Shown in pieces: positions 1-42,448 of a DNA stretch of 42,448 nt. This stretch comes from Nemertoderma westbladi (Eukaryota > Animalia > Xenacoelomorpha): contig JAUCBJ010005154.1 of the NCBI GenBank assembly GCA_032718475.1, positions 1-42,448 on the forward strand, written 5' to 3'. A model generated the notes under the pieces. The model was not told where the DNA came from. It saw only the letters and a list, made by a program, of their open reading frames with translations, and did not search any database. A program made the position numbers and the translations under genes. Positions within the stretch are counted from its first letter, which is position 1; the number at the start of each line of letters is the position of its first letter.

Positions 1-360
1 GGGGTGTGGTGTGGTGGAGGCCGCCAGAAAATGCGATTTATTGATTAATATTTTATATTAGGTATATATTAGTCAGTCATATATTGGTTGTAGTGGCTAG
101 AGAACTCGCTACGGGGAGAAAATATTGGAAAAACTTATAGAACGTGTTAATAATGTAATAAGAAAATAAATAGTGGTAAATAATTAAATACTAGCCCAAC
201 TAGCATGCAGTCTCGGTACCAGAACATTTTATGACTATCCAATCATAAAGAATTTAAGAAGTTCCACCACAATTAACGTTATGTTATATAGTTACAATAA
301 AATAAATAGGGTCTGTAAATAAATAGGTTTGACAATCATCTTACAATCTATACATACTTC

Positions 361-842
361 ACATTAAAATGGAAAAATATATTAATTATACAATAAAATG
401 GAACAATATATTAATTATACATTAAAATGGAAAAATATATTAATTATACAATAAAATGGAACAATATATTAATTATACATTAATATGGAAAAATATATTA
501 ATTATACAATAAAATGGAACAATATATTAATTATGCAATAAAATGGAACAATATATTAATTATACATTAAAATGGAACAAGATATTGATTATACAATAAA
601 ATGGAACAATATATTAATCATACAGTAAAATGGAACAATATATTAATTATGCAATAAAATGGAACAATATATTAATTATACATTAAAATAGAACAAGATA
701 TTGATTATACAATAAAATGGAACAATATATTAATCATACAGTAAAATGGAACAATATATTAATCATACAATAAAATGGAACAATATATTAATTATACAAT
801 AAAATGGAACTATATATTAATTATACAATAAAATGGAACAAT
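361..842. repeat. AT-rich minisatellite, 29-bp unit (ACAATAAAATGGAACAATATATTAATTAT), ~16-17 copies
   Basis: Tandem units read directly; probably lies in the intron upstream of the CRAT last exon. Confidence 0.95.
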
Positions 843-1064
843 TCTGACATTATTACTGGAGCTCTGCTCGGGTTCCTACAGACTACAATAAAATAATCTA
901 TACATAGTATACATTTTCTGAGATTCGTTTAAAGATTATTTTAAGTTTATGGTTGGAATCCAATAGTGTAAAAAATTAAATATAATTAATAGGCAATAAA
1001 TAATTAGTAAAATGTTTATGATAAATTTAACCGTTCGTAGTGAGGCGTTGCTAAACGGCAGTTA

Positions 1065-1488
1065 GTTCTAGAACATCAACAGTTTACGTACCAAGTACAT
1101 GTGTTATCAATGTTCTAGACCATCAACAGTTTACGTACCAAGTACATGTGTTATCAACGTTCTAGAACATCAACAGTTTACGTACCAAGTACATGTGTTA
1201 TCAATGTTCTAGAACATCTACAGTTTACGTACCAAGTACATGTGTCATCAATGTTCTAGAACCTCTACAGTTTACGTACCAAGTACATGTGTTATCAATG
1301 TTCTAGAACATCTACAGTTTACGTACCAAGTACATGTGTTATCAATGTTCTAGAACATCTACAGTTTACGTACCAAGTACATGTGTTATCAATGTTCTAG
1401 AACCTCTACAGTTTACGTACCAAGTACATGTGTTATCAATGTTCTAGAACATCAACAGTTTACGTACCAATACATGTGTTATCAATGT
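1065..1488. repeat. Minisatellite, 47-bp unit (GTTCTAGAACATCAACAGTTTACGTACCAAGTACATGTGTTATCAAT), 9 copies
   Basis: Unit starts recur at 1065, 1112 ... 1441 (period 47); most units begin with the palindrome GTTCTAGAAC. Confidence 0.95.
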
Positions 1489-1742
1489 CGCAGTTAGAGT
1501 AAAAATACCTCCAGAAGAAGTCTATAAGTCTCGCCTTAATGCCAGCCCTTTCGAGAAATCTACCATTAGAAGATAAAGTATTAGCTCGTAAAGGTGCACG
1601 ATACCAAAAGTTTTGTTTACACCGAACCTTTCGTGGTATTTTCAATTTGAAATTATTGTTAATAATTTTAATAAAACTACATAAGTACCTTTTTGCACAT
1701 AACTTTACAGTGTTCTTAACATTCCCTTTCATATTTATTTAG

Positions 1743-2459
1743 ATTGATAATGACATTGCCGATGCATCGGAACACCTCGACGGTTTAGTGAATGAGCTTG
1801 ATGTAATAGCCCATCGATTCCCTGACTACGGACGAGAGTTCCCCAAGTCGGAGGGTTTCTCCCCGGACGCGTGGATCCAGCAGGCCTTCCAGTTGGCCTA
1901 CTACCGACGGCACGGTCGACTAACCGCCACGTACGAGACGGGTTCAACGCGTCGTTTCAAACTCGGGCGAACCGACACGATCCGGTCCGCATCAGAGTCC
2001 GCGCTGGCGTTCGCGGAGTCAATGGTTGACGCGGTACCGGTCCGTGAGAAACTCCGTCGTCTCAGAGCAGCGGTCGCCGGTCACGTTGAGTTGACGCGAT
2101 GGGCAACGGCGGGGCAGGGAGTTGACAGACACCTCCTTGGGTTGCGAAAGATCGTCTCCGAACTAGGAAGGCCCGTACCGGATGTATTCACAGACTCAGT
2201 CTACGCCCGATCCCTCAATTTTGGGTTATCGACGAGTCAGGTTCCCAGTAGATTTGAGTTGTTCTTCGGTTTCGGTCCTGCTGTTCCCAATGGTTACGGG
2301 GTCTGTTACAACCCCCAGCCTAATTCTATACTCAGTGTTATCTCGTCCAATCGTTCTTGTTCAACTACGGGCTCTGCTGCTATGGGAGATACTATCAGCC
2401 AATCATTGGTCGATATGAAGGATATGCTGATATCAGCTAATAGCAAGTCTCGGTTGTGA
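1743..2459 (+). CDS. CRAT: Carnitine O-acetyltransferase (choline/carnitine acyltransferase family), terminal coding exon; upstream exons lie outside the window
   Basis: Translation IDNDIADASEHLDGLVNELDV...SPDAWIQQAFQLAYYR...TYETGSTRRFKLGRTDTIRSAS...DRHLLGL...LSTSQVP...FGPAVPNGYGVCYNP matches family motifs (STS carnitine motif, GRT, DRHL). The C-terminal SRL is a PTS1 signal, as expected for CrAT rather than ChAT. Pyrimidine-rich acceptor ttccctttcatatttatttag ends at 1742, phase 0 and in frame with ORF 1788-2459. Confidence 0.88.
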   Translation: MDNDIADASEHLDGLVNELDVIAHRFPDYGREFPKSEGFSPDAWIQQAFQLAYYRRHGRLTATYETGSTRRFKLGRTDTIRSASESALAFAESMVDAVPVREKLRRLRAAVAGHVELTRWATAGQGVDRHLLGLRKIVSELGRPVPDVFTDSVYARSLNFGLSTSQVPSRFELFFGFGPAVPNGYGVCYNPQPNSILSVISSNRSCSTTGSAAMGDTISQSLVDMKDMLISANSKSRL

Positions 2460-3053
2460 GTCATACGAGCTATGACCCAAAACCAGTGATGATGCTAATA
2501 CTGATAGATAATTATGATTATACAGTATTGGGTACATTACATACAAACTGCAAACTTTGGTGATTTATGATTTATATTTAAGTTAAAAGCGTCGATTATG
2601 GGAAACGGTTTTAAATTAATTTTAATTGTAACTACAATTTTAACTTAATGTTTTATATTTACAAAAATAATAGAAACAATTAGCTGCATAAAATAATGTC
2701 CTTGTGTCAGTCTAATGAACATAAAATTAGTAAACTGATAATGTGTCGAATATGAAACACGCGAGGCAATCTGAATTCTCCTCTCTCTTGGCTATTGCCT
2801 GTATGGCAAAGGGGCGCCATACTAACTCCCAAGGATTCCCACTGTATTTTTGCTGAGTTTGCGCAAGTACTAACATCAAATGCGTCTTGTCTAGGGAACT
2901 GCGCCACTACACACTATTGTAAAATTGATTAATTATGAATCTCATTAATTACAGTTGCATTAACAGCTAAACCCCAATTCATTTAATTCATATTACCTGA
3001 CCGCGATACTCGAGCTGAATATTTATTTATTTGTACTTTCCTCCTGTTTCACT

Positions 3054-6000
3054 CTAACCAACATAACGGTGTACAGATAAACCAACCTAACCAACATAAC
3101 GGTGTACAGATACACCAACCTAACCAACATAACGGTGTACAGATAAACCAACCTAACCAACATAACGGTGTACAGATACACCAACCTAACCAACATAACG
3201 GTGTACAGATAAACCAACCTAACCAACATAACGGTGTACAGATACACCAACCTAACCAACATAACGGTGTACAGATACACCAACCTAACCAACATAACGG
3301 TGTACAGATAAACCAACCTAACCAACATAACGGTGTACAGATACACCAACCTAACCAACATAACGGTGTACAGATAAACCAACCTAACCAACATAACGGT
3401 GTACAGATACACCAACCTAACCAACATAACGGTGTACAGATAAACCAACCTAACCAACATAACGGTGTACAGATACACCAACCTAACCAACATAACGGTG
3501 TACAGATACACCAACCTAACCAACATAACGGTGTACAGATACACCAACCTAACCAACATAACGGTGTACAGATACACTAACCTAACCAACAAAACGGTGT
3601 ACAGATACACCAACCTAACCAACATAACGGTGTACAGATACACCAACCTAACCAACGTAACGGTGTACAGATACACCAACCTAACCAACGTAACGGTGTA
3701 CAGATACACCAACCCAACCAACGTAACGGTGTACAGATAAACCAACCTAACCAACATAACGTTGTACAGATACACCAACCTAACCAACATAACGGTGTAC
3801 AGATAAACCAACCTATCCAACATAACGGTGTACAAATAAACCAACCTAACCAACATAACGGTGTACAGATACACCAACCTAACCAACATAACGGTGTACA
3901 GATAAACCAACCTAACCAACATAACGGTGTACAGATAAACCAACCTAACCAACATAACGGTGTACAGATACACCAACCTAACAAACATAACGGTGTACAA
4001 ATACACCAACCTAACGGTGTACAGATAAACCAACCTAACCAACATAACGGTGTACAGATACACCAACCTAACCAACGTAACGGTGTACAGATACACCAAC
4101 CTAACCAACATAACGGTGTACAGATAAACCAACCTAACCAACATAACGGTGTACAGATACACCAACCTAACAAACATAACGGTGTACAGATACACCAACC
4201 TAACGGTGTACAGATAAACCAACCTAACCAACATAACGGTGTACAGATAAACCAACCTAACCAACATTACGGTGTACAGATAAACCAACCTAACCAACAT
4301 AACGGTGTACAGATACACCAACCTAACCAACATAACGGTGTACAGATAAACCAACCTAACCAACATAACGGTGTACAGATACACCAACCTAACCAACATA
4401 ACGGTGTACAGATACACCAACCTAACCAACATAACGGTGTACAGATACACCAACCTAACCAACATAACGGTGTACAGATACACTAACCTAACCAACAAAA
4501 CGGTGTACAGATACACCAACCTAACCAACATAACGGTGTACAGATACACCAACCTAACCAACGTAACGGTGTACAGATACACCAACCTAACCAACGTAAC
4601 GGTGTACAGATACACCAACCCAACCAACGTAACGGTGTACAGATAAACCAACCTAACCAACATAACGTTGTACAGATACACCAACCTAACCAACATAACG
4701 GTGTACAGATAAACCAACCTATCCAACATAACGGTGTACAAATAAACCAACCTAACCAACATAACGGTGTACAGATACACCAACCTAACCAACATAACGG
4801 TGTACAGATAAACCAACCTAACCAACATAACGGTGTACAGATAAACCAACCTAACCAACATAACGGTGTACAGATACACCAACCTAACAAACATAACGGT
4901 GTACAAATACACCAACCTAACGGTGTACAGATAAACCAACCTAACCAACATAACGGTGTACAGATACACCAACCTAACCAACGTAACGGTGTACAGATAC
5001 ACCAACCTAACCAACATAACGGTGTACAGATAAACCAACCTAACCAACATAACGGTGTACAGATACACCAACCTAACAAACATAACGGTGTACAGATACA
5101 CCAACCTAACGGTGTACAGATAAACCAACCTAACCAACATAACGGTGTACAGATAAACCAACCTAACCAACATTACGGTGTACAGATAAACCAACCTAAC
5201 CAACATAACGGTGTACAGATACACCAACCTAACAAACATAACGGTGTACAGATACACCAACCTAACGGTGTACAGATAAACCAACCTAACCAAAGTAACG
5301 GTGTAAAGATACACCAACCTAACCAACATAACGGTGTACAGATACACCAACCTTACGGTGTACAGATAAACCAACCTAACCAACGTAACGGTGTACAGAC
5401 ACACCAACCTAACCAATATAACGGTGTACAGATAAACCAACCTAACCAACATAACGGTGTACAGATACACCAACCTAACCAACATAACGGTGTACAGATA
5501 CACCAACCTAACCAACGTAACGGTGTACAGATACACCAACCTAACCAACATAACGGTGTACAGATACACCAACCTAACCAACATAACGGTGTACAGATAC
5601 ACAACCTAACCAACATAACGGTGTACAGATACACCAACCTAACCAACATAACGGTGTACAGATACACCAACCTAACCAACATAACGGTGTACAGATACAC
5701 CAATCTAACCAACATAACGGTGTACAGATACACCAACCTAACCAACATAACGGTGTACAGATACACCAACCTAACCAACATAACGGTGTACAAATACACC
5801 AACCTAACCAACAAAACGGTGTACAGATACACCAACCTAACCAACATAACGGTGTACAGATACACCAACCTAACCAACATAACGGTGTACAGATACACCA
5901 ACCTAACCAACGTAACGGTGTACAGATACACCAACCTAACGGTGTACAGATAAACCAACCTAACCAACATAATGGTGTACAGATACACCAACCTAACCAA

Positions 6001-9000
6001 CGTAACGGTGTACAGATACACCAACCTAACCAACATAACGGTGTACAGATAAACCAACCTAACCAACGTAACGGTGTACAGATACACCAACCTAACCAAC
6101 ATAACGGTGTACAGATAAACCAAACTAACCAACATAACGGTGTACAGATAAACCAACCAAACCAACATAACGGTGTACGGTACAGATACACCAACCTAAC
6201 CAACGTAACGGTGTACAGATAAACCAAACTAACCAACATAACGGTGTACAGATAAACCAACCAAACCAACATAACGGTGTACGGTACAGATACACCAACC
6301 TAACCAACGTAACGGTGTACAGATACACCAACCTAACCAACATAACGGTGTACAGATAAAACAACCTATCCAACATAACGACCAACATAACGGTGTACAG
6401 ATACACCAACCTAACCAACATAACGGTGTACAGATAATCCAACCTAACCAACATAACGGTGTACAGATACACCAACCTAACCAACGTAACGGTGTACAGA
6501 TACACCAACCTAACCAACATAACGGTGTACAGATACACCAACCTAACCAACGTAACGGTGTACATACAGATACACCAACCTAACCAACATAACGGTATAC
6601 AGATACACCAACCTAACCAACGTAACGGTGTACAGATACACCAACGTAACGGTGTACAGATACACCAACCTAACCAACATAACGGTGTACAGATACACCA
6701 ACCTAACCAACATAACGGTGTACAGATACACCAACCTGACGGTGTACAGATAAACCAACCCAACCAAAGTATCGGTGTAAAGATACACCAACCTAACCAA
6801 CATAACGGTGTACAGATACACCAACCTAACGGTGTACAGATAAACCAACCTAACCAACGTAACGGTGTACAGACACACCAACCTAACCAATATAACGGTG
6901 TACAGATAAACCAACCTAACCAACATAACGGTGTACAGATACACCAACCTAACCAACATAACGGTGTACAGATGCACCAACCTAACCAACATAACGGTGT
7001 ACAGATACACCAACCTAACCAACATAACGGTGTACATATACACCAACCTAACCAACATAACGGTGTACAGATACACCAACCTAACCAACATAACGGTGTA
7101 CAGATACACCAACCTAACCAACATAACGGTGTACAGATACACCAACCTAACCAACAAAACAGTGTACAGATACACCAACCTAACCAACATAACGGTGTAC
7201 AGATACACCAACCTAATCAACATAACGGTGTACAGATACACCAACCTAACCAACGTAACGGTGTACAGATACACCAACCTAACCAACATAACGGTGTACA
7301 GATAAACCAACCTAACCAACGTAACGGTGTACAGATACACCAACCTAACCAACGTAACGGTGTACAGATAAACCAACCTAACCAACATAACGGTGTACAG
7401 ATAAACCAACCTAACCAACATAACGGTGTACAGATACACCAACCTAACCAACGTAACGGTGTACAGATACACCAACCTGACCAACATAACGGTGTACAGA
7501 TAAACCAACCTATCCAACATAACGACCAACATAACGGTGTACAGATACACCAACCTAACCAACATAACGGTGTACAGATAAACCAACCTAACCAACATAA
7601 CGGTGTACAGATACACCAACCTAACCAACGTAACGGTGTACAGACACCAACCTAACCAACATAACGGTGTACAGATACACCAACCTAACCAACATAACGG
7701 TGTACAGATACACAAACCTAACCAACATAACGGTGTACAGATACACCAACCTAACCAACGTAACGGTGTACAGATACACCAACCTGACCAACATAACGGT
7801 GTACAGATAAACCAACCTATCCAACATAACGACCAACATAACGGTGTACAGATACACCAACCTAACCAAAATAACGGTGTACAGATAAACCAACCTAACC
7901 AACATAACGGTGTACAGATACACCAACCTAACCAACGTAACGGTGTACAGACACCAACCTAACCAACATAACGGTGTACAGATACACCAACCTAACCAAC
8001 ATAACGGTGTACAGATACACAAACCTAACCAACATAACGGTGTACAGATAAACCAACCTAACCAACATAACGGTGTACAGATACACCAACCTAACCAACG
8101 TAACGGTGTACAGATACACCAACCTAACCAACATAACGGTGTACAGATAAACCAAACTAACCAACATAACGGTGTACAGATACACCAACCTAACCAACAT
8201 AACGGTGTACAGATAAACCAACCTAACCAACATAACGGTGTACAGATACACCAACCTAACCAACATAACGGTGTACAGATAAACCAAACTAACCAACATA
8301 ACGGTGTACAGATACACCAACCTAACCAACGTAACGGTGTACAGATACACCAACCTAACCAACATAACGGTGTACAGATAAACCAACCTAACCAACGTAA
8401 CGGTGTACAGATACACCAACCTAACCAACGTAACGGTGTACAGATAAACCAACCTAACCAACATAACGGTGTACAGATACACAAACCTAACCAACATAAC
8501 GGTGTACAGATACACCAACCTAACCAACGTAACGGTGTACAGATACACCAACCTGACCAACATAACGGTGTACAGATAAACCAACCTATCCAACATAACG
8601 ACCAACATAACGGTGTACAGATACACCAACCTAACCAAAATAACGGTGTACAGATAAACCAACCTAACCAACATAACGGTGTACAGATACACCAACCTAA
8701 CCAACATAACGGTGTACAGATACACCAACCTAACCAACATAACGGTGTACAAATACACCAACCTAACCAACAAAACGGTGTACAGATACACCAACCTAAC
8801 CAACATAACGGTGTACAGATACACCAACCTAACCAACATAACGGTGTACAGATACACCAACCTAACCAACATAACGGTGTACAGATACACCAACCTAACC
8901 AACGTAACGGTGTACAGATACACCAACCTAACGGTGTACAGATAAACCAACCTAACCAACATAATGGTGTACAGATACACCAACCTAACCAACGTAACGG

Positions 9001-12000
9001 TGTACAGATACACCAACCTAACCAACATAACGGTGTACAGATAAACCAACCTAACCAACGTAACGGTGTACAGATACACCAACCTAACCAACATAACGGT
9101 GTACAGATAAACCAAACTAACCAACATAACGGTGTACAGATAAACCAACCAAACCAACATAACGGTGTACGGTACAGATACACCAACCTAACCAACGTAA
9201 CGGTGTACAGATAAACCAAACTAACCAACATAACGGTGTACAGATAAACCAACCAAACCAACATAACGGTGTACGGTACAGATACACCAACCTAACCAAC
9301 GTAACGGTGTACAGATACACCAACCTAACCAACATAACGGTGTACAGATAAAACAACCTATCCAACATAACGACCAACATAACGGTGTACAGATACACCA
9401 ACCTAACCAACATAACGGTGTACAGATAATCCAACCTAACCAACATAACGGTGTACAGATACACCAACCTAACCAACGTAACGGTGTACAGATACACCAA
9501 CCTAACCAACATAACGGTGTACAGATACACCAACCTAACCAACGTAACGGTGTACATACAGATACACCAACCTAACCAACATAACGGTATACAGATACAC
9601 CAACCTAACCAACGTAACGGTGTACAGATACACCAACGTAACGGTGTACAGATACACCAACCTAACCAACATAACGGTGTACAGATACACCAACCTAACC
9701 AACATAACGGTGTACAGATACACCAACCTGACGGTGTACAGATAAACCAACCTAACCAAAGTATCGGTGTAATGATACACCAACCTAACCAACATAACGG
9801 TGTACAGATACACCAACCTAACGGTGTACAGATAAACCAACCTAACCAACGTAACGGTGTACAGACACACCAACCTAACCAATATAACGGTGTACAGATA
9901 AACCAACCTAACCAACATAACGGTGTACAGATACACCAACCTAACCAACATAACGGTGTACAGATGCACCAACCTAACCAACATAACGGTGTACAGATAC
10001 ACCAACCTAACCAACATAACGGTGTACATATACACCAACCTAACCAACATAACGGTGTACAGATACACCAACCTAACCAACATAACGGTGTACAGATACA
10101 CCAACCTAACCAACATAACGGTGTACAGATACACCAACCTAACCAACAATACAGTGTACAGATACACCAACCTAACCAACATAACGGTGTACAGATACAC
10201 CAACCTAATCAACATAACGGTGTACAGATACACCAACCTAACCAACGTAACGGTGTACAGATACACCAACCTAACCAACATAACGGTGTACAGATAAACC
10301 AACCTAACCAACGTAACGGTGTACAGATACACCAACCTAACCAACGTAACGGTGTACAGATAAACCAACCTAACCAACATAACGGTGTACAGATAAACCA
10401 ACCTAACCAACATAACGGTGTACAGATACACCAACCTAACCAACGTAACGGTGTACAGATACACCAACCTGACCAACATAACGGTGTACAGATAAACCAA
10501 CCTATCCAACATAACGACCAACATAACGGTGTACAGATACACCAACCTAACCAACATAACGGTGTACAGATAAACCAACCTAACCAACATAACGGTGTAC
10601 AGATACACCAACCTAACCAACGTAACGGTGTACAGACACCAACCTAACCAACATAACGGTGTACAGATACACCAACATAACCAACATAACGGTGTACAGA
10701 TACACAAACCTAACCAACATAACGGTGTACAGATACACCAACCTAACCAACGTAACGGTGTACAGATACACCAACCTGACCAACATAACGGTGTACAGAT
10801 AAACCAACCTATCCAACATAACGACCAACATAACGGTGTACAGATACACCAACCTAACCAAAATAACGGTGTACAGATAAACCAACCTAACCAACATAAC
10901 GGTGTACAGATACACCAACCTAACCAACGTAACGGTGTACAGACACCAACCTAACCAACATAACGGTGTACAGATACACCAACCTAACCAACATAACGGT
11001 GTACAGATACACAAACCTAACCAACATAACGGTGTACAGATAAACCAACCTAACCAACATAACGGTGTACAGATACACCAACCTAACCAACGTAACGGTG
11101 TACAGATACACCAACCTAACCAACATAACGGTGTACAGATAAACCAAACTAACCAACATAACGGTGTACAGATACACCAACCTAACCAACATAACGGTGT
11201 ACAGATAAACCAACCTAACCAACATAACGGTGTACAGATACACCAACCTAACCAACATAACGGTGTACAGATAAACCAAACTAACCAACATAACGGTGTA
11301 CAGATACACCAACCTAACCAACGTAACGGTGTACAGATACACCAACCTAACCAACATAACGGTGTACAGATAAACCAACCTAACCAACGTAACGGTGTAC
11401 AGATACACCAACCTAACCAACGTAACGGTGTACAGATAAACCAACCTAACCAACATAACGGTGTACAGATACACAAACCTAACCAACATAACGGTGTACA
11501 GATACACCAACCTAACCAACGTAACGGTGTACAGATACACCAACCTGACCAACATAACGGTGTACAGATAAACCAACCTATCCAACATAACGACCAACAT
11601 AACGGTGTACAGATACACCAACCTAACCAAATTAACGGTGTACAGATAAACCAACCTAACCAACATAACGGTGTACAGATACACCAACCTAACCAACGTA
11701 ACGGTGTACAGACACCAACCTAACCAACATAACGGTGTACAGATACACCAACCTAACCAACATAACGGTGTACAGATACACAAACCTAACCAACATAACG
11801 GTGTACAGATAAACCAACCTAACCAACATAACGGTGTACAGATACACCAACCTAACCAACGTAACGGTGTACAGATACACCAACCTAACCAACATAACGG
11901 TGTACAGATAAACCAAACTAACCAACATAACGGTGTACAGATAAACCAACCTAACCAACATAACGGTGTACAGATACACCAACCTAACCAACGTAACGGT

Positions 12001-12093
12001 GTACAGATACACTAACCTAACCAACGTAACGGTGTACAGATACACCAACCTAACCAACATAACGGTGTACAGATACACCAACCTAACCAACAT
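3054..12093. repeat. 9-kb satellite array, 33-bp unit (CTAACCAACATAACGGTGTACAGATACACCAAC), roughly 275 copies, with higher-order duplications
   Basis: Continuous tandem units. Variant blocks recur at offsets of 906 bp (ORFs 3465/4371), 2992 bp (6459/9451), 307 bp (7603/7910) and 769 bp (10902/11671). Confidence 0.97.
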
Positions 12094-12119
12094 GTTTTAA
12101 AACTATTATTGTTAACGTT

Positions 12120-12700
12120 TTGTCTGTGTCTATTGTCAGTCTGTCTGTCTGTCCAATTGTCAGTTGACGAGGCTCTAATATTATAATTCAGTAAATATTT
12201 TCATTTCATAGCCTAGTTTATCTTATATAATATTCTGATAACTAAATAGAGAATAGAGTCACAGCGAAGTATGAAAAGTTGAATCTTATTTTTTTCCTTC
12301 GGATACTCTTACCGGATCCAGATGAAACTTTCGATAATAATAATAATTAGAAGTAATAATTAAAGATAAGTAAGTAATAAACATTTCAATTGTTGCTGAT
12401 ACTGTACAAAATCAGTCCAGTAACTATGGGTATATACGACATGTCAAAATGTAGTTTTTTTAACGCTCTTTCACGTGGTATGCTTTTTATGCTGAACTGA
12501 AACCATGTCTTTCGCTCAGAACTTTCAAAAGGTGACCGAACGTAAAAATAATTTTTCAATAAATAATAAACATTTCAATTATTGCTGATACAATATCACT
12601 CTAGTATGTATATGACATGTCAAAATGTGGCATTTTTAAAGGTCTTTCACATGGTATACCTCTTAAACTGGTACAACTTAAAGCCACTCTGTCCACAGTA
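12120..12700. mobile_element. Possible non-autonomous Helentron/DINE-1-like remnant next to the satellite
   Basis: (GTCT)n microsatellite at ~12138-12153, then two diverged ~100-bp direct copies (AATAAACATTTCAATT..GCTGATAC..GACATGTCAAAATGT..TCTTTCAC.TGGTAT) at ~12376 and ~12565. Termini not identified. Confidence 0.35.
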
Positions 12701-13793
12701 AATATATGGAAGCAAAACCACAAGTGGCATAAGTTACCCCACTTGACATTTTCACTTCACAAACACAACCAACGCAGTACAGAAATTATTACCACTTAAA
12801 TTTTGAAATTGGCCTAAGATACCCCACACCACGGTAATTCTCGAGATAATTAAGAATATGTAAGATCTTCTTAACATGTTGAGCTCAATATCCATTGCTC
12901 TCGAACACACTTCAGCCACGTTGTTGCTTTTCATTATTATCAACAAAATCAACTAGAGTTTGTTATTGATTGCTTATTACAGTAGTTGTAACCCAGAATC
13001 AATGCTCTACTGTACCATTCAGCTGAATGGATTTGAGCAATTACTAAGTTACAGAGTGAGCTCTCTCTGACCATAGGCAAATAACATTTTACCCAGCTGA
13101 TAGCTCCTTCCCTCAGAATACAACACAACTCTTGCCCTGGATTCAATGAAAGTGAATGTCTATTACGTACAGAAGGTTCCTGGGAAATCTGGCCTCCTGA
13201 ATGACTTTTTAGTTATACAGTAGTGTACAGGTACAGTTGAGCGCTTGAAAAATGGAATTTTTTTTAAATTTACTATGAACATATTATTCTATTGTTAGTT
13301 GGTCATGGTCACCGGGTTTTACAAACGACGACAATGGAATCACTGATACTGATATGTGGAGGGTAGGTCAAAGGTTAGAATAATACGTATATATATAATA
13401 CGAATAATAATATTGGAAATTGGACTTTTGTAAACAACCTACTGTTGCCATGTTAAAATGTGACATAATTATGTTGAAAAGTTGGTTCCCCTTAAAAAAT
13501 GAAAGGTTTGGTAATTATCTACACCTGTGCCAATTATGATACTTACATCAACCTCACTATTGGAGTTCAGCGACTTAACGAAAGCTACTACTGGATGTTC
13601 GGATTGAATAAATAAAATTAATGTGTTCATGGTTTCTTAGTAACACTTAATCTATGTAATTTCTAGAACGCAGTTAGTTTTTCAAAATCTATGTAATATT
13701 TTATGAAACAGTATGTAGGCTGAGAAACGAGAAGTAATGAGCAAACAACTATGCCCACTGTAAAAACCTTGGGGAAAATGTAACTTGGAAAAA

Positions 13794-14124
13794 ATGGCTA
13801 CCATTTTTGCACCACATGATGGGTCGTTGTGTGGGGATAGCAATAGGGCTACGCCAGAGCCAGACATCCAGAATACAAAGATATGTGCTGAAAGTGAAAC
13901 AATCCCCTTAGACACAGCAGGGGGAGCAGCTGCAAGAAGGGCGCATTTACAATGGCCACCACCACAAGCCCCCTACCACGACCCCTACCGTAGGAGGTAC
14001 TGGGTGTTGGTTATTAATGTGATAGTCATCGTTATTCTCATAATCATAGGATTCTGGCACCTCAATGGTGGAAACAATGATGACCAGGGGGATTTATCTC
14101 AGACTCAGAATTATACAGGATCAG
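13794..14124 (+). CDS. Putative first coding exon of a small single-pass type II membrane protein
   Basis: AAAATGG start at 13794. Basic RRR precedes the hydrophobic stretch YWVLVINVIVIVILIIIGFW, followed by an NYT sequon and a consensus donor CAG|GTAAGT at 14124/14125 (phase 1). GC content is higher than in the flanks. Confidence 0.55.
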
Positions 14125-14531
14125 GTAAGTCTGGAGAGGGTACTAGCATTACTTTCTCATATGGACACCACTTTTTAAATTACTTACTTGTTACGGTCAC
14201 GTATGGGATGGGTTGGGATGGGTACTACTGTGTTTTGAGTAGGCCTCGGCCTACACCCATTCGGCATTACTATGGTATGTATAAGCGAATATTGAAAATT
14301 TTTTGAATTGATTTTAATAATTGTTTTCGTGCATGTAACTATAACATAAAAAGTCAAAATCAGAGACACAATGAGTGATTTCAACTGACAAGAAAAATTG
14401 TTGTGCTAAATTTTATGGTAGCTAGAGTTTTAGATAGGTTTAGCTAGTAATTTCGACACTGGTTCCGACATCCTACTTCCTTGTATAAATATATTGTAGT
14501 AGCTAGTTCTTATTACTATTTGTATAGAAAA

Positions 14532-14854
14532 TGTTCCAGAACATGTGAGCTTAAAAAAAAATATGTTCTAGAACAAATATTTTTTGTTCTACAACACTTA
14601 GAAAAAATCTGGATTCTATTTAAAACGCATGGAATCGTTTTAAAACGTGTTTAAAAATTTAATTCAATAATAAAATGTTTTCAATTTTTTTTATTGATTT
14701 TAAACACGTTTAGAACGATTTTACAGGTTTTAGAACGATTCCATGTGTTTTAAATAGAATCCAGATTTCTTCTAAAAAATGTATAATTATGTAAAATTAT
14801 TTGTTCTAGAACATAATTATTTTAAAAAATGAATAGCTAACATGTTCTGGAACA
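14532..14854. repeat. ~320-bp imperfect palindrome (foldback/MITE-like)
   Basis: Nested arms TGTTCCAGAACATGT/ACATGTTCTGGAACA, TATGTTCTAGAACAAATA/TATTTGTTCTAGAACATA and AATCTGGATTCTATTTAAAAC.CATGGAATCGTT with its reverse complement. Confidence 0.8.
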
Positions 14855-15864
14855 ATAAATAAAACAAAAAACAAAAGATGAGTCCAGAAAATGTCATATT
14901 AAAATTTTCAATTTTTTCTTATAGGCCTACATACACAGTCATGCTCACCCATTCTACATTTTTTATTTTAGCTAGATTACACATTCATTTAGTTCAAGGC
15001 GTTCTAGAACTAGTTCTGGAACGCCTTGATTTAGTTTCTAGAACAAATAATTTTTTTATTGTTGTAGAATATTTGATTTCATAATTTTGAAAATTAAAAT
15101 AATTTTTTTACAATTTTTTTAGCAATTTTTAAACTGATTTTTGTGTTAAAAACTATTCACAACAAATTATATACAATTAATTTTAGCTTGTGTTTTTATG
15201 ATATCTAGTGTTTTATTTAAAAAATATTTTCAGTAAAATATTTAATAATCATAATTTATAAAATATATATTTGTTCCATCTTGAACATTTTCAAAATAAA
15301 TGTAACAAAAACTTCTAGTACAAAACATTTGAGAGGGGTGAGGGCATTTTTCTGCCTTGGGTACCCATTTTTTACCAATTATTTTAACCATGTTAATTCC
15401 TATTATACTTTCACATAGAATAATGTAACAACAACGAGGGGTTAAGAATGGCATAATAAAATAAATTATTATTAGTTGGAAAAACTTGAAGTCGGTAATT
15501 TCTTAACCAAAATTGGTTAGCTGTAAAGCCAAAATAATACACAAGCTAACGTTCTGGAACATTTAAACGGTAGTGATATTGTAGGGTTGGCGTGAAGAAG
15601 CAAAAATAAAAAATAAAAATGTATTATAATTTTCACGAAATAATTAATTTATTTAATTTAAGCCCCACAGATTGTGTTCACTAGGATACCACTGATACCA
15701 GGTAGCTAAATGGGCTCTTTTACTAAAACGTTTACTTTTTAATAAATACTGCAGACACTATAAATACAAACCCGAACCGCATTCTAAATAAACTTCTTAA
15801 CAAAATTCAACAATTAATTGAAAAAAATAAAAACAATAAAATCAAATCAATTTTTGTTCTGTAG

Positions 15865-15911
15865 ATTCCAAACCAACACTCTCCCCCAACTCATCTGAAT
15901 CCATTCAGTGA
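15865..15911 (+). CDS. Candidate short terminal exon (DSKPTLSPNSSESIQ*) of the 13794 membrane-protein gene
   Basis: Acceptor tttttgttctgtag ends at 15864. Joining in phase 1 gives an open frame to TGA at 15909-15911 (~125 aa in total). A weaker alternative acceptor (ctgcag, ~15754) exists. Confidence 0.3.
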
Positions 15912-16339
15912 ATTTAATTGGAGTTAATATCAATTGAAAGATTTGGTGACGTCACTAGATATAATTACAGACTCGGTTTGGATGTCATTCATTTTATAAC
16001 AACAAGACAAGATGAAATGGGCATCAGTACAAAATGAAGTGTTTACTAATAATAATAAAATTGAGATGCAAACAATTGACGGTATATGTACAATGTGTAC
16101 CAACACCTACAAACTGTAAGGAATGACACGACCAAAGGGCATGATTACGAGGATGATGTTGGAATTAATTATGCTATAAGTAGCCTATAGGCCCATTCCT
16201 ACAGCCTCGTAATGGTAAAGAGTAACTCGTCAAACTGAAAGTCCGCGTAATAAAAGCAAACAAATCACTTTAATTATCATGGATAATAATTACTTGATAC
16301 GTCTTCTCAGATTTAACTATTACAGTACTAAACTGTATA

Positions 16340-16982
16340 CACCGTGTCCCAGAATATAGTGTCGTAAATCAGTGACACACCCCGACCCCTAGTTTTTCTA
16401 CAAATCGTAATGAGATTGCATGAAATTTGAAACAAAGATAGTATCACCTCCCGACCACTGACTGGGTGAACCAGAATTTTTATTTTTGTTTTCAATCTTT
16501 AGCTACAAGCGTTTAAAACAAGTGTCTCCAGCGATATTACACCAGTTACACCGCAGTTATTCTTCTACCTTATAGCTGTTTGTTGGTACCAATGAAAAGC
16601 TGGCCATGCAAGGATTCCAAATGTTGCATGGTTTCGCGCGAGGCTATTTTATTATATTTAATAAATAAACCATATTCTGGAATATTTTTTAAATGTATGA
16701 ATAGCTACGTAATAGTGTGATTAAAGATGTAATGCATTGTTGCCCAGCTACGTATTTGGATAAACAAAAATTTCCAGATTATGGTTTATTTATTAAATAG
16801 AATAAAATAGCCTCGCGCAGGTGCATAACCACGCAAAATTTGAACGCCCATATCTCAGCTATTTTTCAACGAAATTCAAATTGTGTTACATATTTGGAAT
16901 CCTTGCATGACCAGCTTTCCATTGGTACCAACAAACAGCTATAAGGTCACTGAATTACGACACTATATTCTGGGACACGGTG
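16340..16982. mobile_element. Tc1/mariner-type MITE with ~37-bp TIRs and TA target duplication
   Basis: TA|CACCGTGTCCCAGAATATAGTGTCGTAAATCAGTGAC ... GTCACTGAATTACGACACTATATTCTGGGACACGGTG|TA. Additional internal inverted repeats at ~16567-16622/16892-16947 and ~16635-16690/16766-16818. No transposase ORF. Confidence 0.85.
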
Positions 16983-17019
16983 TACAGCTGTACAGGTACA
17001 TGGTTCCCCCCTAAATATA

Positions 17020-17446
17020 TCTACAAATATTAATGAGATTACATGAAATTTGAAACAGAGATAGTTTCACCTCCCTCCTCCTTAAGGCCATGATACACTA
17101 TAGGAGCCGCGAGCGGCAGCGGCCATTTGCGGTGTATCATCGCCCATAGAGAATAGCTGTGGTGTATCATCGCCCATAGAGAATACCTGTGGTGTATCAT
17201 CGCCCATAGAGAATACCTGTGGTGTATCATCGCCCATAGAGAATAGCTGTGGTGTATCATCGCCCATAGAGAATAGCTGTGGTGTATCATCGCCCATAGA
17301 GAATACCTGTGGTGTATCATCGCCCATAGAGAATACCTGTGGTGTATCATCGCCCATAGAGAATACCTGTGGTGTATCATCGCCCATAGAGAATACCTGT
17401 GGTGTATCATGGCCTTTAGTGGGTGAGTCAGAATTTTTATTTTTAT
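17020..17446. mobile_element. Partial diverged copy of the internal region of the 16340 MITE, interrupted by a Harbinger-type MITE
   Basis: CTACAAAT..TAATGAGATT.CATGAAATTTGAAACA.AGATAGT.TCACCTCCC...TGGGTGA..CAGAATTTTTATTTTT matches 16397-16487 once the insert is removed. Confidence 0.75.
17085..17415. mobile_element. PIF/Harbinger-type MITE (14-bp TIR AGGCCATGATACAC, TTA TSD) carrying a 30-bp minisatellite (~9 copies, 17131-17410)
   Basis: TTA(17082-84)|AGGCCATGATACAC ... GTGTATCATGGCCT|TTA(17416-18). A 3-bp TWA TSD is typical of PIF/Harbinger. Confidence 0.85.
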
Positions 17447-17737
17447 AAGTTATATACAATTTCCTATTAAATATTTGATTTACGTTGGTTTAATAAAAAA
17501 TAGATAGTAAAAGTAAAAATCATTAGTTCAACAAAAATACCTGTATTTACATTGTCTTATACGAAATCAATAACAATGCTTTACACACGGGGAAGGTCTA
17601 AAATACAAGTCGGATAGTTATTGTTATAATTATTTCGTAAATAAATAAGTTTATTATTTATAAGTAATATATATTTTATTAGACACCATTTTATTAAAAT
17701 AAAACCTGAGCACAATATAAAACCCCTCAGCAACCCT

Positions 17738-18319
17738 TCAACTGGAGTTACCGAAATAGGCTGAGGATAACGGGGGTTGTTTATCATTGGTTGTAGCTAT
17801 GGTAACCCTAGGAGAATCTCTGGGAGAGCGGATACGTGTAGAACTAACGGGAATAGCGGTAATTCTAGCATCGCCCGTCCCATTGGTGGGTCTCAACCCG
17901 TCCGCAACCCCCGGGGAGCTCACCCTCAACCCATCCGCGATACCCCCTTGCAGACCCCGCCCTCCCTCGGCGCCGCCCACTGTCCCGGTACTGCGAGTTG
18001 TCTCGTTACTGCGGCCACCCAGCGGCGGCCCCTGGTACAACGCGTGATGCGGTTGTCTAGGTAACGCGACCCTAGATGACCTCTGACTCATCTGGACTTC
18101 GTTAACCTGTCGATTCAACCAGTTAATAACGTCCTCGTTCTTTTTGTTCGTCTCCTGCGATTCATCGAGTTTCCTTTTGTACTCCAGGAGTTCCTCCTGT
18201 ATTCGTCGATGTTGAATTTCCTCGTCTTCCACTCGGCGTTGCAAACGGATATTATCCTCGTTCAGTCTCGATATCTTATCGTCTCGATCAACTAAAACCT
18301 TCTCTTGTTGAGTTACAAC
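17738..18319 (-). CDS. SASS6: Spindle assembly abnormal protein 6 homolog (SAS-6), exon 2 (terminal)
   Basis: Acceptor aatacag|GTTGTA at 18320/18319, phase 0, in frame with ORF 17738-18244. The joined sequence KVKLKNQ|VVTQQEKVL ... KKNEDVINWLNRQVNE matches the conserved end of the SAS-6 coiled coil, followed by a disordered tail. Confidence 0.88.
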   Translation of the reverse strand, partial: VVTQQEKVLVDRDDKISRLNEDNIRLQRRVEDEEIQHRRIQEELLEYKRKLDESQETNKKNEDVINWLNRQVNEVQMSQRSSRVALPRQPHHALYQGPPLGGRSNETTRSTGTVGGAEGGRGLQGGIADGLRVSSPGVADGLRPTNGTGDARITAIPVSSTRIRSPRDSPRVTIATTNDKQPPLSSAYFGNSS

Positions 18320-19717
18320 CTGTATTGAGTTACATTACTAAAGTTAACATAAACATAAATATGGGGAAACTATAGGCCTCCCAGCGGCAAAAATGAACTC
18401 TGTTATTCCGGAAAAAAATTCCGGGGGGTAATTGATTGGAAGTCAACATTTTGAAATTCTGCTCTAAAGTAATATACAAAGTATATAAATATAAAGTAAT
18501 AAACTGTACATAAATAGAAAACAGTATTAAGATACATTTTGGGTGGACTATATATATTGAATTGTAATATATTAAAAAAAATCGTTTTTGACGCCCCCTA
18601 GCGGACACAGCCAAAATATATAATTTTGGATTTGTTGTAACCTGATTTTTTTGGAATCAGCATAGTCGATTACATGAAAAAAATAGAGCATAATTTTTTT
18701 TCAAAGAAAATACAGCTATTTTCAAAATCATTTTTAAAAAAGCACTGCCTTTTTCGTAAAAAGTGAACAATTGAACAATTATTGCAAAACTAAAAAAAAA
18801 TCTCGAATTTTATTATTGCGCTTTCATTTATTACTGCTTTATTACTTGCTATTATTACTGCTAGCTACTGCTAGCTTTCATTTGATACGAAAAACTTATA
18901 AATTGGTTGAAAAATGGCGGAGGAGTAGTAATTTAAAAATGATGAAATGCCATTCCGAGATAATTGCTATTAAAGTTTCGAGCCAAACTGTCTATTAATA
19001 TCTAAGAATGTCTGTCAATACATATCTATCTAGCAACAAGAAAGCACAACACCGTGCCAATATTTTTGCTACGGGGGTTTTCCTGGTCGCAGATTTCATT
19101 TCTGAGGTTAGTTTTTACTCTTATTAATGAAATATAGTTAGTCAGTATGAATGTCTGTATGTCTATCTGACTGACCAACAATCTGGCCGTCAAATATAAG
19201 TAAAGGGCACACAATCTGCCTATAGGGGTTTATCTGGTCGAGGAATTCATTTTGAGGACCAGTTTTAACATTTAATGACTTCAAAATTGGCTGTTTGGCT
19301 GTCTGTTATATTTGACGGACAGAATGACAGTCATACAGGCAGAAACAACGGGGTCAAATTTGAATACTAAAATGGGAAATTAACTCAACCAAGAAAACTC
19401 ATATAGGAAAGTTTTAGGCAAACAGTATGCTTTCTATTGCTTTGGAGACATATTGACGGACAGACTGACAGTCAAACGGAGAGACAGCCATATCTCGAGA
19501 AGTTATAGAGATATTGCTAAACGGTTTTGAAATTTGAATCTTTATAAAAATCTGGTCTAGATGAAATTAAAAAAATAAGTACAAAAAACAAAGTTACGGT
19601 ACCGTACCGGTAACTACTCCTGCTAGGAACTTTTATACAAAAGGTTTCAATTTCAATTATTAGGCCTAAATGTGCGGTAAAATGCATTTGAGTACTGGTA
19701 ATGTACTATATACCATC

Positions 19718-20234
19718 ACTACACGAAGTGGGGACTTCGCGCAGCACGAAGTTGGCAGAGCCTTAGCGAATTGACACTGTTAGGGGGTAGGTCAATTTAT
19801 GCAAATAGTCACGTTGGCCCTCTAGCGGCAGACTGGAGAACTGCAGATGGATTCGCCTCCTTTGAAAGTCACAGCTAATGGTCTAATACATATCTGCCAA
19901 GTTTCAGCTTAAACGGATTAAAAGCAAAGAAATGGGAGGGCATTTAATGTTTAGACATGTGGCCCTCTAGCGGGAGACCATTGCACTGATGGTGTCTGAA
20001 AGTCTCTCAAAAATCTCAACTTTTGCTCATATTGATACCTACAAATTTTCAACTTGGCAGCTTTAAATCCGACAAAGTTATTAGCATGTCAAAATCGTAA
20101 CGACGACGACGACGACAACGACGACGACGACGACAACGACGACGACGACAACTATTTGCATAAATTGACCCACCCCCTAACAGTGTCAATTCGCTAAGGC
20201 TCCGCCAACTTCGTGGCTCGCCCCACAACACTAA
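19718..20234 (-). mobile_element. Non-autonomous Helentron-associated element (HINE/DINE-1-like)
   Basis: 65-bp subterminal inverted repeats at 19745-19809 and 20151-20215 (2 mismatches), a (GAC)n microsatellite at 20101-20150 just inside one arm, and a short terminal hairpin CGAAGT-GGGG-ACTTCG at 19724-19739 outside the other. This is the known HINE layout. Confidence 0.7.
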
Positions 20235-20479
20235 AGCATTGACCTGTTAAATTACATTCTGAAGTACTGCTGACTAAACCATTTAACAGTGTCATTAATT
20301 AATTAATTCATAATAATTAATAATTAAATGCTTGAGTTAAATGAATTAAAATAATTAATTCATAATAATGCTAGTGGTTGATTATGTTATACGCATGTCC
20401 TTAGACCATCATGATAAAAGATGGGGTGAGGGTAACACACCCTACAGGCTCAAGAAGTCGAGTAAATCCATCCAAGTAT

Positions 20480-21275
20480 CCTATTAGGATACCTAAAGAC
20501 ATTGCTAATATTTAGGATTACTGACAGAATCACTCCTTAGAAGGAGCCCAGAGGTTGAACTCATTGGTGCAGGCGGCTGCTTCTAGTCTTGGTCTTTTTG
20601 TAAACACCAAGAAGACCAAAATGTTGACGGTTAACTTCGACAATCCGCAGAAATATCTGATCTTATGATGATCATAAACTCCAAGGATGGTGAATTGAGC
20701 ATGTGGATGACTTCTGCTATATACTAAGGATGAATTCCAGGTCCTTATCATGGATCCGGAAGTCAGGTGAAGACCTTTTGATACGCAAGGGGAAGCCATG
20801 ATCAGCATCAGCATTGAATGGGCTGACCAGGATTAGAAAGCTGGATTTGAATCAAATAAATAAAATAAAATGCTGTTCGGTCATTTAGAGCAGCATCAGA
20901 ACTAGTACTCCTTTGTATGTGGGTGCCCTCGCTGGGTCCTAACAACGGCTGATGAATGCTACGTCAGGTACATTGTGTCAAGTATAATGAACTCATCTCC
21001 AACCAAACACAGTATTATAACAACATTGGAGCTTGGAGGTGTCTCATTGGACCCCCCAAGCCTAAGGTTGACACTTGAACGGAGCCGCCTCCACTTCGCA
21101 GGACATTACCTTCGCCGTGAGGACCAGCCAGTGCGTAATCTTGTACTTAGGTAGCACCCATGGAGAAAATAAGCACTTTCTTAGACGCCTCTTAAAGGAC
21201 ACTGGCCTAAAAGATGCAGATAATCTCGAGAAAGTCATGGGGGATAGGGAACTGTTGCGGCGCAACTTTGTTGAT
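20480..21275 (+). pseudogene. Decayed 3' part of an RTE/RTEX-like non-LTR retrotransposon (RT thumb and C-terminus), antisense to SAS-6
   Basis: Fragmentary translations AQRLNSLVQAAASSLGLFVNTKKTKMLTVN (~20545-20635), FRAASELVLL (~20885), FAGHYLRREDQPVRNLVL (~21095) and RLLKDTGLKDADNLEKVMGDRELLR (~21185-21260) occur in the usual RTE ORF order, separated by stops and frameshifts. Confidence 0.75.
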
Positions 21276-21744
21276 ATGATAAACCAAAATAACATTTTTA
21301 ATATATTTAAATGCTGCATCCTTTAGTGGTCGATAAATGGGAACCAAGGCAAGTTGGGAAACAGAGTGGAGGGGTTCACTGTGGAAGATCACCCATGGTG
21401 GCTTAACGAGTCTAAAATATTCTCCCATTCATTCAATATATTTAAATGTATCTTTAAACTATGTATAATGCAGCATACCGATAGTAGTAGTACAGGGTTG
21501 ACTACCTTGTAGTAGTAGTAGCAGTAAAAGCATATTTAATAGTATAGTTGTAGTCCAGGCTAGCATATAAATAAAGGAAAATGATATATCCGAGAACAAA
21601 AAGGGATACAGGGGAAGAAGGAACCGCTGGGAGGCCAGAAAATAAGGACATTGTAAAAGGCCTTGTCACATGAATATTTATGTCAACATGACAGTGATAT
21701 AAACGTAAAAATGGGAAGGTAACGGTATTCATTTTGATAAATTT

Positions 21745-21953
21745 CGCCATCTACCGGCAGACCTGAGAACTGCTCCCACACAATGACACATCTATTGGCC
21801 TCGTACCGTACGTAACTACGTAAGTTTCAGATTGAAAGGATTAAAAGCAAACAAATAGAGGGACATTTAGCCCTCTAGCGGATCTAGAGGAATCTTGAAT
21901 TGGTGTCTGAAAGTGTGAAAAGAAATCTCAACTTTGCTCCTGTTGATGTCTAC
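21745..21953 (-). mobile_element. Diverged internal fragment related to the 19718-20234 element
   Basis: Shares AAGTTTCAG.TT.AA.GGATTAAAAGCAAA, GCCCTCTAGCGG, TGGTGTCTGAAAGT and AAATCTCAACTTT in the same order as 19817-20043. Confidence 0.65.
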
Positions 21954-21979
21954 ATCTCGTCTCGACTACTAATCACTTA

Positions 21980-22520
21980 AACCTGGTTTAGTAGTTCCAT
22001 GTTCTAACGCGGTTCCGTTTAACTGGTTCTTTAGTTCTACGTTCCCCACGCCGTTCCCCCTACCTGGTTCTTTAGTTATAAGTTCCTCACGCCGTTCCAC
22101 CTAAATGTTTTTTTAGTTCTACGTTCCCCACGCCGTTCTCCCTACCTGGTTCTTTACTTCTACGTTCCTCACGACGTTCCACCTACCTGGTTCTTTAGGT
22201 TTACGTTCCTCACGCCGTTCTCCCTACCTGGTTCTTTAGTTCTACGTTCCGCACGCCGTCCCATCTACCTGGTTCTTTAGTCCTACGTTCCTCACGCCGT
22301 TCTCCCTACCTGGTTCTTTAGTCCTACGTTCCTCACGCCGTTCCCCCTACCTGGTTCTTTAGTTCTACGTTCCTCACGCCGTTCCACCTACCTGGTTCTT
22401 TAGTCCTACGTTCCTCACGCCGTTCCCCCTACCTGGTTCTTTAGTTATACGTTCCTCACACCGTTCCACCTACCTGGTTCTTTAGTTATACGTTCCTCAC
22501 GCCGTTCCCCCTACCTGGTT
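21980..22520 (-). repeat. 41-bp minisatellite (~13 copies) whose unit includes the SAS-6 exon 1 splice donor
   Basis: Minus-strand unit GTAGGGGGAACGGCGTGAGGAACGTAGAACTAAAGAACCAG; period 41 (22142, 22183, ...). Copies degrade away from the exon. Confidence 0.92.
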
Positions 22521-23729
22521 TTTTAACTTCACCTTCTGCGCGGCGTTCCGCAGTTCGTTCTGCTGCCGCTTTATTATCTCGTTGGCCTTAATGAGGTCGT
22601 CCGCGGTTGATCGAACGCTTGACTCGAGTTTGTTTACCAACTCGAGTCGCTGTTCGCAGAGCCGTTCCGCCTGACGTTTCTGTTCAGCTGTCGACTCCAA
22701 CAGCAGCCCAGTGGATCTGAGAACCTCCGACTTGTCTTTAACCTCCTGTTCCAGAACGGCGACGCGCGTTCTGTACCCGTTGGCTTCCCGTTGGGATTCC
22801 GCTACACCGTTCCGCAACTCGACCAGCTGTTCCTTCGCGTCTGTGGCCTCGTTCCGCGTACGTTCCGCCTCGTTCCGCGCCGCGTCCAACCGACCCGAGA
22901 GGTCCCGCACCTCCGACTCGCTGGCGTACCGGGATTCCGTCAGCTGGTTGCCGGACTCCTCCAACTCGCGAATCCGTCGCTCTTGCTGCCCGATAACCAA
23001 CTCGAGTTTGGTGGAGACCTCCAGTCGCTCCCTATCGCCAACGGTCCGCAGGTCGCCTAGGGCCGCCACGTAGCGCTCTTTTTCCGCCGCTAATTCCGCC
23101 GCCGATTCAGACCGTAGTTTGGCGCCCTGGGTCGTCCAATCAGAACGGAGTTCCGCTAACTGCGAAGACTTCTCCGCTAACTCCGACTCCCGAAGTCGTA
23201 GTCGTTCCGATAACTCGCCTCTCGTCGAATCTAGAACACGCGACAACTCGCCGCACTCTAGCTTGAGACTCAGCAAACACCCCGCAAGGTATTTCTTTAA
23301 ATCCGAGTCGTTGGCCGCGCGGAGTCGCAGACTCAAATGGGTGAGGTGTTTAAAGGGGTTCGTCTCGACAACGTTAAGGAAACCGCCTCCTAAAGCGATA
23401 CTGAGGAACTTTAGGATGAACTTTGGGTTCTCGGTGCTGTGCTGATCGCGACAAATCTTTAAGAGTTCGATTAATTTAGTCGGAAAGGAAGGGAAGTCTA
23501 CAAGAAGTCCTTGTTCAGATTTCAGTATGTGGAAGTCGTCTTCGCCAAGGTTTATTATGTAGAGGTAGTATGGATCGTTCTCCGACGTTAGTCGGAGAAT
23601 CAACTCCTTTCGATGGGACGGTGTGTCGGTCGTCTGAACCTCCATGTTAACGTTAATTGTTTGTTGACGTTCGATTCCTTCTACTGTTACCAGAGTTATG
23701 TTTATTGCACTGCTATACAGATTCTCCAT
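22515..23729 (-). CDS. SASS6: SAS-6 exon 1 (N-terminal head/PISA domain plus coiled coil); full protein ~598 aa
   Basis: ATG at 23729 (MENLYS). Motifs RLTSENDPYYLY, EDDFHILKSEQGLLVDFPSFPTKLIELL and LNVVETNPFKHLTHLSLRL are diagnostic of the SAS-6 head. A long coiled coil follows; donor at 22515/22514, phase 0. Confidence 0.93.
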
Positions 23730-24354
23730 ATCAAAAATGACACCGAAGCTCAACGTTCAACTTTTTCAACGTTTATGTTCAATTTGCTATATAAATACTG
23801 AAATAAGGTACCGGTAACTGACGGGCTGACGGGTATTTACGATACGATGTTAAATTACGATGAAGTAATATTAAAAAATTATTTGTAATCTTTTGTAAAC
23901 GAATAATGTTAATTGTTTTTGTATTCCCATGGTTTTGAACCGACTGACAACTACATAACTACTGTACCGGTACTGTAAGAAATCGAGGTTGCTTAATGTT
24001 AGATATTTCACCTGCTAGCGGTGGTTAAATTCACATATTTTGATCGTATTTAATGTCCGGTCCTACGAATTACCCCGAAATACCCCAAAACACCAAAAAT
24101 CAAACTCAGGATTTATTAAGTTAAAGGCGACAAAAACTTATGACGAATTATTGTGAATTAATATATAATATAATTATATATGGCAGTAGTATTTGTTAAT
24201 TAACTAAACCCAATACAAATGGTGTCAAATGGTAACAAATAACACCAGACATTAGTGAATATGACAATATAATTGTGATTTACCTGTTTAATACGCAAGG
24301 AGTAGGCAGGCTGCAGGCCTAAGTAAAATTTCCAAGTAATAAAAGTGATTTCCC

Positions 24355-24575
24355 CCAAGCGACACCCTTCTGGCAATTGGGCTGAACCGACACACCTTTT
24401 GGCTATGGGAGAGTGTTAGCCAATGAGGTGAGCTTATTGAAGAAACAGCCAATTAAAAGCCCAGAAATACTTCCATAGGCTGAAGCGACACCCCAATTGG
24501 AAATATGCTTCCCGTATTGCCCGTGCCGCCTATAAATATGACCGCATATTGGTATTTTATTCAGCAGTAGTCATT
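24355..24575 (+). promoter_or_regulatory. Candidate Pol II promoter (CCAAT boxes, TATA box) divergent from SAS-6
   Basis: CCAAT at ~24420, ~24449 and ~24493, plus ATTGG at ~24376; three AA(G/C)CGACAC(C/A)C motifs; CCTATAAATA at ~24529-24538 with TCAG/TCATTC initiator-like sequences ~25-35 nt downstream. No convincing downstream CDS. Confidence 0.4.
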
Positions 24576-26316
24576 CAATAGTTACTTCGTTGCATAATTT
24601 ACTTCGGTATTTTAATCTGTAAATATTCTACGCAGTTTTATATCCCTTTTTATTTCACTGTTCGTTCTGCCATCCTAATAAAATCCTAATAAAATATAAT
24701 GATTGCTGACTTCGAAACTCTACCTATTTTTAAATACCACTGAACCATCGCCCCGTTCTCTTCACTACAACTGCATCCCCTTCGCTCAAGTCTAAACACC
24801 GCACATGCTTACTTGATTGTTGTTGCGATTGTGACGCTCACCACAATTTGCGCGCAAGATACTACGTTTTTCTCTACAAGTTCACTAACTGGCCCAAGTG
24901 AAGGATACCAGACTTTCTGCCCTTGTATTTCACTTTGCAGTACAGTACCCCCATGTGAAGAATACCAGGTTTTCACCAAAAACACAAGAAACAAACGTTA
25001 CAGAAGGGCTGAATCTAACCAAAACAATAAACGAATTAGTCTACAGTATGTACAGGTTATAAGACAGAAATAAACGCCATAAAACACTTAGTAAAGATAA
25101 ATTAAAAAAAATTAAAAATCTTCACATATAAAATTCCAATAAAAAGTCAAAATAAGAAACCATTAAGTATAACAATAACCGAAATTATCTTTAGTTTGAT
25201 TGATTTTTACCCACATTAACTTCTTAAAACTCACGACGTACAGTATAATAAATACTACAGTACATACAGCATACAATACTATTATGTAGGCTACTGCAGA
25301 CAGACTTGTGGGGCGAGTCAAAACTGCGAGCCATCAGCAAACTGTTATAATTATACTATGGCCGTTTTCTAAAAGTCTGGGTATGTGTCGGTGGGTGATG
25401 GGGTTCTGACGGAAGGTGTAAACTGTGGAAACACACCCTCTTTTTCACCCACAAACTGGCGAGCAAGAAACAAACTGTGGAGATCCCGGTTTGCACTAAT
25501 GGAAAATTTGGAATCAGGAGATCAAATATAGTGTAAATGTGAGATTTCTATATTAATAGCTCGAACTCCACACTTTGTTACTAAAACTCGGAAAAAATGT
25601 GTGTGTGTTTAAAGATTTGGTGTGTAATACAGTAGGGTAATACTGGCCACATTTTGTTAATTAAATACGAGAAGCCCCGATTTGTCATCATCCCCGGTTT
25701 GTATAAAAAATGGATCCCCGTTTTGTTAGTGGGATATGATTATGTCGAACTCCCCGGTCTGGATGAAAAATTACATTTTTTCAATCCATTGATCTAATAC
25801 TTTATAAAAAATAAATAATTGATTTTCCGCTTGTCTCGAGATCACTTATAACCCGAGATAACGCAGAGAGCGAGGTCAGTAATGTTTTGTATCTCCAGTA
25901 AATGGGAATAGTACTAGATCGTGACAACAGTCGAAAACAGGCGAAAACAAGCGAAAACAAGCGTAAACAGTTGGAATGTAGGGAAAACAGACGAAAATAG
26001 TTAGATCGTTTAAAAATAATCATCCATACATCCAGGTGAAAATAGATATTGAAGTTAACTAGGTGTAATAATACATTTAAAATTTAGTGGCATTTATGAT
26101 GTCGTTAAATTAAGATGACGTTCTACCCATGTACAATAACACTGCTCATACAGTATCAGTGCCCGCACTGCCGTACCGGTACCTGTTGTAGTTACTGTCC
26201 TCCTCTACCGGTTGGGTAGGCCTAGTACCGTATTGAATTTATTATTATTGCAGAGATGCACTTTATTGATTGTTATGCAGTCTGACAGTAGTACTGTAGT
26301 AGCTAGTACTGTAGGC

Positions 26317-28889
26317 CTGCTACCCGAAGGTAGGGCTGGGCGCTACTCCTGTCTGCTACCCGAGGGTAGGGGTGGGCGCTACTCCTATCTGCTACCCGAG
26401 GGTAGGGGTGGGCGCTACTCCTATCTGCTACCCGAAGGTAGGGGTGGGCGCTACTCCTATCTACTACCCGAAGGTAGGGGTGGGCGCTACTCCTATCTGC
26501 TACCCAAGGGTAGGGCTGGGCGCTACTCCTATCTGCTACCCGAAGGTAGGGGTAGACGCTACTCCTATCTGCTACCCGAGGGTAGGGGTGGGCGTTACTC
26601 CTATCTGCTACCCGAAGGTAAGGGTGGGCGCTACTCCTATCCGCTACTCCTATCTGCTACGCGAGGGTAGGGGTGGGCGCTACTCCTATCTGCTACCCGA
26701 GGGTAGGGGTGGGCGCTACTCCTATCTGCTACCCGAGGGTAGGGGTGGGCGCTACTCCTATCTGCTACCCGATAGTAGGGGTGGGCACTACTCCTATCTG
26801 CTACACGAGGGTAGGGGTGGGCGCTACTCCTGTCTGCTACCCGAAGGTAGGGGTGGGCGCTACTCCTATCTGCTACCCGAGGGTAGGGGTGGGCGCTACT
26901 CCTATCCGCTACTCCTATCTGCTACCCGAAGGTAGGGGTGGGCGCTACTCCTATCTGCTACCCGTGGGTAGGGGTGGGCGCTACTCCTATCTGCTACCCG
27001 TGGGTAGGGGTGGGCGCTACTCCTATCTGCTACCCGAAGGTAGGGGTGGGCGCTACTCCTATCTGCTACCCGAAGGTAGGGGTGGGCGCTACTCCTATCT
27101 GTTACCCGAAGGTAGGGGTGGGCGCTACACCCATCTGCTACCCGTGGGTAGGGGTGGGCGCTACTCCTATCTGCTACCCGAAGGTAGGGGTGGGCGCTAC
27201 TCCTATCTGTTACCGAAGGTAGGGGTGGGCGCTACTCCTATCTGCTACCCGAAGGTAGGGGTGGGCGCTACTCCTATCTAATACCCGAGGGTTGGGGTGG
27301 GCGCTACTCCTATCTGTTACCCGAGGGTAGGGGTGGGCGCTACTCCTATCCGCTACTCCTATCTGCTACCCGAAGATAGGGGTGGGCGCTACTCCTATCT
27401 GCTACCCGAAGGTAGGGGTGGGCGCTACTCCTATCTGCTACCCGAGGGTAGGGGTGGGCGCTACTCCTATCTGCTACCCGAGGGTAGGGGTGGGCGCTAC
27501 TCCTATCTGTTACCCGAGGGTAGGGGTGGGCGCTACTCCTATCCGCTACTCCTATCTGCTACCCGAAGGTAGGGGTGGGCGCTACTCCTATCTGCTACCC
27601 GAGGGTAGGGCTGGGCGCTACTCCTATCTGCTACCCGAAGGTAGGGGTAGACGCTACTCCTATCTGCTACCCGAAGGTAGGGGTGGGCGCTACTCCTATC
27701 TACTACCCGAAGGTAGGGGTGGGCGCTACTCCTATCTGCTACCCAAGGGTAGGGCTGGGCGCTACTCCTATCTGCTACCCGAAGGTAGGGGTAGACGGTA
27801 CTCCTATCTGCTACCCGAGGGTAGGGGTGGGCGTTACTCCTATCTGCTACCCGAAGGTAAGGGTGGGCGCTACTCCTATCCGCTACTCCTATCTGCTACC
27901 CGAAGGTAGGGGTGGGCGCTACTCCTATCTGCTACCCGTGGGTAGGGGTGGGCGCTACTCCTATCTGCTACCCGTGGGTAGGGGTGGGCGCTACTCCTAT
28001 CTGCTACCCGAAGGTAGGGGTGGGCGCTACTCCTATCTGCTACCCGAAGGTAGGGGTGGGCGCTACTCCTATCTGTTACCCGAAGGTAGGGGTGGGCGCT
28101 ACACCCATCTGCTACCCGTGGGTAGGGGTGGGCGCTACTCCTATCTGCTACCCGAAGGTAGGGGTGGGCGCTACTCCTATCTGTTACCGAAGGTAGGGGT
28201 GGGCGCTACTCCTATCTGCTACCCGAAGGTAGGGGTGGGCGCTACTCCTATCTAATACCCGAGGGTTGGGGTGGGCGCTACTCCTATCTGTTACCCGAGG
28301 GTAGGGGTGGGCGCTACTCCTATCCGCTACTCCTATCTGCTACCCGAAGATAGGGGTGGGCGCTACTCCTATCTGTTACCCGAAGGTAGGGGTGGGCGCT
28401 ACTCCTATCTGCTACCCGAAGGTAGGGGTGGGCGCTACTCCTATCTAATACCCGAGGGTTGGGGTGGGCGCTACTCCTATCTGTTACCCGAGGGTAGGGG
28501 TGGGCGCTACTCCTATCTGCTACCCGAAGATAGGGGTGGGCGCTACTCCTATCTGTCACCCGAAGGTAGGGGTGGGCGCTACTCCTATCTGCTACCCGAA
28601 GGTAGGGGTGGGCGCTACTCCTATCTGTTACCCGAAGGTAAGGGTGGGCGCTACTCCTATCTGCTACCCGAAGATAGGGGTGGGCGCTACTCCTATCTGT
28701 TACCCGAAGGTAGGGGTGGGCGCTACTCCTATCTGCTACCCGAGGGTAGGGGTGGGCGCTACTCCTATCTGCTACCCGAGGGTAGGGGTGGGCGTTACTC
28801 CTATCTGCTACTCGAAGGTAGGGGTGGGCGCTACTCCTATCCGCTACTCCTATCTGCTACCCGAAGATAGGGGTGAGCGCTACTCCTAT
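26317..28889. repeat. GC-rich minisatellite, 36-bp unit (CTGCTACCCGAAGGTAGGGGTGGGCGCTACTCCTAT), ~70 copies, with a 974-bp higher-order duplication
   Basis: Direct tandem units; identical variant blocks at ORFs 26938 and 27912; occasional 13-bp CCGCTACTCCTAT insertions. Confidence 0.96.
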
Positions 28890-29200
28890 TCCTTGTATTT
28901 TTCCCAGTTATTTAACTGGTACTCAAGATTTATAATATCGTATCTTATTCCTACGAACAGACCAGAGCTTGTTTTAACTGAATTCGGAATTGTTTTAACT
29001 GAACCGAATATTTTAACATAATTTTTAACCGTGTTTTAAAAAATATTTAGATATTTATTATTAAATATATATTTATTAAAAATATTTAAAAAATTTAGAT
29101 ATAGATTATTTTATTCCAAGTTGTTTGACTAGGTAATGTGAACGATACTGTTGTTTCAGCGCCATAGAGTATTCCTATGTAAATTTGGCTCAATATAAAT

Positions 29201-30340
29201 TGTAAAGGCTTTTGCGGAATTGGCCGGTTATTTTCCCCGTAAAGTACTCTGTAGTTGGTTTAACAGGCATAAAAGGCCGTGTCCTTACTGTACTGGTGTT
29301 TTAGAGGACATAAAAGCCATTTCTTCTGTATGTGTACTTTAGCGGACATAATTAGCAATTCTATGACGCAACACGCCGGATCCTCTTGAAACAGTGTAGC
29401 TACCATGACGACGGCTAACAGCTGATATTGCCACATAGAACATCTCTTTGTTCTTTGTTCTCTCTTTGTTCGGTCGACCAATCAGAGCGTTTTTTGCCTC
29501 TGTGTTGGAGATTGTATATAGAAACTAGGGAAGTGAGTCAGTATGTGATTTTGTCCACAGCCTACAACACCGGCGTGGAACCTCCGTGTTTCAGTCTTTA
29601 GCATCAACATTAGTAGGCTTAATTATAGAACGTATATCCGTTATCTCAGTCACTCATAATCATTCATACCTTAACATTACTGCTTTTGCTGTCGGTTATT
29701 CATTATATTTGTTGATAGAATATTATATTTGGAATACTGATCAATAATCAGACACCCCAATCTTCTTGATATACTAAAGGTTAGAGAGACCGGTTACATA
29801 TAACGATTGCGACTTATATTAAGTGGTTTGAAGTGAATCTAATGCTATTTTATAGGCCCTACACGTATTGTCTGTTATTCTCTTTGTATGTGACTAAAAT
29901 TAGTGAAGGTCGGCAGATTGGTGTGCAGCATTGTGCAGCATTGTGTATGATTGTGATTGATAACGAAGCATCTCCTAAAGAATGCGCCATATACGTGAAT
30001 CTATAGCCATCCCATTGTGTCTGGTTTAAGTCATAACTCTGTTTATATATTTAGAGCGCCACGTCCTAAAGGAACTGTTAATATTTCCCGAAAGTGAATA
30101 ATATTGTCAGAGATTATATATATTAAGATCAGTCGAATAATACAGTAGGCCTATCCCGCAATACGATTAGGCTTCCGAATCCAGTCTCCCGGGTATATCC
30201 AGCGGGTGAATGATCGCGCATAGACTGGTTTCGGCTAATGTAGTGTATCAAATATTTGTCGTAGGCTAAATACTATCTATTATCTAGAAGACATCCTAAT
30301 TTGGCAGGTTTAAACTGCTAAAGGTCTGAAAGCGCGAACA
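29201..30340 (+). repeat. 5' LTR (1140 bp)
   Basis: TGTAAAGG...GCGCGAACA; direct repeat of 40484-41622 with about 9 substitutions and 3 single-base indels by eye. CCAAT (~29478) and TATA-like GTATATAG (~29514) motifs. Confidence 0.95.
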
Positions 30341-30353
30341 ATAACGGATATAT
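30341..30353 (+). other. Non-tRNA primer-binding-site position, complementary to the element's own LTR
   Basis: ATAACGGATATA(T) directly abuts the LTR and is the reverse complement of 29633-29644 (12 nt) and of 40915-40927 (13 nt). It does not begin with TGG. Confidence 0.6.
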
Positions 30354-30690
30354 CGTCTAATTGCAGGGTAGGCAATAAATACAGTTTAATATTGTTCTGG
30401 TAAGAACAATAACGGATATAGCTTCTGTATTGCAGTAGGCAATAAAGCTGAAGTACCGGCCAACCGGTACCCAGTAGGCCTGACTACCTAACCACCCGGA
30501 CCGGTACCTACAGCAGTACAGGTACAGTAGTATTATTCGATTTTGATTATTATATACCAGTAGGTCTTAATAATTAATCGGGGATGCCTGGTTTTTATTG
30601 GGATTTTACTTAGGCCTATTTCTGTCAGTTTTATTTATTTGTAGGCTAATATTGAGCAGAAGGCGTGTAAGCCTGCTCAGATTGTACAGA

Positions 30691-31270
30691 CAATTTGTAG
30701 GCTAGACTGTTGTCTGACTGTTGTTAAGTCTGAACGGATTGCAGTGTGTGTAGAGCATCTGTCCGATAAAGTGCTAGTTAGGAACGTAGGGGCTTCAAGT
30801 GCTGTGAGGTAAACCCCCTTTGAAAGAATAAGTCGTACTACTAGGTTAGAACGCATACTAACTAATCATTTCGGAGTCTGCATATACTGTAGTTTATTTA
30901 GGCTTGATAGTAGTCTGCCATCGTTTGGTCTGTACTTTGTTTGTGTAGTCTGTACAGGTAGCGTATAATTCTTATTTAGATAATTTGTAGGCTGGATAGT
31001 TGTCGGGCTGTTGTTAGGTCTGAGGAAATTTCGGTGTGTGTAGAGTGTATGTCCGATAAAGTGCCAGTTGGGAACGTAGGGGCTTCCAGTGCTGTGAGGT
31101 AAACCCCCTCTGAAAGAATAAGTCGTACTACTAGGTTAGAACGCATACTAACTAACCATTTCGGAGTCTGCATATACCGTAGTTTGTTTAGGCTTGATAG
31201 TAGTCTGTCAGTATTTGGTCTGCATTTTGTTTGAGTAGTCTGTACGCGTAGCGTAATATTTATTATTCAG
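30691..31270. repeat. Two diverged 290-bp tandem copies in the element leader
   Basis: AATTTGTAGGCT starts at 30692 and 30982; the central ~130 bp are nearly identical. Confidence 0.9.
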
Positions 31271-32593
31271 AGTTTATGCTATTATTCGCAACATTCATAT
31301 CCCCAAGTTTATTCCTACAGTAATTGTGCTTGTTATACATACCGTTATAGTTAAACTAACTCCGGTACTACATCAGGGCTGCTCGGCGTAGGTAAAGACT
31401 GGAGATTTTATGCTTTGGTCACTCCGGCAGATACCGTGGTTCTTTTAGCTGTTCAAGTATTTTTAACTACTGATTATTTGTTGTACAAGTACTTGTACCT
31501 AATTTAGGGTTTAGTGTACAGTGCTTTCCGAAGGTAATTAGCGTGTAGGCAGTATATTTGTGTTGTAAAGTGGTTAATAGGCACGTTGGTTCTGGTAGAC
31601 CGCGGTAATTAACTTCTGGGTAGGAACACTCCGTGATACATAACGTAGTACTTATAGCGATACGGCTATAAGTCGTCAGACGGTGGTATTTTCCTATCTG
31701 GACAACGCAGTATATTTACTACTACTTATTATTTTCAAATACCGTAGTACTCTGTCTGTTGTAATAACCAGATATTCTAACCCTTTGTTAGGCTGGTTTG
31801 TAGACTTCTTGTAAAATTACCCTAAAAATTCGTACTTGTAAATTTTTGTGTTTATTTAGAGATTGTAATCTCAACCCGAATTGTACGTAATTTGTAGTAT
31901 TAAGTAACTTAGGTAAATTAGAATTATTTGTTTTAGTGTCCAACAAGTAGCACTCCACTGAGAGCGCACAGCTTCTGTGTAGTGACTCCCCCAGAAATAA
32001 TAACATTTATTTCAAATATTGACAAAAACCCATTAAACGGGTATATATATTATAAATCAACTCAAACGATTTATAAATAGTAGGCCTGCCATACAACAAC
32101 TAGGTCTCAATATCAGTTGGACTACTGCTTAAATAACGGTAATAAAGTAAGTAAAGTAACCAAGTAACCCCTAAAATTTCAGAAATTCAATTATTCCAAA
32201 ATAATTGACATACCGGTATTCACGATAGGCTTATTATATTTATTTCTATAAATTTAGGCTGAAATCATACCGGTATTCTGTAATTAATTCTAGTTCATAA
32301 TTATACTTATATATATTCTATAAGTGTAAGCTGTATACCGGTATTCACGATAGGCCTATTATATATTTATATATATTTGTGCTGAAATTGCATACCGGTA
32401 TTCTGTGACAAACCTAGTCTGTAATAATACTTATATATACTATAAGCATACCGGTATTCTAATATATTGTATATATATCACATTACATAGAGTAACGATA
32501 TCGGTAATTAATTACTAGGCTAACAGTGATACTGAATTACTAGACTTGCTTTAACTGTAATATAGCAGTAGGCATTCAACTGTACAATCAAAC

Positions 32594-34084
32594 ATGTCTG
32601 ACTCACAACAAACACTGTCAGATAGTCTCATAGAAAGTGTTAGAATGACTGTTAGACAGTGTCTTAAAAAGATCTGTGACCAAGATCAAAGTATAGAACA
32701 TCCCAGACCAAAGTCTAAGTCCCCTCCTACTGTAAGAAAGGCCATCCCTACAGTAGTAGTGTCAGACCCTAGACTAGTAGAACACCGTAGGTCTATCATA
32801 GGCACTAGAGCTCAGGTCAAGCGGGACCAAGAAGTAGCGAAACAGCAACCACCCGCGAGCCGAGAACTTATTTCTCAACGGCCCGACAGCTCCAGTAGTG
32901 AGGATACTGTAGAGCTGACACCCGAGCGCGGAGCAAAGATGACGGATGCGGTTTATTCGGATCCCCTTCTCATCCTTCCTGCAGCCGTACTCACTAGGGT
33001 ATTGATTGCGGTGGAAGAACACCAGATCGATTGGGCGAGAAGTAAGCGATCGACTAAAGATAGTTATGCGGGATACACAAGGGAAGAACTGAAGTCTATT
33101 GTCGAGTCGCAATGGAACTTCCCCGGACCCGGACTCCCGTTTGATTTATCAGAAGCTGCCTGGGAAGATATACACAGGATGGGAGTAACCAAGGAAACCA
33201 TCGATCCAGCTGTGTGGAAGAGGTCCGCAGCCGGATACATACAGGGATTCGTCAGCTCTATGGAGCGATTAGAAAAACAACTGTTTCAACAACCCCAAGG
33301 ACCTCAAGAGCAGGGACAGCTGCTTTATCAAGTTAGAGAAAGAATTCTACGAATCAGGCTAATCTTATCGGCCTTTGAGGAGGCTTCTAAAAGAAGACAA
33401 GACACGTCGTTGCAAGTTGCCGTAAAGACTTGGTTTCAACGGGTGAGCCTCCAGGTGCAAGGAACGACTCAGTGGAAAGCCCAGCTGGATGAACGCTCAA
33501 CCCATGGAGAATCAACAGACGCTACTTTTTCCCAAGTGGAAAGTGAAGCGGCGGCAGAGAAGCCGCATAAGAGGGATGCCATTGACATCTATCTGTCGGA
33601 CTATCAACGTTTTGTAGGAGATGAAGAGTTGAGGAGAAGACTAGAGGGGCTTAGCCCTAATAGTGAAGGAGCCCAGCGTGTGTTGGACGCAATCGATGTG
33701 GATAGGTTAGCTGCGAACCAAGCTAAATTCAATGAAAGCATCCGCATCGCTAAGGTTCAAGAAGAACAAGTAAAGAAAAAACGTATAGAAGATAGAAAGA
33801 CAGCAGCAGCGACAGTGGCAGCGGCAGAAGCGGATAGAAAAGCGGCAGAAGCAAAAGCGGCAGCTGCAGCAGCCGAAGCGGAAAGAAAAATAGCAGTGGC
33901 AGAAGCAGAACGGAGGGCATCTAAAGAGACAACCCAACTAGAGTTGGAAAATCTTCAAGAGAGGCAAGACAACTTTAATAAACAGTTAACAGCTAGTAAT
34001 ATGCAGATGATGAATCGATTTACTCCCAAAAGACAAGGTTATACATCATCTGAGGAAGGCGATCCACCAGAGGCGGGTAAATGA
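32594..34084 (+). CDS. Element ORF1, 496 aa, unknown function, C-terminal Ala/Glu/Lys coiled coil (possibly a separated Gag N-terminal region)
   Basis: Uninterrupted ORF with CAAACATG start context; no domain recognised. Confidence 0.75.
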   Translation: MSDSQQTLSDSLIESVRMTVRQCLKKICDQDQSIEHPRPKSKSPPTVRKAIPTVVVSDPRLVEHRRSIIGTRAQVKRDQEVAKQQPPASRELISQRPDSSSSEDTVELTPERGAKMTDAVYSDPLLILPAAVLTRVLIAVEEHQIDWARSKRSTKDSYAGYTREELKSIVESQWNFPGPGLPFDLSEAAWEDIHRMGVTKETIDPAVWKRSAAGYIQGFVSSMERLEKQLFQQPQGPQEQGQLLYQVRERILRIRLILSAFEEASKRRQDTSLQVAVKTWFQRVSLQVQGTTQWKAQLDERSTHGESTDATFSQVESEAAAEKPHKRDAIDIYLSDYQRFVGDEELRRRLEGLSPNSEGAQRVLDAIDVDRLAANQAKFNESIRIAKVQEEQVKKKRIEDRKTAAATVAAAEADRKAAEAKAAAAAAEAERKIAVAEAERRASKETTQLELENLQERQDNFNKQLTASNMQMMNRFTPKRQGYTSSEEGDPPEAGK

Positions 34085-35784
34085 TCTCGCTAAGCAGACG
34101 TAAAAGAATGTCCCACCGTCAGAAATTGCCTGATTTGCCCCCAGCTGTTAGAAGGCAACTAAATAACACAAACTTAGGTAGTACAGAACCCACAGACCAA
34201 ATAATTAAAATAGAAAGACTCCCTACTATAGTAGATGAGCCTGAAATAATTAGGCCTGTTCTTGAAATCACCCCTTCGGTGATAGAGACACCTGTACTCC
34301 CAGAACCTACCTTTAAATTCCCTTTACACAGCACCAAATTATCTGTGCCTAGAGGAACAGCCCCTGAAACAGTGTCGGTCCTGGACTCCGAGCGAAATAT
34401 AAAGGATATATCGCCCGTAGTCCCTCGTCTGCCCGCTACGACGTTGGCGGATCCCGCTTCGGCGGTTGATTGGGTAGACGAGAGACGGCGGGAGATGGAC
34501 ATTCTCCTCGGAGAGATGAAGGAGAATCGAGTGCGCTCCTCCCAACAGGTCCGAGAGTTAGAAGGGACTGTTCAACAGTTAAAGGGAACCGTAAAGGAAA
34601 GTAGGTTAGAGTTGCAAGAAGTGCAGCAAAGTATCGCGCTAGAACGCGATAAATTAGTAAATTTACAAAAGGGTATATCACCACCCTCTGTAACAATATG
34701 TCAACCCGTTAGGTCTGAAGTATCTCATGCGCAAGGTGTGGAGCCTACACGCATCTATACTGCTAGCGAAGTAGAAACTCCTATAGTAAACCCTATTAAG
34801 GGTAATTATAGACCTGTTGATAGTGATATTCCCTATAGACCTGATCATAATCCGAGAAATTTATATACCGATAACTCGATATTAAATAACACGATGGCCC
34901 AAGAAAGTTTTACGCGTCAAATGGCTAGAACCGAAGCCCGCCAAGCGGTAAAGGTGGGAGAGATAGTCAAGTTCAATGGAGATGAGATGAAATGGTTACC
35001 TTTTAATGAATATTACAAAGATAACATACAGAACTCTGTGCTATCTAATGGAGAGAAACTTAGATTCCTCATCGAGTGCTTGGAAGGATCTCCCAAGTTA
35101 ATGGCGTTAAAGTTTATTGGACATCCAGACGGATTAAGACAAGTTTGGGATACACTAAACATCAGGTATGGTAATAGGAATAACATAGCTGGGTATTTGT
35201 ATGCAAAGTTGGTAGCGCCCCGAAAGTTTATTAGCAGCGGGATTATAGAGTTTTCCGATGAGATTCAGGAGATCTGCAGACAATTAGATTGGCTAGGTAA
35301 GTCTCATGAGTATCAGAGTGCTATGGTTATTAGAGCAGTGGCTTCTACTTTACCGAAGGGTGGAGTAGGTACACGCTGGGACAAGAAAGTGTTATATATG
35401 ATGGAACAACAACAACGAGACCCTACCATGGCTGATCTCATGTCATTCTTGGATGGCGAAGTGAAATTACAGCTCATAAAGCAGTCCAGAGAGAAGACAC
35501 CGGAAAACAAGGTAAGTGAGAAACCCGTCTCTAGGAGAAAGGTAACACCAGTGTGTTATACAGACGACGGCGAAAGCCAGACTTCTCAAGGAGAGGATAG
35601 CGGGAAAGACACTGAAAGATCTTATTATGTCAATAAAACGCCTAAAGAACAGGTAAGTAAATTCAAGTCTCGAACCAATGACAGGAGAGAACAGGTAAGA
35701 AAAACTCCTCCTACGTCTCCCAAGAGAATTCAGGTGAGAAAGCCCGAAGAAAGAACGAGTGTGCACAACTGTTACTCAAAGTAA
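34081..35784 (+). CDS. gag: BEL/Pao Gag (coiled coil plus DUF1759-like capsid region), 567 aa
   Basis: KFNGDEMKWLPFNEYYKDNIQNSVLSNGEKLRFLIECLEGSPK...VWDTLNIRYG and PTMADLMSFLD match BEL/Pao Gag motifs. Confidence 0.85.
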   Translation: MISLSRRKRMSHRQKLPDLPPAVRRQLNNTNLGSTEPTDQIIKIERLPTIVDEPEIIRPVLEITPSVIETPVLPEPTFKFPLHSTKLSVPRGTAPETVSVLDSERNIKDISPVVPRLPATTLADPASAVDWVDERRREMDILLGEMKENRVRSSQQVRELEGTVQQLKGTVKESRLELQEVQQSIALERDKLVNLQKGISPPSVTICQPVRSEVSHAQGVEPTRIYTASEVETPIVNPIKGNYRPVDSDIPYRPDHNPRNLYTDNSILNNTMAQESFTRQMARTEARQAVKVGEIVKFNGDEMKWLPFNEYYKDNIQNSVLSNGEKLRFLIECLEGSPKLMALKFIGHPDGLRQVWDTLNIRYGNRNNIAGYLYAKLVAPRKFISSGIIEFSDEIQEICRQLDWLGKSHEYQSAMVIRAVASTLPKGGVGTRWDKKVLYMMEQQQRDPTMADLMSFLDGEVKLQLIKQSREKTPENKVSEKPVSRRKVTPVCYTDDGESQTSQGEDSGKDTERSYYVNKTPKEQVSKFKSRTNDRREQVRKTPPTSPKRIQVRKPEERTSVHNCYSK

Positions 35785-37072
35785 GGTAAGTAACATCAAA
35801 CCAAAATGTGTGCTGTGCGACGGGCCCCACCGTTTGAATATGTGTGATAAATTCCTAAAGAAATCATTAAAGGATAGACGTGAAGTCATGTGGGATAAGC
35901 GGTTGTGTTATAATTGCCTCAGACGAGGACACCAACGGCGAACCTGTTACTCCGACGCAAGGTGTGCAAAGTGCGGCGCAAAACATCATATCTTGTTGCA
36001 CACGGAATTCGAACGAAACAGCCCGAGTCAGGTAAGTGAGTCCGAACTACATGTCCAATTCAGTGATGTGAACGACACTGACCAATATTCTGAGATGGAA
36101 GGATTCTATACGGACGAATTCTCCGACGAAAACGAATCCTGTTACCTGACAAATACCGCAGTGTATCGAGCACTTACGTATGAAAAGGACACCGACAGCG
36201 AGCTCCCCCTAACTACTTCTGACAGACAACCATCTTGGAAAGCACCAACTTCCAATGTAGGAATCCGAGAATTTCCTGTAGTACAGTTAAGGGTCCACGG
36301 ACCTACAAGGAGTTATATAGTGAACGCCCTCCTTGACTCCGGTAGCACAGGAACATTCATCGACAAAGAACTAGCCGAAGACATCTTTGCTGGACAACCC
36401 AAGTTCCGAACTAAGCTAAACATGTCAGGAATTATGCAGGTTTGGAAATCTACCGTAATAGCGGATTATTATGTAGGCGCGTTGTCCACCCCCCAGGATG
36501 AACTAGGAGAACACAGCATAAGGTCAGTAAAAATGGTAGCGATAAAGAACTTCGCGACCAGCCAAGTGGAACCTTATAACTGGGATGAGGACGATTTCAC
36601 CCAGCAGCTTGAAATACCTAGATTCAACACCGATTACCCTGGAGTCCAAATACTCATCGGTCAAAATGCGCATGAAGCGCTCGAGACATTGGAGAAACGG
36701 CCTGCTCAACCGCAACCACTACAAGTCTATGCGGGAAGAACTAGAGTAGGTTGGTACTTTACTGGCCCTTCTCGTAGAACTCTTATGGAAAGATTACCAA
36801 AAGAACAGGTATATCAATTAAGTGAACGGGAAGTGGAGAGCAGTGAAGTTGACGACCCAACTGAGGGAACACCATACTCCTCAGATAATGACGACATCAA
36901 CTCCAATGTAGATCAATGGAGACATTGCCCCGAGACGATCAATCTAGCCGACATCGCCTCCAGAGGAGCAACTCCTCAAGAACTGACAGATACTCCAGAC
37001 TGGTTAGGTGGACCCGACTTCCTAAGTAAAGAAGATGAATGGCCTCCCCATCTTACCCCGGCTGAAGATTAG
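35759..37072 (+). CDS. Gag zinc knuckles plus aspartic protease, fused in frame to a Pao RNase H C-terminal remnant; +1 frame relative to gag
   Basis: CVLCDGPHRLNMC, CYNCLRRGHQRRTC and CAKCGAKHHILLH; VNALLDSGSTGTFI and VQILIG; QWRHCPETINLADIASRG...WLGGPDFL...WP. No ATG at the 5' end (the track start is GTG). Confidence 0.85.
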   Translation: MCTTVTQSKVSNIKPKCVLCDGPHRLNMCDKFLKKSLKDRREVMWDKRLCYNCLRRGHQRRTCYSDARCAKCGAKHHILLHTEFERNSPSQVSESELHVQFSDVNDTDQYSEMEGFYTDEFSDENESCYLTNTAVYRALTYEKDTDSELPLTTSDRQPSWKAPTSNVGIREFPVVQLRVHGPTRSYIVNALLDSGSTGTFIDKELAEDIFAGQPKFRTKLNMSGIMQVWKSTVIADYYVGALSTPQDELGEHSIRSVKMVAIKNFATSQVEPYNWDEDDFTQQLEIPRFNTDYPGVQILIGQNAHEALETLEKRPAQPQPLQVYAGRTRVGWYFTGPSRRTLMERLPKEQVYQLSEREVESSEVDDPTEGTPYSSDNDDINSNVDQWRHCPETINLADIASRGATPQELTDTPDWLGGPDFLSKEDEWPPHLTPAED

Positions 37073-37145
37073 ACAGGCCAAGGGAGCGGAGAAAGTAACA
37101 CAACCACTCAATCGCCCAGCTGGTCGTTTATGTTTACTGGAAAGA
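37065..37145 (+). pseudogene. Remnant of the BEL/Pao integrase extreme C-terminus (DUF5641-like end)
   Basis: LNRPAGRLCLLE at ~37107-37142 resembles the RPxxKLxxLE motif that ends BEL/Pao Pol. Confidence 0.6.
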
Positions 37146-37761
37146 GACCGAAAACTGTCCGGAAACTATGGAAGGCAAGATACTCTTCCCACGACCACCT
37201 CCCTAATCCAACAAATATCTAGGGACTCCATAACGTAACAACATACGGAGTGGGTGTGTGACTATATTATTTTATATTTATTTTTATTATTTTATATTAT
37301 GTATGTATTATTATGTAATTTTATTATAATCGTTTTCTTTAATTTTATTTAGTAGAATGTTATTTTAGCGATTATTTAGTAGATTAGTGCAATATATATT
37401 AGTGTTTATTACTTAATTACTTATATATATATATTTAGTGCGACGGCGAGAAATAATTCTTTTTCTCTTTCCTTACTGTCCGTATCATATTATAAATACG
37501 TGACTACAGTAAGATGAAATATCCGTACTTATTAAAGTACAATAAAGCCACTACTATATTCAAGTATTATTGGTAGGCAGAGTATTAGGAATGCAAAGTT
37601 CAGATCCTCGTGTCTCGGCTAAACCAAGCTCTGGGTAGACCTTGGAAACGACTTGCCTCTTCTCACTGACATTGCTTCGTGCGATATTGCTCTCATACCG
37701 TATATTAAATAATACATATAGTAGCGTGATGTCCCTTTAACAGTAGCGTAAAACGCAAAAT

Positions 37762-38073
37762 AAATCTGTTAAACCCTTTGACCATCTGTAATTCTAGTCG
37801 ATTAAGATATCGCGGCACCCACCGATATACTTGAAAGACAAAATTCTAGAATCAGTGGTTAACGTCCCCAGACAAGTTCTGGAATAAACTGGTGCCCATC
37901 CTAAATATTAATTATTAATATTTATAAAATCTGTCAAATTTCAGATCCTTTAAAATTCTAGTCGATTAAGATATCGTAGCACTTACCGATACTCTTAAAA
38001 AGATCAAATTCCTAGAATCAAGGATCCCAGTCCCCAGACATGTTCTGGAATAAAATTGTGTCTATTTAATATT
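37762..38073. repeat. Two diverged ~164-bp tandem copies, each with hairpin potential
   Basis: ATTCTAGTCGATTAAGATATCG at 37791 and 37955; CCCCAGACA.GTTCTGGAATAAA in both copies. Confidence 0.85.
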
Positions 38074-38694
38074 AAATAATAAAATTACGGGAATAAATTT
38101 AAATTCATCTTTTAATGAATTTGATAAATTGTTATTTTATACAATTTATAATATTCCCAAAATTCCATTAATTAATAGATCATGGGAGCGGAGATTCACC
38201 TATTAAGTGTATTAGTGTGCGAGAATCTCCAATATAGAGTCAATAGCCGATAAAATTCATAAAATCATGTATAGAGAGGATATTGACAATTAAAGAATTA
38301 CTATTAAATAGCATCCCAGATCTGTATGCATGAGAATTACCCTAATTCTACCGCTAGCTTTCCATAATGTCACCATGGCAACAACCACGCTAGAATTAGA
38401 AGTGAGTTAAAAGAACAATAAAAAGCTTGCTCATTGAATAGCATACGGAATAAATAGCACACCGCTAGTATCCAAGGATACATAATAACAACGTGACATT
38501 CTGGAAGGCACTTGACTAACGGACAAATGACCCGAATGTGTGATAGAATGTGTACCATTTGTGACAGTTACGTGGAATTTGTGCGTTTGTAGGTGAATGT
38601 TACTACTAAGGTGTGTTTACAGTAGCGAGTCGCAATTGTGAAAGTAGCCCTAACTCTCCAGTAAGAACCTGAAGTATATCTAAGCCTTTGGGAC

Positions 38695-38800
38695 GGACAG
38701 TGGAGTGACTTGTGCCGGTTATCGTTGTCGTTGTGTAGCTACATCGTTGGCGAAAGCACAGCGACGACGGTACATCGGCGCTGAGGATCTCGCACTGTCC
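38695..38800 (+). other. Long G-U-rich RNA hairpin upstream of the accessory ORF
   Basis: Nested pairings GGACAGTG/CACTGTCC, GAG/CTC, GTGCCGG/TCGGCGC, ATCGTTGTCGTTGTGT/GCACAGCGACGACGGT and GCTA/TGGC. Confidence 0.7.
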
Positions 38801-39019
38801 GGGGGCAGAGAGGGGTAGGCAGCGACGCCCGCTCGCCTAAATATAAACTCATTATAATATGGATAAACTTATATAGCAGATATGATTGAGTTGATAGAAG
38901 ATGATCTTGGTATCAGGGAGCGATATACTCTACCTTTACAAGCGTTTGTTGATAGCTTGATACGCGGCGACGCTGGTCCAACTACTACGGAGGACGATGG
39001 TCGTTATATCTAACCGCCA

Positions 39020-40012
39020 ATGTCCCGGGAGCAACTTGCGCGTGGGTTGGACTGTAGAAAATTCATCGCTCGCTATACACATCGTAATGGTACGTATATG
39101 GACTTCTTAACTACTGGTCATCCTATTGACCTACACGATACGAACGATATAGACACCAAAAGGGAAATGGTTTTATTTAAATATCATACCCAGCGGAAGC
39201 GGAACGATAAACTGAGACTCGAACACGAAAATTCTATTCGAAACCAACTCGAAAGTGCAGATGTTGAAGAGCCGGATAAACGCAGCGACTTCACCAGGTG
39301 CCTGGAATTCTTGAGAGAGGCCTATCTCGATATTGCCGGTCAACAGAATCTAGAGACTCGATATCCTCAAGGTATACATCATGACCGCATAGTAGAACTC
39401 AAACGGCTCTATTCCACTATGATGTATCTTACCGCCGATCGACCGCTAACTGTTGTACCGGATAGCTTCGAACAGATGGAGGAATATTGTAAAACTGGAG
39501 AACGATCACCCGCGTTTCCCCTACAAGACGTGCGTCTTTGGTATTATTGCAATGAATGCCCAAGACCCAACCAACAAACGAAAAGACATAAACATCCGCG
39601 GAGACGTTGCTTTAAACACGGTTTTACTCGCCATATTTACGGGAGTTTCGAGCGAAACTTGTTCGATGTATCACCTACGCTCGTTCGACTCAGACGATCC
39701 TTAAATAAACCAATGATCAGAGTTTCGGAATACTCGATCAGATCTCCTCATTCCCTAGTGAGACCTCAGACTCTTGATCCTATTAGTATGACGGATCCTC
39801 CCGAGCTGTACTCACTACTCAAAGATCTAGTGTTACCTGAACAATTAGTCGGTGGCACCCCGGTTGTGGGCTTCCTAGATATTAGCCCATACTACCTAGC
39901 CGGATTGGGACGCGGACATTTAATATCGCCGTTTAACCCTTACCATCGTCCCGGCTTAACACGATATAACCTGTCACCAAAGTGGCGGAGAGCGTTGTAC
40001 CAAATGAGTTAG
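39020..40012 (+). CDS. Accessory ORF in the env position, 330 aa, unknown soluble protein with a possible CxxC...CxxH metal site
   Basis: Long ORF with CCGCCAATG context; no signal peptide or TM segment visible. An in-frame 43-codon ORF (38882-39013) precedes it, separated by one TAA. Confidence 0.65.
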   Translation: MSREQLARGLDCRKFIARYTHRNGTYMDFLTTGHPIDLHDTNDIDTKREMVLFKYHTQRKRNDKLRLEHENSIRNQLESADVEEPDKRSDFTRCLEFLREAYLDIAGQQNLETRYPQGIHHDRIVELKRLYSTMMYLTADRPLTVVPDSFEQMEEYCKTGERSPAFPLQDVRLWYYCNECPRPNQQTKRHKHPRRRCFKHGFTRHIYGSFERNLFDVSPTLVRLRRSLNKPMIRVSEYSIRSPHSLVRPQTLDPISMTDPPELYSLLKDLVLPEQLVGGTPVVGFLDISPYYLAGLGRGHLISPFNPYHRPGLTRYNLSPKWRRALYQMS

Positions 40013-40474
40013 ACGCCATTCTACAAAGATCAGAAAAGGAACTTACGCTTGTTCAGATAAACGTAAATTGCACTAGCAAGTCCAAGCGGTAAACAAAGTA
40101 ACTATATCTCAGTTCGATCGGGAAATCCAGAATCTCTAAGAAGTTATCGAACTTGGACGATCCTATTCTCTGCGAGAGTTTTTGGATGAACGTATCCAGC
40201 TACGAGCGGAGGAAAATCAGCTCGAGGAGAAGCATATCGAAACGGCGGATACCTCGACCATAATCCTACACCTTCTGATGCAATCATATTGCACCCTTCA
40301 CCCAGGAGTTATGGCCCTCCTAGTAAAGTGGCTCCCCCCAAAGAGAAAAGGACTCTTGCTAGCCTCAAAAAACTGCGTAAACGCCGTCTGCGTAAGAAAG
40401 GCTAACTGTTTAGAGTATTTTTATATTTTAGAAACTGTGATTTGTTATATTTTATAGACTTAAATCCCATTTTC

Positions 40475-40483
40475 TGGGAGCGG
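40475..40483 (+). other. Short purine-rich tract (PPT position) before the 3' LTR
   Basis: TGGGAGCGG immediately precedes TGT at 40484. Confidence 0.5.
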
Positions 40484-41622
40484 TGTAAAGGCTTTTGCGG
40501 AATTGGCCGGTTATTTTCCCCGTAAAGTACTCTGTAGTTGGTTTAACAGGCATAAAAGGCCGTGTCCTTACTGTACTGGTGTTTTAGAGGACATAAAAGC
40601 CATTTCTTCTGTATGTGTACTTTAGCGGACATAATTAGCAATTCTATGACGCAATACGCCGGATCCTCTTGAAACAGTGTAGCTACCATGACGACGGCTA
40701 ACAGCTGATATTGCCACGTAGAACATCTCTTTGTTCTTTGTTCTCTCTTTGTTCGGTCGACCAATCAGAGCGTTTTTTGCCTCTGTGTTGGAGATTGTAT
40801 ATAGAAACTAGGGAAGTGAGTCAGTATGTGATTTTGTCCACAGCCTACAACACCGGCGTGGAACCTCCGTGTTTCAGTCTTTAGCATCAACATTAGTAGG
40901 CTTAATTATAGAACATATATCCGTTATCTCAGTCACTCATAATCATTCATACCTTAACATTACTGCTTTTGCTGTCGGTTATTCATTATATTTGTTGATA
41001 GAATATTATATCTGTTATACTGATAACAATCAGACACCCCAATCTTCTTGATATACTAAAGGTTAGAGAGACCGGTTACATATAACGATTGCGACTTATA
41101 TTAAGTGGTTTGAAGTGAATCTAATGCTATTTTATAGGCCCTACACGTATTGTCTGTTATTCTCTTTGTATGTGACTAAAATTAGTGAAGGTCGGCAGAT
41201 TGGTGTGCAGCATTGTGCAGCATTGTGTATGATTGTGATTGATAACGAAGCATCTCCTAAAGAATGCGCCATATACGTGAATCTATAGCCATCCCGTTGT
41301 GTCTGGTTTAAGTCATAACTCTGTTTATATATTTAGAGCGCCACGTCCTAAAGGAACTGTTAATATTTCCCGAAAGTGAATAATATTTGTCAGAGATTAT
41401 ATATATTAAGATCAGTCGAATAATACAGTAGGCCTATCCCGCAATACGATTAGGCTTCCGAATCCAGTCTCCCGGGTATATCCAGCGGGTGAATGATCGC
41501 GCATAGACTGGTTTCGGCTAATGTAGTGTATCAAATATTTGTCGTAGGCTAAAGACTATCTATTATCTAGAAGACATCCTAATTTGGCAGGTTAAACTGC
41601 TAAAGGTCTGAAAGCGCGAACA
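40484..41622 (+). repeat. 3' LTR (1139 bp)
   Basis: Direct repeat of 29201-30340, followed by the TSD TAAAT. Confidence 0.95.
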
Positions 41623-42191
41623 TAAATTATTTTTATTATTATTAACAGATATAAAGGTTATTTTATATACATAAGTAAAGCTGAGAAATCTGCGCATCTA
41701 ATAGTACATAAATTATTAAAATCCGTTCAAAAAACTCAAATGGTAGCGGTTTAGATATGATGATTCCTAAAATAAATAACTACTAGCAAAAATCAGAAAG
41801 TAGGCCTCAACTGGTATTTCCGAATAAACAGTTTCCAGTCCTGGTATAAATTAATATTCTACTGTAGAAGTCCATGGAAAGTTAGAAAAGGTAAAATAAT
41901 CTTGAAAAAAAGCTCAAAAAATAGCTTGAAAAAAAGCTCAAAAAATAGCTCAGAATACCTCACATAAAAAAGTAGCGCAGAAACGTTGAGTTTTTTTTTA
42001 CGAGCTGGTATTTTTTTAAATAAAAAAAATTTATATTGTTTTGAGTGTTTTTTTGATATTGATGAATGTTCTAGAACCTTTAAAAAAATATTATATTCTG
42101 GAATTTTAGTAATATAAAATATTACTGAATAAATGAAAAATGTAGTTGTTTTTTTCTTAATACTAATCTCTTAATCTTAATACTAAACTTT

Positions 42192-42448
42192 TGGGGCTGG
42201 GGGGCTACTGTCCGGGGGGCTACTATTTTTTTTTGGGGGGGGGGGGGGGGGCTACTATTTTTTTTTTTTGGGGGGGGGGGGGCTACTGTTCGGGGGGCTA
42301 CTGTCCGGGGGGCTACTGTTCGGGGGGCTACTGTCTGGGGGGCTACTGTCCGGGGGGCTTCTGTCCGCGGGACTACTGTCCGGGGGCTACTTCCGGGTGG
42401 CTACTGTCCGGGGGGCTATTGTCCGGGGGGCTACTGTCCGGGGGCTAC
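42192..42448. repeat. G-rich ~15-bp tandem repeat (GGGGGGCTACTGTCC) with homopolymer expansions; runs off the window end
   Basis: Repeated GGGGGGCTACTGTCC units with G runs of 5 or more, giving G-quadruplex potential. Confidence 0.9.

Follow-up and report, generated by a model that had tools for sequence, protein, structure and literature searches.

The SAS-6 gene and its intronic array

The window, that is, the whole 42,448-nt stretch of Nemertoderma westbladi DNA analysed here (contig JAUCBJ010005154.1), carries on its minus strand a gene that we assign by sequence as the SAS-6 orthologue, with a head domain followed by a coiled coil. Coding exon 1 (22515..23729) runs from the ATG at 23729 to Gln405 and encodes, in 405 uninterrupted residues, the head domain together with the greater part of the coiled coil. 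It is defined by its open reading frame and translation, Pfam, homologues, and contigs of the sequencing runs X4 and X5. Pfam SAS-6_N was found in this exon above the cut-off (E 2e-30), together with a weak match to Sas6_CC (E 4.7e-05, below the cut-off). The protein search gave 242 matches; among the 120 listed, the best are animal SAS-6 proteins with about 40% identity (top 41%), and all 120 contain both domains. Coding exon 2 (17738..18319, minus strand; Val406 to the stop codon) continues a conserved motif and is joined to exon 1 in contigs, which results in a spliced product of 598 aa.

The exon 1/exon 2 junction lies inside the motif KLKN-x-V-x-x-Q-Q-E-K, which aligns with the homologues without gaps. 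In the 120 listed homologues, K399 and N404 are each conserved in 120 sequences, K403 in 117, and L402 in 116, and no isoform gap starts or ends near residue 405. The literature yielded no exon borders of human SASS6 close to the junction; the available part of one report gives the borders of exon 4 as c.207-311 (PMC12210447). Upstream of the ATG, an 8-nt insertion at 23807 is present in X2 and X4, not in X3, and is likely a polymorphism. About 320 bp beyond the stop codon lies a 30-bp array (17131-17414; 9.5 copies at 98%).

The two exons are separated by an intron of 4195 nt (18320..22514, minus strand), which is delimited by the contig joint and, past the array described below, consists mostly of dispersed repeats according to the depth tables and self-BLAST. 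The donor, CAG|GTAGGG (22509..22517, minus strand), has its last exon base at 22515 and is in phase 0. At the acceptor (18308..18334, minus strand), the last intron base is 18320, and an exact 10-nt direct repeat occupies each side (18334-18325 and 18317-18308). The intron also holds a MITE-like element of ~470 bp (19745-20215) with 65-bp inverted ends that are 97% identical and with very high depth in the DNA-like runs; positions 21822-21954 hold a degraded fragment of this family.

Tandem Repeats Finder (TRF) reports an array at 21981-22525 with a period of 41, 13.3 copies, and 86% matches. With the register set at the first intron base (22514, minus strand), it resolves into twelve homogenised 41-bp units (22023..22514), each composed of the 6-nt intron start and 35 exon-like nucleotides and matching the consensus at 36-40 of 41 positions. 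They are followed by a degenerate distal unit of 40 nt (21983..22022, minus strand), which matches unit 4 at 29/41 with one gap and ends in AAACCAG followed by GTTT. AACCAG|GTAG is intact at 10 of the 13 downstream junctions and CAG|GT at 11, in line with the initial annotation, which counted about a dozen decoy donors, most with this motif. The head-to-tail arrangement, the unit length within the 10-100-bp size of minisatellites, and the reiteration of the donor within the intron make the array a donor-reiterating ('mirage') minisatellite, a class already known. A narrow literature search combining SAS-6 and minisatellite found no paper on this locus.

Five of eight sequencing runs contain the stretch, and none is recorded as RNA; X6-X8 share almost no words with it, X1 may be the source of the sequence, and X2-X5 were compared over 17600-23900. 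X2 and X3 come from one sample (S2), cover 30 of 30 bins, and behave as DNA. An X3 contig (22491-23899) connects exon 1 to unit 1 with 16 differences, and an X2 contig (21508-22052) extends across the flank and reaches the distal units. Since both ends of the array are recovered in DNA-like runs of another sample, the array is not an assembly artefact; no contig listed spans it as a whole.

Tandem duplication is frequent here, as seven arrays of at least 150 bp together occupy 32% of the window. The remaining arrays give no impression of an origin at a splice junction: four of the five other units checked lack AGGT[AG]; the 36-bp unit has one such site, with no exon identified beside it. This 36-bp unit, which has 13-bp sub-repeats, builds a GC-rich array of 2.5 kb at 26317-28889. 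A 9-kb satellite (3054-12093; 274 copies of 33-bp units) contains long open frames in both orientations, a feature that its period, a multiple of three, probably explains. The plus strand carries retrotransposon-like frames in successive reading frames at 32561-37069, including DUF1759 at 34081-35781, a domain that we take to be typical of BEL/Pao elements, as well as a weak amino-acid-permease match at 13764-14303 (E 2.6e-4, below the Pfam cut-off). The last exon of a choline/carnitine acyltransferase gene (1743-2456, plus strand; Pfam E 1.7e-74) comprises 238 uninterrupted codons. This second long exon suggests an intron-poor genome, and the locus as a whole points to a genome that is intron-poor and rich in minisatellites.

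Derivation of the repeat unit

The unit had been described as about 35 nt of the exon end plus the first 6 nt of the intron, and both the register and the alignment agree with this composition. The last 35 coding nucleotides (22515..22549, minus strand), from which the exon-like portion of the unit derives, match the unit consensus at 25/35 positions without gaps, which reproduces the value first given; the single units 1-12 match at 23-25/35. The next-best match of the unit elsewhere in the window on both strands reaches 21/35, no other place in exon 1 gives more than 20/35 when every one of the 41 rotations is tried, and none of 200,000 shuffles attained 25/35. Without the terminal AACCAG, the unit and the exon still agree at 19/29 positions, and the homology ends at -35. 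The likeness between the unit and the exon end is not due to chance.

Since the exon end codes for conserved residues, it was the exon that gave rise to the repeat, rather than the other way round. The 10 differences between the exon and the unit are distributed 3/3/4 over codon positions 1/2/3, suggesting that most of them arose in the unconstrained copy. The units diverge from their own consensus by 5.9% (mean pairwise 10%) and from the exon by 29%, so the seed is old and the homogenisation recent. The proposal of a junction-spanning duplication that expanded and homogenised while the coding copy stayed constrained is upheld by the stop of homology at -35, the conserved residues, the codon positions, and these two divergences.

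We also considered that the unit might belong to a dispersed, transposon-derived family and resemble the exon by chance. In its favour, the array depth in X2 (119-190, as against about 9-56 in the unique flanks) would allow for a longer allele or for a small number of related loci. In X3, however, the array depth of 17-37 equals the unique depth, and across the DNA-like runs the array reaches 17-190 versus ~1e5, three orders of magnitude more, for the true dispersed repeats of the same intron. Although depth is not copy number, this contrast excludes a high-copy family. No second copy of the unit occurs in the window on either strand, so that within the window and in the run depths the unit gives no high-copy sign of the kind expected if it lay at many unrelated loci. 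Together with the agreement in the exact junction register, unmatched elsewhere in the window and by the shuffles, these observations make a dispersed origin scarcely credible.

We consider it likely (probability about 0.7) that the minisatellite unit consists of the SAS-6 exon end plus six intron bases, that it goes back to one duplication of the junction followed by slippage or unequal exchange, and that the array has no function. In this course of events, one tandem duplication across the splice junction would have seeded the unit, and the array would then have expanded by slippage or unequal exchange. The seeding duplication would be much older than the last homogenisation, as the divergences of 29% and 5.9% imply, and the repeat copy would have drifted freely with the exon presumably held by protein constraint.

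Use of the most upstream donor

X4 (study P3) and X5 (study P2) are both listed as 'DNA?'. Contigs of both runs join 22515 to 18319 and skip 4195 nt with GT..AG ends, at depths of 586 in X4 and 14.7 in X5. Because they combine exon-only cover with this joint, X4 and X5 are likely RNA-derived. The exon-1 contig of X4 stops at 23825, and the DNA-like contigs continue beyond it. In the bin 22453-22663, the depth is wholly accounted for by the spliced contig in both runs (230.6 in X4 and 10.5 in X5). The X4 joint spans the array, and no X4 contig falls in the bins 22031-22452; missing X4 and X5 cover in unique intron parts was counted only since the contig joins across. X4 also leaves the true exon 1 bare at about 22596-22674, which indicates that holes in coverage can have technical causes. 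Two X5 contigs lie inside the array (22294-22388, depth 15.8; 22335-22446, depth 26.8), at a depth of at least that of the spliced contig (14.7), and could represent nascent RNA, background DNA, or decoy products.

At the contig level, therefore, where rare forms are invisible, the most upstream donor predominates in both runs; its joining at 22515 in two studies also disposes of the doubt whether the true donor might lie elsewhere. No decoy joint appears among the 15 joints listed of 278, and contigs lose rare forms. A donor-like AAG|GTGAAG within the exon (22527-22535, minus strand), in frame and 18 nt upstream of the true donor, coincides with the position of an intron in two homologous loci described below; the same 15 of 278 joints hold no use of it.

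Scored against what we take to be the donor consensus, the decoys at 22473, 22391, and 22186 reach 8/9 and the true donor 7/9. The upstream donor is taken though these three downstream copies fit the consensus better, and this ranking speaks against silent decoys. Across the units, the donor columns carry 3 changes in 96 and the other columns 26 in 396 (P 0.24), so no selection on the pseudo-donors was detected as excess conservation of these columns. Every decoy donor is predicted to yield a product of 410 aa instead of the 598 aa of the normal splice. The initial annotation was correct that any decoy would truncate the protein, but it placed the TGA within five codons; the in-frame TGA of unit 1 is the sixth codon past the donor, after five sense codons. 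For the unit 1 decoy, the stop lies 23 nt ahead of the new junction, and under the 50-nt rule of nonsense-mediated decay, the product of this first decoy could escape decay. Any rare products of the second and later decoys would be cleared by the same pathway.

The closest known system is the human F7 intron 7 VNTR with a 37-bp unit, for which the accessible part of Borensztajn et al. 2006 describes pseudo-sites that are competent but unused (PMC1557585). As in SAS-6, unit 1 of F7 straddles the exon-intron boundary, copies of the donor recur in the intron, and splicing takes the donor that lies furthest upstream. The composition differs: the F7 unit has 4 nt of exon and 33 nt of intron in 5-9 identical copies, whereas SAS-6 has 35 + 6 nt in 13 copies whose exon-like part is 29% diverged from the exon. 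Polymorphism and the competence of the pseudo-sites were demonstrated in F7, while the SAS-6 array is known from sequence and contigs. The downstream SAS-6 donors may, by analogy with what was demonstrated in F7, be competent yet outcompeted by the most upstream one. The same source, as far as its available text goes, lists junction-spanning minisatellites with 10-25 reiterated donors, like SAS-6, in 6-16 intron 2, CBS intron 13, LMNB2, and PDGF intron 4 (PMC1557585). LMNB2 and PDGF use the true site alone, matching the SAS-6 contigs; 6-16 and CBS, unlike these contigs, use two pseudo-sites besides the true one, the nearest ones, which counts against decoys that are silent throughout.

Invertebrate counterparts are the amphioxus 'mirages' in Adh3 and the globins BflGb6 and BflGb9, which, in the parts of the report available, are minisatellite-like boundary duplications that leave regular splicing undisturbed (PMC3087553). 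They share with the SAS-6 array a concerted evolution that spares the boundary unit. In contrast to them, the SAS-6 array sits on an apparently lineage-specific intron in a gene otherwise stripped of introns. With the SAS-6 array, this documented class gains a further animal, and the array follows the rule that, among several equal donors, the first one is used.

The number of centrioles is controlled by the SAS-6 level, according to the available part of another study (PMC9009770), and it had been suggested that the array tunes this dosage through decoy use. In such a rheostat, the decoys would divert transcripts to truncated or degraded forms, and the array length would set the SAS-6 dose. 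The 10 intact pseudo-donors, three of them closer to the consensus than the true donor, the predicted stop of every decoy product at 410 aa, the array-matching contigs of X5, and the use of pseudo-sites in 6-16 and CBS would fit this idea. On the other hand, X4 and X5 both join the first donor, without decoy joints among the 15 of 278 listed; the donor columns have no excess conservation; and in F7, as far as the available text of the report shows, the pseudo-sites fail to compete even when strengthened (PMC1557585). With the first donor joined as in human F7, the dosage claim found no support, and a functional rheostat appears very unlikely. Because splicing takes the first donor, the array is likely functionless, and we regard it as most likely neutral.

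Intron position and a possible duplication scar

A scan of metagenome contigs gave nine SAS-6 loci, of which three (L003, L006, and L008) are genomic and cross the junction. L003 is vertebrate-like by sequence, L006 and L008 are probably animals, and all three are distant taxa. The comparison left out L001 (intronless over residues 22-645 and transcript-like), L002 (ending at 215), and L004, L005, L007, and L009 (ending at 162). One junction of L008 was unfound, and several far-off junction calls are approximate as short exons were missed. In the numbering of the window gene, L003 has an intron after residue 381. In L006 and L008, a phase-0 intron follows residue 399, which places it six codons or 18 nt upstream of the window intron, and none of the three loci has one after residue 405. 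The frame P0121, the one match among 17 shorter-protein candidates, reads across the junction with unrelated flanks. Positions common to two or three loci (102, 222, 261, 351, 399, 441, and 468) are all missing from the window gene. Since these shared positions are absent, the gene lost ancestral introns, and the one intron in its coding region was probably gained or shifted. We consider the host intron probably a lineage-specific gain, judging from three distant loci. The unit spans both sides of the 399 site, so the array was seeded after the 399 intron had gone.

A shift would mean that the L006/L008 intron moved 18 nt downstream, by partial duplication or cDNA-templated repair, with the array forming later at the new donor. 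The phase-0 intron six codons upstream and an AG (CTTTAG) that ends exactly 18 nt ahead of the used acceptor are what this would produce. However, the 18 nt before the acceptor are unlike the six codons expected as their source, and the 18-nt spacing was noticed post hoc. All other positions of the three loci are missing too, and for the 399 intron simple loss is therefore what one would expect. A shifted ancestral intron is accordingly an improbable explanation.

The alternative of a gain leads to a more tentative idea, a fossil of intron birth. After ancestral loss, coding DNA over the Gln-Val CAG|GT would have been tandemly duplicated, giving both donor and acceptor. The array would have grown from the duplicated junction, and an exon-2-like stretch beyond it would be the remainder of the duplicate. 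This reading concerns the origin of the intron and is compatible with silent decoys now. The donor and the acceptor both read CAG|GT, five letters that could be placed on either side of the joint. L003, L006, and L008 lack the intron position, P0121 is uninterrupted across the junction, and the unit covers the 399 site and hence postdates the absence of that intron. The mechanism works in cells, as described in the part of PMC3265369 available.

The putative remnant is a stretch just past the array (21957..21982, minus strand) with a weak similarity to the exon 2 start. Positions 21972-21957 and 18295-18279 match in 15 of 17 columns; the match was spotted by eye, before lengths and gap costs were set. 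When the 30 nt past the array were compared with the exon 2 start under four scoring schemes, equally good scores came from 4-18 of 11,862 segments scanned across the window, from none of 785 coding windows, and from 6-25 of 3000 shuffles. The start-anchored score was exceeded by none of 700 null sites in two schemes. These positional nulls are low and give the resemblance weak support, although the match is post hoc, seen first and tested later. Longer alignments of the stretch were discounted, as they extend into the dispersed repeat at 21822-21954.

Several results weaken the fossil reading. Unanchored BLAST of the intron against the coding sequence gave nothing at the array end better than E 5, the 9-mer core of the match has a further occurrence in exon 1 (extended to a 10-mer, CDS 361-370), and the six intron bases of the unit match the exon 2 start at 3/6 (GTAGGG vs GTTGTA). 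In the available parts of two reports, the tandem-duplication model has an intron with an exon-2-like 5' end and an exon-1-like 3' end (PMC3443670, PMC3265369). The SAS-6 intron resembles introns born in this way in having CAG|GT at both ends, a position absent in homologues, and a possible exon-2-like remnant near the 5' end. It differs from them in its 3' end, where no exon-1-like remnant is detectable (score 10, with 557 of 703 null windows as good). In addition, the gain itself rests on three distant loci. That SAS-6, stripped of its ancestral introns, obtained its only coding intron by duplication of coding DNA at the Gln-Val CAG|GT, with the array and the exon-2-like stretch as the preserved scar, is thus a possible but doubtful origin.

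If true, it would be an intron born from a coding-DNA duplication, of which traceable natural cases are few. Repeat expansion has been linked to new introns (PMC2812944, PMC2395259; accessible portions), and for the amphioxus 'mirages' it was proposed that they can give rise to new intron positions (PMC3087553). In the available part of that report, the proposal comes without a direct example of this form, and the SAS-6 intron would then be a natural case tying mirage repeats to intron gain.

At the acceptor, an exact 10-mer straddles the splice site (18334-18325/18317-18308), a length reached by 38 of 2806 adjacent non-tandem windows. The 10-nt direct repeat and the AG 18 nt upstream of the acceptor may represent a second small junction-spanning duplication. 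Three intron positions (after residues 381, 399, and 405) fall within 24 codons, with the introns of the homologous loci at L003:4805-4899, L006:3706-4033, and L008:4538-4619, which suggests intron turnover in this stretch of SAS-6.

Follow-up and report, generated by a model that had tools for sequence, protein, structure and literature searches.

Our analysis identified a primer-binding position that is complementary to the element's own LTR, and carries no tRNA-type TGG, in the BEL/Pao element that is the single LTR retrotransposon (29201-41622) of the window, the whole 42,448-nt stretch of DNA analysed here. It is likely that minus-strand DNA synthesis would be primed by a piece of the element's own LTR transcript, cut after position 29644, because the pairing is exact, a duplicate of the site has been retained, a sequence boundary recurs family-wide at the predicted cut and relatives show the same arrangement in other letters. 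The comparisons support the self-complementarity as a real, conserved trait, and the feature is real and, on sequence grounds, probably functional. Feature coordinates are given in Table 1.

Table 1. Features of the element and its predicted priming signals (positions within the window)
Feature	Position	Strand	Basis or remark
Target-site duplication, left copy, 5-bp	29196..29200	.	Identical 5 bases at 41623-41627
5′ LTR, 1140 bp, TG...CA	29201..30340	+	98.9% identity to 40484-41622
CCAAT-like (29478), TATA-like (29515) and initiator-like (29538) motifs	29478..29542	+	Motif scan; promoter role uncertain
Splice-like signals: donors 29533, 29541; acceptor-like AG ending 29601, 29628	29533..29628	+	Motif scan
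Island conserved in diverged subfamilies	29607..29645	+	Ends one base past predicted primer end
Predicted self-primer 3′ segment	29632..29644	+	12 Watson-Crick pairs and one G-U with primer site
U5 segment, predicted pairing with leader just 3′ of either site copy	30149..30172	+	3/1000 and 11/1000 shuffles as stable
Putative primer-binding position; pairs with own LTR, lacks TGG and spacer	30341..30353	+	LTR comparison
Second copy of LTR end and primer site (68-nt tandem duplication)	30404..30446	+	First 17 nt identical, remainder diverged
ORF1, 507 aa stop to stop	32561..34084	+	No family match; stop overlaps ORF2 ATG
ORF2, Gag	34081..35784	+	DUF1759/PF03564, E 3e-11
ORF3: zinc knuckle, aspartic protease, C-terminal RNase H motif immediately after	35738..37072	+	Protein searches
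Accessory 3′ ORF, 332 aa stop to stop	39014..40012	+	No family match
Purine-rich tract, short, adjoining 3′ LTR	40476..40483	+	Comparable tracts in relatives
3′ LTR, 1139 bp	40484..41622	+	Holds 13-nt segment version at 40915-40927
Target-site duplication, right copy, 5-bp	41623..41627	.	Identical to 29196-29200

An earlier note on this DNA had described positions 30341-30352 as directly abutting the 5′ LTR and as the exact reverse complement of LTR positions 29633-29644, with a 13-nt match for the 3′ LTR version, and all of this held; in the 5′ LTR the 13th pair is a G-U. The reported lack of TGG was also borne out, none being found 0-5 nt past the LTR. The segment lies 433-444 nt into the LTR and ~700 nt from the primer site. 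The chance estimate given at that time (7e-5) was too small, yet the real chance is still low, as 17 of 20,000 dinucleotide shuffles of the LTR gave at least 12 nt at offsets 0-3. When internal positions were taken as mock primer sites, only 1 of 10,125 reached 12 nt, and this was the duplicate site at 30409. That 68-nt tandem duplication was absent from the earlier description; at positions 30404-30420 the final 5 bases of the LTR recur together with an unaltered 12-nt site, and the bases after them have diverged. One contig of public run X3 is without the duplication. Past two mismatches the register resumes in a second helix, which has 7 pairs when formed with the second site copy and 4 with the first; shuffled tails for these were equally stable in 166/5000 and 1432/5000 cases, respectively, and the helix is a hint in favour of self-pairing. 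In a global fold computed for 29540-30460 the segment was not paired with the primer site, as is expected of long-range minimum-energy folds.

Two candidates for a tRNA-based primer were rejected. A TGG at ~30398 sits 58 nt past the LTR end, which is the wrong spacing for a tRNA site. An encoded tRNA-like primer was rejected because no tRNA gene and no significant Rfam match were found in the element. A Caenorhabditis elegans BEL element, Cer7, is said to carry its own tRNA-like primer.

Copies of the family were sought in four public sequencing runs, one of which may be the source of the window, and matching contigs numbered 10,968 in X1, 2,987 in X3, 188 in X4 and 106 in X5. Within this part of the LTR, the stretch shared most widely stops one base after the point where the primer is predicted to end. 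Among contigs on 29505-29665, summed depth over 29607-29636 was ~15-fold that over 29505-29588, depth here not being copy number and the compared stretch stopping at 29665. In all four runs contigs depart from the window sequence at 29645/29646; these loose ends are true divergence, and a comparison over a wider span, with substitutions read from 40 of 370 rows, was concordant. No substitution was found in 29603-29665 among 8 rows of the 29505-29665 comparison, and no indel in the segment among 12 of 16 rows. Two substitutions in the segment occur in one X4 contig that does not reach into view of the primer site, and in two X1 variant contigs 11-12 nt of the site are retained although the letters that follow differ. 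Loss of the complementarity among copies had been named as grounds for rejecting self-priming; instead, the core of the site is kept in the duplicate and in the X1 variants, conservation in the family breaks just past the segment (29645-29646), and seven of eight relatives show such pairing in other letters. A 17-nt pattern had 9 matches in viral contigs, which showed no further likeness and were attributed to chance. A 24-nt LTR pattern had no match in metagenome contigs, and a scan of viral contigs with alignment A2 returned no BEL/Pao relatives.

Relatives were found by scanning metagenome contigs with five BEL/Pao polyproteins. The 79 loci retained were the best of 518 confirmed and were picked by likeness to the query alignment, not to the window element. 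A distant direct repeat was present in 24 of them and absent in 55, most loci being unscorable. Eight families had a usable LTR end, six defined by the divergence of two copies and two at a contig end; that of L074 is uncertain by one base and is not CA. Relatives with a normal TGG site would have told against the earlier proposal, and none of the eight families has a TGG within 5 nt. Pairing of 10-12 nt with the own LTR was found in seven of them (0-10 of 200 shuffles doing as well), and L077 reached 9 nt only (26/200 shuffles). In five families the pairing arises only across a GTAAG...YAG intron of 71-164 nt, and in two it is contiguous. The letters of the site differ between families, each tracking its own LTR: in a cross-family matrix no other LTR outscored the own one in 8 of 9 rows, the exception being L085, which needs offset 4.

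A blind scan contributed seven additional cases, which were chosen by eye, as chance hits were also returned. Hits judged to be chance were those in L019, L020, L044, L064, L087 and L088, together with second hits in L023/25, L031, L041, L043, L067 and L077. In all 16 cases, the window included and 7 of them from the blind scan, the pairing begins 0-4 nt from the LTR end and ends in A-C (13) or A-T (3); the base after the pairing end is C in 13 of the 16.

The families with spliced-junction-only pairing are represented by BEL/Pao loci L015 (1988-2417), L031 (682-1107), L041 (3490-4161), L067 (2079-2802) and L025 (1851-2271). These elements are intact and several have a polyprotein that is open throughout, which makes them more suitable for testing than the copy in the window. 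Sister families L074 (1-190) and L085 (1-237) have LTRs of 180-200 nt with contiguous self-complementary sites and matched letter differences. A tree of 59 proteins, to which 42 of the 79 loci could contribute through an open frame of at least 1100 aa, was based on 311 filled columns; the window element is ~25% identical to its relatives. In this tree it forms a long branch next to the self-complementary group as a whole, separate from the insect-type hits (FastTree support 0.907), which hints at, but does not firmly fix, a position beside the self-complementary relatives.

By protein ancestry the element is a non-autonomous BEL/Pao (Belpaoviridae) LTR retrotransposon, as the earlier note had proposed. 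Two TG...CA LTRs with a target-site duplication flank Gag, knuckle and protease; the Gag matches PF03564, and among protein hits over the length limit PF05380 was found in 17 of 18 and PF05380 or PF03564 in all 18. Searched by tblastn against a full BEL/Pao polyprotein, ORF3 covers residues 597-881 and then 1438-1492. Every protein match was to BEL/Pao, which leaves no sign of Ty3/gypsy chromovirus ancestry. This copy is without RT, most of RNase H and integrase, and is therefore non-autonomous; no intact close partner was found in the protein and contig searches. The insertion is young, given 12 differences in 1141 columns between its LTRs (9 substitutions and 3 indels) and matching 5-bp flanks.

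Several other features of the element were observed. The 507-aa ORF1 upstream of Gag has a coiled-coil-like tail, and the Gag and protease ORFs lie in different frames. The region of the 332-aa 3′ ORF, for which Atlas gave low scores only, has been retained despite the loss of RT and integrase; after stops, it is followed in the same frame by a short ORF (40190-40405) that ends in a basic, nuclear-signal-like run. Tandem duplications occupy non-coding parts at 30687-31271 (290 nt), 32210-32446 (~125 nt) and 37790-38086 (164 nt). In the long leader (30341-32590) TAGGC occurs 18 times on the sense strand vs 2 on the other, compared to 14 vs 14 in 17.6 kb of host DNA, and this excess is possibly a packaging or splicing-silencer signal.

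Where the transcript would start, and hence how long a primer would be, was examined through motifs. The earlier note had placed a TATA-like motif at ~29514. The motif is present, starting at 29515, but as a TATA consensus it is not kept: what the loose ends of variant copies retain is the pyrimidine-AG within it. The intron of the host SAS-6 gene ends in a similar pyrimidine-AG, and for these two reasons the 29515 motif may be a splice acceptor. Among family contigs the donor-like G29533 varies to T, and the T-rich AG at ~29601 is kept in four diverged loose ends. Against the acceptor at 29628, the second helix spans this position, which in X4 and X5 is changed by the insertion of a base. No GT-AG joint was seen in run X5, which is only guessed to be RNA and is thus uninformative on splicing or expression. 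A spliced form via a donor at 29640 was rejected, as its 11-12 nt are shorter than the contiguous match and its sites are weak. The suggestion of a structured ~100-nt primer starting from the TATA at ~29514 did not survive: the RNA folds like its shuffles (29540-29644, z -0.13, 83/200 shuffles as good; 29545-29644, z -0.45), variants do not preserve the TATA, and the primer could be made shorter through the splice-like sites. In relative L015 a TATA lies 36 nt before the junction, predicting a primer of ~13 nt, and in the blind-scan cases L079 and L034 a TATA lies 60 and 81 nt ahead of the primer end. A primer carrying a 5′ extension, ~20 to >100 nt in length and maybe spliced, is plausible from these signals.

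On the 3′ side of the site, the 20-22 nt past either copy are predicted to pair with 30149-30172, a geometry equal to one arm of the Tf1 pretzel. For a 5′-side duplex, shuffles were as stable in 5 of 150 cases in one test and 110 of 1000 in another. A common variant at 30154 converts a G-U to a G-C in the side duplex, and pairs are lost through other common variants, at 30155 and 30164. Relatives do not generally have such duplexes, with values of ≤4% in 3 of 14 for the 3′ side and 1 of 14 for the 5′ side (the L074 row failed a coordinate check).

Three other explanations were weighed. Chance, or a single copying error peculiar to this insertion, is a very improbable source of the match: an AT-rich 12-mer has P ~1e-3 per element and many elements are read in a scan, but the match is kept in the duplicate and across the family, and the same trait is present in seven of the eight defined relatives. 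The family and relative comparisons largely refute it. A duplex that is a real RNA structure, acting in packaging, dimer formation or translation control and covering a site at which a host RNA (e.g. a tRNA fragment) or a protein primes, has more in its favour, as retroviral leaders form long-range duplexes. We nevertheless regard it as unlikely, since a common host primer would not explain sites whose letters track each family's own LTR, the pairing starts in all 16 cases where a primer 3′ end must sit, and TGG is lacking from the eight defined relatives as well as the window element.

Marginally less probable than such a structural duplex is a primer that is LTR-encoded without being the 5′ end of the genomic RNA. 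Either a short LTR transcript would provide it in trans, or the 3′ LTR copy would do so, with transcription starting downstream of 29644. The island 29607-29645 could be a core promoter, and transcription could begin downstream of the segment from a second motif pair, TATA-like at 29624 and initiator-like at 29646. The LTR contains no canonical poly(A) hexamer. In relatives that pair across a spliced junction, both LTRs still carry the intron, which means that part of their RNA must escape splicing. However, the diverged loose ends have no common initiator past 29645, cutting the 3′ copy would presumably remove the terminal repeat needed for strand transfer, and the distance from TATA to junction in L015 fits a short 5′-end primer.

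Under the preferred reading, priming by the element's own LTR transcript, transcription would begin upstream of 29633, by analogy with Tf1, and segment 29632-29644 would fold onto 30341-30353, ~700 nt downstream, assisted by pairing of the leader with 30149-30172. An intact partner would then provide, in trans, the RNase H that cuts at the edge between A-U and C to give a 3′-OH, from which RT would copy 30340 back to 29645 before jumping to the 3′ LTR. Copying of the primer into the plus strand would regenerate the site and keep site and segment matched. It is also possible, although we lean slightly against so broad a reading, that a large, old part of BEL/Pao swapped tRNA priming for a self-made primer cut at the edge between A-pyrimidine and C. 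Such a primer need not be the 11 bases with which the RNA starts; most relatives would splice it, whereas this deep lineage would use a long capped leader (40 to >100 nt) folding 700 nt away.

The earlier note's statement that BEL/Pao elements are normally described with tRNA-type sites agrees with the ICTV profile of Belpaoviridae, which describes a site of 18 nt that pairs with the 3′ end of either tRNA-Arg or tRNA-Gly and calls BEL/Pao replication poorly understood (PMC8742986). The window element resembles that profile in its metazoan host, an LTR within 0.2-1.2 kb, a short polypurine tract, Gag, nucleocapsid knuckle, protease and RNase H remnant; it differs in that the 18-nt tRNA site is absent, here and in 8/8 defined relatives, and in lacking RT and integrase. 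In Tf1, according to the available portions of the sources, the PBS pairs with the first 11 RNA bases and RNase H cuts between bases 11 and 12 (PMC7175516; the mechanism also in PMC4600332), and the 'pretzel' includes a side duplex between the PBS-adjacent leader and LTR sequence downstream of the primer (10.1101/2022.12.06.519325). As far as those portions go, the window element is like Tf1/Tf2/Tj1, the Tf1/sushi group of Ty3/gypsy chromoviruses, in having a site complementary to its own LTR, no tRNA site and a side duplex. Unlike Tf1, it belongs to another superfamily, its segment lies well inside the LTR, its predicted primer may not be the RNA 5′ end, its relatives assemble the primer across a splice junction, and one of two side duplexes is supported.

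For the plant lineages Tcn1 (gypsy) and TAR/Houba/Osr-1 (copia), the part of PMC6317226 available predicts self-priming from complementarity of at least 10 nt to the own LTR starting 0-5 nt past it. The window element shows the same arrangement, with 12-13 nt at offset 0, in a different superfamily and host. Going by that portion of the source, self-priming arose more than once, which tempers the surprise of finding it again. No report of self-priming in BEL/Pao was found in the literature searched, and subscription journals, Repbase entries or supplements may mention it. The main texts of PMC3118150, PMC6238403 and PMC2774666 make no mention of a PBS or tRNA, 'primer' in PMC554778 refers only to PCR primers, PMC8220671 gives a general definition only, and in the available portions of PMC3601003, PMC6934838 and PMC5443660 self-priming comes up solely in connection with other groups.

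Taken as a whole, the sequence comparisons probably point to a known mechanism in a new form, within a family described as tRNA-primed. This copy contributes a deep lineage, a long LTR with an internal contiguous segment, a duplicated site and a sharp family-wide boundary at the predicted cut, and the element extends the trait to a lineage ~25% identical to other carriers. If much of BEL/Pao self-primes, the mechanism would have arisen again, in a third LTR superfamily; the supply of host tRNAs, or tRNA fragments, would then no longer offer a means of controlling such elements, and annotation software that relies on finding a tRNA site would record too few of them. The common cut motif and sharp conservation boundary yield an exact prediction, namely that RNA 3′ ends fall at 29644 and that minus-strand cDNA is attached to RNA from the LTR.

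The host sequence around the element was also surveyed. A SAS-6 gene lies on the minus strand (17930-23756), with one exon of >400 codons and a 4.2-kb intron that contains tandem repeats. Its best matches, in hemichordates and amphioxus, are 40-42% identical (≤42% to named proteins), and the host is thus a divergent animal poor in introns. At 1743-2459 and 13764-14306 lie exons of a carnitine/choline acyltransferase and an amino-acid permease, respectively. Two tandem arrays are present, one of 9 kb with a 33-bp unit (3054-12093) and one of 2.5 kb with a 36-bp unit (26317-28889), the element having inserted ~300 nt away from the latter.

Follow-up and report, generated by a model that had tools for sequence, protein, structure and literature searches.

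Organization of the element

The window (the whole analysed stretch of 42,448 nt from Nemertoderma westbladi, contig JAUCBJ010005154.1) contains, at positions 29201–41622, an LTR retrotransposon of 12,422 nt that would measure ~15.4 kb if the missing pol sequence were added back. Satellite arrays adjoin the locus. The element and its flanks comprise the following features:

29196..29200, + strand: left copy of the target site duplication (TSD; TAAAT)
29201..30340, + strand: 5' LTR, 1140 nt, TG...CA
29515..29542, + strand: presumably a TATA box with an initiator-like motif (candidate)
29633..29644, + strand: candidate self-primer, complementary to the first 12 bases downstream of the 5' LTR
30341..30352, + strand: primer-binding site directly adjoining the LTR, without the TGG of tRNA-type sites
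30341..32593, + strand: non-coding leader, 2.25 kb
30404..30446, + strand: second copy of the LTR end and primer site, 87% alike (12-mer at 30409-30420)
30687-31271, + strand: 290-bp tandem duplication in the leader
32210-32446, + strand: ~115-bp duplications in the leader
32594..34084, + strand: ORF0, 496 aa, with a coiled-coil-like C-terminal stretch
34081..35784, + strand: ORF1, 567 aa, capsid part of Gag, DUF1759 at ~34972-35355
35738..35784 (~35740-35785), + strand: frame break between capsid and zinc knuckles in the window copy
35738..37072, + strand: ORF2, 444 codons, with Cys/His boxes, aspartic protease, acidic linker and RNase H remnant
35807-36001, + strand: Cys/His boxes of ORF2
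36899..36907, + strand: join 1, ~515 codons gone (RT, most of RNase H), frame open
36908..37096, + strand: retained end of the RNase H region
37097..37106, + strand: join 2, ~490 codons gone (nearly all of the integrase)
37113..37142, + strand: Pol C-terminal motif RPAGRLCLLE, whose frame stops at 37238
37239..39013, + strand: AT-rich non-coding stretch
37790-38086, + strand: 164-bp duplication in the AT-rich stretch
39020..40012, + strand: ORF4, 330 aa, in the env position
40476..40483, + strand: polypurine tract (PPT), 8 nt
40484..41622, + strand: 3' LTR, 1139 nt, TG...CA
40916-40927, + strand: counterpart of the self-primer in the 3' LTR, 13 bases complementary
41623..41627, + strand: right copy of the TSD (TAAAT)

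The two LTRs differ by 9 substitutions and 3 one-base gaps (K2P 0.008, 0.8% difference, i.e., 99.2% alike), and the same 5-bp TAAAT stands on the left and right of the element. Thus, the insertion is young and its ends are precise, in line with the first-pass annotation, which had read near-identical LTRs and an intact TSD as recent integration; the word "young" applies to this insertion but not to the family, which is old. The same annotation was incomplete in that it left out the ORFs at 32594-34084 and 39020-40012 as well as the unusual primer site.

The stop codon of ORF0 overlaps the start of ORF1 (ATGA). For ORF0 and ORF4, no homologues are found above the Pfam cut-off, in PHROGs, in a search for proteins of near length or in the Atlas; the PHROGs search yields two weak matches to ORF0 (E 0.016-0.03). 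A single-sequence structure model of ORF4 has a pLDDT of 34.9 and shows no confident fold, and some copies skip part of this ORF. An Rfam scan returns two miRNA matches, which are attributable to chance; no tRNA is detected.

Gag, protease and the remnants of pol

A Pfam search identifies DUF1759 in ORF1 with an E-value of 3e-11, above the cut-off, and the aspartic protease of ORF2, with a DSG motif at 36335, with E-values of 0.0015-0.009, below the cut-off. Both Gag and protease are thus present, as initially described, but in the window copy the capsid and the zinc knuckles with the protease lie in different frames, whereas 4 of the 4 crossing contigs, among the contigs listed, keep one frame across this break. 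A second break at ~37060-37070 places the tail motif out of the protease frame, so that the reported continuation of this frame into RPAGRLCLLE does not hold for the window copy. This copy itself is broken, and the full Gag-protease protein cannot be made from it; given the three one-base gaps between the LTRs, both breaks fit decay after insertion.

Across the two joins, the element has lost RT, most of RNase H and almost all of the integrase, ~1,000 pol codons in total, in agreement with the initial description, and no RT or integrase match is detected in the whole element. The remnants stand in the order expected of BEL/Pao. The RNase H region end in ORF2, which the protease frame enters through the open join 1 as originally proposed, aligns with all of the long BEL/Pao proteins that have a match listed there (17 of 18), and the tail motif is the C-terminal motif of the long relatives; Pfam does not detect either remnant by itself. 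Both deletions inferred at first are real, although they map to 36899-36907 and 37097-37106, the second one not to ~37060. Join 1 is open in the window copy, and join 2 appears to be open in other copies. The few differences within the remnants in the contig comparison are synonymous or involve 3 bases, which points to a reading-frame constraint. Most likely, the remnants have been kept since the deletions had to spare the frame and the natural C-terminus. This pattern lends no support to the earlier suggestion that the pol scraps are cis-acting RNA signals, while leaving room for roles in the RNA.

The element shares with BEL/Pao the LTR size, a Gag with DUF1759, the Cys/His boxes, the protease and the order of the pol remnants. 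Compared with the ICTV profile of Belpaoviridae (4.2-10 kb, full pol, an 18-nt primer site to tRNA-Arg/Gly, LTRs of 0.2-1.2 kb; PMC8742986), it has LTRs of 1140/1139 nt, a PPT before the 3' LTR and a DUF1759 Gag with Cys/His boxes followed by an aspartic protease, but only remnants of the RT/RNase H/integrase order, no TGG-type start of a tRNA primer site after the LTR, where a complement of the LTR stands instead, and a length outside the range. The window element is a BEL/Pao derivative and not an autonomous member of the family. Defective BEL/Pao copies are known, e.g., in mosquitoes (PMC8742986, PMC3118150, PMC7642597).

Primer site and predicted self-priming

The sequence after the 5' LTR does not begin with a TGG-type tRNA primer site, which is at odds with the tRNA priming of the ICTV profile (PMC8742986); a match to an internal part of a host tRNA is conceivable. 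Among the 10,132 internal 12-mers, only two are complementary to the LTR, namely the LTR-adjoining site and its duplicate. The self-priming criterion of PMC6317226 is a stretch of at least 10 bases that starts 0-5 nt past the 5' LTR and is complementary to the LTR; here, the stretch is 12 bases long, at offset 0. Reverse transcription is therefore predicted to be primed by a piece of the element's own LTR RNA, a Tf1-like signature in the sequence. Similarly, Tf1/Tj1/sushi, Tcn1 and TAR have a primer site beside the 5' LTR that is complementary to an LTR stretch, but these elements belong to gypsy/copia lineages and the primer of Tf1 is the RNA 5' end, whereas the window element belongs to BEL/Pao, has a duplicated primer site and would need RNase H in trans (PMC4600332, PMC6317226). 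The best promoter-like motifs place the RNA start ~90 nt upstream of the LTR 12-mer, unlike in Tf1. In predicted RNA folds, which are unreliable at 800-900 nt, the LTR 12-mer pairs with the copy at 30409 (probability up to 1.0 or 0.68) and not with the one at 30341 (probability 0). Self-priming in an element that lacks RNase H would require the primer to be cut in trans.

The family and its longer form

A protein search finds no close relatives: there are 18 long matches, the best with 59% identity over 16% of ORF2. These long BEL/Pao proteins carry the Pao families of Pfam and have Gag and Pol in one frame. The best 150 of 10,693 representative proteins are 27-49% identical, and none of the five proteins of the window is in the protein collection. 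Scans of metagenomes and viruses give 130 and 6 pattern matches, respectively, none of them confirmed, and no match to the LTR-end pattern. Seven proteins with a short protease-to-RNase H spacing (P0028, P0036, P0145, P0113, P0020, P0121 and P0070) were considered as cases of an ancient shared deletion and rejected: each of them is a singleton gene model in NCBI/nr, and such models can splice around decayed DNA.

The family was surveyed in short, unphased contigs from five public sequencing runs (X1, X3, X4, X5 and X6) of four studies; among the runs listed as carrying the sequence, none is recorded as RNA, and X5 may be an RNA run. Contigs aligned over all 30 bins of the element number 118,903 in X1 and 31,127 in X3, most of them 90-99% alike, and family contigs are also present in X4 and X5. 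Identity within the family ranges from ~81 to 99%, and the majority of contigs cross both joins. In X3, partial fits at the joins account for 159 of 2,771 contigs (5.7%), compared with 1,728 of 31,127 (5.6%) over the whole element, and the share that continues with unlike sequence rounds to 0. At join 2, loose ends amount to 2-5 contigs per row, vs 12-47 contigs with neighbouring variants. Three X4 contigs at 37102, within join 2, extend up to 60 letters from the contig end, and at 36895-36898 X4 contigs reach up to 68 letters and X5 contigs up to 48, values that possibly count unaligned letters. An X4 piece that is 81% alike (36 differences in 190 nt) extends 10 letters beyond join 1; among the pieces listed, none bridges this join by the 31-letter rule, the best reaching 21 letters beyond. 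Flat depth across the joins was dropped as evidence because full-length copies would cover both sides as well.

A longer form shows in loose contig ends, located after 36894/36898 and 37096 and ahead of 36908/36909 and 37101/37107. For example, an X3 contig of 556 nt fits 36908-37053 only, with 285 and 122 unlike letters on the two sides. This form is a minority in X3 and X4, with both forms present within the same runs; in X5, the joined form and the one running beyond 37096 have similar depth, and the 4 contigs of X6 apparently represent longer forms only. Seen as fragments, the longer form is a candidate helper that need not be intact.

Selection on the coding parts

In ORF2 (protease region), 27 of 39 listed differences are synonymous vs an expected fraction of 0.31 (p 1.3e-6), with 40 of the 329 differences of this region listed, and none of those in ORF2 creates a stop. 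The synonymous share is 9/10 at the ORF2 sites outside X6 coverage and 9/14 at sites where at least 79% of the X3 depth departs from the window copy. This bias fits selection on the protein; the signal may partly come from divergence vs the longer form. In the whole-element comparison, for which 40 of 2,133 differences are listed, 7 of the 25 coding ones are synonymous, near neutral (ORF0 2/6, ORF1 3/6, ORF2 0/1, ORF4 2/12), so that the evidence of selection is confined to the protease region. The ORFs contain none of the 12 indels listed in this comparison while making up 48% of the stretch; indels among copies spare the ORFs or keep the frame.

Comparison with known enzyme-less elements

LTR families that keep Gag but lack the enzymes have been described from plants and, in a different guise, among mammalian endogenous retroviruses (ERVs). 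According to PMC4350172, a TR-GAG has LTRs, a primer site, a PPT and at least two copies, lacks RT, RNase H and integrase, measures at most 4 kb, and encodes a single Gag ORF without protease similarity. The window element likewise has LTRs, a primer site, a PPT and multiple copies and is devoid of RT, RNase H and integrase, but it is too large (12.4 kb), includes a protease and carries extra ORFs. Plant families of this kind are described in PMC4350172, PMC8704663 and PMC13570524, with 28-29 GAG/PROT-only families in sugar beet and, separately, one TR-GAG that was observed to transpose; they share with the window element the LTRs, primer site, PPT, multiple copies, retained Gag and loss of RT, RNase H and integrase. 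They are, however, copia/gypsy elements, the TR-GAGs being <4 kb, with a single ORF and nothing that matches a protease, whereas the window element is a 12.4-kb animal BEL/Pao element that has a protease, carries two pol remnants in frame and includes two orphan ORFs. The LARD analogy drawn at first is poor: LARDs are >4 kb and non-coding, and the window element is long but coding, with synonymous bias. The GAG/PROT families and the mouse IAP 1Δ1 are closer. In IAP 1Δ1, as outlined in PMC6466679, a deletion likewise leaves a fused open frame and proteins are needed in trans; this form exceeds the full-length forms among new insertions, and its fusion protein acts in cis. An open fused frame after the deletion is present here as well (directly at join 1 of the window copy; for join 2, by inference). 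The same source describes IAP 1Δ1 as a betaretrovirus-like ERV with one deletion that removes parts of gag and pol, whereas the window element has no such loss in gag or protease and carries its two deletions inside pol. The literature searched yielded no account of a BEL/Pao family with a Gag-protease under selection.

Interpretation

Diverged contigs that cross the joins in several studies, the longer form and the synonymous bias in the protease region together indicate a lineage rather than decay at one locus. A Gag-PR lineage sharing the deletions had been put forward in the first-pass annotation, to be abandoned if the deletions were unique to this locus; instead, the joins occur in contigs far more diverged than the two LTRs, in several studies, and the longer form diverges exactly at the joins.

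In our judgement, the window element is probably a recent insertion, by now broken in frame, of a large BEL/Pao family with two shared deletions. This family likely makes its own Gag-protease and likely depends for RT and integrase on a full-length relative that is less common; self-priming from LTR RNA is predicted. In unbroken copies, LTR-driven RNA would be translated into one Gag-protease-remnant protein, which, by analogy with IAP 1Δ1, may favour packaging of its own RNA in cis; such a preference would explain selection on this protein. The Gag-Pol of the helper would co-assemble and supply the enzymes, its RNase H cutting the self-primer, as in Tf1, and its integrase creating the 5-bp TSD.

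It is unlikely, albeit less so than the other alternatives, that the element is mobilised wholly in trans with an idle Gag-protease frame, the synonymous bias being a legacy of an autonomous ancestor or an effect of comparing with the longer form. The near-neutral 7/25 among the 40 of 2,133 differences listed, the two frame breaks and contigs that cannot be phased with the joins agree with such a passenger, but the breaks fit post-insertion decay (3 one-base LTR gaps), indels among copies respect the ORFs, and the synonymous excess persists at sites where at least 79% of the X3 depth differs (9/14) and at those without X6 (9/10). We regard as improbable a division of labour in which abundant Gag-protease elements provide most of the capsid to a helper whose single ORF yields Gag and Pol in a 1:1 ratio, i.e., a two-part replicon and not a parasite with its host. 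Selection on the protease region, coexistence of both forms in the same runs and the single frame of Gag and Pol in the long relatives would suit this arrangement; however, the helper is outnumbered in X3 and X4, which is what a master element exploited by a parasite should show, and the data examined give no sign of a benefit to it.

The joins could also derive from spliced RNAs of the parent that were then reverse-transcribed, which appears very improbable: both deletions seem to keep the frame, and donor-like motifs, judged by eye, are frequent at 35509-36035, but these motifs are not at the joins. Decay at the locus, copying of a single dead element at the DNA level or a misassembly might be suspected next to satellite arrays and with one insertion site observed, but this is the least credible account and already largely refuted by the element's own TSD, the 99.2% alike LTRs, the codon-position bias and far more diverged contigs from independent studies that cross the joins.

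Beyond the preferred reading of an enzyme-borrowing Gag-protease family, a bolder and rather doubtful extension is that an old, high-copy animal BEL/Pao lineage forms half of a two-part, tRNA-independent replicon, in which selected Gag-protease elements would assemble the particle and also carry two accessory genes, while rare full-length partners would give RT and integrase and their RNase H would cut the self-primer in trans. A selected protease in an enzyme-borrowing element raises the question of cis preference and of the Gag-to-Pol ratio in single-ORF retrotransposons. Families of this kind, which keep Gag without the enzymes, are missed by RT-based annotation, yet they are seemingly abundant in the sequencing runs surveyed here.

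Structure of the element

The element, a BEL/Pao derivative, is organized as follows:

29201-41622: element, 12,422 nt
leader, 2.25 kb, between the 5' LTR and ORF0
32594-34084: ORF0, 496 aa
34081-35784: ORF1, 567 aa, DUF1759 match (E 3e-11)
35738-37072: ORF2, 444 codons, with Cys/His boxes, DSG protease, acidic linker and RNase H end
Pol tail motif, 3' of ORF2
AT-rich DNA, 1.8 kb, between the Pol tail motif and ORF4
39020-40012: ORF4, 330 aa
purine tract, 3' of ORF4

The LTRs (1140 and 1139 nt), which start with TG and end with CA, are separated by 9 substitutions and 3 one-base gaps (K2P 0.008), and TAAAT is present at both flanks, which bears out the recent integration read by the first-pass annotation from near-identical LTRs and an intact target site duplication. 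BEL/Pao elements are profiled by the ICTV as 4.2-10 kb long, with a full pol and tRNA priming (PMC8742986); in contrast, this element falls outside the length range, its pol is incomplete, and its primer site is not of the tRNA type.

ORF4 occupies the position typical of env-like genes; protein searches and structure prediction found no homologue and no confident fold, a 330-nt portion is absent from some copies in contig alignments, and we regard it as a gene that is either accessory or decaying. A short frame with a strongly basic end (~40190-40405, +) lies immediately 5' of the PPT. In one public sequencing run (X4), the final bin before the 3' LTR is far deeper than the remaining bins, which suggests a shorter, abundant relative with the same 3' end. 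A cluster of splice-donor-like motifs near the capsid/zinc-knuckle boundary (35509-36035) could give rise to a Gag-only or ORF4 message.

The missing part of pol

Comparison with 18 long relatives identifies matches in the stretches for Gag, zinc knuckles, protease and the end of RNase H, and none to their RT or integrase core. The protease end and the RNase H-end motif are separated by 59 residues here vs a median of 573.5 in long relatives (n = 64), and the latter motif and the tail motif by 65 vs 555 (n = 43), so that the two gaps remove ~515 and ~490 codons, 3 kb in all. The proposed loss of RT, RNase H and integrase by two internal deletions holds for RT, most of RNase H and nearly all of integrase; the positions given for the deletions (~36890 and ~37060) have to be moved. 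Among the 20 of 158 rows of loose contig ends listed, ends gather at the jumps in homology, each on the side expected: behind 36894 (X6) and 36898 (X4, one piece continuing for 227 letters), before 36908 and 36909 (X3, X5), behind 37096 (3 contigs in each of X3, X4 and X5), and before 37101 and 37107 (X3, X5). A 556-nt X3 contig (depth 9.7) fits 36908-37053 only, ~86% alike, flanked by 285 and 122 unlike letters. Together, these data place the joins at 36899-36907 and 37097-37106 and point to relatives retaining pol, represented by contig fragments. In X5, the form continuing beyond 37096 has roughly the depth of the joined form, and X6 (4 contigs) seems to contain longer forms only. The pol remnants, previously suggested to be cis-acting RNA signals, look rather like by-products of deletions that preserved the frame and the C-terminus.

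The deletions in the family

Part of the element is present in 6 of the 7 runs listed, from 4 studies; the window itself may derive from X1 or X2. Contigs aligned to 29100-40483 number 118,903 (X1), 31,127 (X3), 1,068 (X4) and 719 (X5), covering 30 of 30 bins, mostly (for X1, among the rows listed) at 90-99% identity to this copy; summed contig depth does not equal copy number. In the join region (36250-37300; X3-X6), partly fitting X3 contigs (159/2,771) are no commoner than over the whole element (1,728/31,127), and the share running on into unlike sequence is 0 in X3, 0.13 in X4, 0.10 in X5 and 0.67 in X6 (4 contigs). Carriers of variants beside or inside the joins reach up to 68 (36895, X4), 48 (36898, X5) and 60 (37102, X4) letters from contig ends, distances that may include unaligned letters; of the 28 pieces listed, the one extending farthest past join 1 does so by 21 letters, short of the 31 taken as bridging it. 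Were the deletions unique to this locus, they would represent decay after insertion; however, contigs 81-93% alike pass through or into the joins, compared with an insertion age of 0.8%. On this alignment evidence, both deletions are older than the insertion and belong to the family, in agreement with the deletion-bearing lineage originally proposed.

Selection and frame breaks

Of 329 differences in the join region, 40 are listed, 39 of them in ORF2 (37102, past the stop, was excluded): 29 are third-position, 27 synonymous and none creates a stop, against an expectation of 0.31 synonymous for changes of these types (p = 1.3e-6, with sites taken as independent). Among these listed differences, synonymous changes make up 19/24 in the protease, 6/13 in the linker and 2/2 in the RNase H remnant, 9/10 at sites without coverage by the diverged X6, and 9/14 where 79% or more of X3 depth departs from this copy. 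The 12 join-region indels listed (of 28) comprise six compensating single-base pairs, three of 3 bases, two at this copy's break and one outside; over the whole element, none of the 12 listed (of 305) lies inside any ORF. Judged by these counts, selection is shown for the protease region and not for ORF0, ORF1 or ORF4, because only 7 of 25 coding changes are synonymous among the 40 whole-element differences listed (of 2,133), mostly at sites that set this copy apart from nearly all others.

This copy itself is frame-broken, with ORF1, ORF2 and the tail motif each in a frame of its own. All 4 listed contigs crossing the first break have length differences restoring one frame. At the second break, the bulk of X4 and X5 depth departs from this copy in length. 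Two breaks within 4.5 kb of coding DNA would fit decay after insertion, since the LTRs have themselves come to differ by three one-base gaps. ORF0 and ORF1 share only an ATGA overlap, which a random break would produce in ~1.5% of cases, roughly counted, so that ORF0 more probably represents a gene of its own upstream, stop-start coupled to ORF1; no contig among those listed crosses this junction. A long Gag is a less likely alternative, with which weak matches of coiled-coil type to the N-termini of Gag proteins (E 0.001-0.02) are compatible.

Priming and mobilization

Primer sites of the tRNA type as a rule begin with TGG; the bases next to the 5' LTR do not. Instead, the first 12 bases are complementary to LTR positions 29633-29644 (13 bases in the 3' LTR), with the pairing stopping exactly at the LTR boundary; only 2 of 10,132 internal 12-mers have a complement in the LTR, namely the primer site and its duplicate at 30409. 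Two observations count against self-priming: in a predicted fold, the partner of the LTR 12-mer is the duplicate and not the site abutting the LTR, and the most distinct promoter-like motifs are located ~90 nt upstream of this 12-mer. The site agrees with the working definition of self-priming in PMC6317226, and we lean towards self-primed reverse transcription. The duplicate of the LTR end and primer site (30404-30446), 68 nt downstream and preceded by a small hairpin, is possibly a relic of a reverse-transcription slip or a decoy site.

Most likely, unbroken copies would combine a self-made Gag-protease protein with the enzymes of a helper, probably the longer form. LTR-driven transcripts would yield a Gag-protease-remnant protein favouring its own RNA, with which helper Gag-Pol would co-assemble; helper RNase H would release the self-primer, helper RT would copy the RNA, and helper integrase would insert the product. 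Plant counterparts are TR-GAG (PMC4350172, PMC8704663) and the sugar beet GAG/PROT families (PMC13570524), the closest working model is IAP 1Δ1 (PMC6466679), and defective BEL-Pao copies are known from mosquitoes (PMC7642597). The open-access literature, judged mostly from listings, yielded no description of a selected Gag-protease BEL/Pao family or of BEL/Pao self-priming.

Other features of the window

1743-2459 (+): carnitine/choline acyltransferase gene exon (E 1.7e-74)
3054-12093: 9-kb satellite, 33-bp unit, 274 copies, sub-arrays recurring ~2,990 nt apart
14551-14826, 16338-16984, 19745-20215: MITE-like pairs of terminal inverted repeats
22497-23756 (-) and 17738-18334 (-): SAS-6 gene (Pfam SAS-6_N, E 2e-30); by eye, an intron containing a 41-bp array, then a coiled-coil exon near 18320
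~20450-21300 (+): decayed remains, by eye resembling a non-LTR retrotransposon RT/C-terminus
26317-28847: satellite of 36-bp units with a 108-bp higher order, which stops 350 nt 5' of the element
42170-42448: tandem repeat of a G-rich 15-bp unit, at the end of the window
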